A stretch of DNA of 64,000 bases from an uncultured SAR86 cluster bacterium (GTDB taxonomy: Bacteria; Pseudomonadota; Gammaproteobacteria; Magnimaribacterales; D2472): contig CAXYEK010000004.1 of the NCBI GenBank assembly GCA_964276235.1, positions 5,228-69,227 on the forward strand, in the 5' to 3' direction. Made by a program: the position numbers and the translations under genes. Shown here in pieces: positions 1-64,000 of this stretch (its first letter is position 1; each line of letters opens with the position of its first letter). The notes beneath the pieces are model-generated. The model saw only the letters and a list, made by a program, of their open reading frames with translations, searched no databases and was not told the DNA's origin.

Positions 1-2842
1 TTGTTCCTAAACCTGAACCATAGACAACTGCATTTAACCATAATCTATTAGTTCCAAGACTAGACCCTCTAAAATTTGGTTCTCCAGAGAATAATATAAT
101 CTGACCTTTGCCAAATCTTTCTTGAGTTAAATATGCAGAGTTTGCAATTCTTTGGGATGCTTCTGGCCAGACTAAACCACTCATTCTAACGTTGAGATCG
201 TTTCCACTGGGAATATCAGACCAATTTATAGTCCTATAAGTTTTTATATCGTTATTTTTAATTAACTCACCAATTCTTATAACAGGGTTCGAGTTCGAAT
301 CAGACATTAAAACAGGGTAATTTGAGTAAAGAAGGGGTAATGTGTCAATGGTTCCAAAAGTTAACCAATGTTTTTTATCTATCCTTCCTGAAACAAATGC
401 ACCAGATGGCATAAATAATGATTGCCATTTATTACGTTTTTCTAGTTCTTCAACACTAATTCCATCCTCACTTTTTTCCCACGGATAGCTAATATCAAAA
501 TCGACTTTATTATCATTAACTTCATTTACAGAAATTTTAGTGTCTAATGCTAAAAATTCTCTTTGAAGTTTTGTATTGAATTTATGTATAGAATCAAATG
601 AATTACCTATTTCTTCAACACTACTAAATTCGTCTTGTGAAATTATTTTTCTTGTACTTCCGTTATGCGCTATTAACGTACCGCCCTGATTAACCCAATC
701 CTTTAAGACAGACATTTCTCCTTGAGATAAATTTCTGTAACCACTTGGCATAATTAATGTGTTGTATCTACGCAAGTCGGCATAACCAATCATTGAAGAA
801 TCTAATTGGCTGTGCCTGATGCCAAGATGATGATCTAATGACCACCAACTTACACCAACATCATATGAGCTAAATCCACTGTGACTTAGGATTGCTATTT
901 GAGGTTTATTTAATAATCTAAAGTGCCTGCCGCCCCAATCAGGAAGCTCTTCTTCTCCAAATCCAGATTCAAGAGAAACAACAGATGTATTGAGATCTAT
1001 TGCTGTTTCTTTAATTAATGGTATTAAATTGTTAGTGTCAGGGTTATCCATTGCTAAGACAACAACACTTCCTCTAGATAAGAATTTATTAGAAAGATTG
1101 AAATCTTTATCAACAATTCTGACATTTATATTTTGTTCTAATAACCTTGCAGCAAAGGATACAGAAGAGTCATTTTGACCATCAACTGCCCACATTACAG
1201 CTTTTTCATTTACATCAATTTCTACAGGAGAGGGGCCCCATATTTCAAGATTGCTATTTAAATGTTCAGGGACAGTGACTGCATCTAAACCATACATCAT
1301 TGTGAAATTAAAAGCTGTTGTGTCATACATAATTGATGAACCATCTTCTAATGTAGCTTGCCTTTCTTTAACAAGTACCTCTTCATCAATTTCAGCATCA
1401 AATTCAAGAATAGCAGATATTAATGGAGCTTCGGGTTGACGATTAGGGATAATCATACTTCCAGCTGGAATTATAAACCGATCAACTACATCACCAGACT
1501 GTTTTATGACATTCTCAACTTCTATTTGTTTAGTATTTTTATAAATTTCTATATTTTGAGATTTTAGTTTATTTGAGAGGGTGTTTATTCTTGATTTATT
1601 CTTTGTTGGCAATATTACAAACGATTGATTAGCCCACTTGCTTTTATCAGAGACATTTAATTTCCTTGCATTCCAATAGTCTTTATACATTTCGTTACTA
1701 TTGATTAATAAAGTTTTTAGGTTAGATAATGAACTTACAAATTGATGATGAACAGATTCTTTGTATGATTGAATAGTTCCTTCAGGTCTTTTTACACCAT
1801 CCTCTGACATACGAGATTGCTCGTATAAAATACCAAGAGTTCCTCTGAAATTTACATAGAATGAATAGCCTGGATATAAATCTTCATGCCACTCTCCTGT
1901 ATAAAACCGCCAATTTCTTTTATCAAACTCGGAGCCTTGATCTTGTGCAAAGACATTACCCCATTTTAGTAGTTTGCTGCTCATATTTTTATTAATTGGC
2001 TCTCTGGCTGGCCCGGTCATAAATGTATCTTGAGGACCCATTTCATGAGCATCTACTAATATTTGAGGTCTCCATTCATTGATTAGCGACACACGGCCGA
2101 TAGTTTCAGGCTGTGTTAAATAAATCCAATCTCTATTTAGATCAAAATAATAGTGATTTGTTCTACCGTAAGGCCAATCTCCTGTATGAATTAGTGACTG
2201 ATCGTCATAATTTGGAGCTGTGCCTCTGTATTGTTCTAAAGACTTAGTAAATCTATCACGGCCATCAGGATTCATCATCGGATCAACTATAATGACCATA
2301 GAAGCGAGCATGTTTTCAATTTCAGGATCATTACTAGCTATTAAATGATAAATTAAGCCTAAAGCAGCATCTGCACCTGAAGTCTCATTACCATGAATAG
2401 AATATGCCATCCAGGCAATTGCTGGCAGTGATTCAATTAATTTTTTTGCTTTAGAGTCTTTCGTAATTCTTGCATCAGAAAGCATAAGCACATCTTTTTT
2501 AATTTCATCAAGTTTGGTTATATTATCTTCTGATGAAATATAAATTGCATAAAGAGGGCGGTCTTCATGGGATCTAGCATATTCAGTAACTTTTAATTTA
2601 TTTGATTGTTTACTCCACGCTATTATTGCATTTGAAATTTGAGAAGGACTAGCTACACGATCTCCGTAGTTAAAATCAAGAAATTTACTTGGCTTATCAA
2701 TCTGATCGTCATAGTTACCAGTTAAAATATCTTGAGGATATAAATCTTTGGATTCACTGGTTGGCTCCGTAAGAACTGATGCATTAAAATCTAATGCAAA
2801 AATTATCGTCAGTAGTGTTAATGATTTGATGTATTTATTCAT
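1..2842 (-). CDS. Secreted M14-family zinc carboxypeptidase-like protein, large (>946 aa), 3' end cut by window edge
   Basis: Minus-strand frame open from ATG at 2840-2842 to position 2; it is absent from the ORF track because it has no stop in the window. My translation gives N-term MNKYIKSLTLLTIIFALDFNA (signal peptide), then AYSIHGNETSGADAALG, DPMMNPDGRD and YYFDLNRDW, which match M14 Zn-binding and active-site motifs. Codons at 2-58 are still open (..LGTNRLWLNAVVYGFRFRN). Confidence 0.75.
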   Translation of the reverse strand, partial: MNKYIKSLTLLTIIFALDFNASVLTEPTSESKDLYPQDILTGNYDDQIDKPSKFLDFNYGDRVASPSQISNAIIAWSKQSNKLKVTEYARSHEDRPLYAIYISSEDNITKLDEIKKDVLMLSDARITKDSKAKKLIESLPAIAWMAYSIHGNETSGADAALGLIYHLIASNDPEIENMLASMVIIVDPMMNPDGRDRFTKSLEQYRGTAPNYDDQSLIHTGDWPYGRTNHYYFDLNRDWIYLTQPETIGRVSLINEWRPQILVDAHEMGPQDTFMTGPAREPINKNMSSKLLKWGNVFAQDQGSEFDKRNWRFYTGEWHEDLYPGYSFYVNFRGTLGILYEQSRMSEDGVKRPEGTIQSYKESVHHQFVSSLSNLKTLLINSNEMYKDYWNARKLNVSDKSKWANQSFVILPTKNKSRINTLSNKLKSQNIEIYKNTKQIEVENVIKQSGDVVDRFIIPAGSMIIPNRQPEAPLISAILEFDAEIDEEVLVKERQATLEDGSSIMYDTTAFNFTMMYGLDAVTVPEHLNSNLEIWGPSPVEIDVNEKAVMWAVDGQNDSSVSFAARLLEQNINVRIVDKDFNLSNKFLSRGSVVVLAMDNPDTNNLIPLIKETAIDLNTSVVSLESGFGEEELPDWGGRHFRLLNKPQIAILSHSGFSSYDVGVSWWSLDHHLGIRHSQLDSSMIGYADLRRYNTLIMPSGYRNLSQGEMSVLKDWVNQGGTLIAHNGSTRKIISQDEFSSVEEIGNSFDSIHKFNTKLQREFLALDTKISVNEVNDNKVDFDISYPWEKSEDGISVEELEKRNKWQSLFMPSGAFVSGRIDKKHWLTFGTIDTLPLLYSNYPVLMSDSNSNPVIRIGELIKNNDIKTYRTINWSDIPSGNDLNVRMSGLVWPEASQRIANSAYLTQERFGKGQIILFSGEPNFRGSSLGTNRLWLNAVVYGSGLGT

Positions 2843-3016
2843 ATTTTTTTATATTAATTAATAATTAAATTGTTATATAGAAATAGAAGAACAACAAGTA
2901 GTGATTAATATTTATTTTGAATTGATTTATCGCATACAGCTAATAGGCAGTGTATTAACAAAAGACCTAACTATTATTACAATTTCAGTAGAGTAGAAGT
3001 ACTATAATAATATATA

Positions 3017-3044
3017 ACTTCGCATAATATATATTATGTTTAAT
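3017..3044. other. dif: Candidate dif site (XerC/XerD chromosome dimer resolution site)
   Basis: ACTTCGCATAA-TATATA-TTATGTTTAAT compared with E. coli dif GGTGCGCATAA-TGTATA-TTATGTTAAAT gives 23/28 identical. The CGCATAA core of the XerC arm is intact, the XerD arm matches 10/11 and the central region 5/6. It lies mostly in the intergenic gap and overlaps the phoD stop codon by 1 nt. Confidence 0.45.
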
Positions 3045-4645
3045 TATATTGGTTTACTGTGGTTTATTGTGAAGCTATTGGTATCTATTAGTCTATACTG
3101 TTTTGATTTGATACTACTTACATACATGAATCTTGCTTCTATTTGATTAGATTCTATAGATAATTTAACAAAACCCTTACCTGAACCATTAGTCCATTTG
3201 AGATTTTTATTTTGCTTGATAAAGTCTTTATCAATATCTTCAGTTCTGTTTCCAAATATATCAACTGAATTTGGAGACGATATTGAAGGTGCGGCTATCT
3301 CTACACCAATAAAATTTTGCATATCATTGTATAAATTTGATATCCATGAATTATGAGTGTCTCCTGTAAGGACTATACTGGATTGAGATTTAGAGAGAAT
3401 ATTAAATAATTTATTTCTTTCTCTTGGGTAACCATCCCAGGAATCTGTATTGTAAGGGATATCCATTCCACCAATTTTTAAGTATTTATGAAGAAATTCA
3501 GGAAAGGAATTTTTATCAAGTTCAGAAAATATTTTAGGTAATACAGTTGGCGAAATAAGAATTTGTTGCCCAATAACTGACCATTTAAAACTGTTATTAA
3601 TATTTTTATCTAACCATTTAAATTGTTCTTTACCTACTAGATTTCTTTTTTTTTGTAGATCTTTTATATATTGTTTTTTATTAAATGTGTCGCCCTTAAA
3701 ATAATTATCAAGATTTAATTGTTTATCTCTATATATAGATCTTGTATCTAGCATAAATAATTGAAATAAAGTCCCTACTTCAAACTTTCTCCATATTTTT
3801 AATTTAGAATTTGATTCTCTTATTGGCATCCATTCATAATACGCCTTTAATGCATTTGCCTTTCTAGTTGAAAAATATCCCTCATCATATGAATGGTTTT
3901 CTGCTCCATTCTTCCATGAATCATTGGCAAACTCATGATCATCCCAAACTGGAATCATTGGTTTTGATGAATGCAATAATTGAAGGTCTTTATCAGTTTT
4001 ATAAAGCGCGTGACGTTCTCTGTAATCATCCAAGCTAATAATCTCAGTAATTGGATTAACTACCCTATTTAGCTTTTTAGCATCCTCTGTGGCATAACCA
4101 TCTGCGCCGTACTCATATAAATAATCCCCTAAATGTAAAACTAGATCAATATCATCATCAAGAGCTATCTCTCTATATGCGTTAAAAAAACCAGCTGGAT
4201 AATTGGAGCAACTGCAAAAAGCCAAGTTAAATTTATCTGGATTTGAGGTTGGTAAAGTTTTGGTTTTACCAATTGGAGAAAAAATATTATTTACAATAAA
4301 ACGATAATATATAGATTCTGCATTATGATTTAATGGAATTTTTGCATCTATTTTCACAGTAAAATTGTTGAAGCTATGTGATTTAGTTTTCCCGTTGCTA
4401 ATGATATTTGAGAAGTCTTTCTTATTAGACACTTGCCAGTCAACGTCTATTTTTAAATTAGTATCTTTTGTAATTTTGGTCCAAATTATTACTCTATCGT
4501 GGGTTGGATCACCACTTGCAACACCATGTTTAAATGATACTTTTTCATTATTGTCTTGTGATAAAAGTTTGGTATTAAAGACAGATATAAGTCCTAAAAA
4601 TTTAATAAAAGATCTTCTTTTCATAAGAAGAAATATATCATCCAA
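3044..4645 (-). CDS. phoD: Alkaline phosphatase D (PhoD family), Tat-exported
   Basis: 533-aa ORF with PhoD metallophosphatase motifs GVASGDP, HLGDYLYEY, VWDDHEF and LTGDTHNSW. Twin-arginine signal MKRRSFIKFLGL; the likely true start is the ATG at 4624. Confidence 0.9.
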   Translation of the reverse strand: MDDIFLLMKRRSFIKFLGLISVFNTKLLSQDNNEKVSFKHGVASGDPTHDRVIIWTKITKDTNLKIDVDWQVSNKKDFSNIISNGKTKSHSFNNFTVKIDAKIPLNHNAESIYYRFIVNNIFSPIGKTKTLPTSNPDKFNLAFCSCSNYPAGFFNAYREIALDDDIDLVLHLGDYLYEYGADGYATEDAKKLNRVVNPITEIISLDDYRERHALYKTDKDLQLLHSSKPMIPVWDDHEFANDSWKNGAENHSYDEGYFSTRKANALKAYYEWMPIRESNSKLKIWRKFEVGTLFQLFMLDTRSIYRDKQLNLDNYFKGDTFNKKQYIKDLQKKRNLVGKEQFKWLDKNINNSFKWSVIGQQILISPTVLPKIFSELDKNSFPEFLHKYLKIGGMDIPYNTDSWDGYPRERNKLFNILSKSQSSIVLTGDTHNSWISNLYNDMQNFIGVEIAAPSISSPNSVDIFGNRTEDIDKDFIKQNKNLKWTNGSGKGFVKLSIESNQIEARFMYVSSIKSKQYRLIDTNSFTINHSKPI

Positions 4646-4837
4646 CTAGATTTAAATGTTAAATAAAATATGTAAATTTTTTAGGAAGATTGTTTACCAT
4701 TTAGTTATAGTTATTAGAAATACTAAATCTACTTTATTTTAACTTATGGCCTAGAGTTAGATTAGAAGATTCAATACCTGCTGTAACTAATGTCTGTTTG
4801 TGTAATAATTTGTATGACAGTTAATACATATAGTTAT

Positions 4838-6157
4838 ATGAAATACATACATATTTTTTTAGTACTCTTATTCTCCATTCCAGCTTTTAGTAATGATATT
4901 GGTGTGCCTGGCCCAAAAGACTGTTTTTGGTCTAGAGGTCCTCATAGCGCTGATCCTTATATAAATCTTGCATATCCAGATGCTAATGTATTTTATTGGG
5001 CAGCAACATTCACAATGCCTGAGGATGTTGAACTTTATTTAGATGGTGATTTCCCTCTTGCTAGATATATGTCAATTATTAGTTACGATGGTCGTGGAAG
5101 ACCTTTAGAATCTCTTGCAGATTATTTAATTGAACCAGAGAAAGACTCTATAAATCCATTTATAAATTCAAACAGTCGAATTGATAAAAATAGAGCTTAC
5201 AAGATACAAGTTTTAAATAATTCACCTGTTACAGATAGGGAAACAGGAAAAATATCTAAAATATCGTCATATAACACTCTTAATGCACCTTCATACGGTC
5301 CAAATCAGCAATTAATAATATATAGAGTGTATTTACCAGATAATAAAACTGGCCCCCTTGGAGGTGTTAATTTACCACAATTAAAGGTAATTAAAGATGG
5401 GAAAACATACGCTGGAAATGATGCTTGTAAGATTTTAAATGCATCACAGAACCTAGCTATTACAATTGATGCAGCTGGAATTCCTCCAATGATGTATAGA
5501 GAACTAGCGTCTCAGACTGATAAGCCTGAAACTTGGCCGGCAAAAAATCCTCCAGAATGGTACATTCAAATGGATAGACAGAGTCTTATTGGGATCTATA
5601 CAGGAGAGTTTAATAATAATGCTCCAAGAAGCACTGGTGGTTTTTTTCCAAATTTAGATAACCACTATCTTAGAACAATTATTAATAGAAAATATGGCAA
5701 AGTGGTTCTTCTTAAAGCTAAGGCCCCTCTTACACCCAAAACATATAACTCTAATCCTACATATAAACAAAATGAACTTAGATATTGGTCTGTTTGTTCT
5801 AATCAAAGTTTTGGCAATACTAGGGTGAATGATTGTTTATTTGATGAAGAGATTCCTTTAGATAAAAATGGATATTTCACAATCTTTGTAAGCAGATTGA
5901 AAGATAGGCCTAGAAATGCGACAAAAGAATGTGGCTATGCATGGTTGCCTATGGCTGATGATGGAGATGGCGTCTTCGATGAAGATGTATCAATTATTCA
6001 ATTTAGACATATGCTGGCAAGTGATGACTTTTCTAATTCTATTCAAAGTGTTGAAAGTCAAAATGATACAAGAAAAGTTATGAATGAGTATTTTCCTAAA
6101 AGTAGATACTTTATGAAAAATCAAGTTGAAAGCTTTTTTCCCTGCATAACTAACTAA
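4838..6157 (+). CDS. Secreted protein of unknown function
   Basis: ORF track gives 4790..6157. The ATG at 4838 yields a clean signal peptide MKYIHIFLVLLFSIPAFS/NDIG. Long intact frame. The C-terminal segment ELRYWSVCSNQ...DKNGYFTIFVS loosely resembles DUF1214-type proteins (from memory, weak). Divergent from phoD. Confidence 0.7.
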   Translation: MKYIHIFLVLLFSIPAFSNDIGVPGPKDCFWSRGPHSADPYINLAYPDANVFYWAATFTMPEDVELYLDGDFPLARYMSIISYDGRGRPLESLADYLIEPEKDSINPFINSNSRIDKNRAYKIQVLNNSPVTDRETGKISKISSYNTLNAPSYGPNQQLIIYRVYLPDNKTGPLGGVNLPQLKVIKDGKTYAGNDACKILNASQNLAITIDAAGIPPMMYRELASQTDKPETWPAKNPPEWYIQMDRQSLIGIYTGEFNNNAPRSTGGFFPNLDNHYLRTIINRKYGKVVLLKAKAPLTPKTYNSNPTYKQNELRYWSVCSNQSFGNTRVNDCLFDEEIPLDKNGYFTIFVSRLKDRPRNATKECGYAWLPMADDGDGVFDEDVSIIQFRHMLASDDFSNSIQSVESQNDTRKVMNEYFPKSRYFMKNQVESFFPCITN

Positions 6158-6178
6158 CTTACAACTATTTACTAATAA

Positions 6179-7036
6179 ATGAATAAGAAAGTAGAAATTA
6201 TTTTTAACAAAAAAATGGCTTTTTTAGATGAGGGTAAAGGGGAATCATTAGTTTTTATTCATGGGAACCCAACATCGTCCTACCTATGGAGAAACATAGC
6301 TCCTGAGTTCACTGATAATTTCAGAGTGGTAGTTCCAGATCTAATAGGTATGGGAGATTCTGATAAGCTGGATGGAATAGACAATGTTGACTATAACTTT
6401 AATGGGCAATATAAATATCTTGATGCACTTTTATCAAAATTAACATTAGGAGATAAGATACATTTAGTCATTCATGATTGGGGATGTGGTCTCGGTTTAA
6501 AATATGCAAGATTAAATGCTGAAAAGATCAAGTCAATATCCTTTATGGAAGGAATGGTCGTACCTTTAACATGGGAGGAATGGCCAGATGCAGGTACAAA
6601 AATATTCAAACTTTTTCGATCAGAAGTTGGTGAGGAATTAATTCTTGAGAAAAATTATTTTGTAGAGCGAATTCTTTTTAATGATCCGATAAGCGAAATG
6701 TCAAACGAAACCAAAAATGAATATCTCCGTCCCTTTAGTAAATCTGGAGAAGGAAGACGCCCTACTCTTTCATTCCCAAGAAATATACCTTTAGATACTA
6801 AGCCTGATGAAACTTATAACGAAATACTATTAAATGAAAATTTCCATATGGAATCTAATATTCCAAAACTTTTTATTAATGCAGAACCAGGATTTTTATT
6901 GGTTGGAAGTCAAAGAGACAAGATTAGAAAATGGAACAATATTAAAGAAGTAACTGTTAAAGGAAATCATTTTATTCAAGAGGATTCTCCAAAAGCGATA
7001 ACAGAATATCTAAAAGATTTTTATCAGAATTTATAA
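6179..7036 (+). CDS. Haloalkane dehalogenase (alpha/beta hydrolase, DhaA/LinB type)
   Basis: Signature FIHGNPTSSYLWRNIAP, Asp-nucleophile elbow IHDWG, and C-terminal catalytic His context GNHFIQEDSP. Length 285 aa is typical. Confidence 0.88.
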   Translation: MNKKVEIIFNKKMAFLDEGKGESLVFIHGNPTSSYLWRNIAPEFTDNFRVVVPDLIGMGDSDKLDGIDNVDYNFNGQYKYLDALLSKLTLGDKIHLVIHDWGCGLGLKYARLNAEKIKSISFMEGMVVPLTWEEWPDAGTKIFKLFRSEVGEELILEKNYFVERILFNDPISEMSNETKNEYLRPFSKSGEGRRPTLSFPRNIPLDTKPDETYNEILLNENFHMESNIPKLFINAEPGFLLVGSQRDKIRKWNNIKEVTVKGNHFIQEDSPKAITEYLKDFYQNL

Positions 7037-7053
7037 AAAGTAGATAATTAGTA

Positions 7054-7509
7054 TTAAATAGCCTTATGCCCTACCGTGAATCCAGCAGCTTGAATTCCGG
7101 CAATTCCTGCTATTTCGTCCTGGTCTGATCTGTCACCTGTAACACCAATTGAGCCAATATTTTTACCATTCTTTTGAATAATTAATCCACCTGGAGTAGG
7201 CACAAGGTTTCCATCAGCCATTGTCTGCATTCCTGCTATAGCTTTATCAAGCCTTGGCTGGTCTTCAAATATATCTCTTAGTTTGTTAGTTGAGACGCAG
7301 AAAGCTAAACATGTCCAAGCTTTAGCATATGCAATCTTTGCTCTTATAGGTCCTGAGCCGTCTTCAGATAAAGTTGCTCTTATAACGCCAGCAACATCAA
7401 TAACAGTTACAGTTAATGGCATAAAACCCTCGGCACGAGCTTTATTTAAAGTTTCTTGACATATCTTTAATGAATCTTCTAAATTAATTTCACCTGGATT
7501 TTTGATCAT
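7054..7509 (-). CDS. GlcG/HbpS-like (DUF336) haem-binding family protein
   Basis: 151 aa. GGLIIQKNGKNIGSIGVTGDRSDQDEIAGIAG matches the conserved GlcG-family core. Confidence 0.8.
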   Translation of the reverse strand: MIKNPGEINLEDSLKICQETLNKARAEGFMPLTVTVIDVAGVIRATLSEDGSGPIRAKIAYAKAWTCLAFCVSTNKLRDIFEDQPRLDKAIAGMQTMADGNLVPTPGGLIIQKNGKNIGSIGVTGDRSDQDEIAGIAGIQAAGFTVGHKAI

Positions 7510-7714
7510 AAATGGACCTTCATTAGTTCGTTACTATAATTTCTGATATCTATAATAACAAAATCTAACCTAAATGATGTTTACTTAATCAATAATTATT
7601 CCAAGACCTTGTTGCAGATCAATCATAAAATCCTCTGAAGATCTTTTTAATTCGCAATAGTAATCTATAGAGACTTCAGGAAATAGAATGTAATTTAATA
7701 AATGCTTATCATTT

Positions 7715-8986
7715 TTAGTATAAATCATCTAATTCATAATCAATACATTTTTGTTTAAAATTCTTTTTATGTTCTGTAACAGTTAATAAATCTTTATCCT
7801 TCTTCGATGGATAATTTGTCTTTACGAGTTCTTTTAATTCTTTATTAATTTTTCCTTTAACTTTGCCGTATTTACCATTAATTAAATCAACCATTTCATT
7901 TGTTAATGATTCATATCTTTTTGAATTCCTGATATTTAATAAAGCTTGAGTACCAACAATCTGAGATGATGGAGTAACTAATGGAATGTAACCGAGGTCT
8001 TTTCTGATTTTTGGTATCTCATTTATAAGATCGGAAAGTTTTTCTTCCATACCAAGGTCTCTTAGCTGACTTTCAAAATTACTAAGCATTCCACCTGGAA
8101 CCTGATTGGTAAGCATTTTAGTATCAATACCTTTTAAGCTCCCTTCATGATCTGCATATTTAACTCTAATATTTGCAAAATATTCTGATATTTCATTAAG
8201 AAGCTTCATGTCATAGGGATTTTTACTATCTTTATAAATCATGGAGATAAAACTTTCTGTTGCAGTATGACCATATGTCCCACTAAAAGATGATATTGAG
8301 GTATCAATATTATCAACACCTGCTTCAAAAGCTTTTAGATTTGTAGCATCCGACAAGCCAGTTGTCGCATGGGTGTGGAGATAGATTGGTATTTTTAAAT
8401 TCTTTTTCAATAAAGTTATAAGATCAAATGCCTCATAAGGTCTTAACAAACCAGACATATCCTTAATTGCAACTGATGAGGCACCTATATCTTCAATATT
8501 TTTAGCAAGCTTTAACCAATATTTATTGTTATGAATTGGGCTAGTGGTATAGGCAATAGTGCCTTGTGAATGTTTATTATTAGCATTAATAAATCTTATT
8601 GATGATTCAATATTTGTTATATCATTTAACGAATCAAAAGTTCTAAAAATATCTATACCAGATTTTGCTGCATTTTTAATAAAAAGAGAAACTACAGAAT
8701 CATCAAATTTTTTATAGCCTACAATATTTTGTCCTCTCAAAAGCATTTGAAGTTTTGTTTTTTTAAAAGATCTTTTAAAGAGTTTAAGACGATCCCAAGG
8801 ATTCTCATTGAGATATCTTAGACAACAATCATAAGTTGCTCCTCCCCATACCTCTACAGAAGAAAATCCAACTTTATCCATTTTTGGGATAATAGGGAGC
8901 ATGTCACCAACCTTCATTCTAGTTGCCAAAATAGACTGTTGCCCGTCTCTTAAAACAACTTCTGTAATCTTGGTATTAATTTTCAT
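7715..8986 (-). CDS. Oxaloacetate decarboxylase alpha / transcarboxylase 5S-type carboxyltransferase, no biotinyl domain
   Basis: VVLRDGQQSILATRM, AIKDMSGLLRP, LHTHATTGL and VPGGMLSNFESQL are the HMGL-like plus PYC_OADA carboxyltransferase motifs. The ORF is 423 aa with no A-M-K-M biotinylation motif. Confidence 0.8.
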   Translation of the reverse strand: MKINTKITEVVLRDGQQSILATRMKVGDMLPIIPKMDKVGFSSVEVWGGATYDCCLRYLNENPWDRLKLFKRSFKKTKLQMLLRGQNIVGYKKFDDSVVSLFIKNAAKSGIDIFRTFDSLNDITNIESSIRFINANNKHSQGTIAYTTSPIHNNKYWLKLAKNIEDIGASSVAIKDMSGLLRPYEAFDLITLLKKNLKIPIYLHTHATTGLSDATNLKAFEAGVDNIDTSISSFSGTYGHTATESFISMIYKDSKNPYDMKLLNEISEYFANIRVKYADHEGSLKGIDTKMLTNQVPGGMLSNFESQLRDLGMEEKLSDLINEIPKIRKDLGYIPLVTPSSQIVGTQALLNIRNSKRYESLTNEMVDLINGKYGKVKGKINKELKELVKTNYPSKKDKDLLTVTEHKKNFKQKCIDYELDDLY

Positions 8987-8990
8987 TTTT

Positions 8991-10238
8991 TTAGTTATTT
9001 AATGTATTTATAAAACTATAGACTGCAGATGCGCAAGCTTCTGGATTTTCGATTACGTTAAAATGAGCAGCATTAGGTATTATGTTAAAAGCACTAAACC
9101 TTGCAGAATCTTTGAGTTGAATGCTTTTATATAGACCATGATTAGTTATATATTGATCTTGGATCGGTACTGACTCTTGATATTCAGAATCTGGATAAAT
9201 ATCTTCAATTTCATTTCTAAATAAATTATATTTTCCAAAATATGGTTGATCTGAAACAATCATTCCATTTGGTGCTCGTTTAAATTCATCTTCACCCTGA
9301 AACTGCATAATAGGTGTCTTTGTATCTTTAAATTTCTTTCTATTTTCAACTTCGTGCTTCATACCGCCTTGAACTAATGACTGTTGAAATTTCTTATAGT
9401 AACTTTTATAGGCAACTTGAGATGATAATTTTAAATGTGTATATCTATCAAATAGGTGAGTGCCCTTTTTAGCTTTTCTCCCTTTATTTACAAAATCTGG
9501 AGAAAGAAGCTGTATAGGTTTGTTTAAGATGATAACAGAAAATAAAAGAATTCTTAGTTGGTGGTATGAAGACATGACACTATGTGGAGGGCCTACAAGA
9601 ACCTTTGGTGCTAATTTTTTCCATTCAGGATCAGCATAATTCCAAACTTGAGAACCTCTTGAATAAGATAATGCTTTCTCTGGGTTGCTCATGCAAAGAT
9701 TTTCAAGAATTACAGCACCTCTATCGTGCCCAATTAAGTGAGCTGATTCTATGCTCATAGCATCCATCAATAATTTTATAATTTTAGATTGATTTAGATG
9801 ACTATATTTTTGATCCACTTTCATCTTAGAGAAGTCTATAATTTTTTTACTAGTTAAACTCTCACCATCAGATATCGCGAAGACATTTGCGAGTTCAATA
9901 TTAAAATGATCTTCGTAATATGGCATGTTAAATATTATTATTCTAAGTGAATCATCAATTTTATTTAAACAATCAGCCATCCAGGACATTGACTTTATAG
10001 GCTCTGTAGGTATCCCCCCTATTAATATAAGAGTTTTTTCTGAAACAGCATCCTCACTACCAATTTCCCATACAGAGTGTCTTTCACTATTTACAGTAAT
10101 ATAATATTTCTTAAAATTTGAAAACTCTATCAAAGGTTTATTAAGAAATTTTTCTCTAAAAAATATTCTCAAATTAAAATAAATATCTATAAATATAAAA
10201 ATAAAATGCGTTGATACCTTGAGTACAAGATCAAGCAT
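8991..10238 (-). CDS. Alpha/beta hydrolase with Asp nucleophile (epoxide hydrolase / haloacetate dehalogenase-like)
   Basis: Nucleophile elbow LIGHDRGA (Asp rather than Ser) and C-terminal His context NAAHFNVIENPE. 415 aa with a large cap insertion. Its ATG directly abuts the mmsA stop (10238/10239). Confidence 0.7.
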   Translation of the reverse strand: MLDLVLKVSTHFIFIFIDIYFNLRIFFREKFLNKPLIEFSNFKKYYITVNSERHSVWEIGSEDAVSEKTLILIGGIPTEPIKSMSWMADCLNKIDDSLRIIIFNMPYYEDHFNIELANVFAISDGESLTSKKIIDFSKMKVDQKYSHLNQSKIIKLLMDAMSIESAHLIGHDRGAVILENLCMSNPEKALSYSRGSQVWNYADPEWKKLAPKVLVGPPHSVMSSYHQLRILLFSVIILNKPIQLLSPDFVNKGRKAKKGTHLFDRYTHLKLSSQVAYKSYYKKFQQSLVQGGMKHEVENRKKFKDTKTPIMQFQGEDEFKRAPNGMIVSDQPYFGKYNLFRNEIEDIYPDSEYQESVPIQDQYITNHGLYKSIQLKDSARFSAFNIIPNAAHFNVIENPEACASAVYSFINTLNN

Positions 10239-11726
10239 TTAGTTATCGTTTTTTGGGAAACCTAAGTCTACTTTACTCTCAGCTGGATCAGGCCATCTTG
10301 TAGCAATTGATTTAGTTTTTGTATAAAACTCTATAGATGAGTTTCCGAACGCCTTAGTTTCTGAAAAACCACTATCTTTCCACCCACCAAAGCTATGCGA
10401 GTAAGTAGGAAGAGGAATTGGAAGATTAATACCAACTGACCCAGCTTGAACTTCATTAGCCCATTTTTGCGATACTCCACCATCACGAGTAAATAAAGCA
10501 GCTCCGTTTCCAAGCTTATGTCCATCAGTTATTTCCATTGCTTCTTCATAAGATTTAGCTCTAACAAAACATAAAACAGGTCCAAATATCTCGTTTTCAT
10601 ATACAGACATTCCAGGTTTAACGTGGTCAATCAAAGTAGCCCCAACAAAAGAACCCTCTTCTTCATCAGACAGCTTTCTTCCATCAACAACTAAAGATGC
10701 TCCATCAGGTTCAGCTGATTCAATGAATGAATATATGCGTTCTTTATTTTCCTTAGAAATAACAGGGCCTAATTGTGTATTTGGATCATCTGTTTTACCC
10801 ATTATAAGACTTGGCATTCTTTCTTTAATTTTATTTACTAACTCATCAGCAATGTCTCCAACAGCAACAACAACTGATACAGCCATACATCTTTGTCCAG
10901 CAGCTCCAAAACTTGCTGAGACAGCAGCATCTGCAGCCATATTAAGATCAGCATCTGGAAGAACAATCATATGATTCTTTCCTCCACCAAGAGCCTGAAC
11001 TTTAGTATTATTTTGAACTCCCAATATTTTTAAACTCTTAGCTACTGGTGTACTTCCTATAAATGCTAAACCAGCTACTTTTTCATGAGAGACTAATTGC
11101 TCAACAACATCCTTTCCTCCATTTAAAACACTATAACAACCATCTGGAAAACCAGATTCTTTAAATATGTCGGCATAAAGTCTTGATATCGATGGCACCT
11201 TTTCACTAGGTTTAGCAATAAAGGTGTTTCCAGTGACTATAGCCATAGAGGCATGAAGAATAGGTATTAATATTGGGAAATTAAATGGTCCACAGCCAGC
11301 AACAACTCCTATTGGATATCTAACATCCGTTATATCTATTCCACCTGCAACATTAGGACTCATAATAGACGGGTAGAAATGCTGAACGCCTGCAGTATGT
11401 GTAAGAGCCTGGATAGCTCTATCTAACTCAGCCTCTGCATCTGGTCTTGTTTTGCCTGCTTCGTTTACACAAATATCTATTATCTCTTCTGATCTATTGA
11501 TAACACCTTGTCTAAATTTCAATATCAATTCAGCTCTGTAACTTAAACCAGTTTTTGACCAAGTTTTAAAAGTTTTTGCTGCTGATTCAATTGCCTTATC
11601 AGCACTAACTTTAGTTGCATAAATGACTTCACCGATTTGAGTTCCATATGAAGGATTTATAATATTTATAGATTCGTTAGATTCTAAGCATTCTTTACCA
11701 TCTATATAGTTTGTTACTTTGTACAT
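10239..11726 (-). CDS. mmsA: CoA-acylating methylmalonate/malonate-semialdehyde dehydrogenase
   Basis: 495-aa ALDH fold with catalytic Cys context GQRCMAVS and the typical MMSDH length and motifs (FNFPILIP, GGKNHMIV). Confidence 0.85.
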   Translation of the reverse strand: MYKVTNYIDGKECLESNESINIINPSYGTQIGEVIYATKVSADKAIESAAKTFKTWSKTGLSYRAELILKFRQGVINRSEEIIDICVNEAGKTRPDAEAELDRAIQALTHTAGVQHFYPSIMSPNVAGGIDITDVRYPIGVVAGCGPFNFPILIPILHASMAIVTGNTFIAKPSEKVPSISRLYADIFKESGFPDGCYSVLNGGKDVVEQLVSHEKVAGLAFIGSTPVAKSLKILGVQNNTKVQALGGGKNHMIVLPDADLNMAADAAVSASFGAAGQRCMAVSVVVAVGDIADELVNKIKERMPSLIMGKTDDPNTQLGPVISKENKERIYSFIESAEPDGASLVVDGRKLSDEEEGSFVGATLIDHVKPGMSVYENEIFGPVLCFVRAKSYEEAMEITDGHKLGNGAALFTRDGGVSQKWANEVQAGSVGINLPIPLPTYSHSFGGWKDSGFSETKAFGNSSIEFYTKTKSIATRWPDPAESKVDLGFPKNDN

Positions 11727-11784
11727 ATTAATATCCTACCCTATTGAATTTATTTAAACTAAAATTAATTATATCCAATCTATA

Positions 11785-11800
11785 CTAGTCAGTTGACTAG
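11785..11800. promoter_or_regulatory. Candidate operator, palindrome CTAGTCA-GT-TGACTAG
   Basis: 7+7 inverted repeat in the 104-nt divergent gap, 31 nt upstream of the monooxygenase ATG and 59 nt from the mmsA ATG. The same arms recur at 18186-18201. Confidence 0.6.
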
Positions 11801-11830
11801 GAAAAAGCAACAAAGCGAGTACAATAAGTA

Positions 11831-13405
11831 ATGAATTATGATATAGCAATAATTGGTTATGGACCTGTAGGCGCAACTGCAGCAAATATGTTTGCTGCAA
11901 AGGGTTTTAGTGTAATCGTAGTTGAACCAAAAAAAGAGATTTGGGATATACCGAGGGCTGTTCATTTCGATGGACAAACACAAAGAATATTTCAATCTAT
12001 GGGTATCTTTGATCAAATCAAAAAAATAATTGACCCCATAACAGGTGTAAACTTTCTAAATAGAAAAGGTAAAAAACTTTTAGGCATTTCCTTTGAAAGT
12101 CATCCAAAAGTTAATGGATATTATGAAGGTGTTATGTTTAATCAACCTAAGTTTGAAAAAATTATTAGAGATAATGCTCTTAATTTTAATAATATAGATT
12201 TTAAAATAGGTGCATATGTCAGCAAACTAGAGTCTTTAAATAATACTAATAATTTTGAAATTATCGATTGTGAAACAAATGAGGCTTCTACTTTTACTTC
12301 TACCTATTTAATTGGCTCGGATGGAGCTGATAGTTTTATTAGAAAAAGTCTTAATGTTAATTTATATGATTATAAGTGCGATCAAGATTGGATTGTTGTC
12401 GATTATCTGGTCGATAAAAAATATAAAATACTTGATAAATCAAGGTATCAGATTTGTGATTACAAAAGACCAACAACCCTTTTGCCAATAACAGATAATC
12501 ATGTCCGATGGGAGTTCAAAATTAATCCAAAAGATGATGTAGATAAATTAGAAACAGAAGAAAGCATTCGCAGTTTTATGAGCCCTCATATGTGGAGATT
12601 AAATCCTGATATAGACCTAAATTCTGGTGAGCTTATAAGATCAAGTAAATATACCTTTCATGGCTTATTGGCTGATAACTTTAAAGTTAATAATTGTTTT
12701 TTAATAGGCGATGCTGCTCATCAAACTCCTCCCTTTCTTGGTCAAGGGCTATGCCAAGGTATAAAAGATGCTTATAACTTGTCTTGGAAATTAGCTGGTG
12801 TAAAAGAAGGTATTTACAATAAAAAAATTCTAAATTCTTTTGATACTGAAAGAAGAGAAGTTAATGAATTTATGATTAAAACTGCTATTAAACAAGGTGA
12901 CGTGATTGGAAGTCAAAATATATTAAAGGCATTTATTAGAGATATGTTTTTTGTTTTTGCTAAAAATTTTCCCAAAGCACTTACAGCCCTAAAATTTCAA
13001 TATAGCTGGAGATTTACAAACGGCATTCTTGATAATGATTTATATCCGAACAACGTAAATGGTGTGATATTTCCACAACCTGACATATCTATCGAATTTG
13101 AAAATAAAAAATTTGATCAGTACATTAAAGATTCATTTTCATTAATTATATTTAACAATGATAAAACTTTACTCGATGATCTTAATAAAATCGAAACTAT
13201 AAGCTTATATGATAATAATATTCACTTTTTTGATAACTCTCATCCCTTCATGAGTGACGGTAAGTTAATTGAATGGTCTAGTGCTAATGGCGTCTCAGCT
13301 GTTATTATCAGGCCTGATAAACATGTTTATGGTTGTTGTGATAACAATGATATTTTAGCAAAAATAACAAATTTAACGAATAAGCTTCATCAGGAATTAA
13401 TATGA
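11831..13405 (+). CDS. FAD-dependent aromatic ring hydroxylase (MhpA/PcpB-class flavoprotein monooxygenase)
   Basis: N-terminal dinucleotide fold DIAIIGYGPVGATAANMFAAKG, PRAVHFDGQTQRIF, and FAD/substrate motif GDAAHQTPPFLGQGLCQGIKDAYNLSWKL. 524 aa. Confidence 0.85.
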   Translation: MNYDIAIIGYGPVGATAANMFAAKGFSVIVVEPKKEIWDIPRAVHFDGQTQRIFQSMGIFDQIKKIIDPITGVNFLNRKGKKLLGISFESHPKVNGYYEGVMFNQPKFEKIIRDNALNFNNIDFKIGAYVSKLESLNNTNNFEIIDCETNEASTFTSTYLIGSDGADSFIRKSLNVNLYDYKCDQDWIVVDYLVDKKYKILDKSRYQICDYKRPTTLLPITDNHVRWEFKINPKDDVDKLETEESIRSFMSPHMWRLNPDIDLNSGELIRSSKYTFHGLLADNFKVNNCFLIGDAAHQTPPFLGQGLCQGIKDAYNLSWKLAGVKEGIYNKKILNSFDTERREVNEFMIKTAIKQGDVIGSQNILKAFIRDMFFVFAKNFPKALTALKFQYSWRFTNGILDNDLYPNNVNGVIFPQPDISIEFENKKFDQYIKDSFSLIIFNNDKTLLDDLNKIETISLYDNNIHFFDNSHPFMSDGKLIEWSSANGVSAVIIRPDKHVYGCCDNNDILAKITNLTNKLHQELI

Positions 13406-14001
13406 AAAAAACAACATCAAAAAATAAAGGTAGGAAAAGTGTAGAAAAAAGACTTATAGATTCTACTGAAGAGCTTGTAGCATCAATTAGTCCTAACCAA
13501 CTTACAATTCGAGATATTGCAGATCATGCTGGAGTTAATCATGGACAAATACATCACTATTTTGGTAACAAAGAAGGTCTATTAAAGGCAACGTATAGGC
13601 AGATGGCATTTGAGCATGGTGAGCAATTAGATAGAAGAGATATATCTGCAAATAATTTACCAGACATGGCACTTTCTGATATAACTAATGACTACTTTAG
13701 CGCTATCATCCGAGCAGTTTTGGATAATAAGATGGATGTCGTTGTTCAAGAAAATGATAATCTTCATGTCTCTAGAAAAATGGTTAATGAGATAACAGCT
13801 CTTAAAGGGTTAAAGAAGCCTAGTCCAGAAATTAAAGCAGCGATTGCTCTTACAATGTGCATAGAATTTGGCTTAACAGCAATGAAACCTTATATAGAAA
13901 AAGTATTAGATTTAAATGATGTGGAAATGGAAAAATTTATTCAGACCATTGTTGATGTTAGAACCACTGAATTTAAAAAGCTACTTGAAGATGTTAAATA
14001 A
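13402..14001 (+). CDS. TetR-family transcriptional regulator
   Basis: N-terminal HTH TIRDIADHAGVNHGQIHHYFGNKEGLL. 199 aa. ATGA overlap with the upstream monooxygenase. Confidence 0.85.
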   Translation: MKKTTSKNKGRKSVEKRLIDSTEELVASISPNQLTIRDIADHAGVNHGQIHHYFGNKEGLLKATYRQMAFEHGEQLDRRDISANNLPDMALSDITNDYFSAIIRAVLDNKMDVVVQENDNLHVSRKMVNEITALKGLKKPSPEIKAAIALTMCIEFGLTAMKPYIEKVLDLNDVEMEKFIQTIVDVRTTEFKKLLEDVK

Positions 14002-15547
14002 AAAAACAATTCTAATACCACTAATTTTGGCATCTTTTATAGAAGCTAGACCAAATGTCATTATTATTCTAACTGATGACCTTGGCTGGGGTGATGTTAG
14101 CTATCACGGTGGCTCTATACCTACTCCAAACATGGATAAACTCGCATCAAAGGGAATTGAGCTAAATAGATTCTATGCAAATCCAACATGTAGCCCTACT
14201 CGCGCTTCCTTATTGACTGGATTAAATGTTTTCAATCATGGTGTCATTAGACCTTTTATGAATCCAACTGCTGAGCAGATTGGGCTAAATGAAAATCTAA
14301 AAATAATGCCTGAATATTTTCAAGAAGCTGGATATCAAACAGCAATGTCAGGGAAATGGCATTTAGGAATGCATAAAAAGGAATTTAGACCAATCAATAG
14401 AGGCTTTGAAACCACATATGGTCATATGCTTGGTGGTCTTGGTTACTTTGACCATGTTTCCGCTGGAAGAGTTGACTGGCATAGAGATGGAATAGCTCTT
14501 GAAGAAGATGGTTATTCAACAGAATTAATAGCCAATGAGGCAGTTCGTATTATTGAAAATAAAGACCCAGAGCGCCCTCTTTTTTTATATGTTGCATTTA
14601 ATGCACCTCACACACCAATTCAAGCACCCATCAAGAACATTGAAAATTTTTTACATATTGAGAATTTATTAGATAGAACTTATGCAGCAAATGTTAATAA
14701 ATTAGATTTAGAAATTGGAAAAATAATTGACTCCATAGATAGTGCTGGATTATTAGAAGAAACAATAATAGTTTTTTTTAGTGATAACGGACCTGTTTTT
14801 GATATTCCTGCTATTGGTCAAGTTATTGCTCCAGGATTAATGGAAGCCAGAGGAAGTCCAGGTAAATTAACTGGAAGTAAAATGTATGCTTCAGAAGGTG
14901 GAATCCGAGTTCCTGCTAGTATTTGGTGGAAAGGCGTAATAGAAAATTCAAAGACTGATCAATTTTTCTTTGTCCAAGACCTATTGCCAACACTTCTATC
15001 TGCAACTGGAATTGGCATAGATAAGAATATAGAATTTGATGGCAATAATAAATGGGACAATCTACTAAATGGAAATCTTGAATTACCTGTAAATGATCTG
15101 GTTGCTAATAGAGTAATAAATGATGAAAGAGCATTATTTAATAACGAATGGAAGCTTTACTATAGCAATCCTGTAATGATAAGTGGAGGAGCTAAATACA
15201 GTCTATTCAATGTTATGAATGATCCGTATGAACAAAATGATCTATCCTCTTCTAATGCTGAAATCTTCGAGCAAATGAAAATAACCATGATGAGCATGGA
15301 AGAAAATAACGTTCAACCAGATATTAACCCAGTTAAACAATATCTCCATGGAGATACCGAGGGTGGTAAAATTGTTGGAAGCCCCTGGCTTGAAGGTGAC
15401 TATAAAACAGAAGGCACCCCATCAGGATTTGTAAGCTTTTTTGTTATGTCGTGGATAATATTTTTAGCCTTCAAATTACAGATAATTGGATTTATATTTA
15501 TACTTATACTCAGCAGAATTTTATACAAAAAATTTATAAAATCTTAA
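13991..15547 (+). CDS. Formylglycine-dependent sulfatase (arylsulfatase family), exported, with C-terminal membrane tail
   Basis: The CSPTRASLLTG (C-x-P-x-R) motif follows LTDDLGWGDV, and FSDNGP is also present. The ATG at 13991 gives signal peptide MLNKKTILIPLILASFIEA; the track start at 13916 runs inside tetR. The last ~40 aa are hydrophobic. Confidence 0.88.
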   Translation: MLNKKTILIPLILASFIEARPNVIIILTDDLGWGDVSYHGGSIPTPNMDKLASKGIELNRFYANPTCSPTRASLLTGLNVFNHGVIRPFMNPTAEQIGLNENLKIMPEYFQEAGYQTAMSGKWHLGMHKKEFRPINRGFETTYGHMLGGLGYFDHVSAGRVDWHRDGIALEEDGYSTELIANEAVRIIENKDPERPLFLYVAFNAPHTPIQAPIKNIENFLHIENLLDRTYAANVNKLDLEIGKIIDSIDSAGLLEETIIVFFSDNGPVFDIPAIGQVIAPGLMEARGSPGKLTGSKMYASEGGIRVPASIWWKGVIENSKTDQFFFVQDLLPTLLSATGIGIDKNIEFDGNNKWDNLLNGNLELPVNDLVANRVINDERALFNNEWKLYYSNPVMISGGAKYSLFNVMNDPYEQNDLSSSNAEIFEQMKITMMSMEENNVQPDINPVKQYLHGDTEGGKIVGSPWLEGDYKTEGTPSGFVSFFVMSWIIFLAFKLQIIGFIFILILSRILYKKFIKS

Positions 15548-16206
15548 ATAATCTCACAAACTTCATCAAAATTTAGTCTAGGTAATCTCATAAATATTTT
15601 TGATGGATCTCCGTAACCTATACAACATAAAAAATTGGATTTTATATTGGTATCTTTGAAAAATATTTGATCAACCAGATCATTATTAAAACCAGACATA
15701 GGCCCACAATCTAAACCTAGAGCTCTTGATACCATCATAAAGTAGGCTCCCTGAAGACTACTATTCCTAAATGCTGTTGCTTGATTAAATTCAGCATTCC
15801 CTTTGTACATAGGTGCAATATCCATATGAGGGAATAATTTACTCATATTATCTGAGAAATCAAGATCATAGCCTATGACTGCTACTACCGGAGCACTCAT
15901 TACCTTGTCAATGTTATTAGGCAACAATGCTTCTTTTAATAACTGCTTTTGCTCTTCACTCTTTATAAATTTAAATCTAGCAGGACAGCAATTTGTACTT
16001 GTTGGGCCCATCTTAGTGAGTTCATAGATTGATTTAATAATATCATCACTAACATCTTTATCTTGCCAACCATTCATACTTCTTGCTTCACCAAACAATA
16101 AATCTATCTGATCTTTGTTTAAGTTATCTGCATTTTCTTTTAAATTGCTAAATCTAGTTTGAGCAGCAGCAACTGCTTTTTTTTGATCATCTGTGAGCTC
16201 TATCAT
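15544..16206 (-). CDS. Nitroreductase-family oxidoreductase, HadB/RutE subfamily-like
   Basis: GPTSTNCCPARF, AFRNSSLQGAYFMMVSRALGLDCGPMSGF and C-terminal RLPRLNFDEV closely parallel E. coli RutE as I recall it. 220 aa. Confidence 0.75.
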   Translation of the reverse strand: MIELTDDQKKAVAAAQTRFSNLKENADNLNKDQIDLLFGEARSMNGWQDKDVSDDIIKSIYELTKMGPTSTNCCPARFKFIKSEEQKQLLKEALLPNNIDKVMSAPVVAVIGYDLDFSDNMSKLFPHMDIAPMYKGNAEFNQATAFRNSSLQGAYFMMVSRALGLDCGPMSGFNNDLVDQIFFKDTNIKSNFLCCIGYGDPSKIFMRLPRLNFDEVCEII

Positions 16207-17306
16207 GATTGACCCTCAGCTTCTGCTTTAGCAGCTTTTTCCATTTCTTTAATCATTCCTGGAATCGTTGGATTTGATGCACGCGCATTATCAATCTGAT
16301 CAACTGGCATAGTTATTCCAAATGTATTTGGAACCTCCGGTCCGTATTGAGCCATTGCCAAGTCTCTAAAGCCTGAATTTTCAGTTGGAACAGATGCATC
16401 TATTAAATCACCGTCAGTCCAATGTTCATGCGTAAATCCATGAGGATCTCTCCAATAGTCATACATTTGGCTGCCTAATAAATGTCTGCCAATACCCCAT
16501 TCATGATAATACTCATCAACAGTTTTCATATGATAATGACCAGCCATCAAGTCATCTACTGAATCTTGAACTTCATATCCAGCATGTCCAAATGCTACAG
16601 CACTAGCTTCACCAGGAAGACCCATATTGTTCATAGTATGATGGTCAACTGGCTTATCTCCTTGATCGCATCTCATGAAAGCACCCATTGAAACTCCATC
16701 AGGTCCAATACAATTATTACTTATTAGAAAACCTAATGTATTTGAATACCAATCAACTGAAGCTTGAGGATCTTTACAATTAATAGCAGTATGACCTAGT
16801 CGCTTAACTTTTGAAGTTAATTCATATACCCACTTATCACCATGAACTTGCCATTCATCTGCAGCTTTTCCAAAACGTTGTAATTCATTCTCTCTTTGTT
16901 TTGACCCACCTGTATTTAAAACTTTTGAAACAACAGCAACAGGTTCAGCTTCAATCATACCGTGACATACCTCAACTTCTACACCGTCTGGATCAATAAC
17001 AGTTACCTTATGACCTCCAGCAAGTTCAGTATTTTCAACAATATCAACATTGAATTCTTTAGACAAGGCTTCTAAATCACTATAATCATTAGCTTTATAA
17101 GCAGATCCTATATATTTATTTTCTTCGCCTTTTGTTGCGACATAAATATAAGGTGATGCTCCAGTGCCTCTAAAAAAGATACTATTTTCATCCTCATGCG
17201 CAAGCATCATCCCGAAATGATTGAGGTATTTTTTTTGAGCTTCAAATTCTGTAAGTTCAAACCTTACATAAATAATATCAGCTACTTTGCATATTGGATT
17301 ATTCAT
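16203..17306 (-). CDS. Two-domain VOC-fold type I extradiol ring-cleavage dioxygenase
   Basis: Metal-ligand contexts LGHTAI, FGHAGYEV and GIGRHLLGSQMYDYWRDPHGFTHEHW fit the GRH..Y..DP.G...E extradiol signature. 367 aa. Confidence 0.75.
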   Translation of the reverse strand: MNNPICKVADIIYVRFELTEFEAQKKYLNHFGMMLAHEDENSIFFRGTGASPYIYVATKGEENKYIGSAYKANDYSDLEALSKEFNVDIVENTELAGGHKVTVIDPDGVEVEVCHGMIEAEPVAVVSKVLNTGGSKQRENELQRFGKAADEWQVHGDKWVYELTSKVKRLGHTAINCKDPQASVDWYSNTLGFLISNNCIGPDGVSMGAFMRCDQGDKPVDHHTMNNMGLPGEASAVAFGHAGYEVQDSVDDLMAGHYHMKTVDEYYHEWGIGRHLLGSQMYDYWRDPHGFTHEHWTDGDLIDASVPTENSGFRDLAMAQYGPEVPNTFGITMPVDQIDNARASNPTIPGMIKEMEKAAKAEAEGQS

Positions 17307-18171
17307 TATTATCTCCTATTAATAATTTATTAATTTCTGACCAAACAAGGTGATCATAAGTATTAGGTCCATCCCCATAAAGTGATTGAATTTCTGGTGC
17401 CCATTCACCAGTAACGTAATCAAGTATACCTTCCTTATAACTATCCCTAGTTGAAATAGTTTCCCAGTAGGATTTAAGATTAGGCAATTTACTACTTTCT
17501 AAAACACTATTAAAACGCATTTCATAAACCCTATGAAGAATAGATGTCATACAACAATCAATAGCTGTATATTCATCTCCCATCATGAATTGTTTATTGT
17601 GATTTAAGACTCCTTCTATATATACAAGGTGTTTTGCAAGCATTATAGACATTTTTTTACACAAACTTACAGGAGGTTTTCCTAAAATTCGTAGCATTAT
17701 AAATATTGGAACTCTCTTCCTTATAGAATGTTTTGTTACATAATCCCATACAACACTAGTTAGTGGTCTTTTGCATAACATTTTAACTAAAAGCTGCGCA
17801 GATATGCCGCCCGCTGTAGTACCTAGAGTTTCACCAAGCTCTTTAGTTTCATCTAAAGTCACAAAATCTAACAAGCTTTCAAACATTTCATTATTTGGAT
17901 GATCAGGAAATAATAGCTGCCCTTGTTGAGGATATTTTTTATCAATATATCTCATTATTTGGATGCTATCAGGTATTGGACTTCCATGATCAACTAATGT
18001 CGGAACAAGATTCTTAGGATTTAGTTTTTTGTATTCTTTACTTAAATGGTCTCCTTTGGATTCAAGATAAAGAAGATTATATTTATATGAAATATTTTTT
18101 TCAGACAAGGCAACCCTTGCCATATTTGAAGCAACCGATTCACCGTAACCATATAATTCAAGATTATTCAT
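17299..18171 (-). CDS. Glutathione S-transferase family protein, long (290 aa)
   Basis: Thioredoxin-like N-domain LELYGYGESVASNMARVAL...KLNPKNLVPTLV plus a helical C-domain. 8-nt overlap with the downstream dioxygenase. Confidence 0.75.
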   Translation of the reverse strand: MNNLELYGYGESVASNMARVALSEKNISYKYNLLYLESKGDHLSKEYKKLNPKNLVPTLVDHGSPIPDSIQIMRYIDKKYPQQGQLLFPDHPNNEMFESLLDFVTLDETKELGETLGTTAGGISAQLLVKMLCKRPLTSVVWDYVTKHSIRKRVPIFIMLRILGKPPVSLCKKMSIMLAKHLVYIEGVLNHNKQFMMGDEYTAIDCCMTSILHRVYEMRFNSVLESSKLPNLKSYWETISTRDSYKEGILDYVTGEWAPEIQSLYGDGPNTYDHLVWSEINKLLIGDNNE

Positions 18172-18184
18172 ACTCTTGCTTTAT

Positions 18185-18202
18185 TCTAGTCATATGACTA
18201 GA
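18185..18202. promoter_or_regulatory. Candidate operator, perfect palindrome tCTAGTCA-TA-TGACTAGa
   Basis: 18-bp perfect inverted repeat in the 65-nt divergent gap, 15 nt from the GST ATG and 36 nt from the FAH ATG. The arms are identical to the site at 11785-11800. Confidence 0.65.
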
Positions 18203-18236
18203 CTATGACAAGTTTAATTTTGAAAAAGGAATAGTT

Positions 18237-19148
18237 ATGGGTTTTGTTTTAGGTAATATAAAGGGTAGATCTTCTTTAATAAAGGATAATCATTTTTATG
18301 ATATTGAGACTATTTCTAATGGATCTGTAAGTTCAGACCCATCACAAATTCTTCTTTCACTTGATCAACTAAGTGACTTATATAACACAATTGATAGTTT
18401 TGAGCCTACAGGTTTAGTTAACGATGATGATCTAAAGGCACCTATCACAAATTCAGGAAATTGTTTTGCTGTTGGACTTAACTATAAAAAACATGCTGAA
18501 GAATCAAATATGGCCCTTCCTGAATTCCCTATGATTTTTGCTAAATATACTTCATGTATAGTTGGGCCCTTTCATGAAGTAGAGTTAAGAAGTGATATGG
18601 TTGATTATGAAGCTGAATTAGTTGCTGTAATTGGCAAACCTGGAAAGGATATTGCATTAGAGAATGCTTGGGATCATGTTGCAGGTTTAACTGCAGGTCA
18701 AGATATTTCAGATAGAGCAGTTCAATTTCATTCAACACCACCTCATTTCAATCTTGGTAAATCTTTTGATACTTTTGGACCTATAGGGCCAATTCTTGTT
18801 TCCCCAGATAAATTCAAAGATAAGAGTTCATTGAAATTAGAATGTTATGTTAATGATGAATTACGTCAAGATGAAAATACAAATGACCTAATATTTGATA
18901 TTCCTTACATCATTTCATATCTATCAGAATTTTTAACACTTAAAACTGGAGATTTAATTTTTACAGGAACTCCTGCAGGCGTTGGAGCTACTCAAGGTAA
19001 ATTATTAAAAGATGGGGATGTTATAAGAACGACCATTGAGGGAATTGGTACTATTGAAAATAAATGTAGAAGAATATCAGATCATTCTAATACCTCTCAT
19101 ATACCTGAGTTTCTAAAATCAAGACTACCTCAGGATTCTGAAGACTAA
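18237..19148 (+). CDS. Fumarylacetoacetate hydrolase (FAH) family protein
   Basis: AVGLNYKKHAEE, VDYEAELVAVIGK and LKTGDLIFTGTPAGVG are the FAH-fold motifs. 303 aa. Confidence 0.85.
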   Translation: MGFVLGNIKGRSSLIKDNHFYDIETISNGSVSSDPSQILLSLDQLSDLYNTIDSFEPTGLVNDDDLKAPITNSGNCFAVGLNYKKHAEESNMALPEFPMIFAKYTSCIVGPFHEVELRSDMVDYEAELVAVIGKPGKDIALENAWDHVAGLTAGQDISDRAVQFHSTPPHFNLGKSFDTFGPIGPILVSPDKFKDKSSLKLECYVNDELRQDENTNDLIFDIPYIISYLSEFLTLKTGDLIFTGTPAGVGATQGKLLKDGDVIRTTIEGIGTIENKCRRISDHSNTSHIPEFLKSRLPQDSED

Positions 19149-19203
19149 ATTTATAAATAATCTAATTGAAGATAAATATATTTATTAGTGTAAAATAGTT
19201 TTT

Positions 19204-19422
19204 ATGTCAAAAGAAGATAATCTAGAATTCGAGGGTGAAGTTATTGAAACCCTTCCCAATACAAAATTTAAAGTTAAATTAGAAAATGATCATGTAATTA
19301 CTGCTCATATATCTGGAAAAATGCGTAAGCATTACATTAGAATATTGACTGGTGATAAAGTTAAAGTAGAAATGACACCTTACGACCTATCAGTTGGGAG
19401 AATAACCTTCAGAGGTAGATAG
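19204..19422 (+). CDS. infA: Translation initiation factor IF-1
   Basis: 72 aa, near-canonical IF-1 sequence (..[37 protein letters not shown]). Confidence 0.97.
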
Positions 19423-19426
19423 ACCT

Positions 19427-20983
19427 ATGGATGTTGAACTAAAAGGATCGCTTGCAGAAACTTTTAGATGGCGATGCAAGAACTCTGCAAACTCCACAGC
19501 AATTAAATTTCTTGATAGAGAGCAAACTTATGCTCAATTCGATACTAATTCAAATAAAGTAGCGCAGGGATTACTAAATTTTGGTATAAAAAAAGATTCG
19601 CGCATTGCATATTTAGCAAAGAATACTGATTACTTTTTTGAAATTTTAAATGGTGGCCTTAAATCAGGTTCTGTAACTGTTGGAGTTAACTGGAGACTCA
19701 CAGCTGAAGAAGTTGCATACGTATTAGAAGATTCTAAAAGTGAGCTTGTCTTTGTTAGCTCAGATTTTTTTGAAATCATAGACAGTATTAAAGATAAGGT
19801 TTCTTCATTAAAAAATATTATTGCTATAGATGGTGTTTACTCAAATTGGTTTAATTATGTTGAGTGGAGAGATTCTCAAAAAGATCTCGATCCATATATT
19901 GAATCTAATGAAAATGATGATGTAGTTCAGCTCTATACTTCTGGAACAACTGGAAATCCTAAAGGTGTTCAACTAACTAATAGAAATTTTTCGAGTGCAA
20001 CCGAGTCTACACTTCAAGTTGTCCCAATTACATATGAGAGTCCTTGTATGGTGTGTATGCCTGTTTATCATGTTGCAGGCACTAATTTTGGAATATGGGG
20101 ACTTCTTCAAGGCTGTAAAAATATAATAATCCCTGAGGTTGATCCAGGATTAATTCTTAATCTAGTAGAAAAGGAAAGAATTGAACTTACAATGTGGGTT
20201 CCTGCTGTAATTCTTTTTTTAATTCAACATCCTAATGCATCTAAGACAGATTTCAGTTCTTTAAAGTTGGTTCTCTATGGAGCCTCTCCTATTGCTGAAG
20301 ATACTCTTTTAAGTGCAATAGACCTAATGAATTGTGATTTCTATCAAGTCTATGGACTTACAGAAACAACTGGAGCAATTACACTTCTATCACCTGAAGA
20401 TCATTCGATAGAGAGAGGAAAATTAAGGTCTTGTGGCAAACCTATACCAGGTGTTGAAATAAAAATAGTTGACGAGAATAAAAATGAAGTACCTACAGGT
20501 GAAGTTGGTGAAATAATTACAAAATCTGATCTAAATATGAAGGGTTATTGGAACAATGATAAAGCAACCTCTGAAGCATTTAATAATTCATGGTTTTACT
20601 CAGGTGACTTGGGCTACTTAGATAAGGATGGATTTTTATTTATACACGATAGACTTAAAGACATGATAGTGTCAGGTGGGGAAAACATATACCCTGCCGA
20701 AGTTGAAAATGCACTTATGAGCAACTCCTTGATTTTGGATGCAGCAGTGGTAGGTATTCCAGATGAGAAATGGGGAGAGTCAACAAAAGCATTTGTTGTC
20801 TTAAAAAAAGAAGGTGAAATTAATGAGGAAGAGATAATAAATTATACTAAAACTAAAATTGCCTCATACAAATGTCCAAAATCTATCAATTTTATAAGTG
20901 AATTACCAAGAAATCCTTCTGGAAAGGTTCTTAGAAGAGAGTTAAGAGCTCCGTTTTGGGAAGGAAAAGATCGAGAAGTTTAA
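19427..20983 (+). CDS. AMP-dependent acyl-CoA synthetase/ligase
   Basis: AMP-binding motif LYTSGTTGNPKGV, plus GDLGYLDKDGFLFIHDRLKDMI and PRNPSGKVLRREL. 518 aa. Confidence 0.88.
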   Translation: MDVELKGSLAETFRWRCKNSANSTAIKFLDREQTYAQFDTNSNKVAQGLLNFGIKKDSRIAYLAKNTDYFFEILNGGLKSGSVTVGVNWRLTAEEVAYVLEDSKSELVFVSSDFFEIIDSIKDKVSSLKNIIAIDGVYSNWFNYVEWRDSQKDLDPYIESNENDDVVQLYTSGTTGNPKGVQLTNRNFSSATESTLQVVPITYESPCMVCMPVYHVAGTNFGIWGLLQGCKNIIIPEVDPGLILNLVEKERIELTMWVPAVILFLIQHPNASKTDFSSLKLVLYGASPIAEDTLLSAIDLMNCDFYQVYGLTETTGAITLLSPEDHSIERGKLRSCGKPIPGVEIKIVDENKNEVPTGEVGEIITKSDLNMKGYWNNDKATSEAFNNSWFYSGDLGYLDKDGFLFIHDRLKDMIVSGGENIYPAEVENALMSNSLILDAAVVGIPDEKWGESTKAFVVLKKEGEINEEEIINYTKTKIASYKCPKSINFISELPRNPSGKVLRRELRAPFWEGKDREV

Positions 20984-23223
20984 ACTTTTACCTTCTTTTT
21001 AATCTCGCTAAACTTTAAATTACCAGCCTTTATGTCTAACTTGATTTGACCACCAGCTTTTAGGTTTCCAAAAAGTAGTTTATCAACCAAAGGTTTTTTA
21101 ATATTTTTTGAAATGAATCTTTCCATAGGTCTTGCTCCCATATCCTTATCGTAACCATTATCTGCAATCCAGCTTATAACATCTTTAGAAACAACGATTT
21201 CAACATTTCTTTTATCTAGCTGCGCTTGAAGTTTAGTTAAGAATTTATCTACGATTGAGAGAATGATAGTTTTATCAAGATAATTAAATTGAATAGTTTC
21301 GTCTAGTCTATTTCTAAACTCTGGTGAGAATAGTTTGTTTAATGATCCCATTGCATCTGATTCGTTAGATGATTTATTAAAACCAATATTACGTTTACCA
21401 AGAAGTTCTGCTCCAATATTAGTAGTCATTATTAGAATTACATTTCTAAAATCAGCCTTTCTGCCATTATTATCTGTCAACACTCCGGCATCCATGACTT
21501 GTAAAAGGATATTAAAAATATCGGGATGTGCTTTTTCTATTTCATCAAGAAGTAAAACACAATGAGGGGACTTCACAATTGCCTCAGTTAAAAGCCCGCC
21601 CTGATCAAAACCAACATAGCCCGGAGGCGCACCAATTAATCTTGAAACAGTATGACGCTCCATATACTCACTCATGTCAAACCTTAATAGATCAACTCCC
21701 ATAATATCTGCAAGCTGAGTTGATATTTCAGTCTTACCTACACCAGTTGGACCAGTAAATAGAAATGAGCCAATAGTTTTATTATCATCTCTTAAGCCAA
21801 CTCTTGATAGCTTAATAGCGCTCGAAAGAGTCTCTACAGCTGCATCTTGACCAAAAATAACTCTCTTTAAGTCATCTTCAATATTTTTAAGATTTTTCTT
21901 ATCAGCAACGGTGATACTTTGTTCTGGAATTTTTGTAATCTTTGAAATTGTTTTTTCTATATCTGACTGATTTACAGTTATTTTTTTATCATTTTTCCTT
22001 GCAATATTTAGCATAGCGCCAGTTTCATCAATTACATCTATAGCCTTATCAGGAAGAAATCTATCATTGATATATTTAGAGGATAGTTCTATTGAGGTTT
22101 TTATAGATTCATTAGAATAATTAACATTATGATATTCCTCATATATGCCTTTAAGCCCATCTAATATCTCAACACATTCATCATAATTAGGTTCTAGTAC
22201 ATCAATTTTTTGGAATCTTCTTGAAAGTGCTTGGTTCTGATCAAAAATACCTCTGTATTCTTGAAAGGTTGTTGAGCCAATACATCTAATTTGTCCCTTA
22301 GCTAATGCAGGTTTTAAAAGATTAGAGACATCAAGAGAACCACCAGAAGCAGATCCTGCTCCAATTATTGTATGTATTTCATCTATAAATAATATTGGCT
22401 TATCTTTAGTATCAAGAAAATTTAAAACTTCTTTCAATCTTTTTTCAAAATCTCCTCTATATTTGGTGCCAGCTACTAATGCTGCAATATCCAGGGAGTA
22501 TATTGTTGATTTTGATATTATTTGAGGTACTTTTTTATTACAGATCAAATAAGCTAAACCTTCTGCAATTGCCGTTTTACCAACTCCAGACTCTCCAACA
22601 AGCAAAGGATTGTTTTTAGTTCTTCTTGAAAGAATTTGGACAAGTCTTTCAACCTCTTTAGTTCTTCCTATTAAATTATCAATTTTATCTTCTTCTACAA
22701 GATTATTAAGATTGATTAAAAAACTATTCTCTTGCTTGTCATGTTCCGAAGGCTCATTGGAAGAATCTATATTTTCTTTAGGATCAGAAATTTCTTTTTC
22801 AGGACTTCCGTGAGAAATATATGTGACTACATCCAGTCTATTAATATTATTCTTATTTAATAAATATACTGAATGCGATTCCTTTTCTGAAAATATTGCA
22901 ACAAGAATATTTATTGGCTTAACAACGCCCTTTCCAGATGACTGAATATGAAAAACTGCTCTTTGTAAAACTCTTTGAAAACCAAGAGTGGGCTGAACTG
23001 CTTTCTGAGCATCTGTTCTAACTATACTTGCTTGTTTGAGATGATCATTCAAGCTATCTTTCATTGACTCTAAATTGATATCTTTAGACTCTATAAAGTC
23101 TTTAACGTCATAATCATTTAGAATCATTAAAAAAAGATGCTCAACAGTCAAATATTGAATATTGATCTCATGAGCTTTATCAAAAAGGCTCGCTATAGAT
23201 ATTTCTAATTCTTTACTAAACAT
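20980..23223 (-). CDS. clpA: ATP-dependent Clp protease ATP-binding subunit ClpA
   Basis: 747 aa with two AAA+ modules (GESGVGKT, GPTGVGKT) and a Clp N-domain. clpS lies immediately upstream. Confidence 0.95.
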   Translation of the reverse strand: MFSKELEISIASLFDKAHEINIQYLTVEHLFLMILNDYDVKDFIESKDINLESMKDSLNDHLKQASIVRTDAQKAVQPTLGFQRVLQRAVFHIQSSGKGVVKPINILVAIFSEKESHSVYLLNKNNINRLDVVTYISHGSPEKEISDPKENIDSSNEPSEHDKQENSFLINLNNLVEEDKIDNLIGRTKEVERLVQILSRRTKNNPLLVGESGVGKTAIAEGLAYLICNKKVPQIISKSTIYSLDIAALVAGTKYRGDFEKRLKEVLNFLDTKDKPILFIDEIHTIIGAGSASGGSLDVSNLLKPALAKGQIRCIGSTTFQEYRGIFDQNQALSRRFQKIDVLEPNYDECVEILDGLKGIYEEYHNVNYSNESIKTSIELSSKYINDRFLPDKAIDVIDETGAMLNIARKNDKKITVNQSDIEKTISKITKIPEQSITVADKKNLKNIEDDLKRVIFGQDAAVETLSSAIKLSRVGLRDDNKTIGSFLFTGPTGVGKTEISTQLADIMGVDLLRFDMSEYMERHTVSRLIGAPPGYVGFDQGGLLTEAIVKSPHCVLLLDEIEKAHPDIFNILLQVMDAGVLTDNNGRKADFRNVILIMTTNIGAELLGKRNIGFNKSSNESDAMGSLNKLFSPEFRNRLDETIQFNYLDKTIILSIVDKFLTKLQAQLDKRNVEIVVSKDVISWIADNGYDKDMGARPMERFISKNIKKPLVDKLLFGNLKAGGQIKLDIKAGNLKFSEIKKKVKV

Positions 23224-23224
23224 A

Positions 23225-23566
23225 TTAATCCGTTAATGGTTCGATCTCACTCAATAGAGGATGATCATGATGTTTTGCCATATTATTTACTTCATATGAC
23301 ATCATTTCTGCTATCTCTTTAGAAAATATACCACATACTCCCTTCCCTTTTGTATGAACAGCCATCATTATTTGAGTTGATTGCTCATGAGTGTGACTAA
23401 AAACTGTTTGTAATACATAAACAACAAACTCCATAGGGGTATAGTCATCATTAATTAAAACGACTTGGTATAAAGCTGGCTCTTTTACTTCTGGATCTTT
23501 TTCGAGAACTGCTGATCCAAAGCTATCAGATGAATCTATTCTTTCATTTGAAAGTCTTATCATCAC
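23225..23566 (-). CDS. clpS: ClpS adaptor protein
   Basis: 113 aa. [20 protein letters not shown] is the core ClpS motif. Position upstream of clpA. Confidence 0.93.
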
Positions 23567-24816
23567 ATTCTTTTAATCATCTCATCACCAAATCCAGAAC
23601 AGGATACAAGATCAGCACCATCCATCATTCTTTCAAAGTCATAGGTAACTTTTTTAGCCATAATTGTATTTTCCATAGAGCTGATAATTAGATCAGCCGC
23701 CTCAGTCCAACCCATGTGTCTTAGCATCATTTCTGCTGAAAGCATTAAACTACCAGGATTAACCTTATCTTGTCCTGCATATTTTGGAGCAGTTCCATGC
23801 GTCGCTTCAAATACTGCTAAGTTATCTGATAGATTTGCTCCAGGAGCTATTCCAATTCCACCAACACATGCAGCTAAGGCGTCAGATATATAATCACCGT
23901 TTAAATTCATAGTTGCTATAACGTCATAATCTTTTGGTCTAAGTAATATTTGTTGAAGAAAAGCATCGCAAATTACATCATTAATAATAATGTTTTTGCC
24001 TGTATTGGGATTTTTTATAATTTGCCATGGGCCACCATCTAAATCTTCACCACCGTAATGGCTTGTTGCTAATTCATATCCCCAATCTCTAAAAGCTCCC
24101 TCTGTATATTTCATAATATTACCCTTATGAACAAGGGTTACAGAAGATCTATTATTTTCAATAGCATAATCAATGGCTTTTTTAACAAGTCTACCTGTAC
24201 CCTCTTTAGATATCGGCTTTACACCAAGACCTACGCTGTCAGGAAATCTTATTTTATCAGTACCAAAATCATCTTTTAAAATCTTAACAAGTTTTTTAGA
24301 TTCTTCTGAGCCTGCTTGAAATTCAATACCACAATAAATATCTTCAGAATTTTCTCTGAAAATAATCATATCTGTATCTTGTGGTCTTTTTACAGGAGAT
24401 GGAACACCTTCAAAATATCTGATTGGTCTCAAACAAACATATAGATCTAAAATTTGTCTTAATGAAACATTAAGAGATCTTATGCCTCCACCAATAGGAG
24501 TTGTTAAAGGACCTTTAATACTAACCACATATTCCTTAAGTGCCTCTATAGTTTCATCTGGAAGCCAAGTATCTTTATCATAGACAGTTGTAGCTTTTTC
24601 TCCACAATAAACCTCCATCCATTCTATTTTTTTCTTACCATCGTAGGCAATCTTCACAGCATTATCGACCACCTTTATCATTGGAGGGGTAATATCAACC
24701 CCTATGCCGTCTCCTTCAATAAAAGGAATTATAGGATTATCTGGTACATTTAATACACCATCTATGTAGCTAATTTTACTTCCGTTACTTGGTTCTGTAA
24801 TTTTATCGAATATCAT
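23563..24816 (-). CDS. icd: NADP-dependent isocitrate dehydrogenase
   Basis: 417 aa with the prokaryotic ICDH motifs [25 protein letters not shown] and HGTAPKYAG. Confidence 0.95.
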
Positions 24817-24911
24817 TTAATTTATTGCCCTCAACATTAGGATTTTACGTCTCAAATCGGTCATAATTATACTCTTTATTAAATCATTATAGTATTCAAA
24901 TAAGACAACAA

Positions 24912-25991
24912 ATGGACATGAAAACAGTTGTAGTTGGACTATCAGGAGGAGTTGACTCTTCAGTATCTGCTTATCTATTAAAAAAACAGGGTTTTAATGT
25001 CAAGGCATTGTTTATGCAAAATTGGCAATCTGAGCCAGGAGAAGTGTGTACGTCTGAAATAGACTTCAAGGATGCATCAGAAGTTTGCGATAAGTTAGAT
25101 ATTCCTCTTCATAGAGCTAATTTTTCAGATGAATACTGGGATAGAGTTTTTAAGAATTTTTTAAGTGAGCATAAAAAAGGAAGAACTCCTAATCCAGATA
25201 TTTTATGTAATAGAGAAATTAAGTTCAAATCCTTTTTAGATTATGCTTTTAATATTGGAGCTGATTTTATAGCAACCGGTCATTACGCAAGAATTGTAGA
25301 ACGAAATAATTTTAAATATTTAGCAAGAGCTAAAGATATCGATAAAGATCAAACATATTTTCTTCACGAGGTAAGTGAGGAGGAATTCTCTAAATGTATA
25401 TTTCCATTATCAGATTTAACAAAAACTGAAGTCAGGAAAATTGCTGAAGAGCAAAATTTAATTACAGCAAATAAAAAAGACTCAGTTGGCATATGTTTTG
25501 TTGGAGAAAGAAATCTTAAAGACTTTTTAAATAGGTTTATTGCTTTTAAAAAAGGTGATATTAAAGATGAAACGGGAAACATCATAGGTGAGCATCAAGG
25601 TTCAATACTATATACAGAAGGACAAAGACAGGGCTTGATGATAGGAGGTGTAAAAGGTAAAGATGAACTGCCCTGGTACGTTTATAAGAAAGATATTCCA
25701 AATAACCAGATATTTGTATGTCAAGGTGGAAATAATCCTTTACTGATGAATAATGGTCTTTATCTTGATGATATTAATTGGATTAATAATATTAATTATG
25801 ATTATCCTTTGGAATGTAAAGTTCAGGTTAGACATCAACACACACCAGTGAACTCAGTTCTTATAAAAGATGTTAATGGAATTAAAGTTTCTTTTGATGA
25901 ACAAATTAGAGCTATAGCCCCTGGACAATCAGCAGTTTTTTATAATGATAATCTTTGTCTTGGTGGCGGGATAATTGCAAAAACTTTTTAG
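24912..25991 (+). CDS. mnmA: tRNA 2-thiouridine(34) synthase MnmA
   Basis: PP-loop GLSGGVDSSV, NPDILCN, ATGHYAR and DQTYFL. 359 aa. Confidence 0.95.
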   Translation: MDMKTVVVGLSGGVDSSVSAYLLKKQGFNVKALFMQNWQSEPGEVCTSEIDFKDASEVCDKLDIPLHRANFSDEYWDRVFKNFLSEHKKGRTPNPDILCNREIKFKSFLDYAFNIGADFIATGHYARIVERNNFKYLARAKDIDKDQTYFLHEVSEEEFSKCIFPLSDLTKTEVRKIAEEQNLITANKKDSVGICFVGERNLKDFLNRFIAFKKGDIKDETGNIIGEHQGSILYTEGQRQGLMIGGVKGKDELPWYVYKKDIPNNQIFVCQGGNNPLLMNNGLYLDDINWINNINYDYPLECKVQVRHQHTPVNSVLIKDVNGIKVSFDEQIRAIAPGQSAVFYNDNLCLGGGIIAKTF

Positions 25992-26033
25992 ATCTTCATT
26001 ATTAAAATCAAATAATTGATGATAAAATAATTT

Positions 26034-27386
26034 ATGAAATTTGATCATAACAACATTTCACCCTTAGACAGCAGATATGCTAACAAAATTCCTGAGTTCA
26101 GAAAGAATTTTAGCGAATATTCACTTATAAAAATTAGATTTGATATTGAAATAGATTGGCTAATTTTTTTATGTACTAAGCTTCCTAAGTTATTTAAACC
26201 AATCAGTAAGCAATCTATTAAAAAATTAGAATTATTTAAAAATGATTTTAATGATAAATATGTTTTAAAAATAAAGAAAATTGAAGCTACAACAAACCAT
26301 GATGTTAAGGCTGTTGAGTATTTTATTAGAGATCACTTTAATAAAGACAAAATACTTTCGGGCTACACGCATCTAATTCATTTTGGATTAACAAGTGAAG
26401 ATATAAATTCATTAAGTTATGCCTATCTTGTAAAAAATGGAATTAAGTTATTTGCTAATGAAGTGAGTATTATTAATAAGACATTAAAATCATATTCATC
26501 TAAATGGTCTAAAATATCCTTTTTAGCAAGAACGCATGGTCAACCTGCATCACCTTCTACTATAGGCAAAGAGTTAAAAGTATTTTCTAGCAGAATAGAT
26601 AGAGAAATTAAAACGCTAAAAACAATAAAACCTTTAGCAAAATTTAGTGGAGCAACAGGAAATTTTCATACTTTTGATATTGTTGATAACAAAGTTAATT
26701 GGCCTACTATTAATAAAAAATTTATACATCAATTTGGGATTGAGCAAAACTTATATACAACTCAAATAGAACCTCATGATTGGATTGCTGAAGTCTCTCA
26801 TTCGATAGTAAGAATAAATAACATTCTTACTGATCTATGTCAGGATTCATGGATATATATCTCCAATGATATATTTGCTTTAAAGTTACAAAAGAATGAG
26901 GTTGGTTCTTCAACAATGCCCCATAAAGTAAACCCTATAGATTTTGAAAATGCTGAGGGTAATTTTGGAATTTCCTCAGCACTTTGCGAATTCTATGCAA
27001 ATAAACTTACAAAATCACGACATCAAAGAGACCTTTCTGATTCAACTGTATTAAGAAATCTTGGTCTTGGGTTTGCATATTCTGCTTTAGCAATAATTTC
27101 TGCCAATAAAGGTTTATCTAAAATTACCCCAAATAAAATTAAAATATCACAAGAACTAGAGAGCAACTGGGAAGTGCTAACTGAGGCAGTTCAAACTTTA
27201 ATGAGATACGAAGGTATTCCAGATGCTTATGAGCAATTAAAAGAACTCTCCAGAGGTTCTAAATTAACAAGAAACAGTTATCAGTTATTTATAAAATCAC
27301 TGTCAATAACTGACGTATCGAAGAAAAAGCTTTTAGAACTAACACCAGCTAAATATATTGGGATATCAACTAAGCTTAGTAAATAA
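26034..27386 (+). CDS. purB: Adenylosuccinate lyase
   Basis: 450 aa. SPLDSRY, HFGLTSEDIN and GSSTMPHKVNP are the fumarate-lyase signature. Confidence 0.95.
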   Translation: MKFDHNNISPLDSRYANKIPEFRKNFSEYSLIKIRFDIEIDWLIFLCTKLPKLFKPISKQSIKKLELFKNDFNDKYVLKIKKIEATTNHDVKAVEYFIRDHFNKDKILSGYTHLIHFGLTSEDINSLSYAYLVKNGIKLFANEVSIINKTLKSYSSKWSKISFLARTHGQPASPSTIGKELKVFSSRIDREIKTLKTIKPLAKFSGATGNFHTFDIVDNKVNWPTINKKFIHQFGIEQNLYTTQIEPHDWIAEVSHSIVRINNILTDLCQDSWIYISNDIFALKLQKNEVGSSTMPHKVNPIDFENAEGNFGISSALCEFYANKLTKSRHQRDLSDSTVLRNLGLGFAYSALAIISANKGLSKITPNKIKISQELESNWEVLTEAVQTLMRYEGIPDAYEQLKELSRGSKLTRNSYQLFIKSLSITDVSKKKLLELTPAKYIGISTKLSK

Positions 27387-27530
27387 GGCATAAAATCCTC
27401 TTTTTGGTAGTAAAACTACATAAAAATATGCTGTAAAAGCGATGTTTTTACTCTATTTATCTTCTATATTGACATTGATAACTTTGTATTATCTACTGCA
27501 CTACATATTTAATTACTATTTCACTAAAAC

Positions 27531-29111
27531 ATGACTAATCACAACCAAGAGAAAGATAAAGCAAATAACATACCTGATATGTCTACATCCAATTGGGGAG
27601 CTATAAATCCTGAATATGTTGCTAGGATGCGTATGCAAAATAAGTTTCAAACTGGAATTGATATTGCAAAATATACTGCAGGAGTTATGAGAAGAGATAT
27701 GGATCAATACGATAATGATACATCTTCTTACACTCAGTCCTTAGGATGTTGGCATGGGTTCATTGGACAGCAGAAACTCATATCAATTAAAAAACATTTT
27801 AAAACAACAGATAAGAAATATTTATACTTATCAGGCTGGATGGTTGCTGCTCTAAGATCTGAGTTTGGACCCCTACCTGATCAGTCTATGCATGAAAAAA
27901 CTTCTGTTGCCAGTCTAATTGCAGAACTTTATCAGTTTTTACGTCAAGCCGATGCTAGAGAACTTGGGGGTTTATATAGACAGCTTGATGCTTCTGAAGG
28001 TTCGGCAAAAGATGAAATTCAATCTTCTATTGATAATTTTGAAACTCATGTTGTTCCAATTATTGCCGATATAGATGCAGGCTTTGGTAATGAAGAAGCC
28101 ACGTACTTAATGGCGAAACAAATGATAGAGGCAGGAGCTTGCTGTATACAAATTGAGAACCAAGTTTCTGATGAAAAACAATGTGGACACCAGGATGGAA
28201 AAGTAACTGTCCCTCATGCTGATTTCTTAGCAAAAATTAATGCTGTTAGATATGCATTTCTAGAACTTGGTGTAGATGAAGGAGTTATTGTTGCAAGAAC
28301 AGATTCATTGGGAGCTGGTCTTACTAAGCAAATTGCTGTGACAAATGAAAAAGGAGATTTAGGAGATCAATATAATTCATTTTTAGATGTAGAAGAAATA
28401 ACTGCTGATAATATGAAACATGGTGACGTAATGATTAATCAAGATGGTAAATTAGTTAGACCAAAAAGATTGCCTAGTAATCTTTATCAATTTAAAGAAG
28501 GTACAGGAGAGGCAAGATGTATATTAGATTCAATTACTAGTTTGCAAAATGGTGCAGATTTAATATGGATCGAAACTGAAAAACCTCATATTGGGCAGAT
28601 TGGCGCCATGATGGATGAGATTAAAAAAGTCGTCCCTAATGCAAAACTAGTTTATAACAATAGTCCTTCATTCAATTGGACATTAAATTTCCGTCAACAG
28701 GTCTTTGATTTGATGAGTGAAGAAGGAAAAGACATGTCAGCTTACGATAGAGCTGATTTAATGAATGAAAGCTATGACGATACAGATTTAGCAACTGAGG
28801 CTGATAATAAAATTAGAACATTTCAGGCTGATGCAGCTCGTGAAGCAGGAATTTTTCATCATTTAATTACATTACCTACCTACCATACAGCTGCCCTATC
28901 CACCGATAATCTAGCTAAGGAGTATTTTGGTAATCAAGGAATGCTTGGTTATGTTGCTGGAGTTCAACGCAAGGAAATTAGAGAAGGTATTGCCTGTGTT
29001 AAACATCAAAACATGTCTGGTTCAGATATGGGTGATGATCACAAAGAATATTTTGCAGGTGATGCTGCACTAAAGGCCGCTGGTGAAGATAATACTATGA
29101 ACCAATTCTAA
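27531..29111 (+). CDS. aceA: Isocitrate lyase (long, ~530-aa type)
   Basis: Catalytic loop EKQCGHQDGK (K-x-C-G-H), IADIDAGFGN, and a length like the Pseudomonas-type ICL. Confidence 0.92.
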   Translation: MTNHNQEKDKANNIPDMSTSNWGAINPEYVARMRMQNKFQTGIDIAKYTAGVMRRDMDQYDNDTSSYTQSLGCWHGFIGQQKLISIKKHFKTTDKKYLYLSGWMVAALRSEFGPLPDQSMHEKTSVASLIAELYQFLRQADARELGGLYRQLDASEGSAKDEIQSSIDNFETHVVPIIADIDAGFGNEEATYLMAKQMIEAGACCIQIENQVSDEKQCGHQDGKVTVPHADFLAKINAVRYAFLELGVDEGVIVARTDSLGAGLTKQIAVTNEKGDLGDQYNSFLDVEEITADNMKHGDVMINQDGKLVRPKRLPSNLYQFKEGTGEARCILDSITSLQNGADLIWIETEKPHIGQIGAMMDEIKKVVPNAKLVYNNSPSFNWTLNFRQQVFDLMSEEGKDMSAYDRADLMNESYDDTDLATEADNKIRTFQADAAREAGIFHHLITLPTYHTAALSTDNLAKEYFGNQGMLGYVAGVQRKEIREGIACVKHQNMSGSDMGDDHKEYFAGDAALKAAGEDNTMNQF

Positions 29112-30313
29112 GATATTATTTTATATAAAGCTTCTGTTAACATATTAGAAGTTTTATATAGATTAGAAGTCTTCTGTTGTCTATTACATACGAAAGCATA
29201 ACCTAATTTATTTTTTATATCACCGTATGCAACAGACCCTCCTATTCCAGCATGGCCAAAACCATATTTTTTAATCATTGGTGCGAAATTAATTTTATTA
29301 GTCTCGTTACCATTTAACATAAAACAGTATCCAAAATTAATTTTTGAACCAAAAAGTACTGTATCTGGTCCTGAGGTTTTAATCGAAGTGGCGGTTTCTA
29401 GAGTTGAGGTGTCTAATAATTTAATATTATCTCTTTCACATCCAGTCGATAATATCCCAAATAATTTAGCTAAGCTTGCCGCTGTTCCATGACCATTAGC
29501 TGCTGGAACTTGTGCTTTTCTCCAATCTATTGAATTAGGATCATTTGTATTAAATAGCTCTCCATTAAAGGCTTGAATAAAGTCTTCGGAAACAATTGAG
29601 CTTTTTAAGTTATTTAAATCATTAGATAGAAAAATACTTGGAATATATTTAATAAATTCCAATGGTGGCTTCAAATTATCAAATCTTTTAAATGAAATGT
29701 CAGCACATCTATAATGTTGATCTTCAGATAAGCCGATATGGAAATCTAAATTAAATGGTGAAGCAATTTCCTCCCTAAAGTAATCACCAACCATTCGTCC
29801 TTCTGCCCTTCTAAATATTTCACCAACAAGCCATGAAAATGTTAACGCATGATAACCTTGCGAAGAGCCAGGTTTATAATATGGTTTTTGAGACTCTAAA
29901 GCTTTAACAAAAACATCCCAATCATTCCAACTACAAACAGGATAACCATCTTTAAATCCAAACATGCCAGCTCTGTGTGTAAGCAAATCAATGACTTTAG
30001 TATCAGGATTATTTATTCCATACTCAGGCCAATAATCTAATACTTTTTTGTCTACATCTAAAATACCATCATTAATTATTTTAGTTACGCATATTCCTGT
30101 AACCGCCTTCGTAACAGACCAAACATTTACCAGAGTATTATTATTCCATTTTGTATTTTTGGAAGGATTTGTATGACCACCATATAGATTAACAACTTCC
30201 TTACCTTCATATTCTATTGCAACCGAGCAACCAAGTTCGTGACCAGAATCTAATTGATCAGAGAAAATTTCATATATCTTTTTGAACCTATCATCGCAAT
30301 GACCGTTTATCAT
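29108..30313 (-). CDS. Serine hydrolase, beta-lactamase/esterase family
   Basis: S-x-x-K motif WSVTKAV in a class C beta-lactamase-like fold. 401 aa. Confidence 0.8.
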   Translation of the reverse strand: MINGHCDDRFKKIYEIFSDQLDSGHELGCSVAIEYEGKEVVNLYGGHTNPSKNTKWNNNTLVNVWSVTKAVTGICVTKIINDGILDVDKKVLDYWPEYGINNPDTKVIDLLTHRAGMFGFKDGYPVCSWNDWDVFVKALESQKPYYKPGSSQGYHALTFSWLVGEIFRRAEGRMVGDYFREEIASPFNLDFHIGLSEDQHYRCADISFKRFDNLKPPLEFIKYIPSIFLSNDLNNLKSSIVSEDFIQAFNGELFNTNDPNSIDWRKAQVPAANGHGTAASLAKLFGILSTGCERDNIKLLDTSTLETATSIKTSGPDTVLFGSKINFGYCFMLNGNETNKINFAPMIKKYGFGHAGIGGSVAYGDIKNKLGYAFVCNRQQKTSNLYKTSNMLTEALYKIIS

Positions 30314-30325
30314 TAATGATACGTC

Positions 30326-30502
30326 TTAATCACTACAAGATTGAGGGTCTGTTCTTCCACATATTTCACACTCGGAACCATTGTCAAGATTAGCAATACC
30401 ACCGCAAGAACCTTTAATTGGTTGATTTTTAACTACTAAACCTATTGCAAGGCCTAAAAATGCTAAGCCAATTACAATAAATGCGGAAATAAAGGTATTC
30501 AT
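30326..30502 (-). CDS. nqrM: (Na+)-NQR maturation protein NqrM (DUF539), 58 aa
   Basis: Not in the ORF track (<60 aa). My translation is MNTFISAFIVIGLAFLGLAIGLVVKNQPIKGSCGGIANLDNGSECEICGRTDPQSCSD: one TM helix plus the GSCGG...C..C cysteine motif. ATGA overlap with the apbE stop, at the canonical position after nqrF-apbE. Confidence 0.8.
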   Translation of the reverse strand: MNTFISAFIVIGLAFLGLAIGLVVKNQPIKGSCGGIANLDNGSECEICGRTDPQSCSD

Positions 30503-31488
30503 AGTCCCAAATCATACCATTTATTAGAAAATTTTAGGACAACCTCACCATCGTTTAGAAAAGATAACATTAATGCAATATCATTTTTATTTGCAAAATT
30601 CATTGCCTCAAGACCGCCCATCACATTCAAAGCGGTTGCATATGCATCTGCATATGTAGCCGAATTCTCATGAACCACTGTCACTGAACTAACATTAGAG
30701 GATATAGAGTTTAATGTCTCTGGATTGATTGTATGACTTATTGTTTTACCATTATCAAGAACTATAAAATTTCTATATTCTCCAGATGTGGCAATTGATA
30801 AATATTTATTAGAATTCTCAATAATATAGATAGGTTTATCAGAATATGACGAAGGATCTTGAATTCCAACTTTCCATGAGTTCCCATGAATATTTCCATT
30901 TATTATAACTTCACCACCTATATCAATTAGATGATTATTAAGATTATTTTTTAACAAATATTCATGAATTAATTGAACGCTATAACCTTTAGCGATTGAC
31001 GATAAGTCAAACCAGTCTTGAGAGTACTTAATAAGTTTATTATAGTCTTGAAGTGAAAATTGATTATTCGAACTATGGGATAAATCCTTATCAAAATCTG
31101 GTGAAAAACCCATTTGACTTGATAACTTTCCTAAAGTTATATCGTAAAGACCATCTGATTTAATATGAACCTCTTTGGCTATTGTAAGTATTTTATAAAG
31201 GTGACTACTAATAGTAAATTCGTTATCAACAGTATTATTGTTAATAATATTTACTTCTGAGTTGCTTTTATAATTAGATGCAATCATGTCAATATCATTA
31301 ATTATTTTAATAATATTTTTATGATGATGATCTGCAATAAACTCTGATGAAGTAATGGACCAGGAGGTTCCATATGCACTTCCATTTATAGTAAATGAAT
31401 TATTAGTATTATAATTATAAGCAATTAAAAGGCATATAAGTCCTACAACTAAAGCAATAATTTTTGAGATTGCAAATCTTGTAAGCAA
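30499..31488 (-). CDS. apbE: FAD:protein FMN transferase ApbE
   Basis: 329 aa. DLSSIAKGY, ATSGEYRNF and ADAYATAL are ApbE motifs. Located downstream of nqrF. Confidence 0.9.
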   Translation of the reverse strand: MLTRFAISKIIALVVGLICLLIAYNYNTNNSFTINGSAYGTSWSITSSEFIADHHHKNIIKIINDIDMIASNYKSNSEVNIINNNTVDNEFTISSHLYKILTIAKEVHIKSDGLYDITLGKLSSQMGFSPDFDKDLSHSSNNQFSLQDYNKLIKYSQDWFDLSSIAKGYSVQLIHEYLLKNNLNNHLIDIGGEVIINGNIHGNSWKVGIQDPSSYSDKPIYIIENSNKYLSIATSGEYRNFIVLDNGKTISHTINPETLNSISSNVSSVTVVHENSATYADAYATALNVMGGLEAMNFANKNDIALMLSFLNDGEVVLKFSNKWYDLGL

Positions 31489-31495
31489 GTTTTAA

Positions 31496-32722
31496 TTAAC
31501 CGCCAAAATCATCTAGTGCAATATTTTCAGGTTCAACACCAATATTAAGGAGTAAATCAATTACAGCTTTATTCATCATCGGCGGTCCACACATGTAGTA
31601 TTCACAATCTTCAGGTGATTCATGATTTTTAAGATAGTTTTGATACAAAATGTTATGAATAAATCCAGTATCACCATCCCAATCATCTTCAGGTTGAGGG
31701 TCAGATAATGCAACATGCCATTCAAAATTATCATATTTCTTTGCAAGTTCGTTAAACTCATCAACATAAAACATTTCTTTTAGACTTCTAGCCCCATACC
31801 AAAAAGTAATCTTTCTATCAGTATTGATTCTCAATAATTGATCAAAGATATGTGATCTCATCGGAGCCATTCCTGCTCCACCACCAACAAACACCATTTC
31901 ATTTGCTGTCTCTTTTGCAAAGAATTCTCCGAAAGGTCCAAAAACTTTAACCTTATCTCCTGGTTTTAGGTTAAAAGTCCATGAAGACATTACTCCTGGA
32001 GGAAAATCAGTTCCTGGAGGTGGAGATGCTATTCTAATATTAAATTTAATAATGCCTTTTTCTTGAGGATAATTAGCCATGGAATAGGCTCTTATAACTG
32101 GCTCTGTATTGATAGCTTTATTTTCCCAAATTTTAAAATGATCCCAGTCACCCTGATATTCTTCTTGAATATCAAAGCTTTTATAGTCAATTTCATAAGC
32201 AGGTGCTTCAAGCTGAACGTAACCACCGGCTTTAAAGTCTACATTTTCTCCTTCTGGAAGCTTTAAGATTAATTCTTTTATAAAAGTTGCAACGTTATCG
32301 TTGGAAATAACTTCACATTCCCATTCTTTTACACCAAAAATTTCTTCTGGTACTTCTATTTTCATATCACTTTTAACAGGAACTTGGCACGAAAGTCTCC
32401 AGCCATCATTTTGTTCTCTATTATTAAAATGAGATTCTTCGGTTGGAAGAATTGATCCACCGCCATCTAAGACAACACACTTACATTGACTACATGTTCC
32501 ACCGCCACCACATGCCGATGAAAGAAATATTTTATTTTCAGCAAGAGTCTGAAGAAGTTTTGATCCAGCTGGAACTATAAGTGGATTTGATGAATCACCA
32601 TTTATTTCTATGGAGACATCTCCAGTTGAAACAAGTTGAGATCTCGCACCAATAATAACTACAACAAGTGCAAGAACTATTCCTGAAAACGCCACAACTC
32701 CAAGTATTAAATCAATTTGCAT
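31496..32722 (-). CDS. nqrF: Na+-translocating NADH:quinone oxidoreductase subunit F
   Basis: N-terminal TM helix, 2Fe-2S motif [12 protein letters not shown], and FAD/NADH domains ([16 protein letters not shown]). Confidence 0.96.
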
Positions 32723-32736
32723 ATATTAAACCCTTA

Positions 32737-33348
32737 TTAAAGAGATATTCCTCCGAATGACATGAAACCAAAACTCATCAACCCAACAATTATAAAAGTT
32801 GCGCCGAGACCTTTCAAACCTTCTGGAATATCTGAATACTTTAATTTTTCTCTAATTCCAGCAAGGATAACAATTGCCATTGCCCAACCAAACCCTGCTC
32901 CAAGTCCATAAACAACACTTTCACCAAACATAAGATCTTTTTCAATCATAAATAAGGATGCGCCAAGGATTGCACAATTTACTGTTATTAATGGAAGAAA
33001 AACACCTAGCGCATTATATAAGGCTGGTACGTATTTATCCAAGAACATTTCAAGAATTTGAACAACAGCTGCAATTACACCTATATAACTAATCAACGAA
33101 ACAAATTTCAAATTAGTGCCATATATTCCAGCCCATTCAAGAGCATCCTCACGCAGAACAAAATTATAGATTAAATTATTTAAAGGGACTGTAATAAGAC
33201 AAACAACTATCACAGCTATACCGAGACCCATAGCTGCTTCAATTTTTTTTGATATGGCAATAAAAGTACACATTCCTAAGAATACAGATAAAGCAATGTT
33301 CTCAATAAATACGGTAGTAACAAATATGCTTAAATAATGTTCAAACAT
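32737..33348 (-). CDS. nqrE: Na+-NQR subunit E
   Basis: 203-aa polytopic protein. [24 protein letters not shown] matches the NqrE/RnfA family. Operon position. Confidence 0.95.
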
Positions 33349-34027
33349 TTAATTCTCTCTTGGTTAAGTCTGGAGCCGTAGAATGCTTTGAGACAACAAA
33401 ATCATCTTGTTCTACTTGAGCAGGTCTATACGACCTTATAGCCCATATAAATAAACCAATAATAATAAAAGAACTTGGAGGTAATAAGAGTAAATTATTA
33501 CCCATATACCAACCGCCATTTGAAATAAGAGGAAGGATTTCATATCCAAATAATGAACCTGATCCAAATAATTCTCTAATGGTGGCAACGGCAATTAGAA
33601 TTAAACTATATCCTAAACCATTACCAAGACCATCGAAGAAACTAAGCAGAGGCTTTTCTTTCATTGCAAAGGCTTCTGCTCTTCCCATGACAATACAATT
33701 AGTAATAATAAGCCCAACAAAAACTGATAGTTTTTTGCTAGTTTCATAGCTATAGGCTTTAAGTAACTCATCAACAACAATAACCAAAGAAGCAATAATA
33801 GTCATCTGAACAATAATCCTAATACTGCTTGGTATATAGTTTCTAATTATCGATATAAATAAGTTTGAAAATGCCACGACACTTGTTAAAGCGACACACA
33901 TAACCATTGTTACTGAAAGATTATTTGTAACTGCTAAAGCAGAACAAATTCCAAGAATTTGAAGCGCAATTGGGTTTTCCTCAATAAGAGGCTTAACAAT
34001 TACTTCCTTATATCTATTAAGACTCAT
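33341..34027 (-). CDS. nqrD: Na+-NQR subunit D
   Basis: 228 aa. [17 protein letters not shown] is the NqrD/RnfE motif. Operon position. Confidence 0.95.
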
Positions 34028-34790
34028 AATCTAACTCTTTAAATAATTTAGAGTAGCCTGACTCACCAAACCAGTAAGTTAACATATTGTTAACACCTCG
34101 ACTTGTTAATGTGGCTCCAGATAATCCATCAACTTTATAATTACTATTTACATCGCCAGTTTGAACTTTGCCTTTGATAACAGACAAAACAACTTTATCA
34201 TCTTTATAAATTTTCTTACCTGGCCAGAGGGCTTTCCATCTTGGGTTATCAACCTCAGCACCCAATCCAGGTGTCTCTTTGTGCTCATAGAATTCTAAGC
34301 CAGCAACAGTATTGAAGTCTTCTTCTATTGCTACATATCCAAATAAAGTACCCCATAAACCATAACCTCTAATAGGAAGTATAAGTTTATCTATATTATT
34401 ATTTTGATCTCTAACTATGAAAAATTTTCCTACATTCTCTCTATTTTTAATAATAGCAATATCATCTGCAGCACTTAATGGTTTTGAAAGATTTGAATCT
34501 CTAGTGGACTTTAATTGATCATATTCTTCAATTTTAAAATCTTTATATGAATTAAGAATTTTTCCGGTTTCAAAATCAACAAATTTCATCTCTAATTTAT
34601 CAAATTGAGTTCTAACATCAATTGATTCATCATAAATTTTAGCAGCTTGTAATATCTTTATACTTTTATTGTTTAGCGCGTTTTCATTTTGAAGATCACG
34701 AAGACTTACTGCAGCAAAAGATACAATAAGTGAACAAACTAGACATATTGCAAAAGCGACCCCCAGTGTTTTTAATACAGAATCATTCAT
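34017..34790 (-). CDS. nqrC: Na+-NQR subunit C
   Basis: 257 aa with one TM helix and the FMN attachment site [13 protein letters not shown]. Confidence 0.95.
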
Positions 34791-36012
34791 TTAATAAAGC
34801 CTTCCTACGTTTAATATTAGACATAACAACCATATGATCAATAACCGGAGCTAAAAGATTAGCAAATAATATTGCTAACATCATGCCTTCAGGGAATGCA
34901 GGATTAACAACTCTTATAAGAATAACTGTAACACCAATAACAAAACCATATATATATCTGCCAGTATTAGTTCCAGCTCCTGAAACAGGCTCTGTTGCCA
35001 TAAAAACTAGACCAAAGGCAAAACTTCCAATAACAGCATGCCAATACCAAGGAACAGAAAACATTGGGTTAGTTTCAGACCCAATCCAATTTAATGAAGA
35101 GGACATTAAAATCATTCCAACAAGAGTACCAAGAATTATCCTCCATGATGCAACTTTAGTTGCTAAAAGAATAATCATGCCTATGCCGATAGCTATAATT
35201 GATGTTTCTCCTACTGAACCAGGAATAAAGCCAAAAAACGCATCAAACCATGTAAAGTTTTCACTAATTCCAGCCATACCTTTTTCGGCACCTACTCCAA
35301 GCGCTGTAGCGCCGCTGTAACCCTCAGGAACAATATTATTATCTGCAAGACCTGCTATCCAGACCTTATCACCTGAAATTTGTGATGGATATGCAAAATA
35401 TAAAAATGCTCTACCTGTAAGAGCAGGATTTAAAAAGTTTTTACCAGTGCCGCCAAAGATTTCTTTACCAATAACAAGACCAAATGTAATACCCATAGCA
35501 GCTTGCCATAAAGGTAAGTCTGGTGGACAACTTAAAGAGAATAATACAGTAGAAACAAAAGCACCTTCATTTATCTCGTGTTTACGGACAATTGCAAATA
35601 AAGCCTCCCATCCAATACCGACAACGAAAACTGTTATATATATAGGTAAGAAGTAAGAAGCTCCAAACCACATTTTTGAGAAAAAGCTTGATGAATCATA
35701 GCCTACAAAACTTATTAAATAGTGATGCCAATCACCAGTATTCATCTGATTTATAGATTCTAAATATTCTAATGAGTGAGCACCAAGGTTATACATACCA
35801 AAGAACATCGCAGGAAACGTTGCTAACCAAACGGTGACCATTACCTTTTGAATATCGACTGCATCTCTAACATGAACTGGATTAGAGGTTTTAGTTTGCG
35901 TTGAAAAGAATAAATTTTCTACAGCATCAAATAATGGAAACCACTTAGAATATTTGCCTTCTCCAACAAAGTTTGGTTTAGCATTATTTATATAGCTTCT
36001 TAAAATTTTCAT
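34783..36012 (-). CDS. nqrB: Na+-NQR subunit B
   Basis: 409-aa polytopic protein with FMN attachment context YSGATALG. Operon position. Confidence 0.95.
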   Translation of the reverse strand: MKILRSYINNAKPNFVGEGKYSKWFPLFDAVENLFFSTQTKTSNPVHVRDAVDIQKVMVTVWLATFPAMFFGMYNLGAHSLEYLESINQMNTGDWHHYLISFVGYDSSSFFSKMWFGASYFLPIYITVFVVGIGWEALFAIVRKHEINEGAFVSTVLFSLSCPPDLPLWQAAMGITFGLVIGKEIFGGTGKNFLNPALTGRAFLYFAYPSQISGDKVWIAGLADNNIVPEGYSGATALGVGAEKGMAGISENFTWFDAFFGFIPGSVGETSIIAIGIGMIILLATKVASWRIILGTLVGMILMSSSLNWIGSETNPMFSVPWYWHAVIGSFAFGLVFMATEPVSGAGTNTGRYIYGFVIGVTVILIRVVNPAFPEGMMLAILFANLLAPVIDHMVVMSNIKRRKALLNE

Positions 36013-37325
36013 TGTTCTAAATGCACTTTATTTAAGTTATCTAAAAGGATTGATGAATAATCATATTTACTTGGGCATACGTACGAGCATAAAGCCATAT
36101 CTTCGGGAGCTAATTCAAGCATTCCTAAGTCAACAGCCATTTCAAGATCAGAAACAACTAAAGATTTTAATAGTTGAGTTACCAGAATATCCATTGGAAG
36201 AATCTCCTCATATGAACAAACAGGAACAATCGCTCTATCTCCTCCATTAACTGAAGTATTAAATATAAAATTAATAGGTTTAAAAAAAGACGAAGAAAAA
36301 ACATTTAACTTAGAATGTAAGTTTTTTCCAGGCTTAAGCCAATTCATAAAAATATCATTTGCAGCGTCTGGAATAACAGAAACCTGAGAGTCATAATTAC
36401 CAAGATAATTCATAATTCCTTCTGAAGTATGGCCATATATAACTGAGCCAGAAATTACCCTAGCTTTATCTTCAATCTTTCCAGCAACTAATTCATCAAG
36501 ATTAGCTCCTATACGTGCATCAACCAATGAAGGTTCAAAAACACAAGACCCTCCTAAAGATATAATCTTATGTGTTCTTATTTTATTATTCTTTACTAAA
36601 TATCCAATACTTAGTATGTCTTGATAGTTAATTGTCCAAGCTATCCTATTAAGACTTACAGGAAAAATTTTATTTATATGAGTACTAGATAATCCTGCTG
36701 GATGCGGACCAACAAATTGATGATAATGTATACCTTCAATATTGGTATCAAAATCATTGTTTTGATATGAGAGGTGAATTGGGCAGTTAAAATAACTCTT
36801 AACAAGTTCAAGGCCTATATCAAATAAATCTTTATCTTTTTTAATTATATTAAACGGGTCTGATGATAGTGGATTTGTATCACAGGCATTAATAAAAAGA
36901 GCGTTAGGACTAGCATCAATAGATGGAGTTCTGTTAAATGGTCTTGTTCTAAATGCATTCCATAGACCTGAGTTTACTAAAAGAGATTTTACATCTTTAG
37001 TACTTGTTTCAAGAGAAAAATCTTCAAACTGTTCATTATCAGAAATATCTATCTCTATAGATAAAAATTTTCTTTTTTCGCCTCTATTTATTGAGGAAAT
37101 AGTCCCTCCTGCAGGAGAAGTGAAAAAGACTCCCTGATTTTTCTTGTCTTCAAATATTTTTGAGCCTGCTTTCACAATATCACCTACTTTAACAAGCATG
37201 GTTGGCTTCATTCCAACAAAATCATTTGCCAGCAAAGCCACTGAAGTAATATTAGGTTTATCAGAAATTACAGGGATAGGTTTACCCGGAATTGGCAAAT
37301 CTAAACCTTTATTTATTTTAATCAC
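36009..37325 (-). CDS. nqrA: Na+-NQR subunit A
   Basis: 438 aa, begins MIKINKGLDLPIPG as in NqrA. First gene of the operon. Confidence 0.95.
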   Translation of the reverse strand: MIKINKGLDLPIPGKPIPVISDKPNITSVALLANDFVGMKPTMLVKVGDIVKAGSKIFEDKKNQGVFFTSPAGGTISSINRGEKRKFLSIEIDISDNEQFEDFSLETSTKDVKSLLVNSGLWNAFRTRPFNRTPSIDASPNALFINACDTNPLSSDPFNIIKKDKDLFDIGLELVKSYFNCPIHLSYQNNDFDTNIEGIHYHQFVGPHPAGLSSTHINKIFPVSLNRIAWTINYQDILSIGYLVKNNKIRTHKIISLGGSCVFEPSLVDARIGANLDELVAGKIEDKARVISGSVIYGHTSEGIMNYLGNYDSQVSVIPDAANDIFMNWLKPGKNLHSKLNVFSSSFFKPINFIFNTSVNGGDRAIVPVCSYEEILPMDILVTQLLKSLVVSDLEMAVDLGMLELAPEDMALCSYVCPSKYDYSSILLDNLNKVHLEQ

Positions 37326-37404
37326 GTGTGCTGCGCCTTATTAAAGTTAAAAACAACTTAAAACGTGTAGATTATAAATCTAAAGTGCTGTTGATTAAAG
37401 GCTT

Positions 37405-38910
37405 TTAGTTAATTGGTTTAGGTAATCTTTGTAATGAAATATTGGCTACTTTTTTAGTAAGATTTATAACTTGCTTGGAATATCCATACTCATTATCGTA
37501 CCAACAATAAAGAGTAACTCTGTTACCACTTGTGATAGTAGCTTGACTGTCGATTATTGATGCGAATGGGCTTGAATAAAAGTCAGTAGATACAATCTCA
37601 GAAGAATTAACATAACCAAGAATTTCTCTATATTTTGAATGAAAAGCCATTGATTTAAGGTAGTTATTTAAAGAATCTTTATCCACTTCTTTATTTAAAA
37701 CCAATGAGAGTATAGCTAAGCTTACATTTGGTGTGGGAACTCTTATAGCATTGCCTGTAAGTTTGCCTGCAAGTTGTGGAATTACTTTTGCAACAGCTTT
37801 AACTGCTCCAGTTGAGGTAATGACCATATTTAACGGAGCACCTCTTCCCCTTCTGTCTCCTTTATGGAAATTATCAATTAAATTTTGATCATTTGTATAA
37901 GAATGAACAGTTTCTATATGACCGCCATCAATTCCATATTTTTCATTAAGAATATCTAAAACAGGAACTATTGCATTGGTTGTGCAAGATGCGGCTGAAA
38001 TAATAGACTCTGTCCCGTCTAAAATATTATCATTAACACCAAATACTATATTTTTAATTGCATCACCTTTGGAAGGCGCAGTTAATATTGCCTTAGATGC
38101 TCCACAAGAGATATGCTTGCCTAGGTTATCTTTATCTCTCCAGACTCCAGTATTGTCTATAACAATTGGATCCGTTATACCATAATCAGAATAAGTAACT
38201 TCTTCAGGGTTGGATGCATAAATTATCTTAACTGGATTGCCATTAATGACGAGTAATGAATTTTCTTCATCTACCCTTACGGTTCCATCATAAGAGCCAT
38301 GAACTGAATCTCTTGAAAGAAGACTGGCTCTCTTATAAATATCATCATCACCAGCTTTTCTTATTACAATAGCTCTTAATCTGAAGTAGTTTCCAGGTCC
38401 AGTCATTTGAATCATCATTCGAGTGACTAATCTTCCTATTCTTCCAAAACCATAAAGCACTATATCTTTTGGCTCACTGGGCCTTGAAGAGTCTTTATTT
38501 ATAACGGTTTCTAATTCTTCATTTAAATAAGTTGTTAAACCTGAAGTATCATCTTTTAGATCCTTGAAAAAAGGACATCTTACTGCAAGCTCACCAATAT
38601 CTATCTCGCAATCAGCTATTTTTAATGTCGATAAGTATTGAAGTATAGGATATGTCTCTAATTCACTTAATTCATTGAAATCAGATTGCCTAGCAAATCT
38701 GTGAGCTCTCATGATTTCAACTGGGGACTCGTTGACTAAAGATTTACCATAAATCAATATGTTTATGCCGTCTCTATAAAGATTTCCAATTATTGGAACC
38801 ATTAATTCAGCTAGACCTTCACGCCATTTCCAGTCGCCAAAAGAATCATCAGGAAGTATCCTATCTTGTCTCTTGGTAGATTGAAAAGTTAAATCCCTGT
38901 CATCAGTCAT
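37405..38910 (-). CDS. gap: Glyceraldehyde-3-phosphate dehydrogenase, long form with ~140-aa N-terminal extension
   Basis: YGFGRIGR NAD fold, catalytic SAASCTTNA and WYDNEYGYS. 501 aa. A similar long GAPDH lies next to mfd in pseudomonads (from memory). Confidence 0.88.
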   Translation of the reverse strand: MTDDRDLTFQSTKRQDRILPDDSFGDWKWREGLAELMVPIIGNLYRDGINILIYGKSLVNESPVEIMRAHRFARQSDFNELSELETYPILQYLSTLKIADCEIDIGELAVRCPFFKDLKDDTSGLTTYLNEELETVINKDSSRPSEPKDIVLYGFGRIGRLVTRMMIQMTGPGNYFRLRAIVIRKAGDDDIYKRASLLSRDSVHGSYDGTVRVDEENSLLVINGNPVKIIYASNPEEVTYSDYGITDPIVIDNTGVWRDKDNLGKHISCGASKAILTAPSKGDAIKNIVFGVNDNILDGTESIISAASCTTNAIVPVLDILNEKYGIDGGHIETVHSYTNDQNLIDNFHKGDRRGRGAPLNMVITSTGAVKAVAKVIPQLAGKLTGNAIRVPTPNVSLAILSLVLNKEVDKDSLNNYLKSMAFHSKYREILGYVNSSEIVSTDFYSSPFASIIDSQATITSGNRVTLYCWYDNEYGYSKQVINLTKKVANISLQRLPKPIN

Positions 38911-38972
38911 AATATTAAGTGGATATATATTAGCTTATGATAATAATTATCTTAAAAAAAAGATATATATAA

Positions 38973-40067
38973 CTATTTTGAATATTGTTTTAGATGATGG
39001 TCGGTATTTCCAAACAATGCATCTATTACAATAAGCTTTTTAAGATAGTGACCAATCATTAATTCATCACTAACACCCATTCCACCATGTAACTGAACCG
39101 CTTGCTGAGCACAAAATTTACCTGACTTTCCAACTTGAGCCTTTAACGCAGAAACATGTTTAAACATATCGTCAGATTTGCTGTCAACTTCAACCATAGC
39201 TTTAATTAATAAAGATTTACAGAGTTCACTCTCTATAAACATGTCAACCATTCTGTGCTGTAAAACTTGAAAGTTAGATATTGGTTGATCAAACTGTTCT
39301 CTACCTTTTGTATATTCAACAGTTTTTAAATAACACGAAGACATGCAGCCGACAGCCTCTGCACTAACGCATAGAGTTGCTAAATTAATCGCTGTATTTA
39401 ATAATATATCTGCTTCATTACTAGATGCTATTAGTGAATCTTCTGCAATAACCACATTTTCAAAAGTTATCTCTGCACATGCTTGACCATCTACTGTTGG
39501 GAAGGTATTCATAGATATGCCATCATCAGAAGCATTAACTATTACTAAAGCTAATTCTCCTTTATGCATACAAGAAATGATTAGTTTATCTGCGTTTCCA
39601 CCGTTAAGAACAATTGTTTTAGTTCCATTAAGCTTCATATCATCGGATAGTGAAGTCATTGGTGTACTATAATTATATGAGTTAGCTGCTTCAGCATATG
39701 CTAAAGAAACTTGAATTGATCCACTGCATATCTGTTCAATTACATCTAATTTATGTGCATAATTTGAATTATCTAAAAGAGTACCAGAAAGCACAACAGT
39801 AGAAAGATAGGGTTCTATAACAAGAGCTTTACCAAATTCTTCAAATAATACTGAAAGTTCTATAGGTCCGAAACCAAAACCACCTGACTCTTCAGAGAAT
39901 GGAATAGATAACCACCCCTGCTCAGCAAATAAATTCCAAGCTTTAACATCAAAATCATTTTCAGATTTTATAACAGCTTCTCTTTTATAAAAATCATAGT
40001 CTGCATCACAAAATCTTTGAACCTGTTCTCTAAGCATAGTCTGCTCTTCACTATAATTTAAATTCAT
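38973..40067 (-). CDS. Acyl-CoA dehydrogenase family protein (364 aa, divergent C-terminus)
   Basis: ACAD fold (QLHGGMGVSDE). In the region where ACADs usually carry Y-E-G-T-x-E-I-Q it reads FGNTDHHL. Lies 3 nt downstream of the other ACAD. Confidence 0.8.
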   Translation of the reverse strand: MNLNYSEEQTMLREQVQRFCDADYDFYKREAVIKSENDFDVKAWNLFAEQGWLSIPFSEESGGFGFGPIELSVLFEEFGKALVIEPYLSTVVLSGTLLDNSNYAHKLDVIEQICSGSIQVSLAYAEAANSYNYSTPMTSLSDDMKLNGTKTIVLNGGNADKLIISCMHKGELALVIVNASDDGISMNTFPTVDGQACAEITFENVVIAEDSLIASSNEADILLNTAINLATLCVSAEAVGCMSSCYLKTVEYTKGREQFDQPISNFQVLQHRMVDMFIESELCKSLLIKAMVEVDSKSDDMFKHVSALKAQVGKSGKFCAQQAVQLHGGMGVSDELMIGHYLKKLIVIDALFGNTDHHLKQYSK

Positions 40068-40070
40068 AAT

Positions 40071-41246
40071 TTAAACTCCAAGAACAAATTTAGAAATAAT
40101 ATTTTTTTGAATTTCGTTACTGCCGCCATAAATAGATGTTTTTCTCATGTTTAAGAATCTTGACACAGCATCAGCTGAGTAATGAGGTCCACTTGGCTTT
40201 TCATTTGAACCAAATCCATGAGGTCCAGGGTATAACAATGCATGCTCTCCAGCTGCCTCAACAAATAATTCTGTTAGTCTTTGTTGAATCTCAGTTCCTC
40301 TTATTTTAAGAATAGAAGATTCGGCACCTACCTGCCCTCCATTCTCAAGATCTGAAAGCATTCTTAATTCAGTAATTTCGAGAGCGTTCAAGTCTATTTC
40401 TAATTCTGTAATTTTTTTATTAAATTCTGCATTATCTAAATCTTTTGCAACTTCTTTTAAATTATTAAGATGTCTTAGTGATCCTCCGACTGCTGCAATA
40501 CCAAATCTTTCATGAGCCAATAGGAATTTTGCATATGTCCAGCCCTTACCTTCTTCTCCAATTAAATTCTCAACTGGGACTTTTACGTCAGTAAAGAAAA
40601 CTGAATTAACTTCATGCTCTCCGTCGATTGTTATTATTGGTTTAACTTCAATTCCCGGATCTTTCATATCTATTAGCACGAATGAAATGCCTACTTGTTT
40701 GACTTGAGTAGTTTCAGTTCTAACTAAACAAAAAATCCAATCAGCACTTTGTGCCAATGTAGTCCATGTTTTAGCACCATTAACAATGTAATGAGAACCA
40801 TCTTCACTCATAACAGCTTTTGTTTTTAAAGATGCTAAATCAGATCCTGATCCAGGTTCAGAATATCCCTGACACCACCAAGTATTAAAATCTAGGATAT
40901 CAGGCAAGAATCTAGCTTTTTGCTCATCATTACCAAAAGTGTATATAACCGGAGCAACCATACTTACACCAAATGCCAGTAACGGAGGACATCCAGCAAG
41001 ACCAAATTCTTTGTTAAATAAGTAAAGTTGAGTTGCTGACCAACCTGTTCCACCATATTCAACAGGCCAGTTATAGCCCATCCATCCTTTTGCTGAAATT
41101 GCTTTGTGATAATCAACCATGTCTTGTCTAGTAAGAGGCTCAGCATTGTCTTGTTTGTCTTTGACATGCTTTGGATAATCATTGGCAAGCCATGATCTCA
41201 GCTCATCTCTAAATTCAAGATCTTCTTTTGAAAAATTTAATTCCAT
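40071..41246 (-). CDS. Acyl-CoA dehydrogenase family protein (391 aa)
   Basis: ACAD fold: GYSEPGSGSD, WTTLAQ and IYGGSNEIQKNII. Confidence 0.85.
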   Translation of the reverse strand: MELNFSKEDLEFRDELRSWLANDYPKHVKDKQDNAEPLTRQDMVDYHKAISAKGWMGYNWPVEYGGTGWSATQLYLFNKEFGLAGCPPLLAFGVSMVAPVIYTFGNDEQKARFLPDILDFNTWWCQGYSEPGSGSDLASLKTKAVMSEDGSHYIVNGAKTWTTLAQSADWIFCLVRTETTQVKQVGISFVLIDMKDPGIEVKPIITIDGEHEVNSVFFTDVKVPVENLIGEEGKGWTYAKFLLAHERFGIAAVGGSLRHLNNLKEVAKDLDNAEFNKKITELEIDLNALEITELRMLSDLENGGQVGAESSILKIRGTEIQQRLTELFVEAAGEHALLYPGPHGFGSNEKPSGPHYSADAVSRFLNMRKTSIYGGSNEIQKNIISKFVLGV

Positions 41247-41268
41247 ATTTACCCTTTAAGTTATTTGA

Positions 41269-44200
41269 TTGTTAGAATACGCGGATATTATACAGACTCT
41301 AATGACGAAAAAACAAGACCATAGAATTGCATTTGAATTATGCAATAGATTCAAACTAGACACTAAATCTGTATGCATAATCGTAGAAGATAATAAAGAA
41401 GCTAAATTATTAAAGAATGAATTAGACCTTTATTTAAATAAATTTGAAATTGACTACTTTCCTGAGAATGAAATTTTACCCTATGATCATTTCTCAATCC
41501 CTCAAAATATACTTAAAGAACGATTTAGAATCTTAAATTCTGAAGATAATCATAATAAAATCCTTATATCTACAGTTAAAAATCTATTTGAAATATATCC
41601 AACTATAGATTTTTTTAAATCTGTTAATCGGTTTAGTATTGGAGATACTTTAAGCATTAGTTCATTAGAAGGTATCCTGTCATCTCTAAACTATAAAAAA
41701 GTTAATAGGATTGAATCCATTAATGAATATTCATTCAGAGGGGGTATTGTAGATATATATACCCCTATTTATAAAAATCCTTTAAGAATAGAAATCTTTG
41801 ATGACAAAATAGAATCTATAAGACTATTCAATCCGGAATCACAATTATCTATAGAAACAATAAATCATTTTAATTTGTCGAAGGGGTCTATTCAGTCACT
41901 TGATAAAAATAGTCTTAAAATATTTAAAGATAATTGGAGAGAGTATTTTCAAGATAATGATGAAAGATATTGTGAGATATTTCAAAAATTAAATAAGAAT
42001 GAATTAGCTGAGGGCTCTGAAATTTATTTACCATTGTTCTTTAATAAAACTTCTGATTTTTTTGATTTATTTAAATCATATGAATTCATTAAAGCTTCAA
42101 ATTTTTCGATTCTTTTAAAGGGCTATAAAGAATTTATTGATGAGCGATATTCAGACGAAAATATTGACTCTCAAAGACCAATACTAAAACCATCTGATAT
42201 GTTTACAGATGTATCCTTAATAAAAGATAAGTTAGAAACCGCTTCATTATTATCTATATCTAATAAATATGAAGACTTTTTATATAATAATTTTGATGAA
42301 GTAATGGACGAGAAATCAATTGATAACATTAATGTAAAAGTCTTTCTAACCTCTATTAATAGCCAATATGAAAGCCTCTTAGAGAAATACTTACCTGATG
42401 TTAAACAAATAAATCAAATCGATAATGCTGAACCTGGCATTAACATAATGATGTCACCAGTTATTAGGCCATTGATTGTTGATAATATTTTGGTAGCTCA
42501 TAGAGAATTTTTTACAAATACATCAGAAGAAATATTACACCAAACAAGACACCATCATAAAGTTGTAGATAAAGATGTAATGTTTAAAAATGGTGATCTC
42601 GTTATTCATGAAAATTATGGCCTTGGAAAATATGAAGGCCTTGAAGTAGTTAAAGCAAATGGTATTTCAAATGAATATATAAAAATTATTTATTCATCTA
42701 ATGAGTCACTATATGTCCCTCTTAGAAGTGTTGAACTCGTTAGTAAATACCATAAAAATAATATCATTGATGAAGTCTCTTTAGATTCTTTATCTTCTAC
42801 TAGATGGCTTAAAAATAAAGATAAAGCTTCTAAAAGAGCATATGATCACGCTGCAGAAATTTTAGATGTAGAATCCAGAAGAAGAGCATCAAACTCTGCT
42901 GTTTTAAAGATAGATGATAAAGACTTTGATGAATTCAATGCAGAATTTCCATACAAAGAAACACCCGATCAAATTGAAGCTGTAAATAGTATTAAAAAAG
43001 ACATCGGGCTAATTAAACCAATGAATAGAGTTTTATGTGGTGATGTGGGTTTTGGAAAAACAGAAGTTGCTATGAGAGCAGCATATATTTCAGTTCATTC
43101 CTCAAAACAAGTGATTTTATTGTGTCCAAGTACAGTTTTATCAGATCAGCATTTTGAATCATTTCTAGAGCGCTACAAAAAATTTCCATTAAATATAAAG
43201 CTATTAAATAGGCATACTTCTGCAAAGGATAAAGTAGATATAGTTAAATCGTTCAATGCTAACGATATTGATATATTGATTGGAACACACGCCCTATTCA
43301 CTTCCGGTATAAATTTTAATAACACAGGTCTTTTAATCGTCGATGAGGAGCATAAATTTGGAATAAGACAAAAGGATGTTATTAAATCTAAACAAGAAAA
43401 TATTCATATTTTATATTTATCAGCAACACCAATACCAAGAACTATGAATTTTATATTTTCAGGACTTAAAGAATTTTCATTTCTTCATACACCACCAACA
43501 AATAGAATTAGTATTAAATCATTTTTGAAAGTTCAAAGTAATCAGTTGATAAAAGAAGCATTATCAAGGGAGATTTCAAGAGGAGGTCAATGTTTCATTG
43601 TTCAAAATGACATATCTAAAATGGATATGCTAAAAAGAGATATAAATAGTTTGTTACCTGAAGTTTCTATTGATATAGCTCATGGAAAATTAAAAAAACA
43701 AGATATATCAAATGTAATGTCAAGGTTTGATACAGGTGACCTAGATATACTTATATGCACCACTATTGTTGAAATGGGATTAGACATACCAAATGCTAAT
43801 ACAATCATAATTATAGATGCACAAAATTTTGGGCTATCTCAGCTTCATCAATTAAGAGGGAGAGTTGGTCGATCAAATAAACAAGGTTACTGTTATTTTT
43901 TAATTCCAGTTGCTGATTTATCTAAAATTGCTAAAGAAAGGCTTGATTCAATAATAAGATTATCTGGTCTTGGGTCTGGTTTTTTTATAGCTCAAGAAGA
44001 CTTAGAAATAAGAGGTGGTGGTGAAATGCTTGGGGATAAACAGAGTGGACATATTAACTCTGTGGGAATCAGTCTTTACTTATCTATGTTAAAAAATGCA
44101 TTAGATAAATTTAAGAACAATGATGAAAAGGAATTAATTCAAACTGAAATTAATTTTTATGATTCTTCATATATTAGTGATAAATACCTTCCTTCTGCAC

Positions 44201-44574
44201 TAGAAAGATTAAAAATATATAAATCTATTAATAAAGTAACTAATAACAAGGAATTAAATGAGATTAAATCTAATCTGATAGATAGGTGTGGTGCATTGCC
44301 AGATGAGGTCAGTAACTTGATAAGCAACGCCGAACTTGGAATTTTAATTAAAAATTCTGGCATAACTAAAATTTCATCTAATAATAATAAAACCAGTTTT
44401 ATGCTTTCAACAAATATTAAAAAGGAAGTTTTTGAGCGAATATTGACTCTCGTTACAAATAAGCCCAATATTTATAGCATTAATAAAGACAATAAATTTG
44501 TTATTAATATAAAAGAAAATATAGCTTCAGTTAGAAGAAGAAAAACTACGGAATTAATTAATGAAATCATATAA
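41269..44574 (+). CDS. mfd: Transcription-repair coupling factor Mfd
   Basis: 1101 aa with the CarD-like segment (GDLVIHENYGLGKYEG), helicase motifs GDVGFGKTEVA, DEEHKFG and QLRGRVGRS, and the TRG motif region. The track start is TTG at 41269; the ATG at 41302 is an alternative. Confidence 0.93.
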   Translation: MLEYADIIQTLMTKKQDHRIAFELCNRFKLDTKSVCIIVEDNKEAKLLKNELDLYLNKFEIDYFPENEILPYDHFSIPQNILKERFRILNSEDNHNKILISTVKNLFEIYPTIDFFKSVNRFSIGDTLSISSLEGILSSLNYKKVNRIESINEYSFRGGIVDIYTPIYKNPLRIEIFDDKIESIRLFNPESQLSIETINHFNLSKGSIQSLDKNSLKIFKDNWREYFQDNDERYCEIFQKLNKNELAEGSEIYLPLFFNKTSDFFDLFKSYEFIKASNFSILLKGYKEFIDERYSDENIDSQRPILKPSDMFTDVSLIKDKLETASLLSISNKYEDFLYNNFDEVMDEKSIDNINVKVFLTSINSQYESLLEKYLPDVKQINQIDNAEPGINIMMSPVIRPLIVDNILVAHREFFTNTSEEILHQTRHHHKVVDKDVMFKNGDLVIHENYGLGKYEGLEVVKANGISNEYIKIIYSSNESLYVPLRSVELVSKYHKNNIIDEVSLDSLSSTRWLKNKDKASKRAYDHAAEILDVESRRRASNSAVLKIDDKDFDEFNAEFPYKETPDQIEAVNSIKKDIGLIKPMNRVLCGDVGFGKTEVAMRAAYISVHSSKQVILLCPSTVLSDQHFESFLERYKKFPLNIKLLNRHTSAKDKVDIVKSFNANDIDILIGTHALFTSGINFNNTGLLIVDEEHKFGIRQKDVIKSKQENIHILYLSATPIPRTMNFIFSGLKEFSFLHTPPTNRISIKSFLKVQSNQLIKEALSREISRGGQCFIVQNDISKMDMLKRDINSLLPEVSIDIAHGKLKKQDISNVMSRFDTGDLDILICTTIVEMGLDIPNANTIIIIDAQNFGLSQLHQLRGRVGRSNKQGYCYFLIPVADLSKIAKERLDSIIRLSGLGSGFFIAQEDLEIRGGGEMLGDKQSGHINSVGISLYLSMLKNALDKFKNNDEKELIQTEINFYDSSYISDKYLPSALERLKIYKSINKVTNNKELNEIKSNLIDRCGALPDEVSNLISNAELGILIKNSGITKISSNNNKTSFMLSTNIKKEVFERILTLVTNKPNIYSINKDNKFVINIKENIASVRRRKTTELINEII

Positions 44575-45409
44575 AAAAATCATTTTATTTATAATTTCTT
44601 TATCATCACTATCAGTTTTTGGAAATAATGCATTAGAAGAATACAAAATTGAGTTAATAGTTTTTAAACATAATCAAATTCAGAGCGATGAGAGTTTTGA
44701 TGCCAAGTTGAATATTCCTAATTCAGAATTACTAGGATTCTATTCTCCAGCTCTTTCAATCAATTCCACATCTTTATTTAAAAAAAATAAAGAGAAATCA
44801 TTTTTTACATCAATGTTTGATAATTTTAAACCAAAAAGAGTAAGAGAATCCCAGGAAAAGTCTGAGGTTATCAGAGCCCCTAATCCAGGTAACTGGTTTA
44901 GAAAATCATCAAGTCTTAGTCATCTTAAGAAATTAAATACAAAATTAATAAATAGCTCTAATTATAACGTTTTGGATAGTTATAGCTGGGTACAAAATAT
45001 AGAAGATAAAGAATCATCCAATTATCTTGCTGATATCAATATTGATAAAAAATACGGATATTACTTAAAATTTTATAAGACAAGGTTTCTTCATGCAGAT
45101 CTTAAGGCGTATATAGGTATAGCTGAGGAATCTGAATTAAAAGATATTACTAGAGTGCATATAGAAAATTATGAGAATAAGATTCTAACCAATAATAATA
45201 AAGTATCTACCATTCCTTCAGTTGAAATTAAATTAAATAAAAAAAATACATTCAAAAAAATTAAAACTTTAAATCCTAAAAAGGAAGGTATTAAAGGCTT
45301 TGATGAAATTAAAATTTTTATAGACGAAGAAAGAAGAATTTTTAATGAAGAAATTCATTATTTTGACCACCCCTATTTTGGGGTAATTATATCAATTAAT
45401 AAAATTTAG
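44561..45409 (+). CDS. CsiV-like periplasmic protein (peptidoglycan-binding family)
   Basis: Signal peptide MKSYKKIILFIISLSSLSVFG, YKIELIVFKH near the N-terminus and HYFDHPYFGVIISI at the C-terminus, as I recall for the CsiV family. Conserved position just downstream of mfd. Confidence 0.55.
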   Translation: MKSYKKIILFIISLSSLSVFGNNALEEYKIELIVFKHNQIQSDESFDAKLNIPNSELLGFYSPALSINSTSLFKKNKEKSFFTSMFDNFKPKRVRESQEKSEVIRAPNPGNWFRKSSSLSHLKKLNTKLINSSNYNVLDSYSWVQNIEDKESSNYLADINIDKKYGYYLKFYKTRFLHADLKAYIGIAEESELKDITRVHIENYENKILTNNNKVSTIPSVEIKLNKKNTFKKIKTLNPKKEGIKGFDEIKIFIDEERRIFNEEIHYFDHPYFGVIISINKI

Positions 45410-45999
45410 CTCTTATAAAAAGCGTTGTCATCAATTGAATGATCTGTTGAATCCATTACAGAAGTTAGTTCAGGTATTTGTTCAAGCAATGTTTTTTCTA
45501 TTCCATCTTTGAGTGTTATATCCACCATTCCACATCCCTGACAACCTCCTCCAAATTGGAGAATAGCTTCTCCTTTATCTGTAAATTTAACCAAGCTAAC
45601 TTCGCCCCCATGAGATTCAAGCATAGGATTTATTTCGTTATATATAACATAATTTATCCTGTCTTCTGGAGGACTATCAGGAGAAATATTAGGTAATCTA
45701 GCGTTGGGCGCTTTAATTGTTAGTTGGCCACCAAATGTATCGTTATCAAAATTAACTTCTGCAGCAGCTAAAAAAGGAATACTACGCTTCTCTACATTTA
45801 CTGTTATTAGATCTAATTTAATAATTTCATCATCTTGTCCTGCTTCTTCTGGTTTACAATAGGCTAAACAGGTTTCAGCCTTTGGAGTTCCTGGATCAGA
45901 TATGAAAATTCTGACCGATAAATCAGATTCATTTTTATCATTTAGGAGTTTTGCAAGATACTCTTCAGCTGATTTAGTAATGTTAATAATTTTATTCAT
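45406..45999 (-). CDS. nfuA: Fe-S cluster biogenesis protein NfuA
   Basis: 197 aa with a degenerate A-type N-domain plus an Nfu C-domain carrying GGGCQGCGM. Confidence 0.92.
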   Translation of the reverse strand: MNKIINITKSAEEYLAKLLNDKNESDLSVRIFISDPGTPKAETCLAYCKPEEAGQDDEIIKLDLITVNVEKRSIPFLAAAEVNFDNDTFGGQLTIKAPNARLPNISPDSPPEDRINYVIYNEINPMLESHGGEVSLVKFTDKGEAILQFGGGCQGCGMVDITLKDGIEKTLLEQIPELTSVMDSTDHSIDDNAFYKS

Positions 46000-46008
46000 A
46001 ATATTTAT

Positions 46009-46176
46009 ATGTGGTTAAAAAGAGTTTTAAATTCATTTCTTGGGGTACGAACCTCATCAGAACTTGAAAATGATTTAAAGAACCTGTCATTAATCAAAAT
46101 AATTACTCTATTTATAGTGCTTAATATAACATTTATAGTGATTTTATATTTAATTACGTCATTTTTTATAAATTAA
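46009..46176 (+). CDS. Small membrane protein, DUF2970-like (55 aa)
   Basis: Below the ORF-track cutoff. My translation is MWLKRVLNSFLGVRTSSELENDLKNLSLIKIITLFIVLNITFIVILYLITSFFIN. The N-terminal ..L..F.GV(R/Q) motif followed by one TM helix resembles DUF2970 (from memory). It ends 1 nt before the trmA ATG. There is no obvious SD and it starts only 10 nt from the nfuA ATG. Confidence 0.4.
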   Translation: MWLKRVLNSFLGVRTSSELENDLKNLSLIKIITLFIVLNITFIVILYLITSFFIN

Positions 46177-46177
46177 A

Positions 46178-47188
46178 ATGGATAAATTTACATTAACTAA
46201 TATTGAATTAAAAAAACACTTTAGTGGCTCTGTAGTTATTAATCATAGTCCCTCAACTAGTTATAGATCTAGATGCGAATTTGGATATCAGAAAAATCAT
46301 TACATAATGCATGATGTTAAAGGTGAAAAAATATATTTAAAATATTTTGATATAGCTAGACCATGCATAGCTAATTTAATGCCTCAAATACTAATAGAAA
46401 TTAATAGAGATGATTTGATTAAAACAAAATTGTTTCAAATTAATTACAGATGTAACTCTAATAATGAAGTGATGGTTTCCTTTGTGTATCACAAAAAAAT
46501 TACTGATGAACTAAAGATTAGAGCTAATGAGATTTCACTTAAATTTAATATTCAACTAATTATCAGAGCTAGGAAAGAATTTTATTGCTCTAGAGACGAC
46601 CTTCTTGTTGATACAATCGATGGTTTAAATATAACCCTTTATCAAACTGATCAATCCTTCTATCAGCCAAATCACTTTATGATGCCTCGGATGGTGCAAA
46701 AGGTCATACAAATGATTAAAAAACCCAAAGATCTTTTAGAGCTTTATTGTGGATCTGGAACATTCACTCTTCCTTTAGCAAAATATTTTTCAAAGGTATT
46801 TGCAACAGAAAATAATAGGCAATCTATAAGATGTTTAAATAAAGGTATAGCTAGTAATAATATAGATAACGTTAACTATGCTAGGCTATCAGATGATGAG
46901 GTTACTGAACTTTTAGAAGGAAGAGTTTTTAGAAGAATGAATGACCATGACTTTAGTGCTTACAACTTCTCACATATATTAGTTGATCCTCCAAGGTCGG
47001 GGTTAACTGATAATGTATTAAATATATTGAAAAGGTTTGATAAAGTTATATATGTTTCATGTAATCCAGAGACTTACATTAGAGATATAAAATTACTTGA
47101 TAGTTTTTCAATCTCAGACATTGAAATTTTTGACCAATTTCCCAATACCAATCATTTAGAAATAGTTTCAATGCTCGATAAGCATTGA
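46178..47188 (+). CDS. trmA: tRNA (uracil54-C5)-methyltransferase TrmA
   Basis: 336 aa. SAM motif LELYCGSGTFTLPLA, VDPPRSG and catalytic Cys context YVSCNPET. Confidence 0.9.
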   Translation: MDKFTLTNIELKKHFSGSVVINHSPSTSYRSRCEFGYQKNHYIMHDVKGEKIYLKYFDIARPCIANLMPQILIEINRDDLIKTKLFQINYRCNSNNEVMVSFVYHKKITDELKIRANEISLKFNIQLIIRARKEFYCSRDDLLVDTIDGLNITLYQTDQSFYQPNHFMMPRMVQKVIQMIKKPKDLLELYCGSGTFTLPLAKYFSKVFATENNRQSIRCLNKGIASNNIDNVNYARLSDDEVTELLEGRVFRRMNDHDFSAYNFSHILVDPPRSGLTDNVLNILKRFDKVIYVSCNPETYIRDIKLLDSFSISDIEIFDQFPNTNHLEIVSMLDKH

Positions 47189-47287
47189 TTTATATTTAGC
47201 TTTTATCTAATGCGAATGATTCTCATTTGCAAATAATTGTTAAAAATGGCTAAATGAAGATAGTTATATAAATCAATAGGAGAAAAA

Positions 47288-47719
47288 ATGGATATTATTA
47301 CAAGTGTTACTGCAGAAATTTCATTGTGGGAACTTTTTGCAACTTCAAGAGGTGCAAATGCAACTGTCTTTTTAGCTACAGTTATTGCGGTGTGGATAGC
47401 AGCTAGATTTTCTAGCGTCATGATTGAAAAAGGAGCTAATACTTTAGCAAAAGTTATTGCTACTGCTTTTGCAGTTTCTGTTTTCCTTTTAGGACTGAAT
47501 CTCGGTGGCTGGGTCACAGGAACATATGAAGGTCATGCAGAAGCTCTTGCGGCATTAGATGCTGCCAATGGTGCTCTCGAAATTGGACCTGGATCAAAAG
47601 CTTTCATAGAAAATATGGCTAATGGTGGAAATATGATTGGAACTGTTGGTGCCTGGATGTTTTATGTCACAGGTCTTTTAATTGCAGTTCTTCCATTATG
47701 GTTTAACCCCAATGATTAA
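47288..47719 (+). CDS. Small Ala/Gly-rich integral membrane protein, unknown function
   Basis: 143 aa with 3-4 predicted TM segments. Good SD (ataGGAGaaaaaATG) and an intrinsic terminator directly downstream. The antisense ORF at 47203..47517 has neither. Confidence 0.7.
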   Translation: MDIITSVTAEISLWELFATSRGANATVFLATVIAVWIAARFSSVMIEKGANTLAKVIATAFAVSVFLLGLNLGGWVTGTYEGHAEALAALDAANGALEIGPGSKAFIENMANGGNMIGTVGAWMFYVTGLLIAVLPLWFNPND

Positions 47720-47734
47720 TTGATTAATAAATTT

Positions 47735-47764
47735 AAAAGGCACTAAATAAAGTGCCTTTTTTTT
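47735..47764 (+). terminator. Rho-independent terminator
   Basis: aaaaGGCAC-taaataaa-GTGCCtttttttt: stem at 47735-47743 and 47752-47760, followed by an 8-T run, 16 nt after the stop at 47719. Confidence 0.8.
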
Positions 47765-47772
47765 GTTTACAT

Positions 47773-47792
47773 TGTATTAGCATAGTAATACA
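47773..47792. promoter_or_regulatory. Candidate operator, inverted repeat TGTATTA-N6-TAATACA upstream of the his operon
   Basis: 7-bp perfect arms with a 6-nt spacer, ending 10 nt before the ATG of the TrpR/YerC-like gene. It overlaps possible -35 TTGTTT (47764-47769) and -10 TAATAC (47786-47791) elements. Confidence 0.45.
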
Positions 47793-47801
47793 CTGCTACA
47801 C

Positions 47802-48068
47802 ATGAAAAATATAGACAATGCAATATTACTCTTAAAAAATAAAAGTGAGGTTAATGATTTTCTAAAAGATCTATGTACTCCCTCCGAACTTAAAGCATTA
47901 GAAGAACGTTGGGCCGTTGCACAACTTCTTTATCAAGATAAATTATCTTATAGAGAAATAGCTAGTAAATTAAAAACAAGTACAACAACAGTAACGAGAG
48001 TTGCTAGATTTTTAGTAAATGAACCAAACAAAGGTTATCAAAAAATATTGAAGAGGATTAGTAAATGA
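47802..48068 (+). CDS. TrpR-like YerC/YecD family DNA-binding protein
   Basis: 88 aa. DLCTPSELKALEERWAVAQLL..SYREIASKLKTSTTTVTRVARFL matches the YerC/YecD (Trp-repressor-like) pattern. ATGA overlap with hisG. Confidence 0.8.
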   Translation: MKNIDNAILLLKNKSEVNDFLKDLCTPSELKALEERWAVAQLLYQDKLSYREIASKLKTSTTTVTRVARFLVNEPNKGYQKILKRISK

Positions 48069-48928
48069 AAAATAGATTAACTATTGCAATTCAAAAGAAT
48101 GGAAGGCTTTCCGATCAAAGCAAAGATTTAATTAAGAAATCAGGTATAAATTTTACTGCTAAGGGAGATAAGTTGTTGTCCAAATCAAGCAACCTTCCAA
48201 TAGATATTTTATTTGTAAGAGACGACGACATACCATCACTTGTTTCAAATGGAGATGCCGACTTAGCTATAGTGGGAGAAAATGTACTTATAGAAAAAAC
48301 TTTATTTAAAAAAAACTATATAGATAAAATATTTAAGTTAGGTTTTTCAAAATGTCGATTATCTTTTGCTGCCCCTCAGGCTTCAAAAATGAAAAATGTT
48401 AAAAATAAAAAAATAGCTACTTCTTACCCTAATATTGTTAAAAAATATTTACAGGATAAAAATATTAAAGCTTCTATAATAAATATACATGGATCGGTTG
48501 AACTGACACCATACATAGGAATGTCAGACTGTATCTGTGATTTAGTATCGTCAGGTTCAACACTTGAGGCCAATAATTTAAAAGAAATAGAAGTGATTCT
48601 AGAATCACAAGCAGTTCTAATAAAAAACAAAAACATAAGTGTCAGTAAACAAAAAATTGCTGATAAAGTTATCAGCAGAATGCAGGGTGTTGTTGATGCA
48701 ATAGAAAGTAAATATGTAATGTTAAATGCTGATGCATCAAAAGTTAAAGAAATTTGTAAGTTACTTCCAGGCTCTGAATCACCAACGATAATTCCTCTAG
48801 AAAATAATCAAAAAGTAGCGATACATGCCTTATGTCAAGAACCTATTTTTTGGGAAACTATGGAAAAACTTAAATCGAATGGAGCTTCCTCTATATTGGT
48901 AATGCCTGTCGAAAAGATACTAAATTAA
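48065..48928 (+). CDS. hisG: ATP phosphoribosyltransferase, long form
   Basis: 287 aa. RLTIAIQKNGRLS, DLVSSGSTLEAN and the C-terminal regulatory domain are present. Confidence 0.93.
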   Translation: MKNRLTIAIQKNGRLSDQSKDLIKKSGINFTAKGDKLLSKSSNLPIDILFVRDDDIPSLVSNGDADLAIVGENVLIEKTLFKKNYIDKIFKLGFSKCRLSFAAPQASKMKNVKNKKIATSYPNIVKKYLQDKNIKASIINIHGSVELTPYIGMSDCICDLVSSGSTLEANNLKEIEVILESQAVLIKNKNISVSKQKIADKVISRMQGVVDAIESKYVMLNADASKVKEICKLLPGSESPTIIPLENNQKVAIHALCQEPIFWETMEKLKSNGASSILVMPVEKILN

Positions 48929-50803
48929 ATGAAAGAAATAGTTCTCAAGAAAAAACTACCTATCTTAGAATTTGAAGAATCTAAAATGTCTTCAAAAAAT
49001 ATTGCAACCTTAAAAAAATTTAAATCAATAGTTATAGAAAGTGGCGATGATGGATTGAAAGAAATTTCAAAGATTCTTAATGAGAAAGTTATTAATAAAT
49101 TAAAAGTAACTAAACCTGAATTCAAAAGTGCAGATAAGTTATTAAATGATGATCTTAAGAACGCTATATTAGTAGCTAGTTCGAATATAAGAAAATATCA
49201 TGAGAAACAGCTAGATGGGTTATCAATTAAAAATATAGAAACCACAAAAGGAGTTAACTTATGGTCTGAATTCAAACCTATTGATGTAATTGGCCTATAT
49301 ATTCCTGGTGGAACTGCACCTTTATTTAGTTCTCTTCTCATGCAAGCCATACCAGCTATTATTGCTGGCTGTAAAAATATTATTATATGCACTCCACCTA
49401 ATAAAGATGGAAATATAGATCCAACAATTTTATGGGTAGCTAACTTGTTAAATATAAAAAAAGTTTTTAAAGTTGGTGGCTCTCAAGCTATTTTTGCTAT
49501 GGCCTATGGAACAAAATCTATACCTAAGTGTCTAAAAATCTTTGGGCCAGGAAATCAATATGTTACTGAAGCAAAAATTATGGTTAACAAAGATGTATCA
49601 ATTGATATGCCAGCCGGACCAAGTGAAGTTTATGTTGTCTCAGACGATATATCTAAAATTGATATAATTGCGTCAGACTTATTATCTCAACTCGAACATA
49701 GCATCGATGCTAAAGCCGTTCTAATTTCTAAGAATAATACTCTTATCAAGAATATTTCAGATGAAATTAATCTTCAAAGTAAATTGTTAACAAGACAAGA
49801 TATTTTAAAACAAAGTCTTAATAATATTTATTTAGTCAATGCAAAAAATGATCAATTGATAATAGATTTTATAAATAATAATGCGCCTGAACACTTAATT
49901 CTTTTAGATGATGACTTTTCAAAAATTATTCCTCATATCAATAATGCTGGATCTGTTTTTTGTGGGAAATACTCACCAGAATCATTTGGTGACTATGCTT
50001 CAGGATCAAATCATACGTTACCTACAGCAGGAGCAGCAAAAACCTATTCTGGGCTATCAGTTAAGGATTTTGGTAAAATTATTACATTCCAAACAGCTAC
50101 ATCAGAGGGATTTATAAATTTAGCACAGACTGTAAAAACTTTAGCTGATGCAGAAACTCTTGATGCTCACACTAAGGCAGTAAGTGTTCGAGAGAAATAT
50201 GCTTTACAAGATATATCTCAATTATCTAGAACATCATTTATTAAAAGAACTACAAATGAAACAGATATATTTATTAATTTAAATATTGATGGATCTGGTA
50301 ACTACAATATCGATACTGGGCTTAAGTACTTTGATCATATGCTTGAGCAATTTGCAAAGCATGGTAGCTTTGACCTTACCATCAATTGCATTGGTGATTT
50401 AGAAATTGATGAACATCATACAATTGAAGATGTTGCAATTGCTCTTGGTGATGCATTTAAAGCCGCACTTGGTGAGAGAAATAAGATTGAAAGATACTCT
50501 TCAAGCGAATCGTTAGTTATGGATGAAACTATATCCAAAGTAAGTATTGATATGTCGTCAAGAAATCTTCTTAAAATGAAAACGTCAAAATTAAGAGAAT
50601 ATGTGGGTGATTTTCCTACAGAAATGTTTGAGCATTTTTTTATATCATTTGTAAATACCCTTAGCTTTACATGCCATATTGAAACAAAGGGATCTAATAG
50701 TCATCATATTGTAGAGGCGACCTTTAAAAGCTTTACAAGAGCCCTTAGTGCTGCTTTACAAAAAAATAATGCTTATGTTGCATCCACTAAAGGAATTCTA
50801 TGA
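48929..50803 (+). CDS. hisD: Fusion protein: histidinol dehydrogenase (HisD) + imidazoleglycerol-phosphate dehydratase (HisB IGPD domain)
   Basis: Single 624-aa frame. Residues ~1-425 are HisD (GLYIPGGTAPLFSS, QLEHS, GDYASGSNHTLPT, ..AETLDAHTKAVSVR). After a ~10-aa linker the IGPD domain follows (RTTNETDI..NIDTGLKYFDHMLEQFAKHG..DEHHTIEDVAIALG..GSNSHHIVEATFKSF). Confidence 0.88.
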   Translation: MKEIVLKKKLPILEFEESKMSSKNIATLKKFKSIVIESGDDGLKEISKILNEKVINKLKVTKPEFKSADKLLNDDLKNAILVASSNIRKYHEKQLDGLSIKNIETTKGVNLWSEFKPIDVIGLYIPGGTAPLFSSLLMQAIPAIIAGCKNIIICTPPNKDGNIDPTILWVANLLNIKKVFKVGGSQAIFAMAYGTKSIPKCLKIFGPGNQYVTEAKIMVNKDVSIDMPAGPSEVYVVSDDISKIDIIASDLLSQLEHSIDAKAVLISKNNTLIKNISDEINLQSKLLTRQDILKQSLNNIYLVNAKNDQLIIDFINNNAPEHLILLDDDFSKIIPHINNAGSVFCGKYSPESFGDYASGSNHTLPTAGAAKTYSGLSVKDFGKIITFQTATSEGFINLAQTVKTLADAETLDAHTKAVSVREKYALQDISQLSRTSFIKRTTNETDIFINLNIDGSGNYNIDTGLKYFDHMLEQFAKHGSFDLTINCIGDLEIDEHHTIEDVAIALGDAFKAALGERNKIERYSSSESLVMDETISKVSIDMSSRNLLKMKTSKLREYVGDFPTEMFEHFFISFVNTLSFTCHIETKGSNSHHIVEATFKSFTRALSAALQKNNAYVASTKGIL

Positions 50804-51376
50804 AAATTGGAATTATAGATTGTGGTGGAGCTAATCTGAATTCTATTTATTACTCTTTTAAAAGAATTGGTATTAACCCTTCAATATCAAGCTCCTTATC
50901 AGAATTAGCTGCAATGGATGCATATGTTCTGCCTGGTGTTGGGTCGGCAGGTATTGTGATGAAAACATTAAAAGAAAAAAACTTAATTAAGTTAATTAAA
51001 GAAACTAATAAGCCAACACTTGGTATATGTATTGGAATGCAGATACTCTTTGATTACTCTGAAGAAGATGATACTAATTGCTTGGGCTTAATCAGTGGTG
51101 TTGTTAAAAAATTTAAGCCAAGCACAGATATTAAAGTTCCACAGATGGGCTGGAATAAGGTTAAGTCAGATATGGAGAGTAATCTTGATGGATATTACTA
51201 TTTTGCTAACAGCTTTTATACAGATAGTAACGAATATGCTCATTGGTTATAGCTATTATGGAAAAAAATTTACTTCAATCGTAAGAAAAAATAATTTTAT
51301 AGGTTGTCAATTTCATCCTGAGAAATCATCTGATGTTGGTGAAAAGTTCATTAAAAATTTTATTAGTTTGATATGA
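50800..51376 (+). pseudogene. hisH: hisH (IGP synthase glutaminase subunit) interrupted by a +1 frameshift near 51232-51245
   Basis: Frame A (50800..51252) carries the catalytic Cys (TLGICIGMQ) and ends ..YYFANSFYTDSNEYAHWL*. Frame B (+1) continues LIGYSYYGKKFTSIVRKNNFIGCQFHPEKS, holding the catalytic His/Glu. Together they make a normal ~190-aa HisH. Confidence 0.85.
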
Positions 51377-52092
51377 AAATAATTCCTGCTATAGATCTAC
51401 TTGATGGTAAGTGTGTTCGATTACTTAAAGGTAACTATTCTAATGTATCAGAATATAACAACAGCCCTACTGAACAAGTATATAAATTTAGAGATGCTGG
51501 TTTTAAATATATTCATATAGTAGATTTAAATGCTGCAAAGTCTGGTGGAGATGAAAATCTTAATTTAATTAAACAAATTGCAAATATTAATGAAATTAAA
51601 GTTCAGGTTGGTGGCGGGATAAGGAATATTAACAAAGTAGAAAAATTATTTACTTATGGGGTTGATAGAATTATTGTTGGGACTGCCGCGATTACTGATA
51701 AAGTTTTTAAAAATGAGCTTAGAGCAAACTTCCCATTAAGGAAAATAATATATGGTTTAGATTTTAATATTATTAATCATAAACCTCTTTTATCTGTTAA
51801 CGGTTGGACAGAAAATACTAATATAAATTTATTTGATTACATTGATGAGAATCATTGGATTGAGAATATATTGGCTACTGACATTTCTTTAGATGGAACA
51901 CTTCAAGGACCTAATACAAGTATTTATAAGCAAATCTTAAAAAATAAAAGACTTAACTTGATTGCTTCTGGGGGTATTGGCTCTATTGAAGACATCAATA
52001 AACTAAAATTAATAAATTGTCATGAATGTGTAGTTGGAAAGGCAATTTATGAAAATAAAATATCTTTAGAGGATCTTAAAATTGCTAACTAA
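51373..52092 (+). CDS. hisA: ProFAR isomerase HisA
   Basis: 239 aa. [25 protein letters not shown] and SGGIGS. Confidence 0.93.
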
Positions 52093-52849
52093 AAGGATTA
52101 TTCCATGTCTAGATGTAAAAAATAATGCAGTTGTTAAAGGTATTAAATTTAAAGGTCATGAAGTTGTAGGATCAATATTAGATCTAGCGATCAGGTATAA
52201 CAATGAAGGTGCTGATGAATTAGTTTTTTATGATATTGGTGCAAGTACATATGATGGTATTGTTTCTAAAGAATGGGTTAAGTCTATTGCTGAAGTTATT
52301 AATATTCCCTTCTGTGTTGCTGGAGGTATTAAAAGTATAAGTGATGCAAAAGATATATTAAATTCTGGTGCTGATAAAGTATCAATAAATAGTCCTGCTT
52401 TAAAAAGACCTAATTTGATAAGAGAGCTCGCAGATGAGTTTGGAAGTCAATGTGTTGTGGTTGGTATAGATTCAAAGTCTGTTGATAATAAATTTATTGT
52501 TTTTTCTCATACTGGTGATGAAAAAACAATAACTAATACTAATTTAGAAACAATGGATTGGATAGATACTATTCAAGAATTAGGTGCAGGTGAAATTGTA
52601 TTAAATTGCATGAATCAAGATGGAGTTAAAAATGGCTATGATATTAATCAAATAAACTTAATGCTTCGTAACTGTGATGTTCCCCTAATTGCTTCTGGCG
52701 GAGCAGGCAATAAATTGCACTTTAAAGATGTTTTAAGTAAAACAGAATCTAGCGGAGCTTTAGCTGCAAGTGTATTTCATAAAAATTTAATAAACATTAA
52801 CGAGTTAAAAGGTTATTTAAAAAATGAATCAATCAAGGTTAGGTATTAA
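52082..52849 (+). CDS. hisF: IGP synthase cyclase subunit HisF
   Basis: 255 aa. (M)[11 protein letters not shown] from a TTG start overlapping hisA, plus CVAGGI, DKVSINS and ASGGAG. Confidence 0.95.
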
Positions 52850-52851
52850 AT

Positions 52852-53454
52852 ATGGATATAAATAAAATTAAATGGAACGACAAAGGTCTTATACCTGCTG
52901 TTGTTCAAGATGCATCATCATTTAATGTTCTAATGCTTGGATATATGAATAATGAATCACTTAGAATAACTCTAAATACTGATGAGGTTACTTTTTATAG
53001 CAGGTCCAAGCAAAGGCTATGGACCAAAGGAGAAACGTCCGGCAACAAGCTAATAGTAAAATCTATAGAATTAGATTGTGATTACGACACTCTATTAGTT
53101 AAGGCTAAACCATTAGGGCCTACATGCCATAAAGATAATTATTCTTGTTTTGAATCTGAATCTAAAAACCCAATTGAAATAATTAATATTTTAGAAGGCT
53201 TGGTTGACAACAGAAAAATAGAAAATCATGAGGGTTCTTATATAAATTCATTGTTGCAAAAAGGAGTAAAAGAAATATCAAAAAAAGTAACTGAGGAAGC
53301 TGGAGAGACTGCAATATCCGCAGTTACCAATGATGGTCGATTGATAGATGAATCAGCAGATTTATTATTTCATTTGATAGTACTTCTTAAGTCTCAAGAA
53401 TTATCAATAAAAGATGTAATGATTGAACTAAGCAAAAGGAATGCTAATCAATAG
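52852..53454 (+). CDS. hisI: Bifunctional phosphoribosyl-AMP cyclohydrolase / phosphoribosyl-ATP pyrophosphatase HisIE
   Basis: 200 aa. The N-half carries GLIPAVVQD..YSRSKQRLWTKGETSGN..DCDYDTLL and the C-half the MazG-like EEAGE..ADLLFHL. Confidence 0.93.
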   Translation: MDINKIKWNDKGLIPAVVQDASSFNVLMLGYMNNESLRITLNTDEVTFYSRSKQRLWTKGETSGNKLIVKSIELDCDYDTLLVKAKPLGPTCHKDNYSCFESESKNPIEIINILEGLVDNRKIENHEGSYINSLLQKGVKEISKKVTEEAGETAISAVTNDGRLIDESADLLFHLIVLLKSQELSIKDVMIELSKRNANQ

Positions 53455-54766
53455 ATTTGATTTCAATGAAATCAATAAGCATTCTTCCTTTATCCTTGTC
53501 ATCTAGGTTAGAGCATTCTTGGTTTTGACAATATTTAGATCTATCTGGTGTTCCACCGCTAGTTCCTCCAGTTGCTACATTGACTAATAGATAAAAATCT
53601 TCATTAAATGGCCAATAATAATTATTAAAAGCTGTTTCATTACTTTTAACTAAAGAAAAATAAGGCTCCGTTTGTGTATCTAAAAAATATTCTATTTTAT
53701 CAGTCTCCCATCTCATAGTTATTGAATGAAATTTATCATAAAAATCCACATCAGCAGGAACTGATTCAATTTTATAAATATAATTAGCATTATCTGATGA
53801 TCCAAAATGAACAGTTGATTGCGTTTCATATGCTTGATGATTTTGCATATGCTCGACTAGATCATTTTCACCATCATTTGGCCATGTTTTTTGACCCTCA
53901 ATAAAACCTTGTGGAAGCATCCAGAACGCTGGCCAATGGCCTGATCCTTCTGGGTGCCTAAAACATACTGTAACTTCTGTGCCAGGAGAAATTATTTTTT
54001 TGCTAGAAGTCATAATCCTTGCAGAAGTATAATCCCATGTATAAGAGCAACTTCCATTTGAACAATAAGGGTCATTAAAGGGATCGGAATCATTGAATAT
54101 AGGTTGTATTTTTAAGAAGCCATCTTCAATAAAGGCATTTTCAGTGGTATTTTTTGTTGAGTCACAATTTTTTGAATACCCATCCCTGCAACTCGTATAA
54201 TATTGAGCTTCTCCATTCCCCCAACCCTGAACAAAATCAGAGTCCCCATTTGGACATCCAGGAGTTATACAAAATCCGTTAGATTCTTGATAGGTAAAAA
54301 TATTGTCATCCAAAATATCTGAAGAAAAATCTTCAATCCAATATGAGGATGAGTTATTTTCAGGAACTACACAATATGATGACTTATCTTCACTGTATAT
54401 ATCTGTTGATACATCATTTGATTCTGAGACTTCTACAGTTACTGTTTTTGAAACAGTATTTTGTGGATCTTCACCTCTGCAAGTTAATACAAAGCTAAAG
54501 GTTTTTACTTCAGATAAAATTAATGTCTGGGTTCCTGATTGAGATTTAATTCCATTCCAGTCACCACTCCCACTGCAACTAATTGTATTAGAAGTGTTCC
54601 ATGATAATTCAACTGAATTACCAACTGTAGTTGAGGATAGAGAGGTTGAAAAATTATTAATAATAGGATTAATTGAAATAGTATCACTAGATTCAGAAGA
54701 TCCACCACCCCCACCACAAGATGATATAAAAAATAAAACAGCGATAATAACAATTGACTTGTTCAT
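53444..54766 (-). CDS. Lipoprotein with GH16-family beta-glucanase (laminarinase-like) domain
   Basis: Lipobox FFISSC followed by a Gly/Ser linker, an N-terminal Ig-like segment, then GHWPAFWMLP and WPNDGENDLVEH (GH16 E-x-D-x-x-E catalytic motif). Confidence 0.8.
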   Translation of the reverse strand: MNKSIVIIAVLFFISSCGGGGGSSESSDTISINPIINNFSTSLSSTTVGNSVELSWNTSNTISCSGSGDWNGIKSQSGTQTLILSEVKTFSFVLTCRGEDPQNTVSKTVTVEVSESNDVSTDIYSEDKSSYCVVPENNSSSYWIEDFSSDILDDNIFTYQESNGFCITPGCPNGDSDFVQGWGNGEAQYYTSCRDGYSKNCDSTKNTTENAFIEDGFLKIQPIFNDSDPFNDPYCSNGSCSYTWDYTSARIMTSSKKIISPGTEVTVCFRHPEGSGHWPAFWMLPQGFIEGQKTWPNDGENDLVEHMQNHQAYETQSTVHFGSSDNANYIYKIESVPADVDFYDKFHSITMRWETDKIEYFLDTQTEPYFSLVKSNETAFNNYYWPFNEDFYLLVNVATGGTSGGTPDRSKYCQNQECSNLDDKDKGRMLIDFIEIKSID

Positions 54767-54787
54767 ATACTTATTTAAAAAAACTTT

Positions 54788-56497
54788 TTAAGAATTATTA
54801 TTTTGTATAAATTCGTTTGTTAAGTCTTTCATTTCATCTCTTAAAAGAAAGAGTGCTATTAAGTTTGGTATAGAAACTAAAGCAACAACTACATAAGCTA
54901 TATTCCAAACTATTGATGTATCGATAACAGCTGCTGATATGAAACATAGAACATAAAAATTACGATACCAAAACACCCCTCTCTCTCCAAAAATATATGC
55001 CGTAGATCTATCTCCGTAATAACACCATGTAATTGCAGTTGAAAATGCAAACAATAATAAAGCTATTGCAACTAGCTTGCCGCCATAGTCACCAAGTATT
55101 CCATTTGAGAAAGCTTTAGCTGTTAATTCAGCTGAACTAACTAATGACTTGCCTTCGAATGATACTGAATCATTTTTCAGTATTTGAGTCTCGTCAACGT
55201 ATGACGCAGAATTAACTTTTCCATTTACTATTTCTAACAATCCATTAAATAAATCTTTATTTGAACCTTTGATGCTAATATTTTCAGCTATAGATCTTAA
55301 GTGAATAACGGTAATATCATTACTTAATATTTTCCCATTTTTGACTTCTAAAGATCCATTGAACTCTTTAACCTTAGAATCAATGTTTTGAACATATTTA
55401 GTTAACTCAGTAATATCATCTGGATAGACAAAACTTTTATCTTCTTTTGTTTCATCACTGTATGTACCATCTAAAATAATCATATCTGTTTTAGAAAAGT
55501 TGGTATCGAACTTTTCAGTCCAAACGCCACTAGATAAAATAACTAAAGCTGTAACAGTACATACAACAATGGTATCTATAAATGGTTCTAAAATTGAAAC
55601 AACTCCTTGATCAATTGATTTATTTTTTGATGATGCGTGAGCTATAGGAGATGATCCTTGACCAGCTTCGTTTGAATATAAGCCTCTTGCTACACCGTAC
55701 TTTAAACTCATTGCAAAACTAGCACCCAAAAACCCACCCATAGCAGCAGAGCCAGTAAAAACCTGACCAAATATAGCATTAAAAGAAGGAATAATATTTT
55801 GATAATTTTCTACAAGAATAATTAAAGCTCCACCAAAATATACCAATCCCATTATAGGAATAATCTTACTTGTAACAGATGCAATTCTCTTTATGCCACC
55901 AATTATTATGATCCATAATAAAATTCCAAGAAATAAACCTGTGAATAGTTTTGGTACAGAAAATTCTGTATTCATTACTAAAGCTATATTATTTATTTGT
56001 GGCATATTCCCAGAACCGATAGCTGTAATCATCATTAAAAAAGCAAAAAGAATACCAGCCCATCTCATATTTAGAGCATGCTCTATGTAATACATAGGGC
56101 CTCCAGATATTGAGCCATCTTCGAGATTGGTTCGATATTTGTGACCTAATGTAACTTCAACAAATTTTGTTGTCATTCCGAATATTGCAGTAATCCACAT
56201 CCAGAAAATAGCAGCTGGACCACCAGTCCAGATAGCTAAAGCAACACCACCAATATTTCCAGTGCCGATAGCACCTGACATTGCAGTTGTTAAAGCCTCA
56301 AAACCGGTTGTTTCTCCTTCCCCATCAGATTTTTTATTACCAGATACAAGTTTCCATGCTTTACCAAAAAATCTAAACTGTGGAAATCCTAGATAAATAG
56401 TAAAAAATATACCAGTACCTATTAGTAATGCTGGGAACCACCATGATCCACTTAAATTGCTATCTAATAATAGTAAGAAGTTATTAAATTGTTCCAT
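54788..56497 (-). CDS. Alanine/glycine:cation symporter (AGCS) family transporter with ~125-aa loop insertion
   Basis: GFEALTTAMSGAIGTGNIGGVA, GGPGA-like GGPAAIFWMW, SNEAGQGSSPIAHA and LFAFSTAITWCYYG are AGCS motifs. At 569 aa it is longer than the ~450-480 aa typical of the family. Confidence 0.88.
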   Translation of the reverse strand: MEQFNNFLLLLDSNLSGSWWFPALLIGTGIFFTIYLGFPQFRFFGKAWKLVSGNKKSDGEGETTGFEALTTAMSGAIGTGNIGGVALAIWTGGPAAIFWMWITAIFGMTTKFVEVTLGHKYRTNLEDGSISGGPMYYIEHALNMRWAGILFAFLMMITAIGSGNMPQINNIALVMNTEFSVPKLFTGLFLGILLWIIIIGGIKRIASVTSKIIPIMGLVYFGGALIILVENYQNIIPSFNAIFGQVFTGSAAMGGFLGASFAMSLKYGVARGLYSNEAGQGSSPIAHASSKNKSIDQGVVSILEPFIDTIVVCTVTALVILSSGVWTEKFDTNFSKTDMIILDGTYSDETKEDKSFVYPDDITELTKYVQNIDSKVKEFNGSLEVKNGKILSNDITVIHLRSIAENISIKGSNKDLFNGLLEIVNGKVNSASYVDETQILKNDSVSFEGKSLVSSAELTAKAFSNGILGDYGGKLVAIALLLFAFSTAITWCYYGDRSTAYIFGERGVFWYRNFYVLCFISAAVIDTSIVWNIAYVVVALVSIPNLIALFLLRDEMKDLTNEFIQNNNS

Positions 56498-56500
56498 AAT

Positions 56501-56728
56501 TTATTCCTTGTTAGTTGACCATTCTTCTAATTCTGTATAACCACCAATACTATCACCATTAATCTTTATTTGTGGAAACGTTCTAGCTGTTGGAAATAAA
56601 TCAAAAAAACCTTCACGAGTAAAATCTTCATCAAGTTGTTTGTATTTATATTCATAACCTTCACGTTCACATAACGCCTTCGCTTTATCACAATAGGGAC
56701 AAAATGTTTTTCCGTATATTTCAATCAT
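56501..56728 (-). CDS. Glutaredoxin
   Basis: 75 aa with C-P-Y-C active site (KTFCPYCDKAK) and TFPQIKINGDSIGGY. Confidence 0.88.
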   Translation of the reverse strand: MIEIYGKTFCPYCDKAKALCEREGYEYKYKQLDEDFTREGFFDLFPTARTFPQIKINGDSIGGYTELEEWSTNKE

Positions 56729-56768
56729 GTTAATATTTAATAATTAGTAATCAATTATAGTCATAAAA

Positions 56769-57536
56769 ATGTCATTATTTAACCTTAAAGATAAATCAAT
56801 TTTAATAACAGGATCATCGAGAGGGATAGGTAAATCTATTGCTCGACACTCTGCCTTGATGGGAGCGAATGTAATCATATCTTCTCGCAAAATAGATGCA
56901 TGTAAATCTGCAGCTAAGGAAATAAATGATGAGGTCGGTAAAGAAGTTGCATTTCCAATTACATGTAATATTGGAGATGAAAATCAACTCAAAAGCCTTG
57001 TAGATGAAACTATAAATTTACTCGGTAAGATTGATACTCTTGTATGCAATGCAGCAACAAACACGTATATGGGTTCAATGCTTGATATGTCTAACGAACA
57101 ATTTGATAAAGTGATTCATAACAATATAAGATCTAATCAAATTTTATGTAACTTATGTTTGCCGCATATGATTGAAAAAGAAGATGGTTCTATTATTATT
57201 GTCTCAAGTATTGCAGCTATCAAAGGGAGTCCAATCCTAGGGGCGTATAATATAAGTAAAGCTGCAGATGTGATGATTGTTAAAAACATTGCTACTGAAT
57301 TTGGCCATAAAAATATTAGAGCTAACTCAATTGCTCCAGGGCTTATTAAGACAGATTTTGCAAAAGCCTTATGGGAGAATCCTGAAATACTTAAATCAGT
57401 TCTAGGCACTACTCCTATGAAAAGAATAGGTGAGCCTCATGAAATTGCAGGAGTAGCTGTAATGCTAGCCTCTGATGCTGGGAATTATATTAATGGTCAA
57501 ACTATTGTAGTTGATGGCGGGACTACAATTGCTTGA
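56769..57536 (+). CDS. Short-chain dehydrogenase/reductase (SDR)
   Basis: TGSSRGIGKS, NAAT and the catalytic YNISKAA (Y-x-x-x-K). 255 aa. Confidence 0.88.
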   Translation: MSLFNLKDKSILITGSSRGIGKSIARHSALMGANVIISSRKIDACKSAAKEINDEVGKEVAFPITCNIGDENQLKSLVDETINLLGKIDTLVCNAATNTYMGSMLDMSNEQFDKVIHNNIRSNQILCNLCLPHMIEKEDGSIIIVSSIAAIKGSPILGAYNISKAADVMIVKNIATEFGHKNIRANSIAPGLIKTDFAKALWENPEILKSVLGTTPMKRIGEPHEIAGVAVMLASDAGNYINGQTIVVDGGTTIA

Positions 57537-58506
57537 TAGATTGTTTTAGCTCACTAAAGAAATAATTAAGAACGTGAGTTTCATTTATAGAGGTTACTTT
57601 ATAAAAATCATATCTAAGCTGATTTAAATCATTAATAATATTTGAAATTTTAAGCTTATTAAATTTTGCGATATTAAAATTTTTATAAGTGCCACCTAAA
57701 TCATTTTGTAAAATTCTAGACATCAAAATAATTTTCAGGAATTCTACAAGAAAGCTAATCTTCTCCATAAAAGATAAATCTAAATCACTGAATAATTTTA
57801 TAGCTTGAGATTGATCGGTCTTATGAATTATAAAATCATCTATTATTGATATAAATTCTTTGTATGCATTTTGATTATCATTTTGAATGTCTTCAATAAT
57901 TTTAAAGGGAGTTGAAAAGCTTGGGAAATCAATTGCGTTAAAGTCACTAATGCCTTCTCTACTTAGCCATTCGTTAGTTTCAGATAGGGTTAAATTCTTA
58001 ATATTTATAACCTGACATCTGCTATAAATTGTTTGATTTAGTGCCTTTGGTCTGTTTGTTGTCATAATAATATATGAATAAGGCGCTGGTTCCTCCAGAG
58101 ATTTTAATAATGCATTTTGTGCACCATCTGTCATTAGGTCTGCATTTAAAATTAATACAACTTTATTTTTTGATATGGAAGGCGTTAAGGTTAAAAAGGA
58201 TACAACATCTTTGAATCCTTTTTCTTCATCCCAGTTTTTACTTTCCTTTCTTCTGCTAATGTCATTAACACCTAATTTATCTTTATCAAGTAAATACATG
58301 TCAGGATGATTATTTTTATCTAATAGTGTTGCATGCTTAGTATTTATATTGGGATTGAAGTTCATCAATATTGTAGAAGCAACTTTTTTTGCAAGTAATG
58401 TCTTACCAATACCGGAAGCACCATTAAAAATTATTCCATGAGGCAAATTATCAAAATTTATTGATTCATAAATATCTTCTAACCAAGGATACTTATCTAG
58501 ATTCAT
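57523..58506 (-). CDS. holB: DNA polymerase III delta-prime subunit
   Basis: 327 aa. GASGIGKTLLAK P-loop-like, LKSLEEP and SRCQ. Position after tmk. Confidence 0.88.
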   Translation of the reverse strand: MNLDKYPWLEDIYESINFDNLPHGIIFNGASGIGKTLLAKKVASTILMNFNPNINTKHATLLDKNNHPDMYLLDKDKLGVNDISRRKESKNWDEEKGFKDVVSFLTLTPSISKNKVVLILNADLMTDGAQNALLKSLEEPAPYSYIIMTTNRPKALNQTIYSRCQVINIKNLTLSETNEWLSREGISDFNAIDFPSFSTPFKIIEDIQNDNQNAYKEFISIIDDFIIHKTDQSQAIKLFSDLDLSFMEKISFLVEFLKIILMSRILQNDLGGTYKNFNIAKFNKLKISNIINDLNQLRYDFYKVTSINETHVLNYFFSELKQSIKQL

Positions 58507-59099
58507 AAAATCTTTTGAACATGTTCAAGAATATTTTTATGTATTACATCGATCGATTCATTTGCTTTTAAAACTTTAACTCTTTCAGAGTCAGATTGAG
58601 CAATTGAAAGATATCCAGATCTAACTTTTTCAAAAAATTCATTACCTGAAGATTCAATTCTATCCTTTACATCATGAATTTTTCTATTAAAGCCCTCTTC
58701 AACACTTATATCTAAAAGAAATGTAATTACCGGCTTTGGGCATTTTGTAAAAGAAATAAGATCATAGATCAGATCAAGAGAAAGTCCTCTGCCGTATCCT
58801 TGGTAAGCTATAGATGCATCATAAAATCTATCAAATAAAATGAAGTCTATATCTGAATTAGAAACTTTATTGTTAATAAGCTGGGCTCTAGCAGCAAACA
58901 TTAATAATAGCTCAGATTCATAAGACAGCTCTTCTGGTGAATTCAATAAAATATCTCTAATCATTTCACCTGTAATTGTTGAGCCAGGTTCTCTAAAAAC
59001 TTCAGTTCTGTATCCTTGAGAAATTAAATAAGTATTTAGTAAGTCTATTTGCGTAGACTTCCCAACCCCTTCAATTCCTTCGAAACTAATTATTTTCAT
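58503..59099 (-). CDS. tmk: Thymidylate kinase
   Basis: 198 aa. FEGIEGVGKSTQ P-loop, DRFYDASIAYQG. Confidence 0.95.
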   Translation of the reverse strand: MKIISFEGIEGVGKSTQIDLLNTYLISQGYRTEVFREPGSTITGEMIRDILLNSPEELSYESELLLMFAARAQLINNKVSNSDIDFILFDRFYDASIAYQGYGRGLSLDLIYDLISFTKCPKPVITFLLDISVEEGFNRKIHDVKDRIESSGNEFFEKVRSGYLSIAQSDSERVKVLKANESIDVIHKNILEHVQKIL

Positions 59100-60070
59100 T
59101 TATTCAGCCCTAATTCCTCTATCTTTGATACATGTTCTTTATAGGTCTTGGAAAAGTGATGTGAGTATTTTGTGTCAGCAACAAAAAATAAATAATCACC
59201 TGGCGCGCTGTTAATTGCAGCCTCAATAGAAGTAAGTGATGGAACTGAAATCGGTGAAGGTGGTAGTCCTGAAATCATATATGTATTGTATAAATTTTCT
59301 TTATCAAGAATATCAGATTTTTTTATATCTCCATCAAAATTTGGCAATAAACCATAAATTATTGTTGGATCAGCTTGAAGTCTCATGCCTAATTTTATTC
59401 TTTTTAAAAAGACACTAGCGATTTGTGGTTTTTCTTTATTATTTCCAGCTTCCTTTTCTATTATAGACGCGAGAATGAGTGCTTCATATTTTGTTTTTAA
59501 AGGATTGTTAGAATTTTTATTCATCCATAAATTGTCTAGAATTGATATTTGCGTATTATGACTTTTATTAAGAAGTGAGGATGCTTTCATATTCCATTTA
59601 TAAAAATATGTATTAGGAAATAATATTCCTTCTTTATAAGTAAATTCTGAATTTATACATTTCAATAAATGGCAATCATTAATTAATCCACTCTCTTCTA
59701 TCTGATTTTGTAATTCGTATAAATTAGTACCTTCTTTAATAATAAATATATTGTTTTTTGTATCTCCTTTACTAAAAGCAATAAAGTTTTCTTGTAAATT
59801 ATTAAAAAGTTCATACTCCCCTGCTTGAAAGGAATCTATGGCATTTATTTTTAAAAATATATTAAATAGTAATTTTTTTGAGGAGGTTTGATCGGTCAAT
59901 CTATTTAAAACATTGGTGAGCGATTCCCCATCATTTATATAAAAGTTTTTATCTGAATGAGTAGGAGGTAATTTTATAAAAAGACTATAACTTAAAGAAG
60001 TAACTAAAATTATTAAAGCTATACAACATAGCAATAATTTAAAAATATTTTTTTTTGAAATTGTCTTCAT
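59096..60070 (-). CDS. mltG: Endolytic murein transglycosylase MltG (YceG)
   Basis: 324 aa with an N-terminal TM helix, ASIIEKE catalytic Glu context and LQADPTIIYG. Confidence 0.9.
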   Translation of the reverse strand: MKTISKKNIFKLLLCCIALIILVTSLSYSLFIKLPPTHSDKNFYINDGESLTNVLNRLTDQTSSKKLLFNIFLKINAIDSFQAGEYELFNNLQENFIAFSKGDTKNNIFIIKEGTNLYELQNQIEESGLINDCHLLKCINSEFTYKEGILFPNTYFYKWNMKASSLLNKSHNTQISILDNLWMNKNSNNPLKTKYEALILASIIEKEAGNNKEKPQIASVFLKRIKLGMRLQADPTIIYGLLPNFDGDIKKSDILDKENLYNTYMISGLPPSPISVPSLTSIEAAINSAPGDYLFFVADTKYSHHFSKTYKEHVSKIEELGLNK

Positions 60071-60143
60071 TAGTTAATTAATTTTAATACAGAATCCAGG
60101 AATCTAATATATAGAGTTCTGGATTTTGTATTTAAATCGAAAT

Positions 60144-60160
60144 GCTTAAATAATTTAAGC
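60144..60160 (-). terminator. Hairpin downstream of acpP (possible terminator/attenuator)
   Basis: Perfect 17-nt palindrome GCTTAAAT-A-ATTTAAGC, 29 nt after the acpP stop. On the minus strand it is followed by ATTTCGATTT, a weak U-tract. Confidence 0.3.
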
Positions 60161-60188
60161 TAGGTACTTGATAATAAAAAGAATTTTA

Positions 60189-60419
60189 CTAAGAATTTGA
60201 ATTTATGTATGTTACCGCATCATTAACAGTTGAGATTTTTTCAGCATCTTCATCTGCAATTTCAAGATCAAATTCCTCTTCAAGCGCCATTACTAATTCA
60301 ACAGTATCAAGTGAATCTGCACCAAGATCGTCTACAAATGATGAATCGATTTCGATTTCATCCATCGATGTTCCAAGCTGATCACTAACTATTTTTTTTA
60401 CTCTGTCTTCAACACTCAT
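60189..60419 (-). CDS. acpP: Acyl carrier protein
   Basis: 76 aa with phosphopantetheine site [20 protein letters not shown]. Confidence 0.97.
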
Positions 60420-60479
60420 ATTAACTCCCTATTGAAAAGAGACACATTTTACATCTAATATCAAAAAGTTGCACATTTA

Positions 60480-61196
60480 TTAATACATGTAGAGGCCGCC
60501 ATCAACAGAAATTGTTTGCCCTGTTATGTATGCAGCTTCATTACTAGCTAGAAAAGCTACTATTTCAGATATATCTTTTGGTGAACCAAGCCTATTTAGT
60601 GGTATGCCTCTTATAATTTCATCTTTTGAATTTTTATCTAAATATGAAGTCATATCAGTTTCAATAAAACCAGGTGCTACTGAATTAACAGTAATGCCTC
60701 TTGAGCCAACTTCTTTTGCTAAAGATTTAGTAAATCCACTTAAGCCTGCTTTAGCAGAAGAGTAGTTTACTTGACCTGGATTACCCATTAACCCAGATAC
60801 TGATGAAATATTAATAATTCTTCCATTTTTTTTCTTAATCATATTTTTAAGAAATGCTTTAGTTAGATTAAAGGTTCCAGTTAAGTTTGTAGCAATAACA
60901 TTATCCCAGTCCTCATCTTTCATCCTAAGAAAAATTTGATCCGCGGTAATTCCTGCATTATTAATTAAAACACTAGGCATTAAATCTTTTTCTTTTAAGA
61001 AGGCTTGGCAAGCACTAATAGAGTCTCTGCAAGTTATATCCAATTTTAGTGGAATTAAATTTTCAGCACTATTTTCAAATTCAAAATCATTTCTTGATGT
61101 ACCTATGACGGTATGGCCTAAATTAGAAAAATGATAGGCTATTGACGTGCCAATTCCACGCGATGCTCCAGATATAAATACTATTTCTTTGCTCAT
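60480..61196 (-). CDS. fabG: 3-oxoacyl-ACP reductase FabG
   Basis: 238 aa. SGASRGIG, NNAGI and YSSAKAG. Lies between fabD and acpP. Confidence 0.92.
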   Translation of the reverse strand: MSKEIVFISGASRGIGTSIAYHFSNLGHTVIGTSRNDFEFENSAENLIPLKLDITCRDSISACQAFLKEKDLMPSVLINNAGITADQIFLRMKDEDWDNVIATNLTGTFNLTKAFLKNMIKKKNGRIINISSVSGLMGNPGQVNYSSAKAGLSGFTKSLAKEVGSRGITVNSVAPGFIETDMTSYLDKNSKDEIIRGIPLNRLGSPKDISEIVAFLASNEAAYITGQTISVDGGLYMY

Positions 61197-62113
61197 ATAA
61201 TTTTTTTAAAATCTTCTTTAAAAGTTTTAGAGGACATTGATAATATATTATCTAAACCGTTTGCTTTAGCAAGTCCAGATAAAACCTTTCCTGGACCACA
61301 TTCCACAACAATCCCATCAAACTTTTTAATAATCTCCATAGATTTTGACCACTGAACTGGTGATGTAAGCTGGGAAATCAGTTTTTGAGGTATGGCATTA
61401 GGATCATGTTCAATCAAAGCGTCAAAATTATGAATTATAGGAAAGGCAGGCGTTGAAAAAGAATAACCAGTTAACTCTTTAGCTAAAGATTCTGATGCAG
61501 TTCTCATAAGTTCGCAGTGTGATGCTACGCTTACACTTAATTTAATGGCTCGTTTTGCTCCATTACTTAAACACTCCTCAGCAGCAATTGATGCGGCGCT
61601 ATCTGTACCGGCAATTACAACCTGTTTAATAGAGTTAATATTTGCAGGTGAAACAGTATCACCAGTATCTTTTTCAACCTTCAAGCATATTTCTTTAATT
61701 GTTTTAATATCTAAATTTAAAATTGCAAACATTGATCCTTTTGAACAAGCTTCCATTAAATTACCGCGTTTATTAACGAGCTCTAGTCCCTTTTTTAAAG
61801 TGATGCTTTCAGATGCTACTAAAGCAGAATATTCACCCAAAGAATGTCCTGCACATAAATCAGGCTTTTTATTTGTAATTGCTAAGAATTTTTCGTAAAA
61901 AATAATAGATGTAGCAAGAATAGCAGGCTGAGTGATAGAGGTTTTGTTAAGTAATTCTTCAGGTCCATTTCTAGCAACCTCAAATAAGTCAAAATCGAAT
62001 AAGTCTTTTGAGATGGCTAAAGTATTATTTTTTTCAGTTGTTGTGAATGCATCGAGCATTCCAATAGATTGTGAGCCTTGACCAGGAAAAAGTAAGCTTA
62101 TATGCCTCGGCAT
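61193..62113 (-). CDS. fabD: Malonyl-CoA:ACP transacylase FabD
   Basis: 306 aa. FPGQGSQ, active site GHSLGEYSAL. Confidence 0.93.
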   Translation of the reverse strand: MPRHISLLFPGQGSQSIGMLDAFTTTEKNNTLAISKDLFDFDLFEVARNGPEELLNKTSITQPAILATSIIFYEKFLAITNKKPDLCAGHSLGEYSALVASESITLKKGLELVNKRGNLMEACSKGSMFAILNLDIKTIKEICLKVEKDTGDTVSPANINSIKQVVIAGTDSAASIAAEECLSNGAKRAIKLSVSVASHCELMRTASESLAKELTGYSFSTPAFPIIHNFDALIEHDPNAIPQKLISQLTSPVQWSKSMEIIKKFDGIVVECGPGKVLSGLAKANGLDNILSMSSKTFKEDFKKII

Positions 62114-62116
62114 TAC

Positions 62117-62326
62117 TTAAGCTGAAGTTTCTTCAGCTTCTACTTTTTCAACCTTTCTTAAATCTTTTACTAACCTACCTTTATAAAAACCATCTTTAGT
62201 CATTTGATGACGTGCATGCTTTTCACCAGATACTGGATCAATAGATAATGTCGAAGCCTTAAGAGAGTCATGAGATCTTCTTTGACCTCTTCTAGATCTT
62301 GTAACTTTACTTTTTTGAACTGCCAT
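62117..62326 (-). CDS. rpmF: 50S ribosomal protein L32
   Basis: [22 protein letters not shown] is the canonical L32 N-terminus. 69 aa with an acidic tail. Confidence 0.93.
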
Positions 62327-62382
62327 AGTTTGCCCTTAAAAAAAACGTATCCTATCAAAATTATACAATGATTGATATATTT

Positions 62383-63300
62383 TTAGCTTAATAGTTCTAT
62401 TAAGCTTTTGAAGGAGCTATCAGGCTCAGCCTTAACTTTAATAGTTTTATTGTTCTGATCTTTAAATTCAATTATCTGAGAATGTAAGCCCATTCTTTTG
62501 TTTTTCTTCAAGATATCTTTTTTATTAAATTCCCTATCCCCATATTTATCATCGTTTACTACTGGATGTCCTATTTCTTGGCCTTGAAGTCTGATTTGAT
62601 GTGTTCTACCAGTCGATATTTCAACCTCCACTAATGAAGCCGCGTTTAATTTAGAAATTGGTCTAAATATTGAATTTGCCTTTTTTCCAGTTTCAGATAT
62701 AAAAGATTTTGTTTGTGTGTCAAATGATTTTTCAATAGATGAGTTAACTTTTAATGTTTTACTTAAATGACCTTTAACAATAGCCAAATACTTCTTTTTT
62801 ACATTCTTATTGACGATGCTTTCATTAAAATGTCTATTAGATTTCTTATTTTTAGATAAAACTAAACACCCAGATGTTTCTTTATCTATTCTATGACAAA
62901 GATCAATATTATTATCATACAAGGATCTCATTACAGAAATAACACCAACAAAACTTTTAGTTCCACCGTGAACTGCTATACCATGCGGTTTATTAAGAAT
63001 AATATAATTTTGATCTTCAAAGATAATTTGATTTTTCAATTCATTAATTAATTTAGATGATGCTTGCGGCTCATGTCTATCTATAGTTGGTTCTGAATCT
63101 AGATAAGGCGGAATTCGAATTATATCTCCTAATTCAATTTTTCTATGAGGCTTTACCCTTCCAGAGTTAATCCTTACCTCTCCTTTTCTAATTATGTTAT
63201 ATATTTTAGATTTTGGTACATTCTTGTAAACAGAAAGTAGAAAATTATCTAATCTTCTTCCACTATTATCATCATCGACTTCTATTTTTTTGACAGGCAT
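62383..63300 (-). CDS. rluC: 23S rRNA pseudouridine synthase RluC (RluA family)
   Basis: 305 aa with an S4 domain (RLDNFL..), catalytic HRIDKETSG and TGRTHQIR. Divergent from rne as in E. coli. Confidence 0.85.
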   Translation of the reverse strand: MPVKKIEVDDDNSGRRLDNFLLSVYKNVPKSKIYNIIRKGEVRINSGRVKPHRKIELGDIIRIPPYLDSEPTIDRHEPQASSKLINELKNQIIFEDQNYIILNKPHGIAVHGGTKSFVGVISVMRSLYDNNIDLCHRIDKETSGCLVLSKNKKSNRHFNESIVNKNVKKKYLAIVKGHLSKTLKVNSSIEKSFDTQTKSFISETGKKANSIFRPISKLNAASLVEVEISTGRTHQIRLQGQEIGHPVVNDDKYGDREFNKKDILKKNKRMGLHSQIIEFKDQNNKTIKVKAEPDSSFKSLIELLS

Positions 63301-63493
63301 GTGACAAATCTATAGGATATACACACAAATAACTAGATAAACTAGTTAAAAAAATTAAAAGTAAGATAAATACAACAGTTTTTTTTACAACTCTTAAAAG
63401 AGTTAATCAGGTAAGCGGAATACGTAAGACTTGCTGATAGAAGCTTAAACAAGCACACTGCTGACTTATCTTCCTATACTTAGGGAGAATAAA

Positions 63494-64000
63494 ATGAAAA
63501 GAATTCTAATTAATTCATCGTATGGTGATGAACTTCGTGTTGCTCTAGTTGATGGAGCAAAGCTATACGACTTTGATACAGAGTCTCCTGATAAAGTTTT
63601 ACTTAAAGGAAGTATTTTTAAGGCTACAGTATCTAGAATAGAATCTAGCCTAGATGCAGCATTCATAAATTTTGGGTCTGAAAGACATGGGTTTCTTCCT
63701 CTTAAAGACTTATCTAATGAATTTTATAAGAAAAATTCAGAGGGTAAAAATACTTGTACTTTAAAGGAAGGCCAAGAAATAATTGTTCAAGTAACAAAAG
63801 AGGAAAGAGGCACAAAGGGTGCTGCTTTAACTACTCAAATTGGTTTAGCAGGCAGATTTATTGTTTTAATTCCAAATTCATCAAGATCTGGTGGAATATC
63901 AAGAAGAATCAGTGGGGAAGAACGAGATCAAATAAAAGATGCTTTGGATTCATTGGACATACCTGAGAGTATGAGCGCAATAGTAAGAACTAATGGCCTA
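63494..64000 (+). CDS. rne: Ribonuclease E, N-terminal 169 codons (3' end beyond window)
   Basis: Not in the ORF track (no stop in window). My translation is MKRILINSSYGDELRVALVDGAKLYDFDTESPDKVLLKGSIFKATVSRIESSLDAAFINFGSERHGFLPLKD.., the RNase E/G S1-domain start. SD GGGAG at 63483-63487. Confidence 0.9.
   Translation, partial: MKRILINSSYGDELRVALVDGAKLYDFDTESPDKVLLKGSIFKATVSRIESSLDAAFINFGSERHGFLPLKDLSNEFYKKNSEGKNTCTLKEGQEIIVQVTKEERGTKGAALTTQIGLAGRFIVLIPNSSRSGGISRRISGEERDQIKDALDSLDIPESMSAIVRTNGL

Follow-up and report, generated by a model that had tools for sequence, protein, structure and literature searches.

Related regulatory systems

Classical repressors of the TetR/QacR type, as in the tetR–tetA gap, are small helix-turn-helix proteins encoded beside their targets; their palindromic operators overlap divergent promoters, and they are autoregulated and released by a small molecule. 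RolR of Corynebacterium glutamicum is a TetR-type regulator of phenolic (resorcinol) catabolism, encoded next to a flavin-dependent aromatic hydroxylase and a ring-cleaving dioxygenase; its operator lies in the divergent gap, and induction is by the phenolic substrate. RutR of Escherichia coli is likewise a member of the TetR family, and its binding site, the RutR box, is 5'-TTGACCAnnTGGTCAA-3' (PMC2475637).

The SAR86 locus studied here, from an uncultured marine bacterium, lies in a stretch of 64 kb, called the window, which is the whole of the DNA analysed from this genome. Like RutR, it combines a TetR-family regulator with a 16-bp palindrome, in which two arms of 7 nt flank a 2-nt spacer, a catabolic cluster with a RutE-type gene, and sites in a divergent gap beside the target operon of the regulator. 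The RutR box and many SAR86 sites (CTAACCAnnTGGTTAG) differ only at arm positions one and three, having the common core ACCAnnTGGT. However, homology between RutR and the window TetR is confined to the helix-turn-helix domain (67 residues at 31% identity), and the alignment does not go past residue ~80; the RutR recognition helix reads GVSKTNLLYYF and that of the window TetR GVNHGQIHHYF, and no RutR model occurs among the NCBIfam matches. The cluster also lacks rutABCDFG, its regulon being of the aromatic-ring-cleavage type. In comparison to the classical TetR/QacR systems, the SAR86 targets are catabolic enzymes and not an efflux pump, and two separate gaps 6.4 kb apart share one type of operator, which in relatives serves up to six units. 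The position of tetR beside genes for a flavin-dependent aromatic hydroxylase and a ring-cleaving dioxygenase, with the site in the divergent gap, resembles that of rolR, but the enzyme sets differ and no RolR-named entry was present among the PDB matches of the window TetR at E ≤ 1e-3.

The enzymes have counterparts in several characterised aromatic pathways. What the cluster has in common with mhp (3-hydroxyphenylpropionate) meta-cleavage and the hpa/hpc (homoprotocatechuate) and gentisate/homogentisate lower pathways, taken together, is an MhpA-like hydroxylase above the subfamily cutoff, a relative of BphC and HPCD among the type I extradiol dioxygenases, an alpha/beta hydrolase, an HpcE-like FAH protein and a GST whose N-terminal domain is MaiA/NagL-like. 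The hydratase, aldolase and isomerase genes of these pathways are, however, absent from the SAR86 cluster, which adds MmsA, RutE, a periplasmic sulfatase and a TonB receptor, and none of the cluster genes reached the equivalog cutoffs for MaiA, HpaD, HpaG or MhpC. The initial annotation had remarked that the enzyme set matches no textbook pathway familiar to it, and no single known pathway was found to combine these enzymes.

Palindromic sites in the window

The first site, O1 (CTAGTCAGTTGACTAG), occupies positions 11785–11800 in the divergent gap between mmsA and the monooxygenase gene, 31 nt from the monooxygenase ATG (11831) and 59 nt from the mmsA ATG (11726). The second, O2 (CTAGTCATATGACTAG), lies at 18186–18201 between the GST and FAH genes, 15 nt from the GST ATG (18171) and 36 nt from the FAH ATG (18237), and extends to 18 bp (TCTAGTCATATGACTAGA) at 18185–18202, where it was annotated as tCTAGTCATATGACTAGa; neither site was assigned a strand. 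With up to two mismatches allowed, CTAGTCA-NN-TGACTAG has exactly two copies in the 64 kb, one per divergent promoter gap, against 0.16 matches expected, and two or more were found in none of 100 dinucleotide shuffles of the window. A search with three mismatches adds a third match at 20596, which is at chance level. These results bear out the initial annotation, which had given the same two sites, all four distances to the start codons and the surrounding gene content, had seen the palindrome in none of the other gaps that it read, and had considered a chance recurrence very unlikely.

Gene content of the four units

The unit rightward of O1 is led by an FAD-dependent, MhpA-like aromatic hydroxylase (11831–13405, + strand; PF01494; NF004829 at 407.8 bits, cutoff 390), the PDB relatives of which are phenol and hydroxybiphenyl monooxygenases. 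Beyond tetR follows a Cys-type sulfatase (13991–15547, + strand; PF00884 at 188.7 bits) with a signal peptide at the N-terminus, a hydrophobic anchor at the C-terminus and the active-site motif CSPTR; its start was placed at ATG 13991, so that the first 11 nt of the gene lie within tetR.

The leftward unit begins with mmsA (10239–11726, − strand; TIGR01722 at 498.4 bits, cutoff 448.5), encoding a CoA-acylating (methyl)malonate-semialdehyde dehydrogenase and adjoining the monooxygenase gene in SAR86, SAR92 and Porticoccaceae. Without a gap it is followed by the gene of a 415-aa alpha/beta-fold hydrolase of no named family (8991–10238, − strand; PF00561 at 28.7 bits), which had no NCBIfam match and is conserved after mmsA in SAR86 loci. 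Third in this unit, in this window only, is an OadA-like carboxyltransferase domain protein without biotin carrier (7715–8986, − strand; PF00682, PF02436). The initial annotation had included it in the pathway, but since none of the 80 loci compared has a counterpart at ≥50% coverage, it is, judged by this comparison, a window-specific passenger.

The unit leftward of O2 is led by a 290-aa glutathione S-transferase with GST_N and GST_C domains (17299–18171, − strand), MaiA-like at the N-terminus only (75.9 bits vs a cutoff of 171) and with zeta and phi class GSTs and maleylpyruvate isomerase as PDB relatives. Next comes a two-domain ring-cleavage dioxygenase (16203–17306, − strand) that resembles type I extradiol enzymes and belongs to an uncharacterised subfamily within the VOC superfamily. 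Its profile search retrieved 3b59, BphC and homoprotocatechuate 2,3-dioxygenase, the first two metal-ligand histidines aligning, and its close homologues are all unnamed 'VOC family protein' entries. The unit ends with a RutE-like nitroreductase-fold protein of the malonic semialdehyde reductase family (15544–16206, − strand; NF003768 at 273.5 bits, cutoff 152), the stop codon of which overlaps the convergent sulfatase stop by 4 nt. Rightward of O2, a FAH-family protein, HpcE- or acylpyruvate-hydrolase-like, forms a single-gene unit (18237–19148, + strand; PF01557 at 218.4 bits) preceded by an AAGGA ribosome-binding site; its best PDB match is the putative HpcE 6v77 (E = 9e-55).

Conservation of the sites among relatives

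A site of the form TA-N-Y-CA-NN-TG-R-N-TA was present upstream of the monooxygenase gene in 17 of the 17 orthologous SAR86 loci covering that gap, and all those covering the other had one before FAH or before the TonB receptor gene that precedes it, the counts including only loci whose sequence covers the respective gap. In the alignment of 13 orthologous mmsA–monooxygenase gaps the mean column identity was 54%, and the sole invariant block was at the position of O1, the invariant columns being T, A, C, A, T, G, A, C, T and A of the operator. The 14-nt identity regarded as the motif by the initial annotation is exact in both window sites, but the functional consensus is looser. O2 is identical in L016 (8919–8934), and related sites were found in 16 other loci upstream of GST, TonB receptor or FAH.

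The degenerate motif had 57 matches in the 406 kb of the window and loci L001–L019. All but one were intergenic, although intergenic DNA makes up 12.6% of the sequence scanned, and all 56 intergenic matches fell in gaps of the cluster, mostly 25–42 nt upstream of a start codon. Per 100 kb, the SAR86 cluster loci had 17.5 matches, the distant cluster loci 12.7 and 52 other, unrelated TetR loci 0.5, and none was found in the window outside the cluster; within the DNA compared, the motif is therefore not a dispersed repeat, and further sites may lie elsewhere in the genome. Tandem sites, in two to three copies, occur in the gaps between GST and the TonB receptor, and a site of the strict pattern was not found before GST in four relatives (L005, L008, L010 and L013). 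The relocated sulfatase gene of L003, L005 and L014 has its own site 31 nt upstream, and in most relatives the gene of a TonB-dependent receptor also stands under the motif.

In SAR92, Porticoccaceae and Pseudomonadales the cluster, the TetR gene and the motif (YTAGCCA-NN-TGGCTAR) recur in the same arrangement, with TetR identities of 31–42% and GC contents of 42–57%. There YTAGCCANNTGGCTAR occupies the corresponding gaps, namely the one between the monooxygenase gene and mmsA and those preceding the TonB receptor and FAH genes. Altogether the motif is kept over GC contents from 30 to 57%, accompanied by the TetR gene and the gene set in related genomes and distant lineages.

The TetR regulator and its proposed operators

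The gene tetR (13402–14001, + strand; PF00440 at 45.5 bits) encodes a TetR/AcrR-family regulator of 199 aa, which we propose as the protein that binds O1 and O2. The gene overlaps the end of the monooxygenase gene by 4 nt, which makes autoregulation from O1 probable. The ORF scan agreed with the earlier observation that this is the only regulator gene between the two sites, and no other recognisable transcription factor occurred among the window ORFs scanned (≥100 aa). The orthologues lie within the corresponding cluster in SAR86 and the distant lineages, with the recognition helix GVNH[GA]QIHHYFG invariant down to 31% overall identity. No close characterised TetR homologue was found, the best PDB match having E = 2.6e-5, and the structure model was of low confidence (pLDDT 56).

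We infer, with a probability of roughly 0.78, that O1 and O2 are operators at which this protein would bind and act as a repressor. The initial annotation had likewise linked the two sites to this TetR and the four units to one co-regulated pathway, a reading which the comparison of genomes supports. The palindrome could instead be the true operator of a regulator encoded elsewhere, the local TetR controlling something else or its own operon only, for which the extent of the survey, 64 kb of this genome and ~20 kb per relative, leaves room. This seems unlikely, as TetR is the sole regulator accompanying motif and cluster through rearrangements and across orders, the conservation of its recognition helix equals that of the operator core, and the 7-2-7 geometry is the same as in the RutR box, itself the site of a TetR-family protein.

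Predicted promoters around the sites

The best promoter-like site of the region is the predicted GST promoter TTGTCA-17-TAGAAT (18183–18211, − strand; 10 of 12 consensus matches), the spacer of which is filled by O2, with overlap of the −10 hexamer. O2 also lies within the spacer of a possible FAH promoter, TTGCTT-17-TAGACT (18176–18204, + strand; a weak match, 7 of 12), again overlapping the −10 hexamer. Both candidate mmsA promoters (11768–11810, − strand), TCAACT-17-TATAAT (11796–11768) and TTGCTT-17-TAGTAT (11810–11782), overlap O1. The SAR86 consensus promoter TTGACT-16-TAAAAT encloses the operator, but the TTGACT and TAAAAT hexamers of the relatives were not found at the monooxygenase promoter of the window, so that promoter overlap at O1 is uncertain on the + strand.

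The conserved block might be mere core promoter, with back-to-back −35 (TTGACT-like) and −10 (TAG- or TAAAAT-like) elements and dyad symmetry as a by-product: T plus the right arm gives TTGACT at many sites, TAAAAT follows in SAR86 relatives, and the outer TAG of each O2 arm begins a −10-like hexamer. We consider this improbable, more so than a foreign regulator. Many arms read TGGTTA, TGGATA or TGGCTA, unlike a −35 hexamer, the left arm is conserved as a mirror image, and both the tandem copies and the persistence over such a range of GC, in this cluster only, speak against it; promoter-like sites at 7000–21500 were also not in excess (63 found vs 71 expected from shuffles).

Chance, a dispersed repeat or a mobile-element end is very improbable: the exact 16-mer does turn up in many metagenome contigs that are unrelated, which is to be expected when a very large collection is searched for 14 specified bases, and when all 24 perfect 7-2-7 palindromes of the window, with CTAGTCA as the sole recurring arm, were compared with shuffles as a look-elsewhere control, 9 of 300 (3%) had some recurring arm, but the excess over 0.16 expected matches, the position conserved in 17 loci, the footprint in 13 gaps, the density limited to the cluster and the absence of transposases and repeat structures from the Pfam-annotated cluster and neighbouring genes contradict it. 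A hairpin, attenuator or terminator in the leaders, conceivable for an inverted repeat possibly transcribed in some of them, has equally little to recommend it, as the spacer is merely 2 nt, no T-run or terminator-like site was called at O1 or O2, and the arms do not co-vary, being perfectly complementary in 20 of the 56 sites and having one or two non-complementary positions in 36, an uncompensated variation which fits half-site recognition by a protein.

Proposed mechanism and pathway

If O1 and O2 are operators of the local TetR, a dimer would bind each 16-bp palindrome via the invariant TA..CA-NN-TG..TA. Each operator would cover core elements of two back-to-back promoters, so two bound dimers would silence four transcription units: mmsA–hydrolase(–carboxyltransferase), monooxygenase–tetR–sulfatase, GST–dioxygenase–rutE and FAH. 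The repressor would be autoregulated through the second of these, and would leave the DNA once its C-terminal domain has bound a small molecule, most likely either the phenolic substrate or an intermediate formed early on.

The pathway is probably one of phenolic-compound breakdown, and the step order given here is a reconstruction. The periplasmic sulfatase might strip sulfate from an aryl sulfate, after which the MhpA-like flavoprotein would hydroxylate the phenol and the extradiol-type dioxygenase cleave the ring; GST, FAH and the alpha/beta hydrolase could process the cleavage product, and a C3 aldehyde fragment could be dealt with by MmsA and RutE. The assignment is a guess; the dioxygenase and the hydrolase come from uncharacterised subfamilies. 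In most relatives a TonB-dependent outer-membrane receptor would be part of the regulated module. As far as the sequence comparisons indicate, the locus is an uncharacterised catabolic module conserved across marine Gammaproteobacteria.

Palindromes and genes of the four units

The initial annotation had placed the same palindrome in two divergent promoter gaps and had joined the four adjacent transcription units into one TetR-type regulon. The window confirmed the palindromes: O1, between mmsA and the monooxygenase gene, reads CTAGTCAGTTGACTAG at 11785-11800, and O2, between the GST and FAH genes, reads CTAGTCATATGACTAG at 18186-18201 and lengthens, as had been claimed, to a perfect 18-bp palindrome at 18185-18202. 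The four distances from palindrome to start codon reported earlier were all correct when checked against the sequence. With up to two mismatches O1 and O2 were the sole matches in 64 kb (0.16 expected), and none of 100 dinucleotide shuffles of the 64-kb window gave two matches; a third match appeared at three mismatches, which is chance level. As a look-elsewhere control every perfect 7-2-7 palindrome in the window was counted (n = 24). CTAGTCA was the sole recurring arm among these, and any recurring 7-2-7 arm was present in 9 of 300 shuffles. The exact 16-mer was also found in JGI metagenome contigs: the matches listed, at least 120, were mostly on unrelated contigs with a median GC of 0.55, and among them the window's lineage was represented only by L167, a 1-kb contig with mmsA 100% and monooxygenase 98-100% identical.

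The earlier gene calls were confirmed by an ORF map and family scans. Leftward from O1 lie mmsA (10239-11726; TIGR01722 above cutoff), a 415-aa alpha/beta hydrolase (8991-10238), for which no named family was found, and an OadA-like carboxyltransferase (7715-8986). Rightward from O1 are the monooxygenase, an MhpA-like FAD hydroxylase (11831-13405; NF004829 above cutoff), tetR (13402-14001), the start of which overlaps the hydroxylase stop by 4 nt, and a sulfatase with its start placed at ATG 13991. Leftward from O2 lie genes for a 290-aa GST (17299-18171), a two-domain VOC dioxygenase (16203-17306) and a RutE-family nitroreductase-fold protein (15544-16206; NF003768 above cutoff), and rightward that for an FAH-family protein (18237-19148). 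Read from ATG 13991, the sulfatase begins with a signal peptide, contains CSPTR, the active-site motif of the Cys type, and ends in a hydrophobic tail; a periplasmic enzyme is therefore predicted. The stop codons of the two convergent genes, sulfatase and rutE-like, overlap by 4 nt (15544-15547), so there is no intergenic terminator between these opposing units. Pfam annotation of ORFs of at least 100 aa placed the window in a core part of the chromosome (nqr, clpA/S, icd, purB, mfd, his, fab), and TetR was the sole recognisable transcription factor among these ORFs.

Conservation of the motif and the gene set

The window proteins were mapped onto 80 loci retrieved with a TetR profile, and 17 SAR86-type loci (L001-L016 and L018) retained the cluster; L006 is taken from the complete SAR86 chromosome OX044367.1. 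Their gene order was hydrolase-mmsA, divergent from monooxygenase-tetR(-sulfatase or second GST), then rutE-dioxygenase-GST, then FAH. In most loci a TonB-dependent receptor of 794-830 aa was present between GST and FAH (for example L003 14181-16565 and L004 14872-17364). The receptor was absent at the locus in the window, where the gap at that place is 65 nt, and in L016, and no copy was found by tblastn anywhere in the window. Among L001-L015 and L018 the receptor gene can face either way and is preceded by one, two or three motif sites. The comparison supported the proposed four-unit regulon with two changes to its membership: the receptor usually belongs to it, and the carboxyltransferase is not among the conserved genes. 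Since no counterpart of the carboxyltransferase was found in any of the 80 loci, its gene is best read as a passenger in the window.

Relaxed matching gave a looser conserved form of the palindrome, TA-N-Y-CA-NN-TG-R-N-TA, with arms TAGTCA, TAACCA or TATCCA. This pattern was found 57 times in the window and L001-L019 (406 kb); 56 of the 57 matches were intergenic, intergenic DNA forming 12.6% of the total by our own ORF call, and all 56 were in gaps of the cluster. Co-occurrence of motif and gene set in related genomes, which the initial annotation had suggested checking, was clear: a site preceded the monooxygenase gene in 17 of the 17 loci covering the mmsA|monooxygenase gap, and FAH, or the receptor preceding it, in every locus covering the other gap. 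Further sites were present upstream of GST, and in L003, L005 and L014 the sulfatase gene was located elsewhere with a site of its own 31 nt upstream. The distance from site to start codon was mostly 25-42 nt. Thirteen mmsA|monooxygenase gaps were aligned, with a mean column identity of 54%; apart from the start codon, the invariant columns were bases of the operator (T, A, C, A, T, G, A, C, T and A). Per 100 kb the motif occurred 17.5 times in the SAR86 cluster loci and 12.7 times in the distant ones, as against 0.5 times in 52 unrelated TetR loci and zero in the window outside the cluster. A dispersed intergenic repeat of the REP or MITE kind does not agree with this last pair of densities, nor with two copies in 64 kb, both within the cluster.

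Some loci showed variation of their own. In L008 (3859 and 4437), L010 (7788 and 8368) and L011 (7769 and 8347) there are two operator-plus-promoter blocks, tatcCTAACCAnTTGACTAAAATAAATCAAc, about 580 nt apart in an mmsA|monooxygenase gap of about 660 nt; a 159-aa ORF with only a weak membrane-domain match lies on the opposite strand, and the regulon may there have gained a further small transcription unit. A second SAR86 lineage (L017 6755-7309, L019 10001-10534) has a 48%-identical TetR directly after a clpA-like gene. In L017 tetR adjoins genes for another GST, an FAH-like protein and a sulfatase, and neither monooxygenase, dioxygenase or mmsA genes nor strict motif matches were found at the tetR locus; the contig of L019 stops at the tetR gene. 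This TetR may represent a paralogous or remodelled regulon.

The window and L016 share 91% DNA identity over the rutE-dioxygenase-GST-FAH segment (window 15531-19158, L016 6265-9890), compared with 72% over the mmsA-monooxygenase-tetR-sulfatase segment and 79% downstream. At the protein level the dioxygenases are 98%, the monooxygenases 59% and the TetRs 55% identical. Either the segment was recently exchanged or the peripheral genes (hydroxylase, regulator, sulfatase) have diversified much faster than the core; a swap of the monooxygenase-tetR module fits the identity profile less well than an unusually conserved rutE-FAH segment.

The cluster was also detected in SAR92 (L026 and L027, from the cultured strains H231 and H921; PMC10746254), with four motif sites in each strain, in Porticoccaceae and Cellvibrionales (L028, L030, L032, L052, L067) and in a Pseudomonadales MAG (L022). 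The GC content of these distant clusters is 42-57%, and their TetRs are 31-39% identical to that of the window. The motif takes the form YTAGCCA-NN-TGGCTAR or CTAGTCA-NN-TG.CTAG, and its positions are unchanged: it lies between the monooxygenase gene and mmsA and ahead of the genes for the TonB receptor and FAH. In every one of these clusters the recognition helix is the invariant GVNH[GA]QIHHYFG. This pairing of a conserved helix with a conserved operator core in a repeatedly rearranged cluster is the main argument for the window TetR as the predicted binder of O1 and O2. Two further loci, L029 and L031, are labelled as MAGs of the alphaproteobacterial Planktomarina; their gene order, motif sites and 46% GC match the Cellvibrionales UBA2618 contig L030, and they are probably mis-binned gammaproteobacterial contigs.

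The TetR protein and its predicted operators

The TetR is 199 aa long, and its residues 18-63 match the N-terminal TetR-type helix-turn-helix model PF00440 with 45.5 bits (cutoff 24). A low-confidence AlphaFold2 model built from a 15-sequence alignment had nine helices and a mean pLDDT of 55.9, with the C-terminal domain below 50. Identity with BetI, the choline-responsive TetR and the best NCBIfam match, was rejected, the scores being far under the equivalog cutoffs (50.9 bits against 118 and 49.4 bits against 201.3), and a PDB sequence search found no close characterised or solved TetR structure. Homologues at 52-62% identity are plentiful in marine metagenomes, and those in species-representative genomes belong to SAR86 single-cell and metagenome-assembled genomes. 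The TetR lineage of the window itself is rare in collections, with one 97% match on an 820-nt contig. The GC content of the window is 30-35%. The window derives from a SAR86-type gammaproteobacterium.

The predicted operators show the arrangement characteristic of the TetR family, a palindrome near the regulator gene that overlaps predicted promoters of the adjacent target genes. The best promoter-like site of the region, TTGTCA-17-TAGAAT on the minus strand (18211-18183), has O2 in its spacer, and from it the predicted GST transcript would start about 5 nt before the GST ATG. A weaker site on the plus strand, TTGCTT-17-TAGACT (18176-18204), would give FAH a predicted leader of about 26 nt holding an AAGGA ribosome-binding site. 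One dimer on O2 would occlude both the GST and the FAH promoters. For mmsA there are two candidate promoters, TCAACT-17-TATAAT and TTGCTT-17-TAGTAT, each of which shares bases with O1. In the alignment consensus of the SAR86 relatives the monooxygenase promoter is TTGACT-16-TAAAAT, and the operator takes up the spacer and runs into the -10 hexamer. The TTGACT and TAAAAT hexamers are absent from the monooxygenase promoter of the window, where the sole candidate is TAGGAA-16-TACAAT and the predicted transcript is leaderless.

The closest known operator is the RutR box of E. coli, TTGACCAnnTGGTCAA, in which position 4 is one of the two most important positions (PMC2475637). RutR boxes and the cluster sites have a common 7-2-7 geometry, many SAR86 sites contain the ACCAnnTGGT core of the RutR box, and RutR likewise controls a cluster containing rutE. 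The window arm CTAGTCA agrees with the RutR arm at four of seven positions and the arm CTAACCA, found in many SAR86 sites, at five of seven. Position 4, however, is A in RutR boxes and A, G or T in the cluster sites, and the recognition helix GVNH[GA]QIHHYFG differs from that of RutR. Orthology was rejected: BLASTP aligned only residues 3-68 of the window TetR with RutR, at 31% identity over 67 residues of the generic HTH domain, hhalign covered 61 columns with a probability of 85%, and the NCBIfam RutR model gave no match. Neither does the cluster correspond to a rutABCDEFG operon under RutR control, for among ten cluster proteins the NCBIfam models of RutA, B, C, D, F and G had no match and the RutE-family gene alone is present. 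The window TetR would work like RutR yet is not a RutR.

Could the dyad symmetry be a by-product of promoter hexamers? Many arms (TGGTTA, TGGATA or TGGCTA) are unlike a -35 hexamer, and some GST|receptor gaps have two or three successive sites; both observations argue against this. A hairpin was dismissed because the spacer is only 2 nt and the arms show no selection for base pairing, being fully complementary in 20 of 56 sites and having two non-complementary positions in 23.

Enzymes and the proposed route

The dioxygenase aligned by profile to type I extradiol enzymes (3b59, BphC and homoprotocatechuate 2,3-dioxygenase). Its invariant H172 and H241, at the places of the first two of the iron-binding histidines, align to the GH (His146) and HH..EV (His210) of BphC 1han, and the invariant E294 to a Glu of 3b59, outside the BphC alignment. 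No NCBIfam equivalog cutoff was reached, and the close homologues, in a search of 5.8 billion proteins, were all unnamed 'VOC family' or 'catechol 2,3-dioxygenase-like' proteins. Chlorophenol or hydroquinone routes of the PcpA/LinE type were set aside, the PDB profile search having given catechol-type extradiol enzymes and no hydroquinone dioxygenase; HPPD was rejected, for no 4HPPD model matched. For the FAH protein the nearest enzymes are of HpcE type. The GST is similar to zeta-class isomerases in its N-terminal domain only: a maleylacetoacetate or maleylpyruvate isomerase was rejected on TIGR01262 (75.9 bits against 171.05, N-terminal 90 residues only), and the protein has 290 aa compared with about 215 aa in the zeta class. 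Neither the dioxygenase nor the GST nor the 415-aa hydrolase had a close relative that is characterised in PDB sequence searches.

Some elements of the set mirror the mhp and hpa meta-cleavage routes and others the gentisate and homogentisate lower pathways, to which the cluster adds MmsA, RutE, a periplasmic sulfatase and the TonB receptor. MmsA and RutE both act on malonic semialdehyde. The initial annotation had matched the enzymes to no known pathway, and they do form a mixture of routes; no published description of the cluster or the motif was found in the literature on SAR86, SAR92, Maricurvus, or TetR with hydroquinone or maleylpyruvate. Our best guess is that the cluster serves the catabolism of a phenolic, often sulfated, compound. 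The substrate would be taken up through the dedicated TonB-dependent receptor, desulfated in the periplasm, hydroxylated by the flavin enzyme and cleaved by an extradiol dioxygenase of an unstudied VOC subfamily; GST- and FAH-type processing would follow, and MmsA and RutE would dispose of the malonic semialdehyde.

Other features of the window

In the his operon (48929-51373) a 624-aa ORF fuses histidinol dehydrogenase with imidazoleglycerol-phosphate dehydratase, and the next ORF, a hisH-like glutamine amidotransferase, is no longer than 150 aa, with a gap of 120 nt after it; the operon may contain a gene fusion and a truncated or frameshifted hisH. No ORF of at least 100 aa lies wholly inside positions 1-3043, which may be part of a long gene running off the left end or may be non-coding. 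A GAPDH-family ORF (37405-38910, 501 aa) has an N-terminus about 150 residues longer than usual, its Gp_dh_N domain beginning at residue 149.

Biological meaning

The assignment of the four units to a single TetR-type regulon and one pathway was supported by strong comparative evidence, which supports the gene set being switched on and off as one unit by the predicted repressor-operator pair. The operator is that of an ordinary TetR-type system, a regulatory mechanism of a familiar kind, and the main interest lies in the chemistry under its control. A dedicated and conserved predicted repressor-operator pair is the strongest culture-free evidence for a single pathway served by these genes and for a substrate met only episodically.

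SAR86 is among the most abundant uncultured bacterial groups of the surface ocean and has small genomes. Our fullest reading, to which we give a probability of roughly 0.4, is that of a previously undescribed TetR-gated catabolic module common to SAR86, SAR92, Porticoccaceae and related marine Gammaproteobacteria, in which a scarce, probably sulfated algal phenolic is taken up by the receptor and degraded by a route matching no characterised pathway, with the helix and box defining a new TetR subfamily. If this is true, GVNHxQIHHYFG and the TA..CA-NN-TG..TA box offer a sequence handle for tracing the regulon in ocean metagenomes and metatranscriptomes. With the motif and the signature helix the extent of the regulon can in practice be determined for any marine genome, the TonB receptor and the sulfatase, which decide what enters, being among its members; the repressor can also be tried as an inducer biosensor in vitro or in cultured SAR92 strains. 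The value of the finding is that it sets the limits of a catabolic module that is uncharacterised and widespread among abundant marine bacteria, and that it offers a route to the inducer.

Follow-up and report, generated by a model that had tools for sequence, protein, structure and literature searches.

Related systems and the SAR86 locus

In Escherichia coli, the mhp system processes 3-hydroxyphenylpropionate through the hydroxylase MhpA followed by extradiol ring cleavage; its dioxygenase, MhpB, is LigB-type and its regulator, MhpR, IclR-type. Among sulfatases, AtsA of Pseudomonas aeruginosa belongs to the sulfur-starvation regulon and serves sulfur scavenging, while human steryl-sulfatase is a membrane-associated S1 enzyme with a hydrophobic helix pair; its substrates are lipophilic aryl (oestrone) and steroid sulfates.

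The locus described here lies in a window of 64,000 nucleotides from the 1.22 Mb genome of a member of SAR86, an abundant ocean bacterium. It comprises genes for an FAD monooxygenase, a TetR-family regulator and an S1 sulfatase. We propose, with a probability of roughly 0.55, that this trio is the substrate-facing, variable front end of a TetR-controlled aromatic (aryl-sulfate) catabolic regulon in SAR86. What the data show are the protein families, the catalytic motifs, the conserved gene order, a shared history of the three genes, operator-like sites in duplicate and sequences in metatranscriptomes. The aryl-sulfate regulon would be a new combination of known families.

As in the mhp system, a monooxygenase of the NF004829 subfamily shares its gene cluster with a dioxygenase for ring cleavage and with downstream hydrolytic enzymes. 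However, the MhpA equivalog NF004831 was not reached by the SAR86 monooxygenase (303 bits vs. a cut-off of 546), the dioxygenase is VOC/HPCD-like rather than LigB-type, and the regulator is a TetR rather than an IclR-type protein. Further, SAR86 adds glutathione S-transferase (GST), fumarylacetoacetate-hydrolase-family (FAH) and nitroreductase-family genes as well as an exported sulfatase to the unit.

Also related are uncharacterised cassettes on plasmids of soil bacteria, which have the core families in common with the SAR86 locus. Plasmid NZ_CP016618 of Microvirga ossetica holds TetR, FAH, MhpA-like monooxygenase, VOC and acyl-CoA synthetase genes together, and plasmid NZ_CP156687 of Burkholderia stagnalis carries the TetR, FAH, VOC and acyl-CoA synthetase set without the monooxygenase. 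Their VOC proteins share 33–36% identity with that of SAR86 over 89% of the length; for the Microvirga monooxygenase, the figure is 28% (annotated plasmid homologues, approximately 30%). In contrast to the SAR86 locus, these cassettes contain no sulfatase, GST or nitroreductase-family gene, and their TetR is not orthologous. Since the soil core cassette lacks the sulfatase, the latter would be a marine addition to a pathway for aromatics.

Gene arrangement and expression of the trio

All three genes lie on the plus strand: the monooxygenase gene at 11831–13405 (524 aa), tetR at 13402–14001 (199 aa; PF00440, 6.4e-12) and the sulfatase gene at 13991–15547. The monooxygenase TGA (13403–13405) and the tetR ATG (13402–13404) overlap as ATGA, and the sulfatase ATG at 13991 lies 11 nt within tetR, whose TAA stop is at 13999–14001. 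An alternative in-frame sulfatase ATG is present upstream, at 13916; the start at 13991 gives an N-terminal hydrophobic signal peptide, matching every orthologue. The first-pass annotation had placed the trio, its two overlaps, the signal peptide and the C-S-P-T-R motif correctly.

That annotation had also called the trio a translationally coupled, compact unit. A crude ORF set of the source genome contained 827 neighbouring pairs on the same strand, of which 267 overlapped (94 by exactly 4 nt), with a median spacing of 5 nt. With about one third of such pairs overlapping, translational coupling alone is no proof of a functional link. The compact unit is upheld by its conserved order, a common divergence block and an RNA contig, whereas the overlaps are uninformative in this genome; the functional link rests on comparative evidence.

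Parts of the stretch were present in 23 runs recorded as RNA, and one metatranscriptome contig (13251–14847) crosses both gene junctions of the trio. Among the matches listed, RNA contigs end at 11694–11763 and restart at 11842, around the operator gap described below.

The hydroxylase, the regulator and the ring-cleavage genes

The monooxygenase is a group-A FAD monooxygenase (PF01494, 5.9e-44) that passes the MhpA-like subfamily model NF004829 over its full length (407.8 bits vs. a cut-off of 390), while it scored far under the cut-offs of NF004830, NF004828 and NF004827. The MhpA part of the initial assignment to an MhpA/PcpB class is supported only at the level of the MhpA-like subfamily and fails for every MhpA equivalog model. 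The protein sequence opens with the FAD-binding GxGxxG motif, with no signal peptide ahead of it. By its sequence, it is probably a cytoplasmic aromatic-ring hydroxylase of the MhpA-like subfamily.

Two operator-like palindromes of 16 bp are present: CTAGTCA-GT-TGACTAG at 11785–11800, in the divergent gap between the monooxygenase gene and a methylmalonate-semialdehyde dehydrogenase (MMSDH) operon, and CTAGTCA-TA-TGACTAG at 18186–18201, in the divergent gap between the GST and FAH genes. The pattern CTAGTCA-NN-TGACTAG has exactly two matches in the window, compared to 0.16 expected, and only these two perfect copies occur in the 1.22 Mb genome, both in divergent promoter gaps. The position of the first palindrome is conserved at five related loci (L013, L014, L018, L019 and L025). 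The closest relative, G009, has both palindromes, one of them perfect and the other with one mismatch; the second site lies at position 8919 of its locus L018. Upstream of the GST operon, G007 and G018 carry the variant TAACCACTTGGATAA and G024 carries TAACCAGTTGGATAA, while the monooxygenase-gene gap of all three contains a near-identical matching variant, TAACCACTTGACTAA, which indicates that both sites changed in parallel. The TetR protein, which scores far below the cut-offs of BetI models, is the presumed repressor predicted to bind at both palindromes.

Through the palindromes, the trio appears to be linked to a set of extradiol dioxygenase, GST and FAH-hydrolase genes. Convergent with the sulfatase gene and overlapping it by 4 nt is a gene for a RutE-like nitroreductase-family reductase (15544–16206, minus strand; PF00881; NF003768, 273.5 bits vs. 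a cut-off of 152), the last of a GST–dioxygenase–reductase operon. It is preceded by a two-domain VOC-family extradiol-type ring-cleavage dioxygenase (16203–17306, minus strand; PF00903). A profile built from seven homologues of this dioxygenase matched 3b59, followed by homoprotocatechuate 2,3-dioxygenases (HPCD) over the full length (4e-10 and weaker), and the 2-His-1-carboxylate metal site (H172, H241 and E294) is invariant in these homologues. In genus g1, exactly 5 of 25 genomes have the dioxygenase, and these are the sulfatase carriers. The hydroquinone dioxygenases PcpA and LinE were also considered; neither was named among 54 PDB matches with E-values up to 1, a weak negative.

The operon begins with the GST gene (17299–18171, minus strand), encoding GST_N and GST_C Pfam domains; the N-terminal domain resembles zeta-class maleyl-isomerases, with TIGR01262 (maiA) at 75.9 bits, under its cut-off. 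Across the second palindrome lies a gene for an HpcE/HpaG-like FAH-family enzyme (18237–19148, plus strand; PF01557, 1.2e-64; PDB 6v77, 9e-55). The operon divergent from the trio (7715–11726, minus strand) shares the first palindrome and has three genes, encoding the MMSDH (10239–11726; TIGR01722, 498 bits vs. a cut-off of 448), an alpha/beta hydrolase (8991–10238) and an OadA-like carboxyltransferase lacking a biotin domain (7715–8986). Its synteny is kept in L013, L014, L018 and L025.

The sulfatase and its relatives

The sulfatase has a signal peptide at residues 1–19 (13991–14047), a PF00884 domain at residues 21–341 (1.7e-55) and the formylglycine motif C67-S-P-T-R71 (14189–14203). All canonical S1 catalytic motifs (CSPTRASLLTG, TDDLGWGD, GKWH, APH, SDNG and GSK) are kept in 15 relatives, and the catalytic motifs are invariant in 31 homologues at approximately 50% sequence divergence. 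A hydrophobic two-helix C-terminal anchor spans residues ~479–518 (15425–15544), with helices at 479–493 and 495–517 in the AlphaFold2 prediction. Every orthologue of at least 51% identity has this tail, while paralogues of 39–40% identity do not.

In Foldseek searches, the sulfatase matched many S1 structures with a probability of 1.00. The closest solved enzymes are carbohydrate 4-O-sulfatases, namely carrageenan sulfatases of the group named S1_19 (PMC9096561) and human ARSB. These galactose-4-sulfatases (6BIA, 6B0J, 6PRM and 9HH2) and ARSB (1FSU) ranked highest by both sequence and fold (1e-53 to 1e-47; TM-score ~0.65–0.74) and have an identical catalytic apparatus, but at 27–30% identity they do not permit assignment to a subfamily. 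A polysaccharide-utilisation context is absent in the window, AtsA scores nearly equally, and the C-terminal membrane anchor is found only in the clade of the window's sulfatase.

AtsA (1HDH), a formylglycine-type enzyme hydrolysing aryl sulfates, was marginally behind the sugar sulfatases (25–26% identity; 169 bits), with good alignment restricted to the N-terminal half, and the AtsA-type arylsulfatase equivalog NF010322 was missed (143.6 bits in four stretches vs. a cut-off of 481). The contexts differ as well, AtsA serving sulfur scavenging. The setting of the SAR86 enzyme is carbon catabolism, in a lineage unable to reduce sulfite (PMC11582366). Steryl-sulfatase (1P49 and 8EG3) shares membrane association through a hydrophobic helix pair; however, it matches weakly and only over the N-terminal part (1e-30), and the pair is internal there but C-terminal in SAR86. 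The resemblance of the anchors is one of analogy, not homology. The choline sulfatase BetC was rejected (TIGR03417, 79.2 bits vs. a cut-off of 433).

The sulfatase is predicted to be hydrolytically active. That it does not work as a sulfatase in vivo, being a promiscuous phosphodiesterase/phosphonate-monoester hydrolase or poorly active, would be in line with its secondary PF01663 match, a weak match to PehA and the outcome of a maturase search. Neither the formylglycine-generating enzyme (FGE; PF03781) nor the anaerobic sulfatase maturase (TIGR03942) had a match in five sulfatase-carrying SAR86 genomes (G000, G018, G042, G026 and G032), G000 being 85.6% complete and the other four 90% or more, whereas control genomes matched. 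However, Cys-type sulfatases are matured in E. coli through an unidentified pathway, and missing the known maturases is therefore not decisive. The full signature with all metal-binding and catalytic residues (Asp, Lys, His and Asn) is strictly conserved across the divergence noted above. We consider a non-working enzyme very improbable.

Conservation of the trio across SAR86 genomes

The order monooxygenase–TetR–sulfatase was found in 10 species-level genomes of four genera (G000, G007, G009, G018, G024, G116, G139, G042, G142 and G145), and three genomes of genus g10 show a rearranged order resembling that of L025. Orthologues of the monooxygenase occur in 13 of 201 SAR86 genomes, and all 13 have a sulfatase orthologue at most 3 kb away. 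The compared genomes are relatives and hence not independent observations. In G007 the monooxygenase gene has a frameshift and in G145 it contains stops, with the sulfatase intact in both; these lesions may be assembly errors of metagenome-assembled genomes.

Compared with G009 in 300-bp windows, identity is 0.81–0.85 in the MMSDH gene, drops to 0.57–0.69 over 11739–15638, precisely the extent of the trio, and returns to 0.84–0.98 in the reductase, dioxygenase, GST and FAH genes. The trio is therefore one discrete divergence block with sharp boundaries and a shared evolutionary history.

These data bear on the explanation that there is no functional link, an unrelated sulfatase having come to lie behind tetR because a streamlined genome is tightly packed and its operons are mosaics, with the conservation reflecting vertical inheritance in one family. 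Overlaps are ubiquitous in this genome, the genomes sharing the trio are relatives, and in L025 a GST gene replaces the sulfatase gene after tetR, the relocated sulfatase gene lacking a preceding operator-like motif. On the other hand, sulfatase-family genes adjoin monooxygenase, VOC, GST and FAH genes in three gene orders and in three or four families, the divergence block is sharply bounded at the trio ends, and tetR and the sulfatase gene are joined on one RNA contig. An unlinked trio is, in our view, improbable.

The sulfatase in other genomic settings

In genus g8 of family f3 and in metagenomic contigs (L015, L023 and L024), the orthologous sulfatase, with its tail (62–64% identity), lies mid-operon in the arrangement SDR–GST–VOC–sulfatase–FAD monooxygenase–FAH. 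This operon resembles the window in its enzyme families and an orthologous FAH (57–64%), but it has no internal tetR, its monooxygenase and VOC proteins are non-orthologous to those of the window (28–33% identity), and a TonB-dependent receptor gene is divergently adjacent. In families f2 and f4, the tail-less sulfatase paralogues (39–40% identity) also adjoin FAH, GST, VOC or TetR genes.

Of 57 loci with a sulfatase orthologue, 18 have an FAH orthologue no more than 12 kb away and 39 have none within that distance. In genus g3, the two genes are 76–78 kb apart or on separate contigs, and among the genomes searched of genera g6 and g9, the sulfatase was present and no FAH orthologue was found. 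At L016, L017 and L020, genes for TonB-dependent receptors, Cys/Met PLP enzymes and a dehalogenase lie beside the sulfatase gene.

The sulfatase might instead act on a non-aromatic sulfate (a sulfoglycolipid, a sugar or a sterol/alkyl sulfate) and merely share a flexible genomic island with aromatic genes. Such a substrate would suit the known lipid-oriented periplasmic degradation of SAR86, the SAR86 pangenome study assigned the arylsulfatases of the order to sulfoglycolipid desulfation (PMC11582366), and the membrane anchor suits a lipid. The sugar 4-O-sulfatases as closest structures, the roughly two thirds of orthologues without a nearby aromatic cassette and the neighbours at L016, L017 and L020 point the same way. 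Against this, the g8 sulfatase sits amid a same-strand aromatic operon, a sulfatase is close by in every genome with the window's type of monooxygenase, and the trio forms one divergence block. Further, CAZyme-family genes were found in none of the Pfam-annotated sulfatase neighbourhoods and glycoside hydrolase or lipid genes in none of the clusters, and a second, order-wide sulfatase in the source genome could take the lipid role. We regard a non-aromatic substrate as unlikely, though the most serious of the alternatives.

Proposed pathway

For the aryl-sulfate regulon, we infer every substrate and the direction of flow as follows. A sulfated phenolic, probably lipophilic, would enter the periplasm, into which a TonB-dependent receptor may import it. 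Zosteric acid and bromophenol sulfates, suggested in the first-pass annotation, are purely speculative substrates. The Sec-exported sulfatase, tethered to the membrane via its conserved C-terminal helix pair, would cleave the aryl-O-sulfate ester, so that sulfate is probably removed from phenolics before ring cleavage. The phenol set free would cross the membrane by partitioning and be converted to a diol by the cytoplasmic MhpA-like FAD monooxygenase, with ring opening by the VOC extradiol-type dioxygenase. The cleavage product would be handled by the GST together with the FAH-family hydrolase, the reductase of the nitroreductase family and the aldehyde-dehydrogenase operon, and TetR would repress all four transcription units via 11785–11800 and 18186–18201 until a pathway ligand binds.

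Sulfate is abundant in seawater, and this, together with the lack of sulfite reductase, favours a role in carbon access over one in sulfur supply. The reductase is missing from SAR86 genomes (PMC11582366), so sulfate set free would be useless for sulfur nutrition.

Downstream of the FAH gene, an acyl-CoA ligase gene (19427–20983, plus strand; PF00501) is a possible member of the regulon. As a separate observation, the monooxygenase/VOC/FAH cassette of the soil plasmids also has an acyl-CoA synthetase, with low similarity.

Conservation of the monooxygenase–tetR–sulfatase unit

The genome that carries the window at C4:5228-69227 (G000; 1.22 Mb in 4 contigs, approximately 31% G+C) was compared within a set of 201 genomes of the order, which fall into four families, in agreement with the published description of Magnimaribacterales (PMC11582366). 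The coordinates assigned to the three plus-strand genes in the first-pass annotation were all correct. The FAD monooxygenase gene (11831-13405) ends in a TGA stop that overlaps the tetR ATG as ATGA at 13402-13405, tetR ends at 14001, and the sulfatase gene (13991-15547) opens with an ATG 11 nt within tetR. The start at 13991 was preferred because in all orthologues a hydrophobic signal sequence stands at the very start and precedes (K/R/Q)PN(I/V)(I/V)IILTDD. The overlaps had also been taken as a sign of a link between the genes, an argument that they cannot bear because same-strand overlaps are frequent in this genome: a crude ORF set contained 827 pairs of same-strand neighbours with a median gap of 5 nt, and 267 of these pairs overlap, 94 of them by exactly 4 nt. 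When 11650-15750 was scanned for promoters and terminators, the counts did not exceed those of shuffled sequence, and no convincing internal promoter or terminator was seen.

That the three genes constitute a real unit, as had been proposed, was borne out by gene order, co-occurrence and a shared block of divergence. Within the genus of the window, five species-level genomes keep the order monooxygenase–TetR–sulfatase, as do five further genomes from three other genera of the same family, and a genome of family f3 (G065) has a partial copy at the end of a contig. An orthologue of the monooxygenase was found in 13 of the 201 SAR86 genomes, in every case with a sulfatase orthologue no more than 3 kb away. 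Mere adjacency of the sulfatase and the aromatic genes is quite unlikely. Three genomes of genus g10 share the arrangement of a Tara contig (L025), in which the sulfatase lies beyond the divergent aldehyde-dehydrogenase operon and a GST gene follows tetR; a search upstream of this relocated sulfatase in L025 found no operator.

Nucleotide identity to the closest relative, G009, was measured in 300-bp windows and amounted to 0.81-0.85 in the methylmalonate-semialdehyde dehydrogenase (MMSDH) gene, 0.57-0.69 across 11739-15638 and 0.84-0.98 in the reductase, dioxygenase, GST and FAH genes. As the drop is confined to the trio, the three genes share a history distinct from that of both flanks, which could reflect either allelic replacement of the entire cassette or rapid joint divergence. 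In G009, the sulfatase and reductase genes are separated by about 850 bp without a counterpart in the window (L018 5414-6265), where these genes overlap by 4 nt. A frameshift near residue 325 interrupts the monooxygenase gene of G007 (L013 10140-11700), and that of another genome contains two in-frame stops (G145:C1:743421-744914), with tetR and the sulfatase gene intact in both; as these are metagenome-assembled genomes, either gene decay or assembly error may be responsible. An exact look-up of the sulfatase protein in the contig collection returned no identical record, and a pattern scan of genome contigs recovered no SAR86 loci, its matches being distant sulfatases of at most 37% identity, of which L027 alone was re-examined.

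Paired palindromes and a putative regulon

A perfect palindrome, CTAGTCA-NN-TGACTAG, was found at 11785-11800, between the monooxygenase gene and the minus-strand MMSDH operon (7715-11726; MMSDH, alpha/beta hydrolase and carboxyltransferase), and again at 18186-18201, between the GST–dioxygenase–reductase operon and the FAH gene. No third copy exists in the 1.22 Mb genome, and the number of matches expected is 0.16 per window. Both sites are kept in G009, one perfect and one with a single mismatch, while in G007, G018 and G024 both positions are occupied by variants that are nearly identical: the monooxygenase-gene gap has TAACCACTTGACTAA in all three, and upstream of the GST operon stands TAACCACTTGGATAA (G007 and G018) or TAACCAGTTGGATAA (G024). 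Such parallel change at two sites is the behaviour that would be expected of operators under one regulator. The trio may thus be part of a larger putative regulon, together with the MMSDH operon, the reductase (15544-16206, minus strand), VOC dioxygenase (16203-17306, minus), GST (17299-18171, minus) and FAH (18237-19148, plus) genes. The TetR protein showed no orthology to the TetRs of the soil cassette or of loci L021 and L023, and therefore nothing can be inferred about its ligand. A variant of perfect dyad symmetry, TTAGTCAATTGACTAA, lies outside the window at G000:C1:775907-775922 (L026 4408-4423), about 200 bp upstream of a gene for a 1035-aa TonB-dependent receptor (Plug domain, 4.7e-17) that could be the outer-membrane importer of the regulon.

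Parts of the stretch were present in 23 runs recorded as RNA. One metatranscriptome contig of 1597 nt (13251-14847) crosses both gene junctions of the trio, although contigs alone do not prove a single transcript and the signal may in part reflect DNA carry-over. In three RNA runs, contigs terminate at 11694, 11753 and 11763, and two of these carry adapter sequence; another metatranscriptome contig, also with adapter, starts at 11842. These ends bracket the operator-bearing promoter gap (11694-11842) and give a weak hint of the 5' ends of divergent transcripts.

The assignment of the hydroxylase to the MhpA class held at the level of the subfamily model (NF004829), which it passed, but none of the MhpA equivalog models was reached. 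The two-domain VOC dioxygenase matches homoprotocatechuate 2,3-dioxygenases over their full length in profile searches and retains the His/His/Glu triad. It looks HPCD-like and extradiol; a hydroquinone dioxygenase identity (PcpA/LinE) was unsupported by the PDB profile search. The FAH-family enzyme is HpcE-like, the reductase is a RutE-like member of the nitroreductase family, and the GST is a further putative member of the regulon. Taken as a whole, we read the gene set as an aryl-sulfate catabolic regulon, with a probability of roughly 0.55.

Predicted properties of the sulfatase

The signal sequence and formylglycine motif described for the sulfatase were both recovered, and the protein is a complete Cys-type S1 enzyme (PF00884, 1.7e-55; CSPTR at residues 67-71; all canonical catalytic motifs) that is predicted to be active. 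Neither a formylglycine-generating enzyme (PF03781) nor an anaerobic sulfatase maturase (TIGR03942) was detected in G000, G018, G042, G026 and G032, so that maturation of this strictly conserved Cys-type sulfatase would need some other route. Weighed between this result and the intact catalytic motifs, a non-sulfatase activity of the enzyme appears very improbable.

The solved structures closest in sequence and in fold are those of S1_19 carrageenan 4-sulfatases and of human ARSB (27-30% identity), with P. aeruginosa AtsA barely behind. The protein did not reach the model for choline sulfatases or the AtsA-type equivalog model, and homology therefore cannot settle the substrate class. The main rival to an aryl sulfate is a non-aromatic substrate such as a sulfoglycolipid, in line with the published view that SAR86 arylsulfatases desulfate sulfoglycolipids (PMC11582366). 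We give such a non-aromatic substrate a modest chance. The dioxygenase was found in exactly 5 of the 25 genomes of the genus, the same five that have the sulfatase. MMSDH was not found (E<=1e-100) in five sulfatase-less genus-mates, but this search was without a positive control genome, and the dioxygenase search was used in its place.

Every sulfatase orthologue of at least 51% identity has a C-terminal tail of two hydrophobic segments with a conserved (A/S/G)(F/H)K-type turn between them and basic residues at the end. AlphaFold2 modelled the tail as two helices (pLDDT 82-94), in a model whose pLDDT averages 68 and falls below 50 in loops near the active site. The tail would tether the periplasmic catalytic domain to a membrane, from where the enzyme could pass a lipophilic phenol directly into the bilayer; such release would be an economical explanation, since the island encodes no inner-membrane transporter. 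As sulfite reductase is absent from SAR86 (PMC11582366), the sulfatase most plausibly serves carbon access rather than sulfur nutrition.

Other contexts of the sulfatase clade

In genus g8 of family f3 and on NCBI and JGI contigs, a sulfatase orthologue with the same C-terminal tail (62-64% identity) is encoded midway along an operon whose genes share one strand, SDR–GST–VOC–sulfatase–FAD monooxygenase–FAH, adjoined by a TonB-dependent receptor gene. The FAH of this operon is orthologous to that of the window (57-64%), whereas the monooxygenase and VOC dioxygenase are only 28-33% identical, and therefore one clade of sulfatases is combined with two distinct pairs of ring-specific enzymes. In L023, genes for a TonB-dependent receptor, a TetR and two cytochrome P450s border the operon (674-5195 and 13664-14965), which suggests a broader island oxidising hydrophobic compounds. 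In families f2 and f4, sulfatase paralogues that are more distant and lack the tail likewise adjoin FAH, GST, VOC and TetR genes. Among soil plasmids, one from Microvirga carries the core cassette of TetR, FAH, MhpA-like monooxygenase, VOC and acyl-CoA synthetase genes without a sulfatase, and a Burkholderia plasmid carries the same set without the monooxygenase, likewise lacking a sulfatase.

The sulfatase clade extends beyond the aromatic cassette: an FAH orthologue lies within 12 kb at 18 of the 57 sulfatase orthologue loci (56 genomes), the two genes are far apart in genus g3, and no FAH orthologue was found among the genomes searched of the sulfatase-bearing genera g6 and g9. Neighbours in these lineages are mixed and include TonB-dependent receptors, Cys/Met PLP enzymes, a haloalkane-dehalogenase homologue and a MAPEG protein. 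The dehalogenase homologue (L020 9556-10416; G038, genus g9) lies directly beside the sulfatase orthologue, with MAPEG and PhoD-like genes, and is 58% identical to that encoded at 6179-7036 of the window (NF002938 equivalog, 317 bits); PhoD, dehalogenase and sulfatase thus share a wider conserved neighbourhood. In G029 (genus g6; L017 9569-11787), the genes that come after the sulfatase orthologue on its strand encode a Cys/Met-metabolism PLP enzyme and a PALP-family enzyme, a setting of sulfur-amino-acid genes that differs from the aromatic one.

Seagrasses, algae and animals all produce phenolic sulfate esters. The literature searched yielded no bacterial pathway devoted to them as carbon, nor a characterised operon with this layout, as the first-pass annotation had supposed. 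The parts are all from known families; what is new is their combination, the cassette-like behaviour and the membrane anchor, for which those searches likewise found no description. A bolder and rather doubtful reading is that sulfatase, TetR sensor and ring hydroxylase form interchangeable specificity cassettes on a conserved ring-cleavage backbone, swapped between genera so as to track different sulfated phenolics in seawater, with the sulfatase as a membrane-anchored clade using a novel formylglycine-generating route. If true, it would be the first description of a regulon dedicated to aryl-sulfate carbon catabolism, and would place it in one of the most abundant marine heterotrophs. Several percent of the bacteria of the surface ocean belong to SAR86 (PMC11582366), whose substrates have for the most part been inferred. 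A co-regulated sulfatase, hydroxylase and ring-cleavage regulon would provide a genetic handle on phenolic-sulfate flux, a marker for meta-omics and a concrete growth hypothesis for the first SAR86 isolate.

A second sulfatase of 580 aa (PF00884 and SGSH_C), conserved across the order, is encoded in the same genome at G000:C1:388576-390318 (L109). It clusters on one strand with a DSBA-like protein, an alpha/beta hydrolase and two GSTs, the divergent strand encoding a sodium:solute symporter, an SDR and an acyl-CoA ligase; the pairing of sulfatases with GSTs and hydrolases is recurrent in SAR86.
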